NCBI RefSeq assembly: GCF_016433145.1
Contig: NC_058135.1
Location: 296,086,205 to 296,150,204, forward strand
Direction: 5' to 3'
Source of the DNA: Gracilinanus agilis
Lineage: Eukaryota
DNA: 64,000 nucleotides
In this document: in pieces, positions 1-64,000 of the stretch
Layout of the letters: every line of letters starts with the position of its first letter
How positions within the stretch are numbered: the stretch's first letter is position 1
The notes under the pieces: generated by a model
Told to the model about the DNA's origin: nothing
Database searches by the model: none
Seen by the model: only the letters and a program-made list of their open reading frames with translations
Program-made: the position numbers and the translations under genes

Positions 1-19
1 TTCTTTGTCTCTATTCCAA

Positions 20-1260
20 TCTGTCTTTCACGATGAGGTCCTAATGGGGAAAAGAAGTGAAAGTAATGCAAGAAGAAAATGGTTTTAAAATCAAAATTGG
101 TCAACTGAAAAAAGAGGCCAAAAAAATCCAAGGAAGAAAAGAGTTCCATGAAAAACAGAAGGGGGGCAGCTGGGTAGCTCAGTGGATGGAGAGCCAGGCC
201 TAGAGATGGGAGGTCCTGGGTTCAAATCCGGCCTCAGACACTTCCCAGCTGGGTGACCCTGGGCAAGTCACTTGACCCCCATGGCCCACCCTGACCACTC
301 TTCCACCCAGGAGCCAATACACAGAAGGGTTAAAAAAAAAAAAAAAAAAGAAAACAGAAGGGAACAAATGGAAAAGGAGAATCAAAAATGGAAGAAATTC
401 ATTCTTTAAATAATGGCCTCATCGGATTTGAACTAGATCATGCAGAGTGAAAACAGAAAGTAAGAAAGGACATGAAACGTCAGCATTTGGGGTTATATAT
501 AAAGAATCACTTTCTGGACAGAGCAGAGGGGAAGTGCTGTAAGAGGGAGGGAGAGGAGCTGGTGTTTGGAGTGGGAGGGCATACAATTAACCTGGATATT
601 CTCTTCAGAAACAAAAGAGCCGAGGCTCGGATGTCAACATGTCCCTCCATGTGCAGAGACTGTTCTCTTTTCATTATGAGCCTCCTTGCCTTGTCACTAA
701 GAGTTAAGTCATTAGTAATGGATCAATATATATTTCTGGCATTATCGCAGTAGTTAGACGTATACATATTCAGAGGGTGTGATATTAAGCTGTTTAAGAT
801 GATATAAAAAATCTAGGGGAGAAAAAGAGGACGTGAAATGGGAAGAGAAGTAAAATGGAGTAAATAATATCATATAAAAAGAGGGGGGAGGGGGAGGGGG
901 AACTACAGTGGAAGGGAGGATGAGAGTGGTGACAGGTAATACTTAAACTGCACTCTCATTGGAATTGGCTCAAAGAGGGAAGAACAGCCAGATTCATTGG
1001 GGTAAAGAATCCAGCCTCATCCTATAGAGAAATAGAAGGGGAATAAGAAAGGGAGTGGTGAGAAGGGGAGTCATATAAGGGAGGGAGAAGTTGGGGTAGG
1101 GGGTGATTAAAAGAGCCTGTAGAGAGATAGGGGGGAATAAGAAGTGTGCTGGTGGAAAGGGGAGTAATATAAGGGAGGGGGGAATGGAGAAGGGAAGAAT
1201 TTATGATCAAACAAGAGATAGAGAAGATTACAAGATGTAAAAGGAATAATTTTGATTATA
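20..1260 (+). mobile_element. Decayed L1 (ORF1 coiled-coil region and inter-ORF spacer), interrupted by a SINE
   Basis: A-rich, ORF1-like sequence flanks the SINE. A purine-rich spacer resembles the L1 spacer at 8200-8800. Confidence 0.55.
162..350 (+). mobile_element. SINE1_Mdo-type CORE-SINE
   Basis: Full length with A tail. TSD AAAACAGAAG. Confidence 0.95.
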
Positions 1261-1389
1261 TTAAATTTAAAAGGTTTTATACAGAGACTGACTACTTTGT
1301 GAAACTGAAATACCCTTAAATCTAATCTTCACTTCAAACTGCAAACAAGTCAAGGCATCACCACCCCATGACATAATTGGTCCTCTTTA

Positions 1390-2960
1390 TTTTTTAAACT
1401 AAATTAAATTTTCCTTAATTATATGTAAAGAACAATTTCCAATATTTTGAAAAGAATTCTGAGCCTCAAATTCTCTCCCCTCCCTTCCCTCCTACTGATT
1501 TGGTAAACAATCTGATATAGATTTTACATGTCCAATCATGTGAAACTTTTTTTTTTTCCATATTAATCCATTGGTGGAAGGAAACTCAACTAAAAATTTA
1601 AGAAAAAGTGAAAAAAAGTTTGCTTTGATCTGGATTCAAATTCCACCACTTCTTTCCCTGGAAGCAGATGACATGTTTTACTAAGAGTCCTTTGGAATTG
1701 TTTTGGATCATCCTATTGTTGAGAATAGCTAAATGATTCACAGTTGTTCATAGAAAAGTATTGCTATCACCATGTACAATGTTCTTCTGGTTCTGCTTAC
1801 TTCACTCTGCTTCAGTTCATGTAAGTCTTTCTGGTTTTTTTCCGAGTTCCTCCTGCTCATCATTTCTTGTAGCACAATAGTATTCCATACAAGGATATAC
1901 CAAATGTTATTCAATAATTCTTTATTAAATGGTATCCCTTCACTTTCCAATTTCTTGTTCCCACAAACAAAATTGTTTTAAATAATTAGGTCCTTCCATT
2001 TTTTAAAATTTCTGTGCATTTATTTCTATTTATTTTTCTTTTCATTCCTCAATTGGAAATTGAGGGGTTGCACATAAATTGAGGAATGGCTACACAAGCA
2101 GTGATATTTGATTTTAATGAAATACTATTGTGCAATCAAAAGAGGAAGCAGGATGATTTCAGAAATACAAACCTAGTAATGGTGTTGCTGAGTCTAACAG
2201 CCTTTTGGACCTAGGTTTGAATTGCTCTCCAGAATGGTTGAATCAGTTCACAACACCCCCAACAATGCATTAGTATCTCAACTTTCCCATATGCTTTCTA
2301 ACTTTTGTCATTTTCTTTTCCTTTTGTAATAGTCAATCTGATTAGTGTGTGGTGAGACCTGAGTTGTTTTAATTTGCATTTCCTTAGTGATTTTAAAGCA
2401 TTTTTGCATGATAACAGAAAGCTTTAATTACTTTGTCTCAGAACTGCCCGTTCATGTTCTTTGACTTTTTATTGACTGGGAGGGGGTGCCTTGTATTCTT
2501 ATATTTTTTGACTCATTACTCTTATGTATTTGACAAATGAGGCCTTTATTAAAGAGACATAAATGTTTTTACCATTGTAATCACTGCGCCTTACTCTCTA
2601 GCCTATCCCCTCCATTTATCCTTTTCACTCTCCTTTCATTTTATCCATTCTAAAAGTTTACAGCTTCTGATCCCCACATTCCCCAATACTGCTCTATTTA
2701 ACTTCTCCCTGCATTAGTTCATAAGTATTTCCCCAGCTTTCACTGAAACCATTCCTTTCCTCATTTCTTATGGCACTATTTTATTCTCTTACATTTTTAT
2801 GTCACAATTAGCTGAGCCATTTCCCTGATTACTGGGCACCTCCTTAGCTTCCATTTCTTTGATTCTCTAAGAAAAGCTATCATCAATATTTTAGAGAATA
2901 ATAATATTATTCTCTAAGAAAAGTTATCATCAATACCATCAATATGGATCCTTTCCTCCC
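1390..2960 (-). mobile_element. L1 3' end (ORF2 C-terminus and 3' UTR) fragments
   Basis: Contains TGTACAATGTTCTTCTGGTTCTGC and GAATTGCTCTCCAGAATGGTTGAATCAGTTCACA, typical antisense marsupial L1 3' motifs. Confidence 0.85.
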
Positions 2961-3374
2961 TCCTTTGATCTTTGCAGAACAGTCCTGGTAGTGGCCTTGC
3001 TTCCCGGAATGAGTAGATCAACAGAAAGCTTCCCCAAGAGCGGAGGGCGTGTTCAACAATCCCCCGGGTCTGATTAGACAATGATGTTCCACTGGAGCCT
3101 CTTGATAAAACTTATCTGTTTTCAGTTTCCTCAGGATTTCCAGAACAGAGAACACAAAGGCATCTCCAGATCAATTTATCTAGCTGGGCCCCATTTCTTC
3201 ACATCAGATCTATGCCATCTGCCATGGGGGAAATTGGGGAGTCACCCCTTCTCACTCCTAGAGATTGTGGTCAATGTTAGCAGTCTGGGTTTTCCAGTGA
3301 GATGTGGGTACTCAGTCCTACTCCCCTCCATAATCCCTTCCAAAATGTCTCCCAGAAATAATGAAGGGAACCAT

Positions 3375-3826
3375 TTCAGTAAAATTTTGGAAAGTTTATA
3401 AGAACTGATTCAAAGAGAAGTGAACAGAACAAAGAGAAAAAATTATACACTAGCAACGCTTAAAGATAACTTTGAAAGATGTAAGAACTCTAACTCGGAT
3501 AGGCAAAACTCTGGAGGAGTCCAGCGATGACAAAGACTACCTACATTCTAACAGAGAGATGATGGACTCAAAGACATTTTTTGGATGTAGTCAATAAGGA
3601 AATTACTTTTGCTAGAGCAAATCTATTTGTTACAAGAGTTGTTTTTCTTTTCTTTTGTTTTTTTCTTTCCCAATTGTATCCGATCAGAACAGAAAGGAGG
3701 GGGAAAGGCTTTTTAACTGATTTTTATTTAAAAAGAAGACTACTGAGTGAGTCTCTTTAAGCTATTATTTATATTGTAGGGAAGGGGAGTGTATCTAGGA
3801 AAAAATGATATAAAAGACAAAGATGG
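3375..3826 (+). mobile_element. Old L1 3' UTR fragment
   Basis: Contains GAACTGATTCAAAGAGAAGTGAACAGAACAAAGAG, homologous to the other L1 3' copies. Confidence 0.6.
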
Positions 3827-3827
3827 A

Positions 3828-4021
3828 GGGGGCAGCTGGGTAGCTCAGTGGATTGAGAGCCAGGCCTAGAGACGGGAGGTCCTAGGTTCAAATCCGGCCT
3901 CAGACACTTCCCAGCTGTGTGACCCTGGGCAAGTCACTTGACCCCCATTGCCTACCCTTACCACTCTTCCACCTATCAGTCAATACACAGAAGTTAAGGG
4001 TTTAAAATACAAAAAAAAAAA
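3828..4021 (+). mobile_element. SINE1_Mdo-type CORE-SINE
   Basis: TSD AAAAGACAAAGATGG. Confidence 0.95.
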
Positions 4022-4617
4022 AAAAGACAAAGATGGCAATAAAAATATTTAATAAAATAAAATATGATCAAATGCCCAATAACATAAAAAAAGAATCCCT
4101 CTGATTTTCCTAAATGAACTTTGGATCATTCTGAAAAGAGAGACAGAAGTCAATTTCATTGCTGGACAGTCCACTCTAATTCCAGTTTAATCTTCTTTTT
4201 AGAAACAGATCCTATCCAGTTAGTTCCACAGAACCTCATATCGCTATGACTTCACTGCTTCATGTCCCTTTTAAATCTCCAGATATGAACTGAATAACTT
4301 CAGTTCTTCATTTTTAAAAAATTTCTCTAATTCCTTTAGATATTGAGAATGGAAAGGTCTTAGAATCTATTCCTCTTTCCCTGGTTTGGGATATGTGAGC
4401 TCACTGCTTGAAATAGTTTATCCCTACCACTAACGGATCCCCATGCACATTCTCATGGAGCCATGAGACATAAGAGACATGGAGAGGTACGGAGATAATT
4501 CCCCTGAGAGGACACTTTTCACTAATTCTGAGCTCCAACTGGTCAGTTTTACTATACCAAAAGCCACAGCAACTTTTCCAAGCTCTTAATACTTGCACTT
4601 CATTTCACATCAAATAC

Positions 4618-4809
4618 TCTTTTTTTTTTTTTTTAACCCTTGTACTTCGGTGTATTGTCTCATAGGTGGAAGATTGGTAAGGGTGGGCAATGGGGGTCAA
4701 GTGACTTGCCCAGGGTCACACAGCTGGGAAGTGGCTGAGGCCGGGTTTGAACCTAGGACCTCCCGTCTCTAGGCCTGACTCTCACTCCACTGAGCTACCC
4801 AGCTGCCCC
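4618..4809 (-). mobile_element. SINE1_Mdo-type CORE-SINE
   Basis: TSD TCACATCAAATA. Confidence 0.95.
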
Positions 4810-5649
4810 TCACATCAAATAAGCTTACGGACAGCCCTACATCCAGACAGAAGAGCCACACTTCCAGGTCAGTCTCCCCAGGTCTGACTTTTCTTCAGGA
4901 TGGGTTTATCCCTTCTATCCCGGAGGTTTCTTTGTTACTCTTTGGGATTGTGGTGAGTAGAGTAATCAAGGTGTGGGTTCCCAGGATTTGGGGAGACAAT
5001 TCTAAGGGAATCATGGAGAAATGAAGAAGTGCTTCTTCTCTTCCCTTCCCCACTCTCTTAGCTCAGCATTAGTTCCCTTTACATTAACTTCTTTGTATCC
5101 TCTATTTCAACTGTCCTTCCTTCTCTCTGTGCATGTAGAGGACAAGACCAATTAGTTTAGCAGGATGGGTGAAAGAGTCACTCTCAGCTCATGGTAAAAA
5201 GCTGAATAATCTGAATGGAGGGGGTCATTTTACAGATATCAGTCTTCAGCAGAACGTGTAGACAAAATTTATATCTGGTTCCTCTCTTCCCTTACGCATT
5301 TCAGGAATCTGTTTAACAACGCTGTCTATCTTTTTAAAATTATAAAAATTTAAGAGTTTGCAAAGGGTTTGGTGACACTTTCACACAATTCAGACATCCC
5401 TTTTATGCCCTATAAATCCCACAGCTCTCTCTTGGGCCTCCCTCATCTCATGGGGGAGGGGAGGGGGGGAGTAATCATTAATGACAAGGCTAGTACTGTA
5501 GAGCAAGAGTTGGCATGGACCTCGGAGGAGATGAATGATTCTCAATCCATATCAACTCTTTTTTTAGTAATAATTACATGTCTTTCAAGATTGTTCACAA
5601 AAATTCTATTACCATTATAAAGCATTACCATCGTAGTGTACAAAAGGGC

Positions 5650-5840
5650 AGCACTTCAGTATTTAAAAGGCTGACAATTGGAAGATGGATCAGTCTTGGA
5701 CTTCTTGACTCCAAAAGGTAGAACACAAAGAGGAATGGTTAGAATTTACTAAAATAAAATTGTGGCTTGCTATCAGGAAACACTTGCCAACAATGTTTCT
5801 ACTCTCTTCTACTCTGGAACATAGTAGATTCCCCCTCATT
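5650..5840 (+). mobile_element. L3/CR1 3' fragment
   Basis: Contains CTTCAGTATTTAAAAGGCTG...GGAAGATGGATCAGTCTTG, resembling the L3 3' region. Confidence 0.5.
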
Positions 5841-6055
5841 TCTTAGCTTTAGTCTAATCTCAGTTATCCACTTGGTGGAAATATATTGGAGTGGTTTTTT
5901 TCTATGTGTGGATTAGACTAAGCGTTGTGGGTGCCCTTCTGAAATTACAATTCCAGTTTTCTGAAATAGAAACATGAAATTATTTTCTTTTTAGAGTTTA
6001 CTGATGTTGCTTTATTGCTGAGATTCCGTCTTCTACGTATTCATCCAAAAGATCT

Positions 6056-6868
6056 TTCGGAGAAAAAGGATCTGTTACTGGGATCTTCAGGTTCTTCAAA
6101 CAATTTCAAATGCCCAGTGCAGAGTACAGACGCCCTCGTGTCGCACGGTCCAATTGTCCCTTTACTGCTTCTTTCCACAAACTGTTGGGATGAAAATCTG
6201 CTGCCAAGATGACTTCAGTCAGCACTTCCACATTGGTAGGTTTGATATCCACAATATTCAAACTTCTGGCCATAATCTCAAGGTGCCAAAGATTAATTGG
6301 CAAATCATCTGTAGATAGATAACTTTCATAATCACTTCTGACAGAGATGGATTTGATGTGATACGGCTGCGCGGTGGCAAATATTCTCCTTGGTCTCGCC
6401 TCGACCATCAGAACCATGGGGCTGAACACTGGCACTCGTCCTGTAGTAACTGTTGTAGGATCTCCAGGCCGACCATCTTCTTCCTTCAAGTTCTTTGGTC
6501 TCTTTCAGATATTTGCCTTAACATTGTGGTTTTATCATTGGTAGATGATAAAAATTGAGCAGCATTTTTCTGAGGACACCACTTCATCTTGGTGATCTTT
6601 TCTACAAATTCTAAACTTTTCAAGTGGTCAAACTCAGGTTCGTGGCTCCGGAAGGTGCCGTAAACATCATATTCTCCTCTGCTGTGTGTTTGGATTTTGT
6701 CCTCCTGCTCCTGTTGGAAGATGACGTCTCTACCTCCTTCATCTCCTGTTGCTAGCGGTTCTCCAGAATGCTTAAATTCTGATGTAGAAATTATATCTGC
6801 TTCTGCCACATCATCAGTAACTGCCCCTTTCAACCTGAGAAAAACACCATTTCTTCCTCCAGCTCCTG
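6056..6868 (-). pseudogene. PPP2R2A: Processed pseudogene of PP2A regulatory subunit B55-alpha, frameshifted and 3'-truncated
   Basis: Intronless translation includes [51 protein letters not shown] and [16 protein letters not shown]. Deletion frameshifts occur near 6490, 6170 and 6845. The KIQ, QKNAAQ and DPTTVTT residues favour the A paralog. Confidence 0.93.
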
Positions 6869-6964
6869 AAGGTCCCTCTGGACTGGCCAGGCTCTCTCTG
6901 AGCCCCACCCCAGCAGCATCTGTGGCTGAGGTGGGGGGTGGGGGGGAGAGGAGACCAGCAGCAA

Positions 6965-7017
6965 AAATTAATAATAATAATAACAACAACAATAATAATA
7001 CATTTATTTATTTATTT
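6965..7017. repeat. (AAT)n(AAC)n(AAT)n and (ATTT)n low-complexity tract
   Basis: Directly visible. Confidence 0.9.
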
Positions 7018-7129
7018 GAAGGTTAAAAAAAGGAAAGAAAAACTTTTTTTAAGACTGCTGACATATGAACATGAAGATATACAACTTTAAGATAAGATGG
7101 TGGTAGTTCATAAGCAACCTTGTAATTTT

Positions 7130-7470
7130 TTAAGCAAATATTTCCTTAGGTGAGCAAAATTCTCTCCCTCTCTTCCCCTCTCCTAGAGATGGCATGCAAT
7201 CTGATACACATGTGCAATAATGTAAAATATTTTCCTATATTAGTCATTTTATAGAAAAATTAGTCATTCAATCAAAAAATGGAGAAAGTGAAATAAAGTT
7301 TGTATCAGTCTGTATTCACACTCCATCAGTTCTTTTTCTGGGAGTAGATGGCATTTTTCATCACGGAGTCCTTTGAAATTGTCTGTATTGCTAAGAGTAG
7401 CTAAGTCATTGACAATTGTTCAACAAATATTGCTGTTACTGTATACAGTGTTCTCCTGGTTCTGTAATTA
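7130..7470 (-). mobile_element. L1 3' UTR fragment
   Basis: Contains CTGTATACAGTGTTCTCCTGGTTCTG and is homologous to 1500-1800. Confidence 0.75.
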
Positions 7471-8355
7471 GCCAAATGGAAAAGGAGGTACAAGTGCTTA
7501 GTGAAGAAAATCATGTCTAAAAATTAGAATTGAGCAAGTCAAAGCTAATGACTTCATAAGACATCAAGAAACAATCAAATAAAGACAAAAGAATGAAAAA
7601 ATAGAAGAAAATGTAAACTATCTCATTGGAAAAACAACTGACCTGGAAAATAAATCCAAGAGAGATAATCTAAGAAGTATTAGACTACCTGAAAGCATAA
7701 TCAAAAAAAGAGCTTAGACATCATCTTTCAAGAAAGTATCAAGGAAAACTGCCCTGATAGTCTAGAATCAAAGGATAAAAGAGGAATGGAAAGTCCACTG
7801 AACACCTCTGGAAAGAGATCCCAAAAGGATAACTCCAGGAATATTATAACCAAATTCTAGAACTCCCGGGTCAAGGAGAAAATATTTAAAGCAGCCAGAA
7901 AGAAACAATTCAAATATCGTGGAGTCACAGTCAGGATAATAGAAGATTTAGTAGCTTCCCCATTAAAGAATTTTAGGGCCTGGAATATGATATTCCAGAT
8001 GACAAAGGAGCTAGGATTTCAACCAAGAATGACTTACCCAGCAAAACTGGGCATAATCATTCAGGGAAAAAATGGGTATTCAATGAAATAGAGGACTTTC
8101 AGACATTCCTGATGAAAAGATCAGAGCTAAATGGAAATTTTGACTTTCAATTCAAGACTCAAGAGAATAATAAAATGGTAAAAAGGGAAAAAAATCAAAA
8201 GACATTCAGTTAGGTTAAAATTCATCCCTCCTTGGGAAGATGATATGTGTAATTCCTAAGAACTTTATCATTATTAGAGCAGTTAGAAGGGAAATACTTA
8301 GAAGGCAAAGGTGTGAGTTGAATATAATGGGATGATATCTAAAAAAAATTAAATG

Positions 8356-8495
8356 GACGGGAGGTCCTAGGTTCAAAGCTGGCCTCAGACACTCCCCAGC
8401 TGTGTGACCCTGGGCAAGTCACTTGACCCCCATTGCCCACCCTTACCACTCTTCCACCTAGGAGCCAATACACAGAAGTTAAGGTTTTAAAAAAA
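8356..8495 (+). mobile_element. 5'-truncated SINE1_Mdo-type
   Basis: TSD AAAAAAATTAAAT. Confidence 0.9.
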
Positions 8496-9075
8496 TTAAA
8501 TTAAGATGCATTGGAAGGTGGGAGAAAGAAGAAATAGAATGGATTAACTTATAATAAAAGAGACATTAAAGGGGAGGGGGATATCAGGAGGATAACACTT
8601 GAATCTTATTCTCATCAGAACTGGCTTAAAGAGAGAAGAACATACACAATCAAGTGGGTATAGAAATTTATTTTACCCTACATGAAAGTAGGAGGAGAAG
8701 AGGATAAGGGAAGGAGTGGGGCTGACAGAAAAAAGGACAAATTGGGACATGTGGTGCTCAGAAGCTAAACATTTTTGAGGATGGACAGAATGAAAGGAGA
8801 GAGGAAAGGATAAACAAGGGATGAAATAAGATATAAAGTAATACATAGTAATCATAATGGTGAAAAAATTTTATAATAAATTTCTTTAATGAAAACCTCA
8901 TTTTTAAATATGTAAAGAAATAACTTGAATGTATAAGAATGCAAATCATTCTCCAATTGATTAATGATCAAAGGATATAAATGAGAAGTTCTCAAAGTAA
9001 TTAAAACTATTGTTATGTGAAAGAATGCTCGAAATCATTATTAATTGGAGAAATGCAAACTGAAACAACTCTGAG

Positions 9076-9077
<2 letters not shown>

Positions 9078-9127
<50 letters not shown>

Positions 9128-9143
9128 TGAGAGAGAGAGAGAG
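9078..9143. repeat. (GA)n microsatellite
   Basis: Directly visible. Confidence 0.97.
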
Positions 9144-12100
9144 ATTTGGCTATTATGACAGGAAAGGAAAATTATAAAACTTGGAAGGAATGTGGGAAAA
9201 TTGAGACATTAATGTGCCATCAGGGGAACTGTGAACTGAATTAACCATTCTGAAGAGCAATTTGAACCTATATCCAAAGGACTATGAAATAATGCATGCC
9301 CTTTTACCCAGCAATACCATTGCTAGGCTAGTGTCCCAAAAATATTTTTAAGAAAGGAAGGGGCAGGACCTATATGTGCAGGGATATTTAGAGCAGCTCT
9401 ATTGGGCAGGGGGGAGGTAAAAAATTAGAAAGTGAGAGGATGCCCATCAATTAAGAAATAACTGAGTTATAGTATATGATTGTGAGAAAATACCATAGTG
9501 CTATAGGAAACGATGAGTAGAAAGAACTTGGGAAAAGCCTGGAAAGATATATATGAACTGAAGCAGAATGAAGTAAGTAGAACCCAGAGAACATTGTACA
9601 CAGAGAAAGCAATACCGTGCCATGAGAAATTGTCAATAACTTAGCTATTCTCAGCAATATGATGATCCAAAACAATTCCATGATAAAAATGCCATCTGCT
9701 TCCAGGGACAGAATTAATGGAGTCTAGATGAAAACCAAAACAGATATTTTTCACTTTCTTAATTTTTTTTTGTTTTGTTCAAGCTTTCTTCCACAAAAGG
9801 ATTAATATGGGAAAATGTTTTACATGATCACACGTGGAATTAATATCAGATTGCTTACCATGGTGGGTAGGGAGGAGGAAAGGGGGAATTCAAAATTCAA
9901 GACTCAAAATTCTTTTTAAAATGTTGGAAACTGTTTTTATGTGTAATGGGGAGAAGAGGAATAAAATAAGGTTCCCCCAAAATGAAATGGGCTACCATTT
10001 ATATGAAAACCTAGGTCATTCTTTCCCACCAATGTACTCAATATCCATAGGGAAAAGGTAGACATTTAAAATAAGAGCCTGGTTGGGAAGCAGATGAGGG
10101 AGGAAAATCCTTTTTTTTTAAGTACCTCACAAGAGCAACTACATGGTGCAGGGGATAGAGGGCTGAGTCTGGAATCTGAAAGATCTGAATTTAAATCTGG
10201 TCTCAGCCATTTACTAGCAGTGTGACCCTGGAAAAGTCACTTTACAGTATTTGCCTCTAAAGAAAGATTTTTTAAACCCTTAAAAAACAACAGAATTATG
10301 GAGGGAGGAAAAGGAAGTTTGAAAAAATAAATTACCTCACAAATAACTGAACCAATTCCTCGATTATTAACATGCTTCCACTACATCATACCAATCCCAT
10401 CCCACGGTTCCAAATCCTATGTTGCCATCATTAAAAGACCATCCTCCATCTCCCGCTTACCACTCATTCTCACTTTAGAAAGACTTCTACTCACATTAAG
10501 AGGTGACCTATTTTGAGCTCTCCTTTATGAAGCAATGTAAATTGACTGAGCTTGGAAATGCCATTTGAACATAAAGAGTTGAGGCTTTCTCTAACTGGCA
10601 ATAGTGAGCACTATAAGTCATGGAGCGAGCAGAGAAACCCTTTCAAGTGCTTCAGATATTTCTGAATAGACTGAGAACATCAAAGCCTTAGATCTCAGAT
10701 TGGGAAGTGCCTGAAATGAAAGACATTTTCTCCCTCATGGGCTTCCCAGCCAGGATCCTATAAACGCCTGCTTCCATGTCCCATGGATGTTGAATGCCCT
10801 GATGAGTGAGGAAGACCTCGCTGGACTTGCCGGGTAAGAAGAGGCAAGTCAAAGGAGAGAATAAGTAAATAGTAGCACATATATGGGAAGGGGTGTGTGT
10901 GGTCCTTGAAGAGGCTGAGTGTGAGCATAACAGGGTTCCTTTCTATTTTAACAAATCATTCTTAAGAAGAGCAGTATGGTTGATACTGTCGTTAGATGAT
11001 TTCAAACCTGAATTCTCAGGCACAAAAAAATTGTCATCAATCCTTTGTCATCGACATGGTAAGAAGCGACCAATGAAGGGTACAGGGACATCTGCTTCAC
11101 CTAGGATCTTTATAATTTTTATTAAAAGCTTCAAGACATATCTCACACTTTAAAATGTTGGGCAACACAAAGGTGGGCAACAGTCAACATTCTAAGGAGA
11201 ACAACAGGTTCTAGAACCATCTTTAAAACCTAAAAATTGGGGGCAAAAGTTGAGGAGAGCTAGGCTCCCATGAACGGGACCCTCAGACATTGATTTGGCT
11301 CGTTCTCCTGCTCTACTTAGTGGATGTGGGAGGTATGTTGTGATATTGTCTGTTCTTCTCTACACCCGGTTCTTATTGGGTTCTCACATGTGATCTTCAG
11401 ACAGGGTTTAGGGGAAGAAATGAGCAGGCAGGCAGAAGAATGGGGAGATTCAGAAAATGAAGCAATGCTTAAGGAGACCTTAAAGGCCCTCATCTTGTGT
11501 CCAGGAAAGACTCCAAATCCTTTCTTTAATCCTTAACAGTGTTCAAAGAGGCTGAGCTTGGAGTGAGCCCACGGCCACACTGACCCCTCTGTCCTACTTC
11601 TGGGATTCTGTCTGTCTGAGACAGGCTAGAAAATCAAGCAAAGGCTGATGAGAGAGGTAGGAAAGAGAAAAATCAGAGAATGATCTCTTTAGGGCCCATG
11701 CCATCCTGGAAAAGAAAAATGGCAGAATCTTCCCACAGAGGCTTTCTTAAACTGCTACACATTGGGCAACCCCACAGTTAACCTCCCTGGACTGTGAAGG
11801 CAAAGATAAAACAATACAATATGATTCCACCTGGGGGAAATGGCTTTAGTGCCTCTCTGTTCCAATCAATGTCTGAAAAAGAATCCCCTCTTTAAGATAC
11901 TTGACAGATGACCCTCTAATCATGCCCTAAGAATCCCCATTTCAACCTTTCCAATCCCCAGAAATAGTCATTTCATCTTCCCTGAGTTTCTTCTTCTCTA
12001 AGCAACACCTCCCCGTTTTCTTCAGTCTTTGTCTTATTCGAGTCACTCCATGTCTACTGATGATGTTAGGATTCAGAGGAGACACATCTGTCATCTCTGC

Positions 12101-12818
12101 AATAGAATTAAGCAACTCTTCCTGGTTTGGTCCTTTATTACTCATCCCTATTAACTTTTTTCTCTTGACTCCCATGTTTGAACTCCAGAGTTTCTAAAGA
12201 GCCCAGGTCTATTTTTTAATCAGAATTGCTTGGAAGTGTGAGGATATATGAATAAACCTAAAGACAAATTGGATCCACTGAGGAAAAGCTGCCTTAAAGA
12301 CATGTTTATGAGCTTGCTTGAAGATTTCTTTGGCAGGGCCAGAATCTCAGAATAGTAGCTCAAAAAGTACTGTCTAGCTATAGCCAAAACAAGACACCTC
12401 CCGAAAGCTCCCTTCATAATAATCCTTGAGTTGGTCATTGTTTTACTGACCAAAGAAGCTTCTGTAATGTCATGGCCAAATGAGCCAGACTCTCTTTTGC
12501 CCTAATTCCTGTGCACCCTCCTCAAGTTACTGTCAATATTCCTCAGTTGCTGGAGTTTGTGTAAATGCCTTACAAATGTTTTGGTTAAAGTCTTTTCATA
12601 AACAATTTTCTGTGAGAAAGTTACACCCCTAAGAATGACGTAATGCTTAAGAGCTTATGATTGGTCAACGATGCGGTCATGTTCTTTTTATTTGTTAGAG
12701 AAAACTTTTATATATATATATATATAGGAATGGATTCTCAATATAATTTGAACTTGTGGCAGACTCCTTGTTCTGCTCGGGCCTATCAATCTATCATTGG
12801 AACTCCTGCCTGTCCATC

Positions 12819-12842
12819 TGTGTGTGTGTGTGTGTGTGTGTG
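12819..12842. repeat. (TG)n microsatellite
   Basis: Directly visible. Confidence 0.97.
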
Positions 12843-12959
12843 AATCTTTCACTCTTGTTTGCTCGAGCTGGTTCTCGGGAGGCCTGGAACTCTATTTTTC
12901 TCGCCGCCCCTTCACTGTCGGGGCCTAGTATGGAAGTCCTCTATTTCATTAAAAATCTC

Positions 12960-13480
12960 TTTTTCCCCTTGCAGGATTATACTCAGTTTTGCTGGGTAAA
13001 TTACTTAAGACTGTAAGCCTCTGCCCTTTGCTTCTCAGCATTTTGTATTTCCAGTTCTCCACTCCTTGTAGGGGTGGCTGCTAAATCATGTGTCATCCCA
13101 ACTGTGGCTTCTCAATACTTGGATTCTTCCATCTTTGGCATTTTCAGGGTTGTTTTCCCCTTTGACCTAGAAGCTCCATAACGGTCCTGGAATTTTTATT
13201 TGGAGGTTTCTATCTAGAGGTGATCACAGGGCAGCTGGGTAGCTCAGTGGATTGAAAGTCAGGCCTAGAGATGGGAGGTCTTGGGTTCAAATCTGGCCTC
13301 AGACACTTCCCAGCTGGGTGACCCTGGGCAAGTCACTTGACCCCCATTGCCCACCCTTACCACTCTTCCACCAAGGAGCCAATGCACAGAAGTTAAGGGT
13401 TTAAAAAAATAAAATAAAATGATGATAGAGTTGATCACTACCACTACTTTGTCCTCTGGTTCTAAGAGACTTGGGCAGTT
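12960..13480 (-). mobile_element. L1 ORF1 fragment split by a SINE
   Basis: Antisense to the ORF1 segment at 7700-8060 (GGATTATACTCAGTTTTGCTGGGTAA). Confidence 0.75.
13229..13420 (+). mobile_element. SINE1_Mdo-type inserted in L1 ORF1
   Basis: Consensus head, core and tail. Confidence 0.93.
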
Positions 13481-14149
13481 TCATTTAAGAATTTTTTATG
13501 ATTATTTATTTACTTATTTCACTAAATATTTCCTAATCACATGTAAAAAAAATCAACATGATCCCTAGAAATGAGAGGGAGTTTTGCTTTGAATACCTCA
13601 GTGATCCCTATTGACCGAGGATGTCAACATTCTTGTCCCCACTCTGTCCTCCCAAACCTCTGGCTCGGAATGAATGGCCATCATGACTCCTTGACTTTTC
13701 TTCTCTTCTCAGACTGGAGAAATGCCCCATTTCTGCCTTGCTCATCAGTTCCAAAGGCACATCATTTGTCAATAAAAGGGACCTGAAGGAATAGGGGAAA
13801 AAACAAACAATCCTGACGCCTGCCGTGTCACGTTCTGGGCTGGTCGGTGACCTGGTTTGTCCTACGGTGAGCCCCTGGTGCCATATGCTCCTTCCCTCTC
13901 CATATCCCCTCTGTAGACTACCAGCTACTTCAGGGCAGGAATAGGTTCTTTGTCTTTATATTCCTAGCACCAAGCCAGGCGGTGATAGTTATTCTGGGAC
14001 CAGCATCTCCAAACAGGAAGTATTAAGCAAATGTTTGTTGCAATTTGGCACAGGAAAAAAAAAATCAAAAGATTATGTCATTTCCTCTCCTTTTCAAACA
14101 TGGATGACTGAGTATGGAATAGTGTGCATACACTGGGAGTTGGTTCACA

Positions 14150-14865
14150 TTATAGTTGTATAAAAGCATTTTTTCCTCTTTCTCCTTCATTCATTCATTA
14201 AAAAAATTAATTCTGTGCCTGCTCTTTGATCCAGCAATACCCAAAAAGATAATAAGGGGAAATGTTTGTACAAAAATATTCATAGTCACACTTTGTGGTG
14301 GCAAAAAATCCCTGAAAAATGAGGTGGTGTCCATCGATGAGGGAATGGCTGAACACATTGTGGTGTCTGATGAGGACGGAATACTATTGTGCTGAAAGGA
14401 ATGATGAACTGGAGGAACTCCATGTGAATTGGAACGACCTCCATGAACTGATGCGGAACAAAATGGGCAGAACCAGGAGAATGTTGTACACAGAAAGTGA
14501 GACGTTGTGGGGTGATCAAAGGTAATTGACTTTGCTACTAATAGCAATGCGATGATCCAGAACAACCCTGAGGGGCTTTGGAGAAAGAAGCTCCACATCT
14601 AGAGAAAGAACTGTGGGAGCAGAATCGAAGAAGAAAAGCAGGCTTTACCACTTGTTTATATGGTATAGGATTTGGGGTTTTCGGTTTTTAAAAGATCACT
14701 CTATTACCAAAATGAATAATATGGAAATAGGTATTGAGCGATAACACATGGATAACCCAGTGGAATGGCTTGTTGGCTCCGGGAGGGGAGAGGGAAGAAG
14801 GAAGGGAAAAAAAACATGAATCATGGAACTGTGGAAAAATACTTTAAATAAAGTTTAAAAAATTT
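14150..14865 (+). mobile_element. 5'-truncated L1 3' end
   Basis: Contains TTTGATCCAGCAATACC and GAATGTTGTACACAG, with an A-rich tail at 14840-14860. Confidence 0.9.
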
Positions 14866-15384
14866 AATTTGGGGGGGCGCCATATTGAACAACAAAAGTT
14901 ATCTAAAAGAAAAAAATTATGGATAGAAATGTTTAAGTATGAACAAAGTGGATCGATTTATGAATGAAGGAGTAAATGGACAAATAATCGCAGGCTTGCC
15001 TACCTTCATGAACAAATCAATAAAAGTCTGTCGTATTGAATCAAACGATTTAGCCTGTCCTATAGGGCTGTCCACACGAGTTACAGAAGGATCCCCAAAC
15101 CCCATGTAGTCTTCCACAGTCTAAAGGAAGAGCAGACGGGAGGGGGCAATGGAGAATGGTTTGAAGCCTGGTCAGACTTTCAGAAAGGAGAAGCATCTGC
15201 TGGAGGCTCATTTCTATTCCCCACTCTCAGGCCATGACAGGAGAAAGAAGGAAAGGGGAGAAGGAAGCAGACATTTATGAAGTGCCTACTAGGTAGATGC
15301 TGAGCATATAGCTGGGACAGCAAGGTGGCGCAGTAGCTAGAGGGCAGGCCTGGGCTGGGCTGGGAGTGAAGAAGACTCACCTTT

Positions 15385-15535
15385 GCGAGTTCAAGTCCAG
15401 CCTCCTCAGTGTGATCCTACCCAAGTCATTGGATCCTTTCTGCCTCATCGGTGGTCCATGTAGAAAATGGCAAAGCCCTCTAGCAACTTTGCCAGGAAAA
15501 CCCCAAAAGGGGTCATGGAGGGGCCCAAACAGCAA
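15385..15535 (+). mobile_element. MIR/Mar1-type SINE remnant
   Basis: Contains GAGTTCAAGTCCAGCCTC...AAATGGCAAAGCCCTCTAGC...GAAAACCCCAAAAGGGGTCA. Confidence 0.65.
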
Positions 15536-15780
15536 GAGAGCCGCCCCCGCCCCCCCTCCCCCATTCTTGCCTCCTCGCCAGGCTGCTTTTTTCAGCCTTT
15601 CTCTGGGCTGGCGCTCGAGCCTTGCCTCCCGGTAACCGCGGCGGGTTATTAATTCACGGTCGGCTCTCCGGAAGGCCTCCGTTTGGTCAAAGGCGGGCGG
15701 AGCCAGTCTGGGGGGCCTGAGCGGGGCGGGGAGGAAGTGGGGGCTGGTTTTCCCAGCAGATCGCGGGCTGGGCCTGGTGT
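15530..15780. promoter_or_regulatory. CpG-rich candidate promoter (GC boxes, ETS sites)
   Basis: CCGGAAG at 15668, GGGCGG at 15695, GGGGCGGGG at 15723, GGAAGT at 15733 and CCGCCCC at 15541. Start of a CpG island spanning the MRGPR CDS. Confidence 0.5.
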
Positions 15781-16112
15781 CCGAAAGCCTCACCCGCACG
15801 GCTTCAGGCGAGCCCTCAGCCCCTTACGGTGGGCCCCGTCCGCCTCCGTTTCCTCCTCTGTCAAGCGACCTGGAGAAGGAAATGGCCCGGCTCGCCGGTG
15901 TCTCGCCCCAGAGAACTCCACGTTGGGTCAAAGAGAGCCAACGGGCCCGGCACTGGCCTGAACGCCGTCTAAAGGCCCTCGCGAGCGATTGAGAGGCGCG
16001 CCGCGGCCCGTAGCGGTCGAGCTTCCTCCGCCCTTCGTGCCGGGCCCTGGGGCGCCCCCTGGCGGCGCCCGCGCGGAGGGTCGCTCTGGCAGCCTCGGAG
16101 GAGCCGCCGGGC

Positions 16113-17036
16113 ATGGCCGAGTTCTCCGTCCCGGACCGCAGCAGCCCCGCCGAAGGCTTCACGCTGTACAAGTGGCTGGGGGGCGTCGTTCTGCTCGTCG
16201 CGCTGCTCGGCCTGCTGGGGAACCTCCTGGTCCTGTGGCTGCTGGGCTTCCTCATCCGCAGGAACCCCGTCTCCGTCTACGTGCTCAACCTGGCCGCGGC
16301 CGAAGCCCTCTTCCTGTGCGGCCACTCGGTGCTCTGCTTGGGGGACCTGCTAGACTACTTCGAGCGCTCCCCCGCCTGGATGGGCGTGAACGACATCACC
16401 GAAATGGCCTACTCCGCCGCCCTGAGCCTGCGGGCGGCCACCTGCGCCGAGCTCTGCCTCTCGGCGCTCTGCCCGCGCGGCTACCGGCGCCGGCGGCCCC
16501 AGCACACGTCGACGGTGGTGTGCGGCGGCCTCTGGGTTCTGGCCTGCCTGCTGCTGGGGGGGCACTTTCTGTTCTGCCTCAGCGACCAGGACAGCCATTT
16601 CTGCAACCCCATCATCATCGGCCAGATGGTCCACTTCTTCCTCTTCACCGCCCTGCTCTTCCTGGCCAGCCTCGCCATCGTGCTGAAGGTCCAGTGCAGC
16701 GGCCGGCGCCGGCGGCGGCCGCCCAGGCTCTACCGCCTGGCCCTCATCATGGCCCTCGTGTTCCTGCTCTTCGGCCTGGCCCCCGACATCGAGCATTTCC
16801 TGGAGACCTTCGGCATAGACGTCCTCGTTCCCCTCTGGCTGCCCACGCTCCTGGCCAACTTGAACTGCAGCGCCAACCCCGTCCTCTACTTCGCCCTGAA
16901 CCGCCGCCGCCGCAGGGGCAGGAGGGGGAGGGAGCCGCTCCGGCGGGTGCTCCAGAGGGCCCTGACCGACGAGCAGGACCTGGAGGGCGACGAGAGGGAC
17001 GCCTCCCACACCACCACCTGGGAGACGTCCTTCTGA
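16113..17036 (+). CDS. MAS-related GPCR (MRGPR family), subfamily unassigned, 307 aa, single coding exon
   Basis: Intact ORF with good Kozak context (ggcATGG) and 7 hydrophobic segments. MRGPR hallmarks: GNxLVLWLLGF, RRNPVSVYVLNLA, RRPQHTSTVVC, TM4-TM5 Cys pair (FCLSDQDSHFC), NCSANPVLYF and EPLRRVLQRAL. Confidence 0.93.
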   Translation: MAEFSVPDRSSPAEGFTLYKWLGGVVLLVALLGLLGNLLVLWLLGFLIRRNPVSVYVLNLAAAEALFLCGHSVLCLGDLLDYFERSPAWMGVNDITEMAYSAALSLRAATCAELCLSALCPRGYRRRRPQHTSTVVCGGLWVLACLLLGGHFLFCLSDQDSHFCNPIIIGQMVHFFLFTALLFLASLAIVLKVQCSGRRRRRPPRLYRLALIMALVFLLFGLAPDIEHFLETFGIDVLVPLWLPTLLANLNCSANPVLYFALNRRRRRGRRGREPLRRVLQRALTDEQDLEGDERDASHTTTWETSF

Positions 17037-17439
17037 ACCCGGCCGCAGGGGCGGCGCCCTCCTGGGGCAGAGCCGGGCCTCCACCTCCTGCCCTGCCCTT
17101 GGCTTGGTGCCCAGGCCCCGAACGCCCAGCCAGGAGCGAGCATCTCTTCGAAGAACTCTGCACAGATCTCCCGGAACCCTCACGGTATCCCCGGGGGCGG
17201 AGAGGGGGGCACATGCGCTCATCGGGCCCATCTTACAGTTCAGGAAACTGAGGCAGGTAACGGTTCAGGCACTGCCCGTGGCCCCCAAAGCTAGGCGGTC
17301 CCTGAAACTGGATTTGAACTCAGACCTTTCTGACGGCAGGCCTAATGCTGACCGTTCTGATAGAAATTCCTTGGAGACTGTCTATTAATTGATAATTATT
17401 TATATTATTTAGTCTATATTATAGAATTTTATATTCTAT

Positions 17440-17940
17440 TGGTTATATGTTATGGTCTTATAGTGTTTCATTCTATTTCATTATTATAATTATAGTGTGT
17501 TATAGTTTATATTGCATTCTTCATGTATTCTATAGTTCATTAGTAGGAGTTGGAGTAAGAGAGAATCCCAAAGTCAGCTGGCCACACCTAACCAGTGTGA
17601 GTTTGCAGAGCTTGTCTCCAAGGAGCCAAAAAGCCCAAAAAAGACTTCACTTCCTCAGTCCCCTCCCTTATAAAGGCATGGGGGCACCCCTTCTGGATCT
17701 CTCTGGATCTCCTTCCAGGTCAAGGGCTAGTCTTCCAGATGCCAAGAGTGCCATGGGACCAGGGGCCAGCTTCTTCCAGGATGCCAGGAAGCCATGAGGC
17801 CGCTGGCATGCTCCCAGAGCACAATGTGCTCCCCAGGCAAAGGGGGGAGCAATGGATTTTCAAAGGAATAAGGGGTCCGATTTCTATTTAATTCCCTCAA
17901 TCCCCCCTGTGATTCTCTAAGAGATGAACTGTGCTCATCT
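17440..17940. mobile_element. LTR-like element related to 20620-21340
   Basis: Shares CTGGCCACACCTAAC and AAGCCCAAA...CACTTCCTCAG blocks with that element. TATAAA near 17670. Confidence 0.4.
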
Positions 17941-17958
17941 CCTCAAAGAACCATCCCA

Positions 17959-18190
17959 GGGGGTAGCTGAGTAGTTCAGTGGATGGAGAGCCAGGCCTAG
18001 AGATGAGAGGTCCTGGGTTCAAATCTGGCCTCAGACACGTCCCAGCTGTGTGACCCTGGGCGAGTCACTTAACCCCCATTGCCTAGCCCTTACCGCTCTT
18101 CTGCCTTGGAGCTAATACACAGTATTGACTCCAAGACAGAAGGTGAGGGTTTTAAATTAAACTTAAATTAATTTAAATAAATAAAAAAAA
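17959..18190 (+). mobile_element. Long-tail CORE-SINE (SINE1/MAR1-type)
   Basis: Near-perfect TSD AAAGAA(C/T)CATCCCA. Confidence 0.92.
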
Positions 18191-19214
18191 AGAATCATCC
18201 CATATCAAATGTCTATATGTTTCAGGATTGTCATACATTTCATGGAGGTCTAACTCCATTTGGGGTGTTTCTTAACATATTTAAAAAATGATCGACAGGC
18301 ACATTGACAAGGAACCACCAGGAGGCATTCTCCTTTTTTGGCACGAGGCTTTTACAACCAAGAAAAAATAACGGTGCTTGGGAAGAACAACAGCAGATGG
18401 AGGGCCCAACCCGCCACAGTTCAGTTCATCATATCCAAATGAGAGTCTCATGATGTAGGGTTTGTTTTTTTTAATTTCTGGAGACATCTTCTATTGCTGC
18501 CATCTCTTTAGTCCATCCGGAATCATGAATCACAGCAGGAGATCTGCTTCCCTAGTCCAGGTTATTGGCAATATCTTTCCTTAAAATTGCTTTTAGAAGA
18601 TCTTAGGATAACTTCACAATCACCCATCTCAGGAAGACAGAGATCTAATCTTAACAGAACCTGACACAAAATAATGTTCTGATATAGTGAATAGTCATTG
18701 ACAGCAGACAATTGACTTGGTAAAGGATGAATGACAAGATTATTGACTTAAGAATGCATTCAATAACATGTGGCTCTCCCTTCCCAAAACCAAGAGGGGA
18801 GAAAATAAATATGTGTAGAGAGAGAGACATAGATTAAAATCATAACAAGCTCCTGACACATAGCCAAGGTCTAGTGGAGGTAGATTATATCCCACGAGCA
18901 TGAAGGTTAGTTGTTAGTTGCCACAATATTGCAGTTACCTACCATCTGCCATGACTAAAGAACGTTTCCAAGCCAAAAAAAAAAAAAAGAGGATCAAAGT
19001 CTGATCAGATTTCTCTTCCATCATGGGGATAGCAAGCTGGAGTTCGAGCCAAATAGGGATATCTTAGAGTCCAATATCTTATAGGCTGAATCAGAAAAGG
19101 CCAACCTCAGAACTCTGCAAAAGTCACTTCCCTGATCCTCCCCCACCCTAGACAGCTCTCCCGCTTTGGCACAGCCTTTCACCACCCCCACAAAGGTGGA
19201 TATCCGCTGGAATT

Positions 19215-19676
19215 TCAAAGGAAGGGGCTGTTATCTCTTGAATTACACCAAGAAGGACAGGGAACAAAGTTAGAGTCCTCAGGGAACAAAGAGCCATCTA
19301 GAGAATGTGATATTATGGCTCTTAGTTTACATACGTGATCTCTCCCTAATACATTTGTAGGTGAATCAAGCATTAGGGGGGATGAATGTTCTACCAATAA
19401 AGGGCCCATGGACACAATGCTAGGAGAAAGCATACTAACATTTTGAGGCTTCCCGGACACTCCTACCACATTTAAAGAACCAATGGAATTGCATTCAGAA
19501 TCAGATTTGCACACTAACACTGATCTGGATGCTCCAGTGTCCAGGAGACAATCATAAGTGTTCCCAACCTTAAGGTTCACATGAAGCTCTTTTCTAGGGG
19601 GAGTTGAACAGACTGGAATAATTGTCATCAAAACATCAGGGTGTGAAAAGGAGTAGACCTCATCCTCAGACTCCAA
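19215..19676 (-). mobile_element. Endogenous retrovirus protease remnant (class I-like)
   Basis: Translation has LKVGNTYDCLLDTGASRSVL (catalytic DTGA at 19530-19541), flap VVGVSG and NVLGRD. Confidence 0.8.
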
Positions 19677-19745
19677 GGTCCTGTGAAGATAGGACTAACT
19701 CTCCCCTTGCCTATTTTTAAATTAATCAACAAAAATTGAAAACAT

Positions 19746-19935
19746 GGGGGCAGCTGGGTAGCTCAGTGGATTGAGAGCCAGGCCTAGAGACGGGAGGTCC
19801 TAGGTTCAAATCCGGCCTCAGCCACTTCCCAGCTGTGTGACCCTGGGCAAGTCACTTGACCCCCATTGCCTACCCTTACCAATCTTCCACCTATAAAGTC
19901 AATACACAGAAGTTAAGGGTTTAAAAAAAAAAAAA
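19746..19935 (+). mobile_element. SINE1_Mdo-type
   Basis: TSD AAAAATTGAAAACA. Confidence 0.95.
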
Positions 19936-20005
19936 ATTGAAAACACCCCTACTTAACACTAAGTGGGGGAGGTCCACAAGCCACTTATTAAAAGTGGTTG
20001 AAAAA

Positions 20006-20197
20006 GGGGCAGCTGGGTAGCTCAGTGGAGTGAGAGCCAGGCCTAGAGACAGGAGGTCCTAGGTTCAAACCCGGCCTCAGACACTTCCCAGCTGTGTGAC
20101 CCTGGGCAAGTCACTTGACCCCCATTGCCCACCCTTACCAATCTTCCACCTATGAGACAATACACCGAAGTACAAGGGTTTAAAAAAAAAAAAAAAA
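20006..20197 (+). mobile_element. SINE1_Mdo-type
   Basis: TSD AAAAGTGGTTGAAAA. Confidence 0.95.
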
Positions 20198-20619
20198 GTG
20201 GTTGAAAACCCAGAGACCACCAACCACCCTCTGGGCAATGCTAAGCAAATTTAAAGACTGCAATTGGCTCCTATAAAGTGGAGGAAGGGACAGGAAGTGA
20301 CATGGTAAAAGGATTATACAGGGTCCTGAACTTCCTGTCTGGGAGATTTTCAGCCTGAATCTGGGGCTTGGAGGATTTTGGACTGGGATTGCTCTCTCAA
20401 TTGTAACATTCACTCACCAAAAAGATAGAAAAATAGCTGGGAAATATACATAAAAAAGTTATCTTCCCCAAAGCTTCTCCTTGATGAGTTCAGCTTCTCA
20501 GGAACCTGGAACTCAGTAAAAAAAAAAAATCTGCTCTACTGTAAGTCACTCTTCTGTAACAAGGACAAGCTGAGAAAAATAAGGCAAGAAAGGTTGAGTC
20601 TCCCAATTTGTAGTTGTCA

Positions 20620-21340
20620 TATTGTTATGATTAAAATTCTCTGGAGACTGGATCATCATTTAAAATTATTTACTAGTAAAAGTTGTGTTATAGAAAAAAA
20701 TTACCAGGCAGGCACAGGAAACAGCACTCAGAATGAGAAAGGAAAGATTTTTATTACACATGGACCCAAAGGGAGATCATTTCTCCCACCCTGGGCCCCC
20801 AGCATTGAGGGCACATGCATTTTATATTCTACATCTGGCCTTCGGCAGCCTATGTGGAACAGGGAGGGAGCTGGTCCTCAGGCTGAGGAGAGGAGACTAA
20901 CCTTGCTGCCCACAGTCTGGGGCAGGGAGGGAACTGGACGCTGGGTAGCTGTCTGGACTTCAGCCTGAATTTCCTCATCAGCTGGAGCAGAAGAGAGAGA
21001 GTCACAAAATCACCTGGCCACACCTAACTCATCTGGCTTAGCAGTCATTCTAGGAAGAGTGTCGGGCCCAAGAGCCCCAGAAGCCCAAAGAAGGCCTTCT
21101 CACTTCCTCAGGCCCTTCTCTTCTCCTTCTGGCTCTCTCTGTTTGGACAGACTTGACCTCAGGCTGGGTCAAAGGCCAGCCCTTGAGATGTCGGACTTCC
21201 CAAGAAACTAGCTAACCAGAAAATCAATTGTTAAGAGCCTACTTGATGCTTGGAGTATGCTTTTTAGAATTAAAAATATGTAATATTGTGACTTCTAGTA
21301 AGAATTTAGTCCCAGGCAAAAGTTTGTGCATGTAACCAGA
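20620..21340 (-). mobile_element. LTR-like element
   Basis: Starts TGTTATGATT, has a minus-strand AATAAA near 20750, and shares a ~110-bp segment with 17550-17670. Confidence 0.5.
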
Positions 21341-22636
21341 TTAAAGAATGTCATCGCAGGAGAATCCCCCAGCTCTGACTTCAAGGATGGGTATTGTTAG
21401 AGTAGGCTTCTGTGTGTGTGCTGCCATCTCAGGCAGGAGGGAGTTACTACATGGCTCCTAGGGGTGTGAATCTATTTTATAATGCACTTGATCTCAGACT
21501 GATTCCTGTAAGAGGCTACAGGGACCAGAAGGCCACCCAGAGGAGCCTCGGTGACCAGGGGCCTTAGAGGGGGACTCTCCTCCATCAGAATGGCCTGTCA
21601 AGAAGCCCAGGCCAAGTGTCTCACATGATCATGACTTGTAAGTCATTATCACTCCCGCCAGTAACCGTGTGCACCCAGTCAAAGGGTGGGCCTGATACCA
21701 ACCAAAGTGGGTTTTCAAAAGAAATACGGGGTACAGTTTATATTAAATTCACAGAAGCGCCAGAATTTACTTGGAGAGGGAGGCCCAGACACCCATGTGT
21801 CACAAGTCCAGAGAAGGGCCATTTCAGCAAATGCCACTGACCCTTCAGTGAGGAGAGGAAGAGGAAAGATACCCTCTCAGGCCGGGTGGCTCTCTGCCCT
21901 CTCCATGTAAATCGCTGCAAATGAAGGGATAGAGTCAGGGCTCAGACTCCTCCTAAAGGTTCCATGGGCCCTTTCCCAATCTTGTCTTCTTCTCAGCCCC
22001 GAGGTCTCCTTCCCTTCCCTCTGCCAAGGAGCCTCCAGCTCGCCTACTTCTTCTGCCCCTTTATTCCCACCTGCTGCTCCTTTCCCTTCCCCCTCATATA
22101 AATTCAAGTTTTCAAAAAGGCTAAAGCCAGCAGATGACACAAAAATGCAGGAAATGTGAACAGTCACCTACAGGTTACAATAAGGGGCTCTAAACACCCC
22201 ATAAAAGGTAAAAGGTAAAAATCCAGACTCTTTCTTGGAAACGGAGGACCAAAAAACGTTATGGGGATCTTCTGGCACCCTGGGAAATGGGAGGGTGCAA
22301 CACCCTTAACCTTCTCTGTGGAAGGGATGCCTGTACCTCTCTGCCTCCAAAGGCCAAGGCTGCGGTTCAGCATCTTCTCTTGTTTTCAGGTTGTTTCTCC
22401 AGGTCTCAGACTCCAGGTTTCTCTGTGTCGGTGACTCAATTCCAGTCTCTCTTTCGCTCTGTATGACTCACTTCTGTATGGAGGAAAGTATTATCGTAGG
22501 GGTGTTAAGTGCCAGGCAGCACTCTAAGAGACCAAAGCAGGGGAAGGGACCACACCATCTCTCTCACACCCGCAACACAAATGCACAGCACACACCTATA
22601 AACACAACATATAACAGACATGGACACTTGAGTGTG

Positions 22637-22682
22637 CACACACACACACACACACACACACGCACGCACGCACGCACGCACA
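22637..22682. repeat. (CA)n(CGCA)n compound microsatellite
   Basis: Directly visible. Confidence 0.97.
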
Positions 22683-23099
22683 GAACCACAGTCTTCTCTG
22701 TAACATTTGAATCTTCTGGTGACAGTGATCTCACTCTCTTCTAAGAGGTTGTGGCTTCCACATACAGAATGGTGAGTAGGTAGCCTCAGCTCCTCGTCAT
22801 TGCTTATGTGATGGGGAAGATCACTAGAATCAGCCAGTCCCTAAGGCAGGAAGTGTCATGGGGTGTCCATGGCACTCGGCTTTCCTTGGTCATCTCACAG
22901 TGAATCGCTAATATTAACTGGCTCTTCCCTCAGCTCCTCCCCTAGTGGGTGATGTGACCGATACACTGATAGATATAGCAAGCCCCAAGGGGGCTTATAT
23001 AGGCTCATATTAAAGAATATGAGACTTTGCCCCAAAGTTAGGATACAAGGAAGGGAATAAGCATTTAGTTATATAAAGCCTCCTATGAACCAAGTGGGT

Positions 23100-23340
23100 A
23101 GATAATGCAAAGGATAAAGCACCAAACCTAGAGGCAAGAGGACCCGGGTTCAAATCAAGCCTCATATAGTTAATAGCTATGAAATCCTGAGCAAATCACT
23201 AAACCCTGTTTGCCTCAGTTTCTTCATTTGTAAAATGAGCTGCAGAAGGAAATGGCAAACCACTCAGGAATGTTTGCCCCAAAATCCTAAATGTGGTCAT
23301 GAAGAGTCAGACCCAACTGAAATGGCTGAATGCGAGCCAT
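23100..23340 (+). mobile_element. MIR/Mar1-type SINE
   Basis: CORE sequence GCCTCAGTTTCTTCATTTGTAAAATGAGCTG...GAAATGGCAAACCACTC. Confidence 0.85.
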
Positions 23341-23559
23341 GCGAGCCATGCCCTCTACTAAGGGGCTTAGGAATATGACTTTGCTTAAGAGCATCAGCAA
23401 TAGGTAGGAGTCATCATAAGGCTCTGGGCACAGTCGATGCTCAGACCATGCTTCCTGGGTGAACAACTTCCTGTTTGACAGGATTCCAAATTTTCATTTG
23501 AGAGGGAAATGCCTGAAGCTGAGAGGTCAAAGTCTTCCTCCTGGACCAGCCAGGAAGCC

Positions 23560-24100
23560 TGAATAACTGGATTGAAGGGCTTGTGCTGAGTAAGACAGAA
23601 GGAGCCTGGCTGGGCAGGAGAGGCCAGAGGAAGCCCCCAGAGTTTATAGCAGGGAGAGGGCACCACCACACCTCCATTTTAGGAAATCGTTTTAGTGGCT
23701 GAATGGAAAATGGACTGGAATGGGGGGGGGGGGGAAGGGAAGGAAGGGGGGGCGGCTGGAGGCCGGCAGACCTGCCAGAAGGCTCTTGCGGTGGACCAGG
23801 TGGGAAATGATGCGGGCCTGCACGAGAGTGGTAGCAACAGCAGGGCAGAGAAGGAGGAATAGTCAAGAGATGCTGCGAAGAGGATATAGGCAGGTCTTGT
23901 GCACAGATTGGATATTGGGGGGGGGGGGCGGAGGAATCCAGAGGGATTGTGGGATTGTGAGCTGCAGAGCCTGGGAAGGTGAAGTTGCTTTCTACAGCAG
24001 TAGGGAAGGGACAAAGATGGGAGCATCTGAGGTGGGGAGGGAAGAGATAATGAACATTTTCATTTAAAGAAAAGAGTGCCAATGGGGATGGGATTAGGGT
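23560..24100 (-). mobile_element. L2 fragment
   Basis: Purine-rich antisense L2 3' region (GGACCAGGTGGGAAATGATGCGGGCCTG). Confidence 0.55.
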
Positions 24101-24150
24101 TTTGCTGTTAAAGGATCCTCTACTACAAATGGGAACAACATGGAAATAGA

Positions 24151-24330
24151 TTTTTTTTTTAAACCCTTCACTTCTGTGTATTGGCTCCTACGTGGAAGAG
24201 TGGCTCCTGGGTGGGCCATGGGGGTCAAGTGACTTGTCCAGGGTCACCCAGCTGGGAAGTGTCTGAGGCTAGATTTGAACCCAGGACCTCCCGTCTCTAG
24301 GCCTGACTTTCCATCCACCGAGCTCAGCCA
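24151..24330 (-). mobile_element. SINE1_Mdo-type
   Basis: Antisense consensus with a T-rich end. Confidence 0.9.
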
Positions 24331-25845
24331 TTCCCCACTGCCTGGCAGCTTCCTCCTCCGAGGGGATACAGTGACGGAAGGTCGCTATGAGGATGGCTGG
24401 GAAGGACGAACCCATTTTATTGGCGGAGCGAGTGTCCGAGCGAAGCCCCGGAAGGGGCCGCCGCAGTCCCAGGCGCGGCAGGGCTGAGATCTTCCCCCCG
24501 GGCTCCTTCCGGAGAGGTCAGCCTCGGGACTGCTCGGAGGAGGGGGTTGGGGGGGGAGGCGGAATCCTGCCTCGGCCGGAGCCCCCGGTCAGAATTCGTT
24601 TCTCCGTAACTGAGCCCAGAAAGGCTTCTTTCAATGCGCTTCGCCCCGGGTCTACACCGAATAAAAGCTTTCATTCATTATGGCTTGTACGTGGCCTTCG
24701 GAGAAACACTGGCGACCCGACCGCCTAGACGGGGCCCACCGAGCCGGGAGCTTTAGCGGAGGATGGAGGCGCGCCCCACGCTGGATCCCCGGCCAGGCCA
24801 GGGAGAACCCGATAGAGAAACAAGGAGCTCGGACGCCCCCTGGTGTTGACGGAGGCTCATCGCAGCCTTGCTGTACTGCCCTTCGCAATCCGCGGGGATC
24901 TCCTCCAGGGGTCCCCCGATCCTCGCCAGGGAGGTTCCAGAGCAGACGGCAGTAGGCCGAGAGGGATGCGGTGCTTTGCCCACATTGGGCTAGTCTGTGG
25001 CAGGTGCGGGATTCGAGGAGGTCTTCCAGACTCCGGCCCTGCCGGTCTGAGCTTTGTACCCCACCCTGGCCTCAGACACCTCGGGGGAAGGAAGTGGAGA
25101 CGCCCTAAGGAACGCCTCGGGCCTGAATTCGAGTCTAGCCCTGGAGAAAGCCTCCCTTTCGGGGTTTGTCAGGCTCCATCCACCGTGCAGCTGAAGAAGA
25201 CAGAAAGACGCTCCGTTTGGGGAAAGCGCCACCGTCCGATGACTGCCCCAAAAGGTGCCCGAGAGCAGCAGCGCCTGCTGCCTCACAGGCGGGGCAATGC
25301 TGGCACAGGAGAGACAGCACCCAGGCCAGAGAGAGGAAGACTCGTCTTCTTCGGTGCACATCCAGCCTTAGACACTTATCGCTGTGTGGCCCTGGCCAAG
25401 TCACTCAATCCTGCTTGCCTCAGTCTCCTAGCGTGTAAAATGAGCTGCAGAAGAAAGTGACAAACCACGCTAGCATCTCTGCCAATGGGGTCATGAAGGG
25501 GCGACCCGGACCGCCCCCCAAACAACAAATTGTCTCCCAGACCGGCTTCCTCCTCTAGACCCGGCCCAGAGAATTCTGTCCAGACAGATGAGAAAGACCG
25601 AACAGAATGGGAAGGCTGGGAAGGCTCCGGCAGACCATGTCCTCCGTCCCATCACACCTTTCTCGCTGCATGGAACCCTGGGAGATGTGGAAAGTGAAGG
25701 GCCCCACAGTTCTTGCTTGTTTCTTCAGTGTCACAGAATGCCGGGCATCCCCTCTGTGGCACCTCCAACAAGAGGTTCTCAAGCTCTTTGACTCAGGGGC
25801 ATTTCCCCTTGCCCCCAACCTAAATCTCTCTAAATGTATATTCCT

Positions 25846-26030
25846 GGAGGCAGCTGGGTAGCTCAGTGGATAGAGTCAGGCCTAGAGACGGGAGGTCCTG
25901 GGTTCAAATCTGGCCTCAGACACTTCCCAGCTGTGTGACCCTGGGCAAGTCACTTGACCCTCATGGCCCACCCTCACCACTCTTCCACTAAGGAGCCAAT
26001 ACACAGAAGTTAAGGGTTTAAAAAATGAAA
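25846..26030 (+). mobile_element. SINE1_Mdo-type
   Basis: Consensus match. Confidence 0.92.
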
Positions 26031-26914
26031 AACAAACAGTATTCCAGGGAGGTTTGCCAAGGGAAGACATTGTGGGGCGATCCCCTTCTTAGTCCTGAGT
26101 GCATCAACACACGTTATTGATGTATGTCCATCTTGGAGTCCCCTAAAACCACAAGACTGTTTTTCAGGTGGGCTGTAGTCTAGCCATGCCCTCCTCCCTA
26201 CAGCGTGGCCTGGGAAACCTGACTTGACTCTGCTGGCTTGTAGATTATTCCTACCAGCCTCGGGCCTCATCACTCTTCTGTCCCCTCCGTGTAGCCTATC
26301 GAGCTGGCGCTTGTAAAGGTGGAAGTGAATGAAAGTAGCCCGAGGTACAGAATTCCAAGCTATCGAATGACTAATAAAGCACAAAATTATCGGCAAATTG
26401 GCTGAATGGCTACTTGAGCTAGGCCAGAGTCAACGATGAGCGGGGGCAGGATTGGAAGGAGCAACGTGACCGGAGGGAGGGCAGACATCATGGTGAGGGC
26501 AGGAACATTTAGGCTAGGACAGTGTTTAGGAATTTAGGGTAGTGCCCACAGGAGGTTAGTGGCCACCTCTTCTGTCATTGAGGGCTCCGTTGATGACTGG
26601 TTTAGGGCATCTGTAACCTTTGCTCGTGGATCAGTCAGCAGACTCCTTGGCACCCAAAAGGGTTGTCGGTGAGATAACAGCTTTCCTTAATGGTGTAAGG
26701 ACAGTTCAGAGACAAGGTGTCCATTAGAGCCAGCTTTAGGGTTTCAATATAGCCCCTGATTTCTTGGCATATGCTCAAGAGACGATGGGATCGATGGAGA
26801 TGAGCCTTTCCTTCTCCTTAAAACCACGAATGCTCAGGCTGACCCTTAACCCAGCTCAGAGGGGAAAGCTAAATTCCTGAATTTACTAAAGGACATAAAA
26901 AGGGGACTTAAGAA

Positions 26915-27430
26915 TGTAGCTAGCTGAGCCAGTGGATTGAGAGCCAGGGCTAGAGCCAGGAGGGTTCAAATCTGGCCTCAGACACTTCCTAGATGTGGCC
27001 CTGGGGAAGTCAGTTAATCCCCACTGTCTAGCCCTTCCTGATCTTCTGCCTGGGAGCCAATACACATTCTAAGACTGAAAGCAAAGGTTTAAAGAAAAAG
27101 AAAACACAGAATCAATTATGGCATTAAATCAATACAATAGAGAAGCAATTACAAAATAGACTTCATTTGAATTTCTCCCATCCTTAAAGTTCCTCATATA
27201 TAGGATGTTCTGGGAGCAGCTGGGTGGCTCAGTGGATGGAGAGCCAGGCCTAGAGATGGGAGGTCCTAGGTTCAAATCTGACCTCAGACACTTCCCAGCT
27301 GTGTGATCCTGGGCAAGTCACTTGACCCCCATTGCCTGGCCCTTCCCACTCTTCTGCCTTGGCGCCAATACACAGTATTGATGCCAAGATGGAAGGTAAG
27401 GGTTTAAAATTATATAAAAATTAAAAAAAA
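26915..27430 (+). mobile_element. Two adjacent long-tail CORE-SINEs (26915-27100 and 27212-27430)
   Basis: Both carry GGTTCAAATCTG-CCTCAGACACTTCC and the CTTCTGCC tail. Confidence 0.88.
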
Positions 27431-27459
27431 TATAGAGGATATTCCATGTCCCACCTCCA

Positions 27460-28250
27460 TGCCTTCTCACTCACTGTTCTCCATGCCTAGAATGCACTTC
27501 CTCCTCACCTCCACTTCTTATTTAATGGGAATTTTTTATTTTTGATTTCCTTTCATTGGTTTTTATTATTCAATCCTCTGCGTCACCTCCCTTGCAACTT
27601 TTGGCTAACTGAACGTCTGTCTTCGGTTAATATTAACTTCACCTGACTAAACCTGACTCATGGAATAAAAGTGCTAAGGGAAGACTGTTTGACACCTTTC
27701 CAATAGAAGTCAAAGGGGAGCCAACGTGATATCAGTTACTCAAAGGAGAATTTCACTGTCCCAAATTCCTTGGTTATCCTGGGACATCCTACCACGTGAA
27801 CCCAAAATGTAGATTTTTTTCTCCTATAATACATATAAGGGGTTCATTTCCCTTAAAACTCCCCTCCAGTGATGCCTTCCACAAGAAGCCTTTCCTGATC
27901 CCTTCTCCAGCAATTAGTACCTCTCCTCTCCCATCCACATCCCAGAAAAAAAAAATTACCTTGTATTTATTTTGTATGTATTCTGTATACATTTATTTAG
28001 CTGTATGCTGGATCTCCCCTTAGACCAGTGGTTCCCAAATTTTTTGGCCTACCGCCCCCTTTCCAGAAAAAATATGACTTAGTGCCCCCTGTCACATAGG
28101 ATCACTGCCCCCTTACTGCCCCCAAATGCACCTGTGGTCATCACCAACTCCCTGGATCGCTGCAGCACCCACCAGGGGGCAGTAGCGCCCACTTTGGGAA
28201 TCACTGCCTTAGACTGTAAACTCCTGGAGGGCAGGGACTATTTTTTATTT
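27460..28250 (+). mobile_element. L2 3' fragments (host of the hAT MITE)
   Basis: Contains CCATGCCTAGAATGCACTTCC, AAGAAGCCTTTCCTGATC and TAGACTGTAAACTCCTGGAGGGCAGGGAC. Confidence 0.65.
28026..28206. mobile_element. Non-autonomous hAT DNA transposon (MITE), inserted in an L2 remnant
   Basis: TIRs CAGTGGTTCCCAAA / TTTGGGAATCACTG. Perfect 8-bp TSD CCTTAGAC at 28018-28025 and 28207-28214. Confidence 0.95.
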
Positions 28251-28259
28251 TTCTTTAAC

Positions 28260-30060
28260 TGTATTTTAAATTTTTTTTTAATATTTTATTTTCCCAGTTA
28301 TAATTTCCCAATTATATGTATATAACATATGTAATATAATTATATATAATATATAATATAATTATAATTTCCCAATTATAATATAATAATATAATAACAA
28401 TTTTCAACATACGTCTCCCAAAATGATAAGCTCCAAATTGTCCCCCCTCCACCCTTCCCTCCCCTCTCCCAGAGACGGTAAGCAATTTAATCTGGGCTAT
28501 ACATGTATTATTGGAATGGGGGTGCAGGACCCAAGTTTCTAGGGGAATCTCAGGTCAGAAAAAGTAAGTGAAGAATTCCTTGATCCTGGGCCCCAGGAAT
28601 GCAAGTAGCAGAAGAAAGCTGGCCCTGGTGCAACCAAAGAGTCAACTGCATAAACAAAGGATCCTCCGAGAGATGCATTTCCTTCTGTGGGAGATGCATT
28701 TCCCCTGGTTTTATGAGGGCGATGAGGAGGGCATTAGCACAGATGTGCGCTTTCCCTTTGCATCTCAAACACCACTGGATCCTCTGAGCTAGGCAACTCA
28801 CCCACCTTTAGCATCAGGGCTTCCCATGCCACAAACAATGTATAACTATGCTCTAGCCCAGAAACCAAGGCATCTCCCAGGGGAATGTCACCCAGTCCTC
28901 CTTGTTTGTCTCCCTCCCCGCCTTCCTTTCCGGTCATGTGGTCCCAGAGGCAGACTTCCCCTGTGCTTGCCTCCCCTCCCTTCATTTAATAAATTCCTCT
29001 ATTTTTAAATTCATCGGAGCCTGGTAATCCTTTGAGTGGGTGCCCTCCAGAACCAGGTAATAGCAAACTCTCCCACAATGTCACGCACAACTTACTTCCA
29101 TATTGCTCACTATTGAAAGAGGACACGCAGTCGAAGCCAAACTCCCAAATAAAAACTCAGATAAACTGAAGTGAAAAATAGTTAGCTTTGATCCGCATTC
29201 TAACTGCAAAGCTTCTTACTCTAGAGGTGGAGATTCTTTGTCAGAAGGCCTATGGAATTGTTCCAGATTATTGTACTGCTGAGAGCAGCTAAGTCTTTCA
29301 CAGATGGTCATCGTATAGTATTGCTGCCACTGTATACAGTGTTCTCCTGGGTCTGCTTATTTCACTCTGCATCTGTCCCTGAAGGGCTTTCCAGCTCTCC
29401 CTGAAATCCTCCAGTTCAGCACTCCTTCCAGCACAATAATATTCCATCCCAATCATGTACAATTTACTCAGCCACTGCCCAATGGAGGGACATCCCTTTA
29501 GCTTCCAATTCTTTGGCACCACAAAAAGAACAGCTGTAAATCTTTTTGTACGGGTAGGTCCTTTCCCCTTTTTCTGATCTCTTTGGGGTATAGACCTAGC
29601 GGCTGTGTTACTGGGTCAAAGAATATGCTTTCCGAATTGCCCTCCAGATTGGTTGGATCCGTTCACAACTCCACCAACAATGCACCAGTGTCCCAATTTT
29701 GCCACATCCCCTCCACCATTTATCATTTTCCTTTACTGCCATATTGGCCAGTCTGATAGATGGGAGGCCGTGTCTCTGAGTGGCTTTAATTTGCATTTTT
29801 CTAATCAAAAGGGATTTAGAACACTTTTTCATGCGAATGTTGATAGTTTTGATTTCTTCATCTGAAAATTGCTTTTTCATCTCCTTCGACCATTCGCCTT
29901 TGGAGAAGGACTTGTATGCTTCCACGTTTGACTTAGTTCTCTACTGAGAAATGAGACCTTTAGCAGGGAAATTTGCTATAAAATGTCCCCCTTTTTGTTG
30001 TTTCTCTTCTAATCTCAATGGCTTTGGTTCTGTTTGTACAAACTTTAGTTTAAGTTTGCA
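28260..30060 (-). mobile_element. L1 3' end interrupted by a solo LTR
   Basis: L1 3' UTR on both sides of 28510-29077, with ORF2 C-terminal homology at 29600-29950. Confidence 0.85.
28510..29077 (+). mobile_element. Solo LTR inserted into an L1 3' UTR
   Basis: Interrupts contiguous minus-strand L1 3' sequence. About 570 bp, ends in CA, with a TATA-like GTATAAC and AATAAA near 28988. TSD not resolved. Confidence 0.7.
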
Positions 30061-30179
30061 CAAAGTGATTCATTGTATAGCTTGCGAAGCTTTCGAGCTC
30101 ATTTGGTCATAAATTCCTCCCGTCTCCATACATCTGACACGGAAACTATTCCACGTTCCTCTATTCTCCTTTATGTCTA

Positions 30180-30360
30180 TTTTTTTCTAAACTCAACTTC
30201 TGTGTATCGGCTCCTTGGTGGAAGAGTGGTCAGGGTGGGCCATGGGGGTCAAGTGACTTGCCCAGGGTCACCCAGCTGGGAAGTGTCTGAGGCCAGATTT
30301 GAACCCAGGACCTCCCATCTCTAAGCCTGGCTCTCAATCACTGAGCCACCCAGCTGCCTG
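30180..30360 (-). mobile_element. SINE1_Mdo-type
   Basis: TSD CCTTTATGTCTA. Confidence 0.93.
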
Positions 30361-32795
30361 GAGCCTTTATGTCTAAATCATCCACCCATTCTGACCTTCG
30401 GGCAGGGACCAGCTCTGCTTTTCCTTGGCATTGTCAGCATCCAGCACAGTGCTTAGCATCATACATGTCGATGTTCATGAGCGGTTTATGGATTCACCCC
30501 TAATCAGTTGGAGTCCAAGCCCAAGTCCCAACAGCAAAGAAGCTTTTGCCTTTGAGGGCTTCGTGCTGAAGGGTGACCCGTGGCTTCTTTTTCTTCCAAG
30601 CTTCGCTAAAGTCCTTTCCTGCTGAAGAGCAGTAAAACAGAGAAAGGGCTGTGGGAGGACTCTGAGGGGCTGGGTTTGAATTGCTAGCACTGTCATGTTT
30701 GACCTTGGACAAGTCATTTGCCTTCTTTGCTCAAGCCTCCTTTTTTCTGGGAAATGGGGTTTGGGGAATAGAAGACCTTCCCAAGGTGTCTTCCGGCTCT
30801 ATCTCTATGGGCCGGTGATGGCGCCGGGAAGTCTGCAGCCTCTCTCCGTTACAGATCACCACTTCAGGGCTGAAAGGAATCTCGGGCAGAGAAGCCCTTT
30901 CTCTAAATGGCCGTCTGTGGTTGGTTGTCTTTGCCAGTTCCTCCGGCCTTTGGATCCAAAAGCTGCAAAAAGTCGGGCCTGCCGGTATGGTTTGGCAGCC
31001 GCGGGGCGGGCTTAAACGGGGCGGGTGGCTCGGATTTCTCAGCCTCAGTGTCTCTTCCAGAGCCCTCCAAGTCCTCGGCTTCCTCCCTGCTTCTGCCGCC
31101 TTCGGGCACGTTAGCAAATTGTTCCCATCAGCCCCTTCCAGCCGGGGGAAGTCTGGAGCAGACACGCCCCCCCCGCGCTCCGGGAGTTTAGCCCATCAGA
31201 CGGCTTTCCGGGCTGCAGCCCCGGGTGGGGGCTGGGAGGCGGGCGGACACCAGAGGGAAGGGGCTCCGCAGGTCCTCCGCGCCCCCAAGGAGCCATCCGG
31301 CGTTTCCTCGAGGCGCTTCCCGGGGAAGGGAGCCACCCCTTGCCTGGCAGCTCGGGCCGCCCTGGGAAACTCTCCGGAGGGCCAAGTTTCTCCAAGCCAC
31401 GATCCCGCCCCGGCCCGAGCTCTGCCCTCCGGAGCCCGCAGGAAGCGCTCCGACTCTCCTCCACTGAATAGCCCCGCAAACGCTGGGGCGGCTCTCAGGG
31501 CCCCCCCGTACAGAAAAGGGGGTCCCCGAGGCGGGGTGACAGCATGGGCTGGTGGGTTCTTCGCGCACACAGTAGGTTTGCGCACGGGGCGGGGCAGCAG
31601 CCCGGGGCGACCCCCAGCTTGGCCCACTTCCAGGAAGTCTGGCAGAGGCACAAGAGCGAACCCAACGGAGAGAAGGAAAAGCCGCAGCCCCAGCCGTGGA
31701 GTGACCGGGCCGGAGTCCCGAAGCTGGCCCGCGAACCTCGGACCGGAGCCCCGAAAGACCAGAGAGCTGCCTCGGGAACCCCGGCGGGCCCCGGGCCATC
31801 CCCTGGCTTCCAGCGCCCCCCGCAGGCCCCAGAAAGCCAAGGGAGCAGCAGGACGCCCTGGGGGGACCCCGGATTGCACGGAACTGAATGTGTCGGGAAG
31901 TCCTGAAGGTTCGGGGGGGGGGGGGAGGGGAAGCTCTGGGAGGTGCTTGCTGGGAGCCCCCCTTTGAGGACACGTCGTAGCCGCGTGACCCAGGCAGGCC
32001 ATTTCACTTGCCGGTGCCTCAGTTTCCTCGGCCCCATTTCGGCTCTAGAGGAGTGTCCCGAGGCGCTTGGGAGACGCGGACCCCGGAAGGTGGGGCGACA
32101 CTGATGCACCGGCGGGGAGGTTTGCCCGTCCGGGGAAACGGGGATGCTCCGAAAGGCGGTGCTGATGCCGCCCCGCCCCGCACCCAGTGCCGGGAGGGGC
32201 AGCCGAGGCCCGGGGCCTCGGACAAGTGGACTGGCACCACGTGACGCTCCCCCGCCCCGCTCCACCCCGAGCCAGCGAGCGGCTGTCCGGGAGCCGCCCT
32301 GATCCCATCCTCCGGGCGGGGAAGGAGGCGCCGCAGCTGGATCTCCCGTGTGAGCGCCGCCAGTTCCAAGCTCCGCACCGCGGAAGGTGAGAGGGAGCGG
32401 GATGGTCTGCCCGCGGAGTCCTTCTCTGGGGGGAGGGAGTGGCCCTTGGGCCGGCTCGGAGGAGGCTCGGGACTCTCCCACATCCCCGGGCTGCAGCGTG
32501 CGCTCACCTCCCTGGGCTGACCCCCGGCTCTCCCTCCCGATGTCCCACTACAGGTGGATGGAGCCCAGGCCCGAGCTGGGAGCCGCCCGGAGTCACTGGG
32601 CGCACAGAAGAGGTCCCCTGGGGGTAGGCCGGCTCTCCTCTGTTTTTGTCCGCGCCCCCATCACACACACGCACACCCCCTCCTTGTTCCTTTCTGCCCA
32701 GTCTCCCAGCCCCCGGGCTCCCCACCATCCCTGGGGCTTGGGCTACTGAGCTGATGGTGCAGCCCAGGGGACCTCGGGCCTGGTAAGGGAGCCCC

Positions 32796-32883
32796 GGAGC
32801 CCTGCCCTGGAGCCCTGCCCTGGGGGCCCTGCCCTGGAGCCCTGCCCTGGGGGCCCTGCCCTGGAGCCCTGCCCTGGGGGCCC
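32796..32883. repeat. 13/14-bp GC-rich minisatellite (GGAGCCCTGCCCT / GGGGGCCCTGCCCT), about 6.5 units
   Basis: Directly visible. The units alternate as a 27-bp higher-order repeat. Confidence 0.97.
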
Positions 32884-34289
32884 GGATGGGCATAGGGATT
32901 CCACCTTCCTGCCCCGTTTCCCTGGCCTTCCCCCTCCTTCCCCCTCGGCTGGCCCCTTTGCCCTGTCCCTTCCAGGGTCCTCTTTTGTCTCCCTTCAGGG
33001 GATGGGCACGGGAAGGAGAGGGCTGAGTGCCGGGGCATTAGGCCCCTCCCCCTGCCATCCTGCCCCACCTCATGGGTGGAAGGGCGGCGCCTCCCTCGGG
33101 CTGGGCACTCCCTGAATGTGCCAAGCGGCTGTTTTCTAGCCACCTGCCCAGCCCACCTTCTCCTGGTTCTGGATTCTCTTGTCCACGCTCAGGAACTCAC
33201 TTGGGTTCTACCGCAGCTCAGACCCCCGGGGATCCCATGATGCCAGCCCGGGGGCTCTCTCTTAGGGCCTGCGGTGGTCAGCCCGAGCAGGGCTTCCTCA
33301 GGAGGCGTTGTGGAGTCATTGGCAGGGCCCTGGGAGAGAGCCTGGCCAAAGGGCTCAGAGAACCGCGGCCTGCCCAGAGGAGCCTGGAGCAGGGTCCAGA
33401 GGCCCCGGGGGGAGAGGAGGGGATGGCAAGCGGACTTAGAAAGTCTTTGAATTACTCCCCGCCTTTCGCAGCGGGGGCAGAGGGCAGGCAGGAGGGGCGG
33501 GTGGGCACAGAAGCTATTCCTCAGTTTACTTGTTTGGATAAATCTCTTTCCCTCCCCAGCGGATGTCCGTGGGCTAACTCGAAGCCTTTCTGAGCTTCAG
33601 AAGAGTCAGGCAGGGCAGAGGGCGGCTCTAGTTGGGCTAAAGGAGGAGGAAGCTCCCGGGCGTCTGGGCCTGCCAACCCTCCCCCTCAGGTCCCAGGGAG
33701 CGGCCTGATCAGAGAAGGCCGGCGATCCTGGAAGACGGCAGAGCAGAGGGTCAAACGAGCAAAGCCTCCTCGTCCTCCTACCCCAAAGGGAGGCCGTCCC
33801 CACCTACCAGCAGAAACTCATCAGGCAAATGAAAAGGAGAGAGAAAGCTGGCCTGGCCGGGGATCTCTTGCCCGACTGACCACCCCAGACAGTGGCTGCC
33901 CAGCTTTGCTCTGAGAGCCGCCACCCAAAGTGGCCCCGAAATGCGATGCCCGTCTCCCCGGTGCCTGGAGATTTTCAGGGTGATCCGCAGCCCAGACAAG
34001 CGTGACGCGTCTGTCTCTCTCTCAGAGGGTCCCCGGAGCCCCCGCGCAGGCCCGAGCTGAGGGAAGCTTCTGGGTGCTCATTAAGGGCCAGGAAGGCTGA
34101 GTCTCTCCACATAGTGCCTGGTGGCCGCCTCCGAGGGCGGACGGAGGGCTTATTCCAGGCAATCCCAGCCCAGAGGCGAGTCTTCTTGGTCCCTGTGGCC
34201 AGCCCGGGGTACCTCTGGGGGTCACGGGGGGTCTGAGGCTGGGGCGGGGGAGGGACGTGGAAGGAGTTCCTCAGGCATCGCCGTGTGGT

Positions 34290-34303
34290 CATTGTGTTCG
34301 CAG
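34290..34303 (+). other. Splice acceptor of the MRGPRE coding exon
   Basis: TTGTGTTCGCAG|GGAC followed by GGGTTCCGGAGCATGG, the typical MRGPR pre-ATG context. Confidence 0.75.
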
Positions 34304-34336
34304 GGACGTCGGGCGGCCCTCGGAGGGTTCCGGAGC

Positions 34337-35326
34337 ATGGAGCCGGGCCCCGGAGACCAGGTTCCCGTGTTCTCGGCTTGGCCTTATGCGGACGGGAACC
34401 GGACGGAGGGCATGAAGTACGTCATGAACAAGAACGAGGAGGAGGAGGGGGTCGTCTTCAACATCTTCATCCTCGCCCTGACCGAGCTGGCGGGGCTGGG
34501 CGGCTTGGTGGGGAACGGCCTGGTCCTCTGGCTCCTGAGCAGCCACGTCCACCGGAACAACTTCTCCATCTACCTCCTGGACCTGGCCAGCGCCGACTTT
34601 CTCTTCCTCTGCTGCCACATGGCCATCGTCATTCCCGAGACCCTCCAGGACCGCTTCAGCTTCCCCCACTACGTCTACGACAGCCTCCTGGCGCTGAGGT
34701 TCTTCTTCTACACGGTGGGCCTGAGCCTCCTGGGGGCCGTCAGCGCCGAGCAGTGCGCCGCCTCCCTGTGGCCCGGCTGCTACCAGCGCCGGCGGCCGGC
34801 CCACACGTCGGCCGTCGTGTGCGCCCTGCTCTGGGCTCTCTGCCTCCTGCTGCACTTCCTGTCCTACGGCACCTGCGGGGAGCTGTCGGGCGGCAACGCG
34901 GGCACCCTGTGCGGCCACATCGGCTTGGCCAGGGTGGCCTTGCTCGGCCTCCTCTTGGCCTGCATGTGCGTGTCCAGCCTGGTCCTGCTCGTCCGCACGG
35001 AGTGCGGCTCGCCGCGCCGCTGGCCCCAGAAGTTCTACAGCCTGGTTCTGTTCCTCGTGCTCACCTTCCTCTTCTGCGGCCTCCCCTTCGGCATCTACCG
35101 GCTGTCTCTGAACTGGCTGCACATCCCGGACTATTACTATTACCTCAGTGTGCTCATGGCCGCCGTGAACAGCGCGGCCAAGCCGCCCATCTACTTCTGC
35201 GTGGGCAGCCCGCGGCCAGGCGGCTTCCGGGAGCCCCTCAAGACCGTCCTCTTGAGAGCTCTGGGGGACGAGGAGGAGCTGGCCGAGAGGGGAGAGATGC
35301 TGGACACGGGCCCCGTGGACATGTAG
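34337..35326 (+). CDS. MRGPRE: MAS-related GPCR member E, 329 aa from the ATG downstream of the splice acceptor
   Basis: Matches MRGPRE-specific segments as I recall them from the human protein: FNIFILALTE, LWLLSSHV, CCHMAIVIP, LRFFFYTVGLSLL, EQC, FCGLPFGIY, HIPDYYY, MAAVNSAAKPPIYFC, RALGDEEEL and C-terminal GPVD. The ORF-track extension from 34121 lies upstream of an acceptor at 34302-34303. Confidence 0.92.
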   Translation: MEPGPGDQVPVFSAWPYADGNRTEGMKYVMNKNEEEEGVVFNIFILALTELAGLGGLVGNGLVLWLLSSHVHRNNFSIYLLDLASADFLFLCCHMAIVIPETLQDRFSFPHYVYDSLLALRFFFYTVGLSLLGAVSAEQCAASLWPGCYQRRRPAHTSAVVCALLWALCLLLHFLSYGTCGELSGGNAGTLCGHIGLARVALLGLLLACMCVSSLVLLVRTECGSPRRWPQKFYSLVLFLVLTFLFCGLPFGIYRLSLNWLHIPDYYYYLSVLMAAVNSAAKPPIYFCVGSPRPGGFREPLKTVLLRALGDEEELAERGEMLDTGPVDM

Positions 35327-36497
35327 GCCCGGGCGGCCCCCGGGGAGGCCGGACCCTTCCCCTCCGCTCACATCTAGCCGCGGGGCCTGCCCCCTCCCCA
35401 CCCCCGCCAGCCGCTCCCCTCGCCTTTCCTCCGCGGGGGGCAGACCGGCCGGCCCGGCGTCCCGCCTCGCTGCATTTCTGCCAGGACCTGGGCCGGCTCG
35501 TAGCACGTGGAGGCTTTCGTGAGCCTCCGGCCCCTCGGCACGCCCCGTCTTCTGTCCTCGCCAGGCCGGGGGCCCCGACGTCGCAGGGCTTATTCCTCCC
35601 ACATGGCCAGGGCGGTTTGGGGGTAGCAGGGCGTTGGGGGGCGCAGACGACGGGCAAAGGCCGGCAGACAACACAGAAAACCGTTAGCAGTGCAGAGACG
35701 CACCCTTGGCCCAAATGCCACATGAAGGCTCACTAGACACCCCAGACAGACTCTGGCCCAAAGGGGGGTTCTGGGGCGCCCCTAGCCCGGCCAGGGGGAT
35801 GGGAGAGCCAGCTGGGTTTGAACTCTCTAGCCTGGACAACCCGTTAAACTAAGCACTTGGCAGCAATCGCTGCCCTTGAAGCCCACGCCGGAGGGGCCCT
35901 CTAACCCGCTCGACTTCCCCCCTTCCCAGCGAGTTCCTGGCAACTACCTGTGGAGACCCCAAAGTCTGTCTGCTCTCCCGCTCCACGGGCCCTCCGATCC
36001 AGAAGGCCGGTTTCTCTCCCTCAGTCCCTCTGCCCCTGGCCCGGGCAAGTAAGGCTACAGCTCAGACGGCCGCGGCCAGTGCATGGGATTTGGGTATTCC
36101 AGGTCAGGAGCCTCTCGCTGAGGAGCAGAGAACTGGCCGCCCGCCTTGGGGCTCACGAAGCAATCTTGGCCCCGGAGGAGGAGGGCGAGCGATGCCCGGT
36201 GAGGGATGGAGCCTCGGCCGTGTCCCGTCCAAAGCCCAAAGGTTCCGAGGGGAGGAACAGAGACTCGAGATGGCACGGCAGAAGGATGCTGGCATCCCGG
36301 GTCTGCCCCACTTCCAAAGAGCCTCCTCCCGCCTCCCATCCACAGGGCCGGCCGCCCGTGCGTCCACGTGAGGAGGCTACAGGGCGCTGCCTCCTGCGGG
36401 CTGCTGCTTGGGACTTCCTTACATCCAGGTGGAACCTGACTCTCGGATCAGAACTGTAGAGCCAGAAGCGACCCAAGGTAGCCTTAAAGGAAACAGA

Positions 36498-36700
36498 GGG
36501 GGCAGCTGGGCAGCTCAGTGGATGGAGAGCCAGGCCTAGAGATGGGAGGTCCTGGGTTCAAATTCGGCTTCAGACACTTCCCAGCCGTGGGACCCTGGGC
36601 AAGTCACTTGACCCCCATGGCCCACCCTGACCACTCTTCTGCCTTGGAGCCAATGCACAGTATTGACTCCAAGATGGAAGGTGAGGAGTTAAAAAAAAAG
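36498..36700 (+). mobile_element. Long-tail CORE-SINE
   Basis: Consensus match, with AAAGGAAAC on both flanks. Confidence 0.92.
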
Positions 36701-37269
36701 GAAACTGAGGCTTCGAAAGCCAGTGAACAATCAACAAGGCGCTAGCAAGTGCTTGCTGTGTGCCAGGGTCACACTGGGAGTGTCTGAGCTCTGACCACCT
36801 CTTTTAGCACTCTAGCCACCGTGCAGGGCTGCCTAATTCTGCCTGGTGGGGCCAAGCAGAACAGACTGATTCTTCCCCCAACAGCTTTTTAATACAAGGG
36901 CCGAGGCTTGGAGGGAAGAGAGCAGGCCAGAGGCTCCGTCCTCGAGGGGACATACACCGTGTGGGACTGAGGAAAGCGGCCAGAGCTTCCCGGATAGACG
37001 GGCCTCAGGCCCCAGAGGAAGGCGGCCCGGCCTCCACCTGCCTAGGGCCAGCTAAGGTTATCACTTCCGTCAGCGGGTGGCGTCCCTGGGCTCTCCATCC
37101 CCTCCGCCCACCCCTCCACAGCCACCATTTCCCTCCCTCTGACGCCACTGACAGATGGCAGGAAGATCTGTGACCGAGCCAGGGCATGGGATTCCCGGCA
37201 TGAGACCACAGGAGAGGCGGCCCACCCAAGGTGGAACCGGGGACCTCCGGCCAGAGAGATTAAACTCTG

Positions 37270-37560
37270 TCTGGGACTCTCGTCGCGGGCAAAAGGACCA
37301 GGTGCCGTAGAGGCACTCGCCTAGAGACCTCCGGCCAAGGTCCGAGTTCCAGTGCTGCTGACAGTGACCGCCTTGCCAGTCCGGCCGTTCGACCAGTCCT
37401 CATGGCCACGAACTGGCTGCGTGTCTGCTTATCCTTCAGCAAAGCCACCAGAGACAGAAATAAGGCTGCTCGGCATCGCGGACGCCTCCGTAACCGGGCG
37501 GCTGTTGACTCCGTCTCTCCCTGCCCAGTTGTTCCCGGATCCCGGCTTTGCTTAGCCATT
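37270..37560 (-). mobile_element. Ancient CR1/L3 LINE reverse-transcriptase fragment, GC-shifted
   Basis: Broken translation DWSNGRTGKAVTV ... WPEVSRRVPLRHLVLLP resembles CR1 RT NWLNGRTQRVV ... WREVSSGVPQGSVLGP. Confidence 0.6.
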
Positions 37561-38118
37561 CTAGCATCTCGCTCCCGCCGGGTGGGCTCTGCCAAGTGGG
37601 TCCTCAGGACGCCCCCTTCTGAAACGTGCCCGGGAGCTCCTGCCCTGGCGGCCTTCGGGCGCCCTCTCGGTCTCTCCTCCACGTTAAGCCTCCCGAATTT
37701 CTGCATTCGGGCCACGCACGAGCCGCCCTTGCTGCTCACCCTCCTCTGGCGGCCCAGCCAGGCCCTCCTGACAACGGGGGCGCCGCCCGCTCCGGGCAGC
37801 AGATGGCCCCCGGCGCCTCCCTCCCTGCACTCAGCCGCCCTGCCTGTGTCTGCAGAGCTTCTTAGGCACGTTTATTAGTCATTCTTGTTCTCTTGCTCTG
37901 GAAGCCGGCTGAGGGCTTCGGAATGACTTCATCGCTAATGGGAAGAGCGGGAGGGAGAGCAGAAACTGGCCGCTTCCTCCTCCTGCCTGTAGCCTCTGGA
38001 TCGACCCGGCTCCCAAGGCTCTGATGTCATTCGGGGCCTTCCTGGGACAAGACCCCAGAGGGTGGGGGAGGCCCAGGGTCACGGCGTGGCCGCTCGGCTG
38101 CTCCCTACAAGGGGAAGC

Positions 38119-38180
38119 TTATTTATTTATTAATCTGTTTATTTATTAAAGAGAATTGAGCCCTTCTCCTGTGTGTGCCC
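38119..38180 (+). terminator. Candidate MRGPRE polyadenylation site
   Basis: U-rich tract, ATTAAA at 38145-38150 and GU-rich CTGTGTGTG about 20 nt downstream. Confidence 0.4.
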
Positions 38181-38524
38181 GTCACCACTGACTCGGTACA
38201 CTGCCACGCCGCGCTGGCACTTACTGCGCCCTCCGAGGGAAGAGGACGCCAACAGCCTCCCCTGGAAGAAGGGTCCCGTGGGGTTGGGGAGCCCCGAGGG
38301 GGGGCCTGCAGCCCCATCCGGGATCCCCCGAGAGCTCGTAGCCCCAGAAAGCTACATGACGATGCAACACGTATACCCGTGTGTGCATGTATGCATCTAC
38401 ATAGGTATACCGAACACGCCTCCACATGCTGAGAAACAGGCCCGTAGTCCAGGGGGGAAACGGCCCCCGCAGAGCTGAGAACGGTGCTGATGCTGGATCC
38501 GTGCCAGGCTCTTACGAGTCAGTC

Positions 38525-38715
38525 ATAGGAGCAGCTAAGTGTTCCGAGAATGGAGAGCCAGGCCTAGAAATAGGAAGCCGGCCTCAGACACTTTCTAGCT
38601 GCGTGACCCTGGCCAAGTCCCCTGACCCCCATTGCCTGGCCCTCACTGTTCTTCTGCCTTGGAGCCAACGCTTAGGATTGATTCTAAGACAGAAGATAAG
38701 GTGATTTTTTCTTAA
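38525..38715 (+). mobile_element. Older long-tail CORE-SINE
   Basis: Diverged head, core and tail. Confidence 0.8.
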
Positions 38716-39378
38716 AAGAACGAGTGATCTGTTTCCCTACTATATATAGTTAATACTCATTGAACTGAGAATGAATGAATGAATGAATGAATGAAGGAAT
38801 GTGTGAGGCGGCCTGGTGCCGGGCCCACACATCTTGCTCCGGGGTTCTAACAGCAGCACCTGCCAGCGCTCCCTCGAAGCTATCAGAGCCTCACCGTGCA
38901 GGGTCCCAGGCCGAATGGTTCCAGGTTCTCGATCCCCTCCACCCCGGACACATGGCGGTCCTTAGAGGGAGGGAACGACACCTTTTCTGCCTCTTACCAG
39001 AAACCGGTGCTCGGGAATCGGCCTGTCCTCCTATTCGGTGCAGGGGAACTTCCAGCTAGAGTCCAGCTGGAAGAGCTGGCAGGGCCCCCGGCAGCTTCCC
39101 AGGGGAAGGACAGCGTCGGCTTTACACGGCAGGCTGGAGGCTCCTCAGAGGCCTGACTGTGAAGACCGTAGTTTGGCCCTGAGAAACCAAAGGCCCTTCG
39201 CCCAGAAGGCCAGCTCTGGGGATCCGTTTCTTACAGGGACGGCTAGAAGGAATCTTAGAGGTCCTCTAATCCAGCCCCCCTCGTCTTCCAGACAAGGAAA
39301 CTGAGGCACTGAGAAGTTCAGTTCTTTGCCCCACGTAATAACCAGGATAAGATCAGAGACAATGTTGGACTTTAGGAC

Positions 39379-39443
39379 CGAGGCCAGCGAGGCCAGCGAG
39401 GCCAGCGAGGTCAGCGAGGCCAGCGAGGCCAGCGAGGCCAGCG
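39379..39443. repeat. 9-bp tandem repeat (CGAGGCCAG)x7
   Basis: Directly visible, with one variant unit CGAGGTCAG. Confidence 0.97.
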
Positions 39444-39479
39444 GCAGGATCTCATGTTTCTGTCCTTATTTATTATGTC

Positions 39480-39900
39480 TCTTGAGCGTCTCCCTCACTC
39501 ACACAGCCTCTGCCCTGGGCCAGCCCTCATCACCCCTCCTTTAGCTGTTGCGATAACCTCCTGACTGGCCTCCCCGGGTCAGCTCTCTCCCCACTCCACA
39601 AGAGAGCCAAAGTGATTCCCCTGAAGAGGGAGTCCAATGACAGCTTTCCTGGGCTGCGGGGCCCCCTGTGGCTCCCTCTCATCTCTAGGATCAAAGGGGA
39701 AACCCTCCAGGCCACCCTGGCCCCTGAGCATCCTCCCAGGCTCCCACTCTCCGCATTCTCCAGAAGAGCCGTGCCAGCCTGCCTGGCCCGTCTCACTCTT
39801 CCAGCCTTCTCCTCGACTCTGGTTAGCTCCCAGGCCTGCAATGCCCTCCGCACTGTCACCTCCGCCCCTGGGCATCCCTGCTTTCCTGGAAGAGTCCAGT
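39480..39900 (+). mobile_element. L2 fragment
   Basis: Contains AACCTCCTGACTGGCCTCCC...CCACTCCACAAGAGAGCCAAAGTGATTCCC. Confidence 0.65.
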
Positions 39901-40226
39901 CACGCAGGAGCCTCTCTCGGTTCCTCTGTTCCTTCACCCTCTCCAGGTTCCCCCCTCAAGTTATCTTTTCTTCCATTGGCGTGTCGCCCACTTCTACTTA
40001 GCTGACCACAGCCACGGCGCTGCACCCCCACAGCTGGAACCCCCGCACTCCCTCTCCCCATCAAGGGGATCCCTCAGCTCTGAAAGCTCAGGCCTGGGAA
40101 TGGGGCTGGTCCAAAGGGAAATGGCAAGTTCTTTTGCTTCATCAAACCCCCAACTCAGTGCCCCTGGGGAAAATGACTGCCATCTTAGGTCTGGCTCACA
40201 TCTAGGGCGTCCTCAAGGGGAACAGA

Positions 40227-40465
40227 GGGGGGGCAGCTGGGTAGCTCAGTGGATGGAGAGTCAGGCCTAGAGACGGGAGGTCCTGGGTTCAAATCTGGCC
40301 TCGGACACTTCCCAGCTGGGTGACCCTGGGCAAGTCACTTGACCCCCATGGCCCACCCTTACTACTCTTCCACCTATAAGTCAATACACAGATGTTAAGG
40401 GTTTAAAAAAAAAAAAAGTTAAGGGTTTAAAAAATAAAAAATAAAAAAATAATAATAAAAAAAAA
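40227..40465 (+). mobile_element. SINE1_Mdo-type with duplicated 3' terminus
   Basis: GTTAAGGGTTT(A)n occurs twice in tandem. Confidence 0.93.
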
Positions 40466-41262
40466 GAGAATGGAGGGTCCAACATGTGAGGCATAAGCCA
40501 GCCAGAGAATGGCTTTCCAGAGATGACGCGGCTGGAACAGGAGCTCTGACCCTTGGCCCATAAACTCAAGGCACATCCTCCCTTCACACACAGCTTGAGG
40601 GAGAAAAACAAGCCCATCCACCGAGTGCAGAAGCAGAAAGGTGCACCCATCGGGGATGCATGTGACCAGACCGCTGGTCCTCCTGTCCCTGCAGGCAGCC
40701 TGTGTCGTGCTATTCTTCACACTCCTCAGTCAGCCAGCATCTATGAAGCATGTACCGTGCCGGAGACACTGTACCTCCCTGGGGCGGAGGGGGACAAAGA
40801 AAGGGAGAAGCCAATCCCGGACCTCAGGGCCCACGAGCTAATGGAGGCAGCCAAGGACTGGGGCCTGCCAGTGAGCTCGCTGCTTTTTACATCCTCCTCT
40901 CAGTCCATCAGGGAGAACCTCTTCAGCCCTTGTAAATGGCTTCACATGCCTTCAGTCCACTTCGCTTACTACAGTGATGCTTTGCCTCTGCTTCACTTTC
41001 ATCATCAATGGATCCCAGTGTCGTAACCAGCTCCCTCACTCCTACCAGTCCATACAGAGTTACTCTGACTCCTGACCAGCCTTCCCTCCCTTGCGCTAAC
41101 CCAAGACACCCATTAGAGAGCAACGTTCTAGATTATGGGAGAGTCCGAGAGGGATGTTAGGTGTTACAGCCCACCTAGGGACCACCCCCCCACCCCCCAC
41201 CAGCGAAGCACCAATCTCTTGATTTATGAAAAGTGAAATTTATTTTTAAAAAAAGAATAAAA

Positions 41263-41447
41263 GGGGGCAGCTGGGTAGCTCAGTGGAGTGAGAGCCAGGC
41301 CTAGAGACAGGAGGTCCTAGGTTCAAACCCAGCCTCAGCCACTTCCCAGCTGTGTGACCCTGGACAAGTCACTTGACCCCCATTGCCCACCCTTACCAAT
41401 CTTCCACCTATGAGAATACACCAAAGTACAAGGGTTTAAAAAAAATA
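41263..41447 (+). mobile_element. SINE1_Mdo-type
   Basis: TSD AAAGAATAAAAG. Confidence 0.95.
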
Positions 41448-41925
41448 AAGAATAAAAGGAAGTGGTAGGTGCGACCCTCGATCTATCCGAACTAACTCCA
41501 CCCCACTTTCTAAGTCTCCTGGGGAAGGAGAGCCTTCATTTTCTTCTATAGGCCCTGCTGAATCCTCCCTCTGCTGTCTAAGAAACCTCCCCAGTGTTAT
41601 CTGACTTAATCTAACTTAATACCAATAATGAATTGGGAAGAAAGGGGGAAAACCTCTGGGTTGGGCTGCTGTACTAAGTAACTCAAAATTATAGGTGGAA
41701 AGCTTTGAATGACCTTAACCAAGAGGAATTCTGGTAGATGGATCACTGCCGGGTGAAGACTGCTCTCAGGGACATTAGTTTCCTCCAAGCAAACCCTCTA
41801 CCTGGATGTCAAAGATTTTCTCCATGAAAATCCTGACTTTCCAGGGAGAATCTCTTAGAGCAAAAGTCCTCCTTCAGCTTGATGGGAACTGTAGGCAGAG
41901 ACAAAACCTCCCTCCAGCTTGGTCA

Positions 41926-42212
41926 TGTTATTTTTAAAAATGATGAAGGCTGATATTATGAGGAAAACTAATATTTTATTTGGGCCCATGTTGGTAGAAT
42001 AAAATTGGACCACGTGCCTAGCTAAGATCTCTTCAAACTCCCCGCCAGTCTATACCTTCCATCTCCTTTGGCTGCTTTGTAGGAAGAGCCCGAGCCCAGG
42101 CTCCACCCCTAATTTTAAGTCATGCTCTACGTTGGTTCCCGTTGTCACGCTCAAAACTGGAAACCCATCGGATCATGGAAAATGTAGTTTCAAAGTCCCC
42201 CACATGTCCACA
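41926..42212 (-). mobile_element. Short solo-LTR-like element
   Basis: TG...CA ends and a minus-strand AATAAA near 41980. Its right end is homologous to 45440-45510. Confidence 0.5.
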
Positions 42213-42305
42213 GGAAGTTTGTCATATATCTACATATCTTGAGGCTTAATACTTCTAGATAGAACCCCAGTAATTCTAAATAACACAGTCAAAATCCAAG
42301 AAGGA

Positions 42306-42400
42306 CCGTGTGACCCTGGGCAAGTCACTTGACCTCCATTGCCCACCCTTACCACTCTTCCACCTAAGAGCCAATACACAGAAGTTAAGGGTTAAAAAAA
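42306..42400 (+). mobile_element. 5'-truncated SINE1_Mdo-type
   Basis: 15-bp TSD AAAATCCAAGAAGGA. Confidence 0.93.
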
Positions 42401-43048
42401 AAAATCCAAGAAGGAAGTGGAGTTTAGTTATTTCCAGTTGTGGACCCACAATTCCTTTCTACCCAGAATCCTTTCCCAGGGCTTCTCTCAAAATTCCCTT
42501 CTTCAACTAAGCCTAGAAATCCATGCTATCCCTAACTATATTCTTACAGTTCCATGGAGGAACAGAGAGGAAGCTCTGAAGACAGGTCTAGTGGACACGT
42601 CATCACCACTCAGACTCCTTCCAGGGTTCTCTCTGAAGAGTCCAATCAGCTTTCTGGCTGTTCTATGACTTATATAGCCAGAGCCTACACAAGACAGGTC
42701 GGGGGATACGGCCGAGCACGCACGGTGAACAGTGGGCTACCCCTCTCAGAACCTGGAGCAGCCGGAGCCACACATTTCAGCACAGGAAGGACAAGTCCAA
42801 ACCCAACCACCACTGGGGAGCCAATGGGGCTTTCATCCATCTTAAAGGGCATGGCCACCGGCCCCCGTCCATCCTCCACACACGGCTCTGGGACTGCACA
42901 AGGATCCGACAACTGGCCAATGGCTTGTCCGTGCTGAAGACTGCACAGCTCCCTCCAATGCCTGCCTTTACCCCTGATCCAAATACGAACAGATGCCCAG
43001 CTCCTCTTCAGCTACACACAGTCAGCCCCAGGCCATGATCCTTTACAC

Positions 43049-43242
43049 CAGGGGTTCCCAGACTTTTTTGGCCTGCCGCCCCCTTTCCAGAAAAAATATT
43101 CCTTAGCCCCCTGGAAATTATTTTTTTTTTTAATTTTAATAGCAATGAATAGGAAAGATCGATGCACCTGTGGCCATCACCGCCTCTCTGGATCGCTGCA
43201 GCACCCACCAGGGGGCGCTGGCGCCCACTTTGGGAATCACTG
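43049..43242. mobile_element. Non-autonomous hAT MITE, same family as 28026-28206
   Basis: TIRs CAGGGGTTCCCAGA / TTTGGGAATCACTG. Perfect 8-bp TSD CTTTACAC at 43041-43048 and 43243-43250. Shares the internal sequence GGATCGCTGCAGCACCCACCAGGGGGC. Confidence 0.95.
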
Positions 43243-44595
43243 CTTTACACAGAAGCCAGGGTTAAGAGAGGAAAAGCTGTGGTTATGGGATAAAGACTCT
43301 CCTGGGAGTCTCCTTGACCTGACCAGTTCTGAGAGGACTTGCGAATGGCTTGTAGAGAGGTAGGAGGGAGAGAGGAAACTAGAGGGCCGAAGGCCAGTCT
43401 CCCAGTTCTTGTCACCTGGACAACCCACCTCCTTCCACCTGACAAATGGCACTGAGGAGCCCAGAAGGGGCCAATCCAAGGGCCCGTGAGCCTTCGGATT
43501 CTTATCCTTACTTCCCATTCACCCAGATAAAATGACAGTGAGGGGGTCCTGTCATCAGTGAGTTAAGATCCTGGGTAAGGGAAGCTAGCTAGGAAGGGAA
43601 AGACTGCCCAGGCAGCTCTGAGCCATTGTCACCATTGTGACTGATCATGGCTGTTGCTGCTGATCCTAACCCTCAGGCCCAGCCTCCTCATGGCTGCCTT
43701 CTGGCCCTCGAGGTCTCTTCTCTGGTCCTCCCAAACTTGCAGCTGTCTGGCAATGCAAGAAAACCCCACCCCTAGCTCCCCAGTTCCCTTCTCTGCTTGG
43801 CCCTTTAGTTCCAACTCCACCCTCTGTTTTCCAGAGAAATGGCCCAGCCACCCCTGCTCAGGAGCCAGCCTTTGTAAGGTTCACTTCGTGGATCTGAGTG
43901 GTGTCTGGAGAGATGAGGGCACGAGGTCTCCTGGAGACTGCCAGCCCCAGGGCCTGAGGCCCAGAACCTGGCTCTGCTCTTCAGGGACCAGCCCCAGGGC
44001 TCTGTCCATCCATGGGTCAGGATGGTGTAAGTTGCTGGCTGTAGAATGTTCAACAAAAATAGGGGTGTCACTGCCTGGGGATGCCAAACAATTCCTGGAA
44101 GCCCTCGTGTGACTCCTGATCTTTCTCCTTAGGCATCTTCATGAAGTATCTCCCCTCGCCTCAAACACCACACCCTGGACCCGATGACCCCTCGGACCTC
44201 AGGCCTGAATGACTGCACACACTCGTTGGGCCTGCTTGAGCAGGGATCCTGCCTGGCCTGAAAGACTCCTCTGCATCCTGCTCGAATTTACGGTTCTGCC
44301 CCCACATATGCACATCCAACGCTGAAAGCACAACACATGGATTTGTGTGTGTTTGCACGCGTGTGTGTGGACATGGACCAAGCAGTAGACCTGCCTAACC
44401 CTAAACCAACCACTGGGGAGAAGAGGTGGGGGTGGGGGCTCCTCATCTCCAGCAATAAATGAACCGAGAGAACATCCATAACACACCGCAGACCCTAAAG
44501 CTGAATAATAGTGAGCTATCATTCTCAGTCCTTACACCAGGAAAACTACCATGGCTCATGCCACAGCTGACCTTTGCTTTCGGTTATAACTGCCC

Positions 44596-44737
44596 NNNNN
44601 NNNNNNNNNNNNNNNNNNNNNNNNNNNNNNNNNNNNNNNNNNNNNNNNNNNNNNNNNNNNNNNNNNNNNNNNNNNNNNNNNNNNNNNNNNNNNNNNNNNN
44701 NNNNNNNNNNNNNNNNNNNNNNNNNNNNNNNNNNNNN
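44596..44737. other. Assembly gap (142 N)
   Basis: Run of N. Confidence 1.
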
Positions 44738-44895
44738 ATGCTAAGTATTTGTTTCAAGGCAGAAGAGTGGTAAGGGCTAGGCAAGTGGGCCAAGTGACTT
44801 GCCCAGGGTCACCCAGCTAAGAAGTGTCTGAGACCAGATTGGAACCCAGGACTTCCCATCCCTAGGCCTGGCTCTTTATCCACTGAGCCAGGCTA
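44738..44895 (-). mobile_element. CORE-SINE abutting an assembly gap
   Basis: Antisense consensus. Confidence 0.85.
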
Positions 44896-45212
44896 ACTTT
44901 TCTTCAACATCCTCCATAAGAAGAATCCCTGTCCTTTGAGGATGGAAACAGTTAAACCTCATCAAATGGGTATGAGGGGAATTGAAAGTGGGCAGGACTG
45001 TCCTTCAGTCACAAATAAGCAGTCCACCCTGGTGGCCCGAGCCATCTTCTGTGGCTTAAACTCACTCGAAAAGGGATTCCCCCAGAGCTTCCCAGATTCT
45101 TTGCACAAAGGTAGTCACATCTTTGAAGGCTCTGTTTTACCACCTGTTAATCAGTCAACCAATGAGCATTTCCATGCATTTACAGAGAGTCAGACACTAA
45201 AAATTCATTAAG

Positions 45213-45510
45213 TGTTGTTAAGATTAAAAATAATAAAGACTGACATAAGTATAGAAATTAGTATTTTAATTTAAGCCATGGCCATGCTGGTAAAATCATT
45301 AGACCACGCACCGGTAAGAATTCAAACTGCCTCCGCCTTTTTACCTTTTGTACCTTCCCATGCCTGCTAGCTCAGAGAGAGAACTTCCTTTCGGATTCTC
45401 CTCCCATTTAAACTGTCCTATGTGTGGTGACACAGGCGTCCCCACGCCCAAAGAACCAGAAACCCGTTGGACCATGGGAAATGTAGTTTGATAGTTCACA
45501 CGTGTCCATA
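45213..45510 (-). mobile_element. Short solo-LTR-like element, same family as 41926-42212
   Basis: Shares the GAAACCC...CATGGGAAATGTAGTTT...TGTCCA end. Confidence 0.5.
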
Positions 45511-45539
45511 GAAAAAATATATATATATACTTTTAAATG

Positions 45540-45900
45540 TCATCTCCCAAATTCCAATTATACAGTATCTACTATGTACTAGACCCTGTGCTGAGCACAA
45601 GGGGTACAAAAGAAGCCCAAAGACACTCTTTCCCCTGGAGGAGGCAACACACAAACTCCTACGTGCAATCTGAACAGGATAGAGGCAGGATGGGTTCAAG
45701 CTGACCTCAGGAAATTAAAGGGGCCTGCAGAAGGCTTCTTGTAGGAGGTGAAGACTTTGTTGGGATCTGAAGGAATCAGGGGAGCCTGGTGACAGATCTG
45801 AGGAGGAAGAGAATTCTAGACTTGGAGGATGATCAGGCAAAATGCCCAGAGTTAGGAGATGAAGTGTCTTTCCCCAGGAAGCAAAAAGGCCAGTGCCCCT
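45540..45900 (-). mobile_element. L2 3' fragment
   Basis: Contains CTACTATGTACTAGACCCTGTGCTGAGCAC and GCAGAAGGCTTCTTGTAGGAGGTG. Confidence 0.65.
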
Positions 45901-45999
45901 GGATCTCAAAATTTGTGGGCAGAAGTTAGATACAAGAAGGCTGGGGAGGGGAGGTGGGGGCAGGCGGTGGGGGTATGAAGGGCTTTGAAGGCCAAACAG

Positions 46000-46710
46000 A
46001 GGGTTTATACTGCTGGGTTTATACCCCAAAGAGATCATAAGGAAAAAGACTTGTACAAAAATATTTATAGCCACACTCTTTATGATGGCAAAAAAAAAAA
46101 TTGGAAAATGAGGGGGTGTCCCTCGATTGGGGAATGATTGAACAAATTGTGGTATCTGTTGGTGAGGGAAAACTATTATGCTCAAAGGACATGAACTGGA
46201 GGAATTCCATGTGAACTGGAAGGACCTTCAGGAACTGATGCAGAGTGAAAGGAGCAGAACCAGGAGAACATTGTACACAGAGAGGGATACCTTGTAGCAC
46301 AATCGAATGTAACTTTTCTACTAGCAGCAATGCAGTGACCCAGGATAATCCTGAGGGACTTATGAGAAAGAATGTATCCACATCCAGAGGAAGAACTGTG
46401 GGAGCAGAAACACAGAAGAAAAACACCTGCTTGATCACATGGGTCAATGGGGATGTGACTGGGAATGTAGACTCTAAGCGATCACCCTAGTACAAATATC
46501 AACAATATGGAAATAGGTCTTGATCAATGACACATGTAAAACCCAGTGGAATTGCGTGTTGGCTACGGGAGGGAGTGGGAGGAGGGGAGGGAAAGAACAT
46601 GAATCTTGTAACGATGTAAAAATATTCTAAATTAAATAATTGAATGAAATTTTCCAAATTAAAAAAAAAAAAGAAAGTATTTCTACATGGACCTGAAAAA
46701 AAGAAAAAGA
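46000..46710 (+). mobile_element. 5'-truncated L1 3' end with A tail
   Basis: Homologous to 14200-14860. A-rich tail at 46650-46710. Confidence 0.9.
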
Positions 46711-47673
46711 AAAAATACCCAAAAATACTGAGCTCCATCCAACCCTTCTAGAATTCTTTCCCATTTTCCTGTGTCAGGAAGGTGTAGCCCCTTCAGCAAG
46801 CTTCTGGAGGCTCATGAGATGGCTCCCAGAGGGAAGGAGTTAACTGTCTCTTGGACTCTGATCCCCAGGCCTGTCCAGTCAAGATCTGTTGCTTTTTCCC
46901 TGTGGCAGGAGAGGCAACGCGGGGATCATTTCATCCTTGTTCTTTGTATCCACAACACCTAACACGGTGCCCATGCCCAATCTATAGTAAGGCGTCTAAT
47001 AAATACTCATCCATTAACTGATCAATTGAGGAAAGCCAACCTCCCCCACAAGGGGTTCCCTGGACATGAGATTCTCCACCTTCTGCCTCTTCGTCTCCTC
47101 CTCTGGGAGCTTCAGTCAAGACTCAGCTTCCCTGAAGGTCTCTCTTCCCTCTCTGTGTCTCCTCTTGGCATACATTCCCCACGTGCATATCCGATTCTCT
47201 CCGTGGAGGCCAAGTTCTCTGAGGGCATTTCTGCCTTCGTAGACTAGCACCTCACAACGCCTGGCACAAAATCGAGATTTCAGAAATGCTTCTCCAATTG
47301 CCAGAGGCTGGCCATCAGGAGAGGAATTTTCTTAACTACATAAACTCAAGAAGCCCTTTTATTAAAGCAGAGAAAGCCTGTGACCTGTGTCCGTGTAGGG
47401 GAGCAGAATCAAGGAAGGGTCTTCACTGAGGAATTTATGTATCCTGAAAACAGTGAAGAGCCAACTATTTGGGGGTCCCAAGCACTCTCACCCATCAGAG
47501 GAAGCCTTCCCTTCTGATCTGAATTTTAAAATAAGATCCTAGAGAAGCAACGTTTGCACCCAAAGAAGTGCATTTTTGGTGCTAGAATTCCAGGTTCTGT
47601 GTCAGTGAGATAAGGTGGATATTTGGGGGAGCAGGGTCGTCCTAGAACCCCGTTCTATCAAGAAGGCTGGCCT

Positions 47674-47862
47674 GGGGGCAGCTGGGTAGCTCAGTGGAAG
47701 GAGAGTCAGGCCTAGAGACGGGAGGTCCTGGGTTCAAATCTGGCCTCAGACACTTCCCAGCTGGGTGACCCTGGGCAAGTCACTTGATCCCCATGGCCCA
47801 CCCTGACCACTCTTCTGCCTTGGAGCCAATACACAGAAGTGAAGGGCTTAAAAAAAAAAAAA
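47674..47862 (+). mobile_element. SINE1_Mdo-type
   Basis: TSD AAGGCTGGCCT. Confidence 0.94.
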
Positions 47863-48575
47863 AGGCTGGCCTTGCCTTGGAATGTTGGGACTTCAGTGAA
47901 ACATTTGAAGTTCTTGCTCCGTGCAATGAAGTAGCTCTAGGAACGTAGCCTGACGGGACCACTGCTTGCTTGCTGGGGTGTATTTTTCTTTTCACAGCTC
48001 ATCAGGAAGGAGGCTCGTCTTGTTTTCCCCCAGCCTGGATAATTGCCCTTTTGTCAGATACTTCTGGGCAATATGCTCAAGAACAAACATCCTAACAACA
48101 TCCCCACCAAGAGGCCTCTTGGGAATTCCTCTTCCTAAGAATTCGCAGGCTCCGGTGTCGACCCAGCCTAGCATCATGTGATGGCAGAGAATTTAGAGGC
48201 TGGAGAAGCTGCCCTCATCTGAGCTCTCAGCCGGATCTCCCAGGCAGAGGACAGGACCCGACGCCAGTGGGGAGGTGCAGCCCCACGACCGGGCCGAAAG
48301 CCCCGCGACACCTGGAAGCTGCTGGTGAGAAGAGACGTCGGCTTGCAGCCCTCCCGAGCCCCGCAGTGCGCCTCTTCTCTTCCTTCTCTTCCCAAATGGC
48401 TGCCTTTGCCTCTGCTAGACGCCTCGGGCCCCTTCTGGCCAGCCGTCCATCTGTCTTCCTTCTACCCTGCTGCGAGGGGAGCTTTTGCTGCCTTTTCCCA
48501 TCTCTAGACTTTATTGGTGGTGGGCATGAGAATCATTGTGAAGGGGAGGGGCCAAAGAGACCCGTGTTCCTCGGG

Positions 48576-48578
<3 letters not shown>

Positions 48579-48607
<29 letters not shown>
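48579..48607. repeat. (TG)n microsatellite
   Basis: Directly visible. Confidence 0.97.
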
Positions 48608-48610
<3 letters not shown>

Positions 48611-48679
48611 CGCACACATGCTCGGTTGTGAGTCTTTGTCCTCATATAGCTTGCTTTGCACTTGGAGACGCCTTTCCTG

Positions 48680-48940
48680 ATAACAGCTAATCGGTAGACA
48701 GCATTTTGATCTTTACAAAGAACACTGAAAAGATGACTTCATTTGATTCCCACAAAAACTCTGGGAGGTGGCTGCTATTATTGTGCCCATTTTAAAGTTG
48801 GGGAAACTGAGGCCAAGAGAGAGATTGAGCGGCTTGTCCAAGGTCACACAGCTAGTCAGTGTCTGAGGCAGAATTTGAACTTGGGTCTTGCTGATTCCTA
48901 GGTCAGCACCGTTTCCACTGCACTACCAAGTTGTCCCTCT
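48680..48940 (-). mobile_element. MIR SINE
   Basis: Contains CCCATTTTAAAGTTGGGGAAACTGAGGCC...CCAAGGTCACACAGCTAGT. Confidence 0.85.
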
Positions 48941-51534
48941 CTGCCAGACCCTCTTAGCCTTCAGTTTTTCCGTGCCCTGCTGGGTCTAGGAGTCACCCGG
49001 CGTGGAGTCAAAAACTCTGAGAGCTCTTGAAGGTCACATGGGGTCATCTTGGCGAGCCCTCTGCCTCCTGTCAAGGTGAAACCTAAAGTGTCATGAGAAA
49101 ATACACAGCTTGACCTTTTGCTAATTAGCCTCAGAAGCCAAAAATCCACGTTAAATTAGAGTATAGAGAGAACGACCAAGCCAGGCCCCCTTCCCTCCGG
49201 GCATTACGGGCCGCCTGGGCCTCCCTCCATAAACTCTGCAGCTGTTGGATCTTGCTCGCCTTCCCGCTGGTCTCAATTTAAATCCCGATGTCTGGGGCTG
49301 GAAGGGCTCTTAGTGACGATCTACGCCGACCCCTTCATTTTACAGATAGGGAAACTGAGGGCCAGAGGTGAAAGGGCATCTTGGCCGAGCCAAGACCACA
49401 ATGCAGCTGTCCTGCCTCCAGACCGAGGCCCTTCCCCAAAGGTTAGCTGTGAAAAAGCCAAGAGAGCCGAAGAACTGAGAAGGAATCCTGCTGCTTCTTT
49501 TCACTAGCTGCGGGGTCTTGGGAAGTTGCCTGGACTTCCTGAGCTGTGGTTTCCTTATCAGCAAAAACCCCACTGAAAGGAGACAGAGAGCTCGAAGCCA
49601 GGAAGGCTTGAGGCCAGGTCCCGCCTCTGACCAGCCCTGGCTGTTGTCTTTGGCAAGCAGCACCCAACTTGTCGGGGCCCCCAGAAACCCTGTGAGATGA
49701 TGGGGGGGCAGAAAGGGTGCTCCCTCACCCGGCAGGGAAATCTTAAGGGCAATTCCTCCCCCGAGCCTTGAGCTGAGGCGGTGAGGATGGGAGGATGCTG
49801 GGATTCCTCATCAGCAGCCAGACACTGCCTGCCTCCTGTGTCTCCCTGCTGCCGAAGCCTGGCCCAAGGTCTGCTCCTTCCTGAGCTCTCCTCCAGGCAG
49901 CCCTAAGGCGGCGGCGGCCCTGGAGTTATTCCCCTCCATTCCCTAGTAGAGATTGGCGCAGTCTCAGGGTCAGAACTCGAACCCGGGTCCTCCGAGCCGG
50001 GACACTAGGACACTCCATCAGAGAAGCAGCAGTGCTGACACTCCTTGGCTTTTCTCTGGCCCTTTAATGCTCGCACATCTCCTCTGGTCCTCCCAAAGCC
50101 AGGAGGATGCAGGGATTGCCAATTCGGAACCACCTTGAGAGGTCGCCCAGCCTCGACTTCTTCATCTGAAAGATGATGAACCCGAGCCGGCCCCCTCCCT
50201 AGAAGTGGCCCTGAATGTGGGCTTCGCTGGTCCCACAAGCAGGGTTCTATGCCCTGGCCCTACCGTCTGTTCCACAGAGCGTGTTACACCAGCCTCAGAA
50301 GAGGGATTCGATAGAGGGGCGGAAAGATAAAAGCTAGAAAGCACAGCTCTCTGAGCACTGGAAAGGAAAAGACTGGGCCAAGGACTCTTGGAGCAACGTC
50401 TGCCTTGATTGGGTGGGCGAGGCAAGCAAGGCAGAGGTCTGCGCCCTGATCATCGACCTAGACGGCTGTTCGAAGGTAAAAAGAGGAACTTCCAGAGTGG
50501 GGCGGAGGAAGACTTGCAGGGGTCAGTCTTGAAATGTAGGTGCCAGAAAGGTCAGGACCTTTGACCGGGCTTCTTAAAATCCCTCTTGACGTGGTACTTC
50601 ACCCATTTCTGAGAATCCTCCCCCCCCCCCCCAGGCTCAGGGCTCGCCGCCCTCCCGCATGCTTCAGTTTGGTATAAAGAAGGGGTAACACCAGAGAATC
50701 CCACACGGCGGGTTAATGTAGTAACTCTTCCTCGGGCGCCAGCCCGGGCCCCCCCTTGGGCTGGCTACAGGCACAGACTCCTGTCTGGGACGTGCTTCTT
50801 GCTACGAGCCACGGCGGGGCAGAGTCCCGAAGGAAAGGGGCTCCGAGGCTAGCACGAGGAAAAGGACGAAGGCATGAGGAGAAACAAAGGGAGGCGTCGG
50901 CCGGAGAGCCTTACGGTGAGGCAGGTCCTTGTAGACTTGGAGAAGGAGACTTTTGTGGACTTAGACCACAGGGTCGGCTATCGGAGAAGGGAGACGAGAC
51001 AGAGAAATGAGCTCCTTGCAGAAGTGAGAGAGAGGCCGAGGAATGACAAAAAAGCGGGCGTAGACCCACAGCTCAGTCTGCCTGGGCATCCCCCCAGTCA
51101 CTCCCCCAGCCGTTATCCAGCACACAGTAGGAGCCATCCATGCTTTGCCCATGTCCTGCTTGGTGGCCCCAATAGCCTCTTAACAATCATGCCTGAAAGG
51201 AGGAATCTCAGAAGTATTTGACACTGAGATTCTCGATATTCTGTCCCAAAGAGCAACGTGACAAATTGAAACATCAATTGGGAGGGGGAGGAGGACGCCA
51301 CCTAATCGGATTTCTAACGTCTCCTCAGAACAGCCAGGCAGCCATCCCTCACCGGACCTGACCTCCTAGGCCCAGGGTGGGGGGGGGGGGGCGAGAAAAA
51401 AGGAAGTCGTCGAGGCGAGAACCACAGGTTTCCACACAGGGTGGCAGCCGCATGTAGCAAATGATCAGATGAAAAAGTGAAGTAAAAGCACTTAGATGAA
51501 AAGAAATGATAAATCTAAACAGACCGACCAAATA

Positions 51535-51559
51535 TGTGTGTGTGTGTGTGTGTGTGTGT
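51535..51559. repeat. (TG)n microsatellite
   Basis: Directly visible. Confidence 0.97.
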
Positions 51560-51779
51560 ATGCGGGTGGAAGATCTCCCAGTTCACCCGAGAATCAACGA
51601 ATTCTAAAAGGAGGATCCAGTTGAGCCACTTGAAGAAATTCTAAGGAGACTCTGAGAAAGGGGTAAGACCCGAATTATTCATCTCTTCAGTTAAAGTAAA
51701 GTAGCTTAGAAAGGGGAAGGTGCTCCCTATGCGAGGCGAGGCTGCTCTGCCGAGCTCTCCCATTCCTTCTTCCTCATGA

Positions 51780-52330
51780 AGAAACGATTAACTTCTTATT
51801 TCAGCCTCGTCTGCAGTTTCCTTTATTAGACTGCAAAGGTGCATCGAATCTAAAAAGAGACTCCAGCCGTTCTTTGCCTTCTTTGTCCTAAGTCCCTCCG
51901 AATTGTCTTGCTGAGGATAGCTAAGCCTGTGGCAGTTAGTCATCCCACAGCATTGCAGTGACTGGGTGTACATTGTCCTCCTGGTTCTGCTCCTTTCACT
52001 GCGCATCAGTTCGTGAAGGTCTTTCCTGCTTTTCTGCAGTCGTCCTGCTCATCACTGCTTACGGCACGCTAGTATTCCATCACCATCGTATACCACGATG
52101 TGTTCAGCCGTTCCCCGGCTGAGGGACATCCCTTTAGTTTGCGATTCTCCGCCACTACGAAAGAGCAGCTAAAATATTTTTGTACAAGCAGGCTTTTTCT
52201 CCTTTTTTTAACCTCCCTGGGATACAGACCCAGTAGGGGGGTGACTGCACCAGAGGGTGTGCCTCGTTTTACAGAGGGGCAAGGCTTTCAAATCTCAGCA
52301 TGGAGTTTCACACAAATGTGCAATTAGTAT
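51780..52330 (-). mobile_element. L1 3' fragment, unusually CpG-rich
   Basis: Contains GTACATTGTCCTCCTGGTTCTGCTCC and aligns by eye to 29330-29560. Confidence 0.8.
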
Positions 52331-52352
52331 TTTCTCATGGAAAAGATAAAGT

Positions 52353-52563
52353 GGGGGCAGCTGGGTCGCTCAGAGGATGGAGAGTCAGGCCTAGAGACGG
52401 GAGGTCTTAGGTTCAAAACTGACCTCAGACACTTCCCAGCTGTGTGACCCTGGGCAAGTCACTTGACCCCCATTGCCTAGCCCTGACCACTCTTCCACCA
52501 GGGAGCCAATACACAGTGTTGATTCCAAGAAGGAAGGTAGGAGTTAAAAAAAAAAAAAAAAAA
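52353..52563 (+). mobile_element. Long-tail CORE-SINE
   Basis: GAAAAGATAA on both flanks. Confidence 0.92.
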
Positions 52564-53370
52564 GAAAAGATAACAAAGGGACCAGGAGGAGTTTTCAGAG
52601 CAAAATTTCGGGAAGAAAGTTTAGTTTTTAGACAGAAACACGCACGCTGGAAACTCTTCCTCGGGGACCGGCCTGGGGCTCTGCTCTTGGGCTGCTCACA
52701 GACACAGACTCTCGTCTGGGACTCGATTCTTGCTCCGAATCACAGCGTGGCAAACTAAAGGACTCTGAAGTGAACACAAAGGAGGGGCCGCCTAATGGCA
52801 TCTCCTTCTTCCGTGCCCAGGGAGTGAGGTGGGTAAGCAAGGCTGAGAGAAATTCCCCGCAGCGGGAGACAAGCTCTACCCGGGCAGGCCAGCCAGAGTG
52901 ACAAGAGGCAGAGAAAAGAAGGCAAAGGGCTGGGCATGCCAGAGAGGAAAGGCCAGAGGAGAGGGTTAGAGAGCGAGGAGGGGCTGGCGTCGGGCCCTCC
53001 GGGGTCCGCCTGGCTGGGGGGCCCGAGGGGTAGGGAGGCCGGGCGTGACTTGATGGATTGATTTTGGGCGCACCATTTCTGGGGAGAACGCCGTAGGCTA
53101 AAGAAGCAGGGGAGCCTTTTGCAGGAACAGAGATTGGCAACGACTTACAGGATGGAAACAATGGCCGGAGGTTGTCTTAGCGGCTCTAAGCAGGGTTTCC
53201 TATAGGATAATAAATCGCGCGTCAGCCTGTCGATGTATGACCCAACTGTGCATTCTGCTTACAGAACTCCTGCTTTACTGACTTTTCTTGGCAGGGCAGC
53301 CAGCATTTGGGGAGGGGAAACGTGTGCTTTTGTCATGCTGGGGAACAGGCGGTGTGCTGGGTCATTTCTT

Positions 53371-53582
53371 TTCTCTTTTTCTTTTTTTAGATCCTCACAT
53401 TCCATCTTGGAGTCAATACTGTGTATTGGCTCCAAGGCAGAAAAGTGGTAAGGGCTAGGCAATGGGGGTCAAGTGACTTGCCCAGGGTCACACAGCTGGG
53501 AAGTGTCTGAGGCCAGATCGGAACCCAGGACCTCCTGTTTCTAGGCCTGGCTCTCCATCCACTGAGCTACCCAGCTGCCCCC
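53371..53582 (-). mobile_element. Long-tail CORE-SINE
   Basis: Antisense consensus. Confidence 0.92.
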
Positions 53583-53724
53583 TGCTTAGTCATTTCTAAG
53601 CTGTGACTTCCCAGAGGCCTTGCCAACTGGTGCATTGAGCATTCTACAGCCTTGCTGGAATGGAATCCCCTAAACTTCTTATGCTCTTCCCATGAGCTGG
53701 TTCAAAGGAATGGTGGTGGGAATG

Positions 53725-53870
53725 GAGAGAAAGAGAGGGAGGAGGGAGAGGAAGGGAGGAGGGAGGAAAGAAAGGGAGGAGAAGGGGGAAGACAGAGACC
53801 AAGAGGAGGGGAGGGGAGGGAAGGAAGAGGGAGGAAGGGAGGCAGAGGGGAAAGAGAGACAAAGAGAGGG

Positions 53871-53939
<69 letters not shown>

Positions 53940-53949
53940 AGAGAGAATA
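53725..53949. repeat. Polypurine tract ending in (GA)n, running into the gap
   Basis: Directly visible. Confidence 0.95.
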
Positions 53950-54344
53950 NNNNNNNNNNNNNNNNNNNNNNNNNNNNNNNNNNNNNNNNNNNNNNNNNNN
54001 NNNNNNNNNNNNNNNNNNNNNNNNNNNNNNNNNNNNNNNNNNNNNNNNNNNNNNNNNNNNNNNNNNNNNNNNNNNNNNNNNNNNNNNNNNNNNNNNNNNN
54101 NNNNNNNNNNNNNNNNNNNNNNNNNNNNNNNNNNNNNNNNNNNNNNNNNNNNNNNNNNNNNNNNNNNNNNNNNNNNNNNNNNNNNNNNNNNNNNNNNNNN
54201 NNNNNNNNNNNNNNNNNNNNNNNNNNNNNNNNNNNNNNNNNNNNNNNNNNNNNNNNNNNNNNNNNNNNNNNNNNNNNNNNNNNNNNNNNNNNNNNNNNNN
54301 NNNNNNNNNNNNNNNNNNNNNNNNNNNNNNNNNNNNNNNNNNNN
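53950..54344. other. Assembly gap (395 N)
   Basis: Run of N flanked by simple repeats. Confidence 1.
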
Positions 54345-54590
54345 TGTGTTGTGTGTTGTGTTGTGTTGTGTTGTGTGTTATGTTGTGTCATGTGTTGTGT
54401 GTTGTGTTGTGTCGTGTGTCGTGTGTTATGTTGTGTTGTGTGTTGTGTGTTGTGTTGTGTTGTGTGTTGTGTTGTGTTGTGTGTTATGTTGTGTCATGTG
54501 TTGTGTGTTGTGTTGTGTCGTGTGTTGTGTGTTGTGTTGTGTCGTGTGTCGTGTTGTGTTGTGTTGTGCTGTGCTGTGTTGTGTTGTATT
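54345..54590. repeat. (TGTGT/TGTTG)n degenerate microsatellite
   Basis: Directly visible; begins at the gap edge. Confidence 0.97.
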
Positions 54591-54625
54591 ATAGGCATAT
54601 TGTAGGCAGTGACTGAGCTTCCATG

Positions 54626-54640
54626 CCGGTCTGTTCTCAG
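54626..54640 (+). other. Probable splice acceptor of the MRGPRG coding exon
   Basis: CCGGTCTGTTCTCAG|GCG, 95 nt upstream of the ATG. Confidence 0.6.
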
Positions 54641-54735
54641 GCGGTCCGAGGGTCCGTGGCGCCCGTGCAGTGAGTCTGAGGACATCCGGGGGAGCGGGAG
54701 GTCGTCTCCTCCATGATTTCTCTGGCCTGAACAAG

Positions 54736-55584
54736 ATGCTGAGTTTCTGGAGTGTCCTCAGTGGCAGAACTCTCTACGTGGCCCTCTTCTCCCTCACGGT
54801 GCTCATCGGCCTGGGGGGGCTGGTGGGCAACGGCCTCCTGCTCTGGCTCCTGGGCTTCCGAGTGAAGAGGAGCCCCTTCTCCGTCTACATCCTCCACCTG
54901 GCCGGAGCCGACTTCCTCTTCCTGGGCTGCCAGATTGTGTTCGCCGTCCTGACCTTCACGCGGGGCTCGCAGCCCTTCTACGCGGTGGTCTTGTTCCTCT
55001 GGTTCACGGCCGGCCTGGGCCTGCTGGTGGTCCTGAGCCTGGAGCAGTGCCTGACTGTCCTCTTCTCCACCTGGAGCCACCGCCGCCCCCAGCACACGTC
55101 GGCCTGCGCGTGCGCCCTGGCGTGGGCGCTGTCCCTGCCGCTGGTCTTGGTGCCCAGCAGCGCCTGCGGCTTGCTGACAGGGGGCGGCTCGTGGCTCACC
55201 TGCTTCCAGTACCACGCGGTGGGCACCGTCTGCTTGTTCCTCCTCTTCTCTGTCCTCTGCGTGTCCGGCCTGATCCTGCTGGTCCGAGTGCAGTGCTGCT
55301 CCCAGAGCGGGCCTCCCTTCTACTACTTCAGCCTGCAGATGGTCCCCCTGTTCTTCTTCTGTGGCCTCCCCTTCCTCGTCTACTGGGCCTTAATTAACAC
55401 CATGACCTTCATCGTAACCTTTTTTTCTAACTTCCTGTTTGTCGTGGAGTTCCTGGCCTGTGTGAACAGCACCACGAAGGCCCTCGTTTACTTCTGCGAC
55501 GCCGGCCACCGGCGGGACCTGCGAAGGGCCTGGGCCAGGGGAGGGAAGAGCAGGTTCTCCGAGGCCCTGGAGATGACGGCCTGA
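54736..55584 (+). CDS. MRGPRG: MAS-related GPCR member G, 282 aa
   Basis: Very short N-terminus. Motifs LTVLIGLGGLVGNG, LHLAGADFLFL, short TM3 with FLWF, PSSACGLL, CFQYH, FFCGLPFLVYW and LACVNSTTK resemble human MRGPRG. Lies downstream of MRGPRE on the same strand, as in eutherians. Confidence 0.85.
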   Translation: MLSFWSVLSGRTLYVALFSLTVLIGLGGLVGNGLLLWLLGFRVKRSPFSVYILHLAGADFLFLGCQIVFAVLTFTRGSQPFYAVVLFLWFTAGLGLLVVLSLEQCLTVLFSTWSHRRPQHTSACACALAWALSLPLVLVPSSACGLLTGGGSWLTCFQYHAVGTVCLFLLFSVLCVSGLILLVRVQCCSQSGPPFYYFSLQMVPLFFFCGLPFLVYWALINTMTFIVTFFSNFLFVVEFLACVNSTTKALVYFCDAGHRRDLRRAWARGGKSRFSEALEMTA

Positions 55585-55619
55585 GCTCCGGGCCCATCGA
55601 GCCTCTTCTCCACGGGCGA

Positions 55620-55790
55620 AAGCCTCCCAGATCCCCGGAGAATTGTAGCCAGAAGGAAGCGGCTCCGATCAGAATGGAAGCTCCTTGAGAGCAGGAACTG
55701 CCTTGGGTTTGTCTCTGTATACAACTCCAGGGCCTGCCATCGTGGCTGCTGCCTAGCAGGATCTAATAAATGTTGAGTTGCATTGAGTCC
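55620..55790 (+). mobile_element. L2 3' end within the MRGPRG 3' UTR
   Basis: Contains GAATGGAAGCTCCTTGAGAGCAGGAACTG...CTAATAAATGTTGAGTTG. Confidence 0.7.
55765..55770 (+). terminator. Candidate MRGPRG poly(A) signal inside an L2 tail
   Basis: First AATAAA after the stop codon, followed by GU/U-rich TGTTGAGTTG...GACTTTTTT. Confidence 0.5.
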
Positions 55791-56779
55791 AGTTGACTTT
55801 TTTGAAGACTCATGACAGGATGAGCTTCCCCCCCTCCCTAAGCTCAGTGGGCGGCCTCCAGAGGTAGTGACCTTCCCCCCAACCAAGAACCCCAAACACA
55901 GGCTGAATAGCCACTCGTTGGGGGTCTTGTCCGCAGAGACTCTGCTCAGGCCCCTGATGGAGTGGATGACTAACGAGGGGCCCTCCTGAGAGTACGGGAA
56001 CGGAATTGAATAGAATTAAATTAGACAGTGGAACAGTACGGTGTGCCTTGGCTTTGGAGTCAGAAGGGCTGAGTTCAGCTCCTGCCTCAGACACTCATTG
56101 GCTGTGTGACCTGGAGGAAATCATCCAACCTCTGGGGGCCTCCGTTTCTTCAACTACAAAATGAGGGGATTGGTCTAGATGGCGTGGATCTTGGTTGCTT
56201 TGACTTGAATTGAATTAAAATCTAGGAAGAGATTCCCCCTCTCACAAGTATTTTTCAAAAGCAGCCAGACCAGTCTTGGTCCCAAAATGTGTGAGCCGTG
56301 TGATCTTAGATAAGTCACTTCCCCTCTGGGCCTCAGTTTCTTCCTCTTTCACTCCTTCCCTTGCTCAGTGGCTGTGAGCCTAAAGGGTTTCTGGAAATGG
56401 GCATCATTATGACCGTCAGCCAATTCTGTGCTAGAGGAAACTCTTGACTTTGGCCTCTCTTCACCTGCCGAGATATATGGACAGGAATGGGCTACCTGAG
56501 GGAGAAGGGATGGGGAACTCTTTGGAGAAAGGCTTGGGGAGGGCACTGGCTAACGAGAACGATTAAAGAAGCTCACAGAAATAGTGTCCAAAGTAGCCTA
56601 GAGCTCTCTAGTCTAATCCTTCCGTCACATCACTTCATGGGGTGGGTGGGGTCTTGAGGGAGGGCCAGCATCTCCTGTGGGAGGACTCGCAAGCCCTTTT
56701 CAGGGCTGCTTCCCTCCTTTGGGTTCCTCTCGCCACCCAGCTCTCGCCTGCGGTTCCAAGAAGCTCTAGCTATGTACAG

Positions 56780-57190
56780 TGCCCACATTCCAGTAAGACC
56801 AGCTTGGCAGATGGGCTAAACCAGGTTGAGGGTAACCGATGGGCCTACAGCCCACCAGAGAGTTCGGGAGATGACCTCCCCAGGCAGGACAAGACGTCTT
56901 CCCGCAGAATGGGTGGATGGGAACGCTTTTCCCCAACAGCCATGGAGGCAATGGAAGCAGGCGCTATGGAGGGCTCAGAACTTGGCCAGACATCAAAGAA
57001 GCAAAGGCTGTTCACTGCAGCCCAGGGCACCATCCTGGTTATCTTTCTATCGGGTGTTGATGACTCTGGAAGAGACAACGAGGCTGACAACTTTGTGAAA
57101 TTCGGCCTCACTTAAATCCAGTTTATGCTTGAGGCAAAAGACATCATCAGAGGATGGCATTTTGGTCCTCTTCAAGTATACAGAACAGTA
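56780..57190 (+). mobile_element. RTE-related marsupial retroposon (WALLSI/Mar3-like)
   Basis: Contains GAACTTGGCCAGACATCAAAGA...GATGACTCTGGAAGAGA...GAGGCTGACAACTTTGTG...CCTCACTTAAATCCA. Confidence 0.6.
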
Positions 57191-59019
57191 GCCACTCAAC
57201 TAGCCTGGTCTAATCCCCTCATTTTACTTATGAGGAAACCGAGGATGAATGAGACTAAATAACCTCCTCAAGGTTGCACAGGTAAGAAGCATCAGAGGCA
57301 AGATTTGAACACAGAGCCTTTGACTCTGAATCTGCCAGGTCATTTCATGTCCAGGCCTGGATTCTACCAGACCTACAGTCCTTTAAGGTGAGGACATGTC
57401 TTGTTCCAGGCTCCATGCCCAGGTCAAGGTGTCAGGTCCTGCCACTGGAATTATAATGAGGAAAAATCACTCCCCAGACAGTCTGCAGCCATCAGAGTAG
57501 GAAGACCACTCTGCCAGCCCAATGTGTCTCCTCTGGATATCGAAAGAAGGTGCTGTCTCCCCTTCTTCCTTATGTGCTTGGGGAGGCAGACTCTGCATTG
57601 GTGGATTGGCCATTGAGGTCCCAGAATCCCTATAGGGCATTCCACAACTTCTCAGGGGTCCGCAGGGTCTTTCCCTGGCCTCATCAGGTCAAGTCACGAT
57701 TGGTTGGTTGGTTTTAAGGATGGGAAAACATGAACCTGTTTCTAGGCAGGCAGGCAGGAAGCAGCCAGCAGACAGAGAGCAGCGATTCAGGACTTAGAAG
57801 ACAGTGGGCATGAGAGAGGGGATCATGTGCTCCTGAAATGGAGGGGGAACAGTCTTGTGGAAGCAAAGAAGATCACTTAAGAGTGGGCAGTAAGGGAGGA
57901 GATAATGAAGAAGATATGAGATAAGGAGGGGAAGAAGGACCTCAATGAATTCTCCATTTGAATGAAACCACAGGTCCATTCCTTAACCTACCAAGCCAAA
58001 AGTATGCCAGAGGCCTTCAGGGGCCCTTATCCCCCTGCCCACCTAACCCCCACCCCAAATCCTTCTCCTTTCCCTGCCTCCCTGGTTCATTGGCCCATTT
58101 TGCTGCTGGGTATTGCTATTTACCTTACTTGCCCTCTCCCTTGTGGTTTGACCCAAACTGTGACTTCTTACATCTCCCAGAGTCCTTCTCCCTTTGACTC
58201 CAGCATCCTTCCCATCCCCTTTTCTCAGTTCCATTGCCACTCACTTTCTTCCTGGTTTCCTGTTTCTCTTAGCTCCCCTTGGGATCCTTGTGTGGTCAGC
58301 TCATGGTCTTCTCTCTGCCCTTTCCCTCCCTTAATTTCCCTGGCTGCTCCTCCCTGGCATCCTCCTCCTCCTCCTCTTCCTCCTCCTCCTCCTCCACGGA
58401 CCTCAGAAGAGCTCTTTCTAGTGGTGCCCCATGTACTGTCTCCTTTCCTTCATCTCTTCTTCCTATTCTTTCTTTTCGCTTCCCGATGTTTTCTTCTTCT
58501 TTTGTTTAAAATGTGCCTCCATCGGAACATGTGGATGAACAACTGAATGCAAAAGCCTTCCTTGAGCACTTAAGATGGACCTGGCACCATGCCAAATGCT
58601 GGGCATACAAGTACGAAAGGGAAGACAGTCTTTGCCCTCAAGGAATCGGGTGAGAGGACCGATGGGGCAGTGGAAGCCAAGGAGGAGTTTTAGTTTGGAA
58701 GAGTTACAGGGATAGTGAGTGGATCCCTAGATAAGTCCTTATTTTCCTAAAATATTTCCCCGGGTCCTCGCTTTCCTGTTTCCTTACAGCCCCAGGTGCC
58801 TTGTGGGTATTTCTTGGACCAGCTCTACCAGCTGTCTCTCCATGCCTTGCTTTGTCCTGGGCCCTGAAGCCAACCCAGTGGAGCCTACAGCCCCTTACTG
58901 GACCAAGACCTCGGGCAGTTGGTACAGATTGCATTGCTTCCAGGCAAAAGGTCACCCGCCAGGTCCTTATGGGAGTCTTTATCGAATAATTCAACCCAGA
59001 CCATCTTCAGTCTAATGGA

Positions 59020-59190
59020 AAAAGGTTTCAAATTGTGAACAAAACTAGGAGAAGGGAGCAGCTTGTTCTGCCTGGCCCCAGGGGCAGGACTAAAAGTGGG
59101 GGACTGAAGGCTGTCCCAGAGTAGGAGGGCTGGCAGCTTCTTCTCACTGTTTAGTTTGCAGAAGAGGCTGAATGCCCATAGCCTGTAATC
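59020..59190 (+). mobile_element. L3/CR1 3' fragment
   Basis: Contains CTTGTTCTGCCTGGCCCCAGGGGCAGGACTA...GCAGAAGAGGCTGAATG. Confidence 0.55.
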
Positions 59191-59475
59191 CTGCAGGGGG
59201 GATTCTTGCTCAGCAGCCTTTGCCTCTCTATGCAGGTAATGCTCAGCATTCTCTGGCCAACCCTAATCTCTCTGGTGACTTCCAGAGTCAAGACTCCAAC
59301 ACTCTAGCAGGCATCTGAAAAGGGCTCAAATATAGAACCCTGATTTTCTTCCCCCCATTCCCATCTTCTTAAACCTCATATTTCTTCACTACCTACTTTT
59401 CCAGCCAGTGACGCCACTGGCTTCCTTCTGGTTCCTCAAACAAGACATTTCTTCTCAACTCTCGCCATTGGCTTT

Positions 59476-59685
59476 TTTTTTTTTTTAAATCCATACCTTC
59501 CATCTTAGAATCAAGACTGTGTATTGGTTTTCCAAGGCAGAAGAGTGGTAAGGGTGAGGCAAAAGGGAGTAAGTGACTTGCCTAGGGTCACACAGCTAGC
59601 AAGGTGTTTAAGACCAACTTTGAAACCAGGACCTTCTTTCTCTAGACCAGGCTTTCAATCCATTGAGCCACTTTGCTGCCCCTTC
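59476..59685 (-). mobile_element. Older long-tail CORE-SINE
   Basis: Antisense and diverged. Confidence 0.85.
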
Positions 59686-60069
59686 AATGTCCTTTTTGAC
59701 AAGCTATAGTGTTGCCTGCCACGACTGGTGCCTTCTCTCCAGAACCTTGACAAGACAGAAGAGGGGGTTTTAATGGTCAGGGAAGTCCTTTCCAGTTCTA
59801 AATCTAAGCTTCTCAGCTCACCAGCACACCTGCTTGCATTCTCAGGAATCAGCAGTCAGTTCCAGAGATGAACCAGGGAAAGGTCAGAAACAAAATGCCA
59901 TGGAGCCACAAGGGGGCACTGTTTCTCCACAAACACAAAGACCTTTCTGGGGCATTGGGCAAGGCTCACCCTAATTCAGCATGTAGCCCTGCTCAGCAAT
60001 GAGGATAGGAAGGAAGGCAGCCTGTGGCTTCTTCCCTCAAGCAGGTGGCATTGACAACCTGCAAATAAT

Positions 60070-60750
60070 TGAAGGCATAAAAAGGCATTAAAAGACTGCC
60101 TGCCCTTTGATCCAGCCATGCCACTGCTGGGTTCGTACCCCAAAGAGATAATAAAGAAAAAGATTTGTACAAAAATATTCATAGCCATGCTCTTTGTGGT
60201 GGCAAAAAAACTGGAAAATGAGAGGGCATCCATCGATTGGGGAATGGCTGAACACATTGTAGTATCTGATGGGGATGGAATACTATTGTGCTGAAAGGAA
60301 TGATAAACTGGAGGAATTCCATGTGAACTGGAAAGACCTCCAGGAAGTGATACAGAGTGAAATGAGCAGAACCAGAAGAACATTGTATGCAAAGATGGAT
60401 ACATTGTAGCACAATCAAGAGGGACTTATTAGAAATAACACTATCCACATCCAGAGAAAGAACTGTGGGAGCAGAAATGCAGCAGAAAAACATATGATTG
60501 ATCACATGGTTCGATGAGGATGTGACTGGGGTTTCAGTGTTAAAAGATCACTCTATGGTAAATATGAATAATATGGAAAAAGGTTTTGAACAATGATACA
60601 TATATAACACAGTGGAATTGCTTGTCAGCTCCAGGAGTGGGGAGGTAAAAGGGGTGGGAAAAATCATGAATCATGTAACCATGGAAAAATATCCTAAATA
60701 AATTAAAAATAAAAAAATAATTTAAAAAATTTTAAGACTCAAAAAAAAAA
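60070..60750 (+). mobile_element. 5'-truncated L1 3' end with A tail
   Basis: Contains CCCTTTGATCCAGCCATGCCACTGCTGGG and ends in a poly-A at 60700-60750. Confidence 0.9.
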
Positions 60751-60759
60751 AATAATTAG

Positions 60760-61400
60760 AGGCATCCAGGATGTGCCAAAGGCAGGTGGCAGTAATCCCA
60801 CAGGGGAAGCTTTAGCAGCTGGGGGGGGGGGGGCAGAAAGGTCTCTCCTAGAGGAGGGCACTTGAGCTGAGCCTTAAGGGAAGCTAAGAAAGCCAGGGAG
60901 CAAAGGTGATAGAAGAAGAGAGGGGATGGCATTCCAGGCAGGGAGGAGAGCCAGTTCAAATGGGCAAAGAGGAGAAATGCTTGAGTAACCCCAAGTGGGC
61001 TAGTATAGCTGCATCATTGAGTACCCAGGAGGAATGATGGAAGAAAAAGGAAAAAGAGGAAATTACCATGTCAAAAAGGGCTTTGAATACCAAACAGATG
61101 GGTGGACATTTCAATCTAGTATGGGGTCCACTGGAGTTTAGTGAGTAGAGGGATAAGTCTTCAGGAAAATCACTTGGAGAGCTGACTGAAGGATTGCCTG
61201 AAATGTGGAGAGACTTGATGTAGGGAGTCAGCCATTGGAGTATGACAGCCTAATCAAGCCAAGGGGGATGGACGTCCATTTCCTTCAGAAGAAGAGTTTA
61301 GAGTTGGGCACGTTGACCTGAAAGTTATGACACAGAGATGATCGTGGAAGTGTTGGGGGCTGAGGAGGTCAGCAGGTGAGATGGAAGGGAGCTTTTCTGG
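60760..61400 (-). mobile_element. L2 fragment
   Basis: Contains GGCACTTGAGCTGAGCCTTAAGG, GGCATTCCAGGCAGGG and GGAAAATCACTTGG. Confidence 0.65.
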
Positions 61401-62149
61401 CCAGACCACTCTCAATCTCATCCTGTGCAGGGCAGCCTTAGGAGGCTCCTCCCCAACATGTGCTCTGGTATTCTGTGTTGGACTTTTTGCCTCTTTCCAG
61501 TCTCCCTCACATCGGGTAAAGGAAGTCCTTGACCTTTGAAGGGCACATCATGGAGCTGAAGCTAGGAAGGCTTCAAGCATTGCCAAGAGATGACAGAATG
61601 CTCCAAAGCCCATCTGACCAGCAGCTGCAACCCAGTGCAGACCATCAAGGGTGAAATCTCCAGCCAACATAAAGCAGATGCCTTCTCCCATTACTTCTGG
61701 GAGATTGCTGATTCACCTTAGAGCTGACTTGCCTGAAAAGACCTCACCAGTAACCAAACCATCCTTCTTCCTTATTTCTCTGGCTGCAATAATGGGGTGC
61801 AGGAAGAGGATTAAGTGAGCTGACCTAGTAAACCCCAGCACACGATGGCCATTATTTCCCACCATTCTGTGACCTCATCCTCTGACCCTGCCTATGGATT
61901 GGTGAGAGATTGACATAACTAAGCATTGGCCAGGCTACCACAGTGCACCCTGGCCATCACCTTCTTTCCCTGTAACATCTTCCCCATTTCCCTTTCCACC
62001 TCTTTGTCTGGAAATAGTCATCAAATCTCAAGAAATAATTCACCGCTTGATTATCTTATTCCTTCACGAACCAGTCCTGAGATTTTGCAGGCCAAAATGC
62101 CACTCACTTGTATGTGTTATCTATCTCCATCAGAATGTAAGCTTTTGGG

Positions 62150-62350
62150 GGCAGGTAGGCGGCTTAGTGTATAAAAAACCAGGCCTAGAGATGAAACGTC
62201 CCGGGTTCAAATCTTGCCTCAAACACATCCTAACTGTACTATCCTGGGAAAGTCACTTAATCCAATTGCCTAGCCCTTATCACAATTCTGCCTTGGAACC
62301 AATACATATGTTGATTCTAAGTCAGAAGGTATGGGTCTAAAAAGAAAAAA
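62150..62350 (+). mobile_element. Older long-tail CORE-SINE splitting an L2 3' end
   Basis: L2 tail continues on both sides (CAGAATGTAAGCTT ... GTGCCTGCACATAGTAAGCACTT). Confidence 0.8.
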
Positions 62351-62828
62351 AAAGAATGTCAACTTTTTAAGGATGGGGCTCTCTTGCTTTTGTACCCACG
62401 TGCCCAGAACTAGCACGGTGCCTGCACATAGTAAGCACTTCATGAATGCTTTTTTCATTAATTCACTCAGAACCAAAGAGTAGTTGGTTCTGAGCATAGT
62501 TCTGGCACCACCACTGTTTCCCTCCTTGACATACACTTTCCTCATCAGCAAAGTGAAAACAATAAGAAAACTATTTTACACCCTTCTCCCTAGGGCTGTT
62601 GAATGAGTCAAATAAGATCATTTTACTCGAGTGTTCTCTGCCTGGAAAATGAGATAGAAACAACAATGAATTACTATTGCCCTTGTCCAAGGTGCTGGAC
62701 CTGCTTTCCCAGTGTAGTGAGGTCCTGGAAACTCTGTTGAAAAGTCAATCATTACACAATGGACTGTGTTAGTCAGTCAATAAACAGGTATCAAGCGCCT
62801 ACTATGTACTTGGCGCTGTGTTAGGCAG

Positions 62829-62831
<3 letters not shown>

Positions 62832-62871
<40 letters not shown>
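62832..62871. repeat. (TG)n microsatellite
   Basis: Directly visible. Confidence 0.97.
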
Positions 62872-62873
<2 letters not shown>

Positions 62874-64000
62874 CTGTCATGTGGGTTATTAGAACCCTTT
62901 AGTGTCATGGGAAAAACACTAGACCAGTGGGTAGAAGCCATAGCAAATGAAGTCAGAATGGAATGAATAAAGCCTTAGGGAAAGTCAAGGATGACCTAAG
63001 AGAAGCATGTCCAGTCCAGTGGTTCCCAACCTTGTCAAGTGTAATGAAAACCATTACATGGAATATATATAGATATTCTCTGTCTGGATCCAGCTGGCCA
63101 TATGGGATCTTCAGGTTAGGGAATGCTGGGGGCCAAGTGATGACTTATTGCTCAATGTAATTGGTGTCCAAATATGCCATGACAGACCCTGAATGATCCC
63201 TTAGTTGTCCCTTAGCCCATTACAGCAGCCAGAGTGGCATTCTGCTTCTTTAAAAGAGGAGAAAAGTTCCCAGTGGGTGCTCTCTTGGTCACAGCTGTAC
63301 GCATGGCAAGATGAGCTTCCAGTATGGGCTGAGGGGAAAATAGAATTACAACCCTTAATATCATCATGATCCTATCCATGTAACAGCCAATTATAGGGGA
63401 CAAACCTAGGTGATCCCAGTGCTGGATCCTGGGTAGCCTTCATCTTGCTTGTGTCTCATTTCTTTGAGATGATCCAGTGAGTTAGAAAGGTCTGGAAGTC
63501 TGTGCATGGACACTGCAGCATCTACCAGAATGGCTGGATTTTGTCACAACAGCAGCAATAGGAGGAAGAGCCTGGTGGTGGAGAGGAGTCCCAGGCTTCT
63601 GTATCAGAGTCAGTGGCCACCAGAGTGAATGTCAAATCCAAACAGGAGCCTTCCAGACTGCTTTTGTGCCCTGGTGAGGTATGATGACCAGCCTATGAGA
63701 AAAATGTAACAGTAGCCGGCAGGTGTTATCGAATCCTATTTAAATCATTCTGCTAATGGGCACTGGGAGCCTATGGCCAGCACTTCTTTTTGAGTAAGAA
63801 TAAACTAGCCGACCCATGCCTGATTCATACTGTCAATTAGCCTTTCCTACTTCCCCTTTTGGGAAGAAGCCTTTGACAAGAGCCATAAATAAGTATGAAT
63901 CCAGGATACAAGTACTGGGTCTGCTAACCAGCCAATGAATGGGAGAAAGAGAGAGGATCCCCTTTTTTCAAGGGCAGGTTGCTCCAGGACTGAACCCTCA

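Follow-up and report, generated by a model that had tools for sequence, protein, structure and literature searches.

The 64,000-nucleotide stretch of the Gracilinanus agilis genome analysed here (the window) carries a single-exon gene of didelphid opossums that, on the evidence of its sequence, is functional and encodes a Mas-related GPCR (MRGPR); it is referred to below as the target. It has so far been found in American opossums only, and adds a further member to the MRGPR family without being a novel type of gene. Receptors of this family act in itch, pain and mast cells, and are activated differently from textbook class A receptors. The explanation that we favour as a whole, and to which we assign a probability of about one half, is a selected didelphid MRGPR with a re-set activation switch.

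Gene structure and genomic context

The coding sequence occupies positions 16113–17036 of the window (+ strand) and comprises an uninterrupted open reading frame (ORF) from ATG to TGA, encoding 307 residues identical to an existing NCBI predicted protein. An independent contig from Logan (2,507 nt) covers positions 15488–17994 with no gap and zero differences within the ORF, and the start codon lies in a strong Kozak context (G at −3, G at +4). The best sequence matches among solved structures are MRGPRX2 (2.7e-41), followed by X1, X4, D and MAS1, with the C5a receptors among the nearest relatives outside the family. The AF2 model (pLDDT 85.3, pTM 0.83) has the class A fold, with seven transmembrane (TM) helices and helix 8; its best Foldseek matches are MRGPRX2 and MRGPRX1 (TM-score 0.81–0.84), and every one of the first 29 matches is an MRGPR or MAS1. 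Against Pfam 7tm_1 the protein scores 21 bits, short of the 30.5 cut-off. The protein belongs to the MRGPR family, both its closest sequence relatives and its tree placement lying inside it. An earlier reading of the window from its letters alone (the sequence-only reading) had described an uninterrupted 307-residue MRGPR, and the ORF, the independent contig and the sequence and fold matches confirm it.

Immediately downstream of the target, after 17 kb, come the orthologues of MRGPRE and MRGPRG, with all three genes in the same orientation. Orthology search, alignment and tree identify the middle ORF as MRGPRE (34337–35326, + strand, 329 residues, EQC) and the third as MRGPRG (54736–55584, + strand, EQC; a 282-residue NCBI model whose ORF opens at 54670), so that, as had been proposed, the E/G locus in the window does contain a further intact MRGPR. 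Within the 10-kb flanks of the Monodelphis orthologue described below, the only gene seen is on the + strand, starting about 9.7 kb downstream.

Phylogeny and orthology

The Monodelphis protein XP_007497848.2 (305 residues) is a colinear orthologue of the target with 61% identity, and shares E2.50, R3.43 and L3.50. In an exhaustive search the score falls from 404 bits for this protein to 209 bits at the next relative, and no closer relative was found among the 1.8 billion representatives searched. A marsupial lineage, as first suggested, is thereby upheld, with a clear orthologue in Monodelphis only.

The target pair has 100/100 support on a stem of 0.87–0.88, within marsupial-only clades supported at 99/97 and 100/99. 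The AU test rejects a clade of the target with eutherian X/A (p = 0.0006; separate clades at 100/99), with true MRGPRD (p = 0.003), whose sequences carry QRC, and with E+G (p = 0.001). The target belongs to a separate, marsupial-only MRGPR clade that is merely labelled 'X-like' by NCBI, and the idea of a relic of an X/D-type lineage is contradicted by the rejection of the X/A and D groupings. Grouping of the target with Trichosurus P0209 and Sarcophilus P0211 was neither recovered nor rejected (p = 0.115), and a didelphid-only origin is compatible with the AU test (p = 0.41). The terminal branches of the target pair (0.37–0.50) are the fastest of the orthologue pairs, compared with 0.13–0.25 for the X1-like pair and 0.07–0.09 for MRGPRE. 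Since E2.50, R3.43 and L3.50 are common to both species, they predate the split between Gracilinanus and Monodelphis; a burst on the stem branch fixed them together with C7.46.

Motifs and core residues

Motifs were compared with MRGPRX2 and within 63-sequence family alignments, and position 2.50 was followed across approximately 78 relatives. Every motif named by the sequence-only reading (LAAAE, ELC, LSLRAAT, FGLAPD, the cysteines, NPxxY and QRAL) is found in the protein. Its description of the substitutions as unusual holds in part: all are present, but E2.50 alone is unique, whereas F6.47, R3.43 and the loss of R3.50 recur in relatives.

E64 (2.50; codon GAA, 16302–16304, + strand) is located in LAAAE. 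The family alignments place Asp at this position in all other relatives examined, and Glu in the Gracilinanus and Monodelphis pair alone. R107 (3.43; codon CGG, 16431–16433, + strand), in LSLRAAT, is placed in the middle of TM3 by the alignments and the AF2 model. Position 3.43 is Leu in 95% of the family, and Arg is also found here in one Sarcophilus paralogue (P0014), together with D2.50 and ERC. The tripeptide E113-L114-C115 (3.49–3.51; 16449–16457, + strand) replaces the family ERC (R3.50L) in alignments with X2 and with the family, and departs from the family pattern E/Q-R-C with Arg3.50, a motif that is not strictly defining. Loss of R3.50 is not unusual, because Gln replaces it (EQC) in all MRGPRE and marsupial MRGPRG sequences examined; EQC is reported for human MRGPRE (PMC13266011), and one bat MRGPRG in the family alignment carries DLC.

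The TM6 motif F220-G-L-A223-P-D225 (6.47–6.52; 16770–16787, + strand) was aligned with X2 and with the family. FGLAPD is real in Gracilinanus, but P6.50A (A223), with the Pro moved to 6.51 (P224), is confined to that species, the Monodelphis sequence being CGLPPE. G6.48 (G221) is kept and is invariant or nearly so across the alignments; G or S at 6.48 in place of the Trp toggle is a trait of the MRGPR family (PMC13266011) that the target shares. F6.47 and C7.46 are also found in other paralogues.

C155 and C164 (16575–16604, + strand), which align with the cysteine pair of X2, form the MRGPR-type TM4–TM5 pair, putatively disulfide-bonded in place of the usual TM3–ECL2 bridge; Cys at 3.25 is absent (W89 instead). 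NPVLY (NPxxY; 16875–16889, + strand) is intact in the translation and the family alignment, as are the QRAL motif of helix 8, Y5.58 and W4.50. The cysteines, NPxxY and QRAL are thus retained as originally noted.

Other candidates for a charge tethered near the core are R3.43 in Sarcophilus P0014, K7.45 with Y7.49 in Trichosurus P0209, and R7.46 with Y7.49 in Sarcophilus P0211. The PDB entries named MRGPRE (8yfs and 9ust) were rejected as a Q3.50 comparator: the chain has ERC, and its match to rodent MRGPRE is worse than to X4, D and X1. A literature search on D2.50E and on a 'DLC' motif in C5L2 gave no matches.

Charge distribution and C-terminal tail

The target pair occupies the extremes of the 63 family sequences scored, with the most acidic outer face and the most Arg-rich inner face. 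Extracellular net charge is −10 in the target and −8 in Monodelphis (−1.3 ± 2.9 in 61 relatives), and the intracellular Arg count is 25 and 22, respectively (13.9 ± 3.0 in the same number of relatives). The acids of the target are located at TM2-ECL1, at position 3.33 and at TM6-ECL3. The acids of the X2 type at TM4 and TM5 are absent, in agreement with the first description: E164 of MRGPRX2 aligns with Gly, and D184 with a gap or Ile in two alignments.

On the inner face, translation and alignment place Arg runs in ICL2 (R125–R128; 16485–16496, + strand) and ICL3 (R198–R202; 16704–16718, + strand), and the translation has a further Arg-rich stretch between TM7 and helix 8 (residues 264–273; 16902–16931, + strand). 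The poly-Arg tracts claimed earlier are real, and the intracellular Arg count is extreme, but the tract of ICL2 is less distinctive, a similar RRRRP being found in MRGPRE. The protein ends in WETSF (17019–17033, + strand), which is the same in Monodelphis and fits the class-I PDZ-ligand pattern (S/T-x-hydrophobic), and may serve as a PDZ ligand; ETSF also terminates Trichosurus P0209.

Proposed activation mechanism

From these features, we infer that coupling or activation of the target may be altered, and a different pharmacology and atypical signalling are plausible. With its very acidic outer vestibule, the receptor would suit positively charged ligands, for example amines or basic peptides. 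The buried R107 is predicted to lie one helical turn below the level of the sodium pocket, on the same face of TM3 as 3.39, and probably pairs with the lengthened acid E64; this putative contact, a tethered charge pair, would stand in for the sodium site and the hydrophobic lock. L3.50 would take away the Arg that normally contacts Gα. The likeliest outcome would be a re-set switch with high basal activity or a 'pre-activated' core, with output less via classical G-protein coupling and more via the conserved Arg-rich loops, the Ser/Thr-rich tail and WETSF (arrestin, PDZ scaffold, scavenging).

Published work on other receptors bears on each of these positions. Leu3.43 is a component of the hydrophobic lock, and L3.43R increases basal activity 3- to 10-fold in TSHR, FSHR and LHR (PMC5136658). 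In MRGPRX2, D75N (2.50) abolishes activity and R127H (3.50) abolishes all responses at approximately 50% surface expression (PMC13266011). R3.50L is a feature of the G-protein-uncoupled C5aR2 (PMC5494583), and through L114 the target shares the loss of Arg3.50 with atypical (uncoupled or decoy) class A receptors.

A conventional G-protein-coupled MRGPR, in which the motif changes are tolerated or compensated within a plastic family and only ligand specificity differs, is possible, although we consider it rather improbable. It draws on the EQC of MRGPRE and marsupial MRGPRG and the DLC of the bat protein, and on the pairing of MRGPRE with a reported or proposed agonist (PMC13494238). Because R3.50 is commonly lost in MRGPRE and MRGPRG and MRGPRE is reported to respond to agonist, L3.50 alone is no predictor of uncoupling, and the non-G-protein signalling first proposed, resting largely on R3.50L, is weakened to that extent. 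The change of D to E at 2.50 is conservative, Sarcophilus P0014 carries R3.43 alongside D2.50 and ERC, and the intracellular half of the target is the better conserved, with NPxxY, G6.48, Y5.58 and W4.50 intact. Against conventional coupling stand the silencing of MRGPRX2 by R3.50H, the activating effect of L3.43R in three other class A receptors and the occurrence of E2.50 in 0 of approximately 78 relatives. The conservation of the combination in two species also suggests that it matters.

A bolder form of the re-set switch, which we regard as speculative, would extend it to the clade, which would repeatedly set a tethered positive charge beside the 2.50 acid. The target would then be the most complete case: a buried E2.50–R3.43 ion pair would take over from the sodium site and L3.50 would disconnect the G protein, yielding a naturally evolved receptor for cationic peptides that is constitutively 'switched' and biased towards arrestin or scaffolds, or else a scavenger of such peptides.

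Selective constraint

Constraint was judged by protein-level column tests and neutral simulation, comparing Gracilinanus with Monodelphis. Since the burst on the stem branch, purifying selection has maintained the target in Gracilinanus and Monodelphis alike. At columns conserved across ≥90% of the family the orthologues agree in 85% of cases, falling to 38% where the family varies most (chi-square p = 1.2e-5), and departures from conserved columns are balanced (two in Gracilinanus, three in Monodelphis). In composition-aware neutral simulations that did not count indels, the ORF stays open in 1.3–2.0% of runs. All three indels between the orthologues are in-frame, and the start codon and the final five residues are conserved. 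Identity reaches 71% in the inner half, compared with 49% in the outer (p = 1e-4), the extracellular, ligand-facing half continuing to diverge fast. The overall amino-acid divergence of 39% is approximately that expected from ~0.25 neutral substitutions per site, which implies weak constraint or positive selection over much of the protein.

These results make it unlikely that the gene is under relaxed constraint and becoming a pseudogene, its ORF surviving partly because GC-rich sequence seldom yields stops. Such decay would fit the speed of the orthologue pair, the sub-threshold Pfam score and the loss of P6.50 in Gracilinanus. Frame +2 is also stop-free over the ORF, with an overlapping 420-residue ORF, and the sole sequencing run containing the locus appears to be DNA, probably the assembly's own sample, and so gives no RNA support. 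Yet the differences avoid family-conserved columns (p ~1e-5), the ORF would rarely have stayed open even before indels are considered, the indels and both termini are preserved, and GC2 resists the GC pressure visible at GC3. A paralogue that truly looks decayed, P0223 (ECC, NPxxY lost, branch of 1.69), is quite different. Recent damage does not account for the odd residues, since Monodelphis carries E2.50, R3.43 and L3.50 too; together with the constraint tests, this counters the recent pseudogene that had been raised as an alternative.

Base composition

The gene lies in a GC- and CpG-rich island defined by composition (15000–17250), which covers the exon and the presumed promoter, with a GC content of 0.61–0.69 and CpG o/e of 0.66–0.79, against 0.41 and 0.19–0.26 in the flanks. 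GC3 reaches 0.96 while GC2 stays at 0.45, a pattern shared with E and G (GC3 of MRGPRE, 0.95). The overlapping ORFs (420 residues in frame +2 and 293 residues on the minus strand) are artefacts of GC composition. No tract stands out as a product of conversion from MRGPRE or MRGPRG: the highest 20-codon window reaches 0.81 for target–E, compared with 0.82 for E–G.

That the rewiring and Arg tracts are functionless by-products of GC-biased gene conversion at a recombination hotspot is very improbable: the island, the Gly+Ala+Arg+Pro fraction (0.29–0.30 in the target pair, family mean 0.23) and the GC-raising change of L to R at 3.43 (CTG to CGG) would fit, but the equally GC-rich MRGPRE has 10 intracellular Arg to the target's 25, the derived states are identical in both species, no tract from E or G was detected, and such conversion does not explain the core changes, because two of the three (L114, CTC; E64, GAA, a rare A-ending codon in this gene) oppose the local GC pressure.

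Comparison with known receptors

The target unites R3.43, a unique sodium-pocket Glu and the loss of the G-protein-contacting Arg in a selected wild-type receptor of two opossum species. To our knowledge, L3.43R is known elsewhere only as a disease-causing activating mutation (compare R3.43 in Sarcophilus P0014). The target offers a compact natural test of the cooperation between sodium pocket, hydrophobic lock and DRY-type motif, open to direct study in Monodelphis, which is kept as a laboratory animal. That the marsupial 'MRGPRX-like' genes form a separate clade and are not orthologues of human X matters for extrapolating marsupial data to human MRGPRX2 biology.

These marsupial paralogues (Monodelphis XP_001370450.3, Gracilinanus XP_044538007.1 and Trichosurus XP_036621210.1) belong to the same marsupial-only clade (99–100) with 42–47% identity, and share with the target the single exon, the MRGPR cysteine pair, G6.48, NPxxY and the QRAL helix 8. 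They differ in that D2.50 is retained in all of them, and L3.43 and ERC in nearly all; the target has a stem approximately three times longer and far more extracellular acids and intracellular Arg. Human MRGPRX2 is thought to bind cationic ligands via acidic pocket residues. It is the best solved match (7s8l, 7vdh; TM-score 0.83, 39% identity) but is not orthologous, has D2.50, L3.43 and R3.50 where the target has E, R and L, and carries acids, E164 and D184, that the target lacks. MRGPRE and MRGPRG resemble the target in locus, strand, extreme GC3 and loss of R3.50, and MRGPRE also in the RRRRP of ICL2; unlike the target, they keep D2.50 and L3.43, evolve 2–5 times more slowly and are conserved across therians.

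C5aR2 (C5L2) has an altered NPxxY and a short ICL3, whereas the target keeps NPxxY and has an Arg-rich ICL3. What the target shares with C5aR2 and the atypical chemokine receptors is a Leu in place of R3.50 in a class A receptor that is intact in other respects (PMC5494583). The constitutively active L3.43R mutants of TSHR, FSHR and LHCGR have in common with the target both the substitution and its position in the hydrophobic lock (PMC5136658). In those receptors it is a disease mutation in the presence of D6.44, whereas in the target R3.43 is the fixed wild type, Phe occupies 6.44 and E2.50 would be the likely partner.

Gene integrity and fold

The target gene, an uninterrupted open reading frame of 307 codons at window positions 16113–17036 on the + strand, encodes a protein that fold, phylogeny, G6.48, a cysteine pair and NPxxY clearly identify as an MRGPR, and that is outside the X, D, E and G subfamilies. 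No other ATG lies between its start codon and the preceding stop, and the Kozak context is strong. A Logan contig from a public run covers positions 15488–17994 without gaps, at single-copy depth and with no differences within the ORF, which is therefore no assembly slip; the run probably derives from the same animal as the assembly, and so is not independent biological support. The ORF listing, translation and contig bear out the sequence-only reading of an intact 307-residue MRGPR. Contig depth rises from about 20 to 14,000 and several million at 15468–15584 and 17925–18158, where high-copy repeats flank the gene. A second frame across this GC-rich sequence is also open; overlapping ORFs of 420 residues at 15989–17251 (+) and 293 residues at 16350–17231 (−) are Pro/Gly/Ala/Arg-rich and were rejected as open only through GC-richness.

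Among solved structures, the best match is MRGPRX2 (2.7e-41), followed by a chain titled MRGPRE and then by D, X1, X4 and MAS1. The AF2 model has high confidence (pLDDT 85.3, pTM 0.83), with helices at residues 13–47, 52–80, 87–119, 132–155, 164–196, 205–232 and 242–267 plus helix 8, and a Foldseek search with it places MRGPRX2 and X1 on top (TM-score 0.81–0.84). The Pfam 7tm_1 score of 21 bits, below the cut-off of 30.5, marks the sequence as unusual. The chain titled MRGPRE (PDB entries 8yfs_R and 9ust_R, an MRGPRE–Gq–scFv16 complex) has ERC, not EQC, and matches rodent MRGPRE at 155 bits, below X4, D and X1 at 178–181 bits; it seems not to be an MRGPRE orthologue from a mammal.

Locus and base composition

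A tblastn search of the window finds exactly three MRGPR loci, all on the + strand. Downstream of the target lie an MRGPRE orthologue at 34337–35326 (+), with identities of 86% to Monodelphis, 73–77% to australidelphian E and 51–56% to rodent E, and an MRGPRG orthologue at 54736–55584 (+), with 67–73% identity to australidelphian G, which confirms the earlier assignment to the E/G locus. To our knowledge, the eutherian locus holds only MRGPRE and MRGPRG. GC3 of the target, MRGPRE and MRGPRG is 0.96, 0.95 and 0.91, with GC2 of 0.43–0.45 and flanks of about 41% GC; the three exons are thus GC3 islands, very sharp exon-sized compositional spikes with CpG o/e of up to 0.79. Long 'ORFs' at about 53650–54610, just upstream of MRGPRG, are artefacts that cross an N run (assembly gap) between GA-rich and TG-rich low-complexity stretches. 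At the Monodelphis locus of P0033, a + strand gene with a 268-residue product starts about 9.7 kb downstream of the target's orthologue, possibly representing an upstream MRGPRE exon. The Papio hamadryas 'MRGPRE' entry W8W3J4 groups closely with Pongo MRGPRG (support 98), within the eutherian G clade, and is therefore probably a mislabelled MRGPRG.

Orthology and origin

The Monodelphis protein XP_007497848.2 ('MRGPRX2-like', 305 residues) is a colinear orthologue with 61% identity, three in-frame gaps and identical first and last residues. When 1.8 billion representatives were searched exhaustively with HMMER, it scored 404 bits, with a cliff to the next match at 209 bits; the best six representatives after it (including P0011) are all marsupial 'X-like' proteins. 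Three agreeing trees, one quick (68 rows) and two careful (42 rows, and 47 rows with true D, H and F, monotremes and birds), recover the pair with support of 100/100 on a stem of 0.86–0.88, nested within a marsupial-only clade (support 99–100), in a polytomy with didelphid and australidelphian paralogues. AU tests reject placement with E and G (p-AU 0.001), with eutherian X/A (0.0006) and with MRGPRD (0.003), so that the gene, contrary to the earlier suggestion, is no X- or D-lineage relic in the eutherian sense. Placement with other didelphid paralogues (0.41) or with Trichosurus P0209 (XP_036621210.1) and Sarcophilus P0211 (XP_003774324.1; 0.115) is not rejected.

P0209 and P0211 are sister proteins (support 98/91) that carry N7.49Y plus a basic sodium-pocket residue (K7.45 in Trichosurus, R7.46 in Sarcophilus); the target lineage may have its australidelphian counterparts in them, and they may represent a second way of setting positive charge next to D2.50. 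The koala 'A-like' protein P0219 forms a therian clade with Tamandua and Orycteropus sequences (support 98–99), apart from the eutherian X/A/B and marsupial-only clades; this therian clade may be an old MRGPR lineage that has escaped notice. NCBI and UniRef already list the target protein as a prediction, and the gene is undescribed in the searchable literature, as is the marsupial-only clade; one Ensembl survey mentions only an 'MRGPRH' group, placental and marsupial (PMC6504862).

Constraint on the target

Differences between the orthologues avoid columns conserved in the rest of the family: across five conservation classes, from most to least conserved, identity is 85%, 71%, 59%, 59% and 38% (chi-square p=1.2e-5; Fisher odds ratio 3.6, p=8e-6). 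Simulated neutral drift from the actual target sequence to 39% amino-acid difference, ignoring indels, took about 0.25 substitutions per site and left the frame stop-free in 1.3–2.0% of runs; all three real indels are in-frame. GC2 of the target (0.45) is as in E and G, unmoved by the force driving GC3 to 0.96. Identity is 49% in the outer half and 71% in the inner half (p=1e-4), a contrast that is weaker in an X1-like pair and absent in the MRGPRE pair. Gracilinanus and Monodelphis depart about equally often from highly conserved columns (2 versus 3), and thus the Gracilinanus copy is not decaying alone. No other orthologue pair compared evolves as fast as this one, and its overall amino-acid distance is near the neutral expectation for a neutral divergence of, if correct, about 0.25 per site, so that many sites are weakly constrained or positively selected.

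The target contrasts with P0223 (XP_044538001.1, 'X3-like'), an apparently decaying Gracilinanus paralogue on the same chromosome that has ECC, HPFLS for NPxxY and a very long branch of 1.69. P0003 (XP_044538004) and P0004 (XP_044538007) have accession numbers close to that of P0223, a hint that marsupial-clade MRGPRs cluster nearby on the chromosome.

Motifs and activation core

Residues were numbered from an X2 alignment and 63-sequence family alignments, on which all earlier statements about the motifs proved correct. The target has E64 at 2.50 (LAAAE), R107 at 3.43, E113-L114-C115 at 3.49–3.51 (ELC), F220, G221, A223 and P224 at 6.47, 6.48, 6.50 and 6.51 (FGLAPD), and C252 at 7.46, and retains NPVLY, the C155/C164 pair and QRAL. 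E2.50, R3.43, ELC, NCS and the Arg tracts are common to the Monodelphis orthologue, which dates the core changes to before the species split; Monodelphis retains CGLPPE, which makes P6.50A private to Gracilinanus. F6.47 and C7.46 also occur in other MRGPR paralogues, P6.50 is also absent from MRGPRF, and the ICL2 RRRRP is common to MRGPRE. None of about 78 other MRGPRs examined has E2.50. R3.43 is found in one further member of the family table, the Sarcophilus 'A-like' P0014 (LSLRAAI), yet with D2.50 and ERC retained; a buried Arg at 3.43 thus arose at least twice within the marsupial-only clade.

R107 faces inward from TM3, a helical turn beneath the level of the sodium pocket, and E64, one methylene longer than the usual Asp at 2.50, would meet it more easily in a putative contact. 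Leu3.43 is part of a hydrophobic lock, and L3.43R lifts basal activity 3- to 10-fold in TSHR, FSHR and LHR (PMC5136658). MRGPRX2 responses are abolished by D75N (2.50) and by R127H (3.50) (PMC13266011), and the G-protein-uncoupled C5aR2 is characterised by a Leu at 3.50 (PMC5494583). The codons of E64 (GAA) and L114 (CTC) go against local GC pressure, so that GC-biased conversion does not explain them. The tail retains a Ser/Thr cluster and a WETSF end, identical in Monodelphis, as a candidate fit to the class-I PDZ-ligand pattern; P0209 ends in RETSF.

The main rival explanation is that the target couples normally to G protein, as may be the case for MRGPRE even with Q3.50 (PMC13494238). Loss of R3.50 is ordinary in this neighbourhood of the family: EQC is found in every MRGPRE and every marsupial MRGPRG examined, and is confirmed for human MRGPRE (PMC13266011). 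Most eutherian MRGPRG have ERC, with DLC in one bat (Molossus), and position 3.50 is unusually labile within the E/G pair. On our best reading, the target would be a receptor that binds ligands, whose activation switch has been re-set and whose G-protein output is weakened or atypical.

Charge pattern and comparison with known receptors

The orthologues are the most charge-polarised receptors of the 63-sequence set. Extracellular net charge is −10 in Gracilinanus and −8 in Monodelphis (−1.3 ± 2.9, mean ± s.d., in the other 61), and intracellular Arg number 25 and 22 (13.9 ± 3.0). The equally GC-rich MRGPRE has just 10 intracellular Arg, so that composition alone does not explain the enrichment. 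The alignment shows no equivalent in the target of E164 or D184, the MRGPRX2 ligand acids, and outer acids are conserved in the pair at TM2–ECL1, 3.33 and TM6–ECL3, a pattern that suggests cationic ligands bound at sites other than those of X2. The outer side of the target would work most like an X-type cation sensor, and its inner side may resemble either C5aR2 or the L3.43R mutants.
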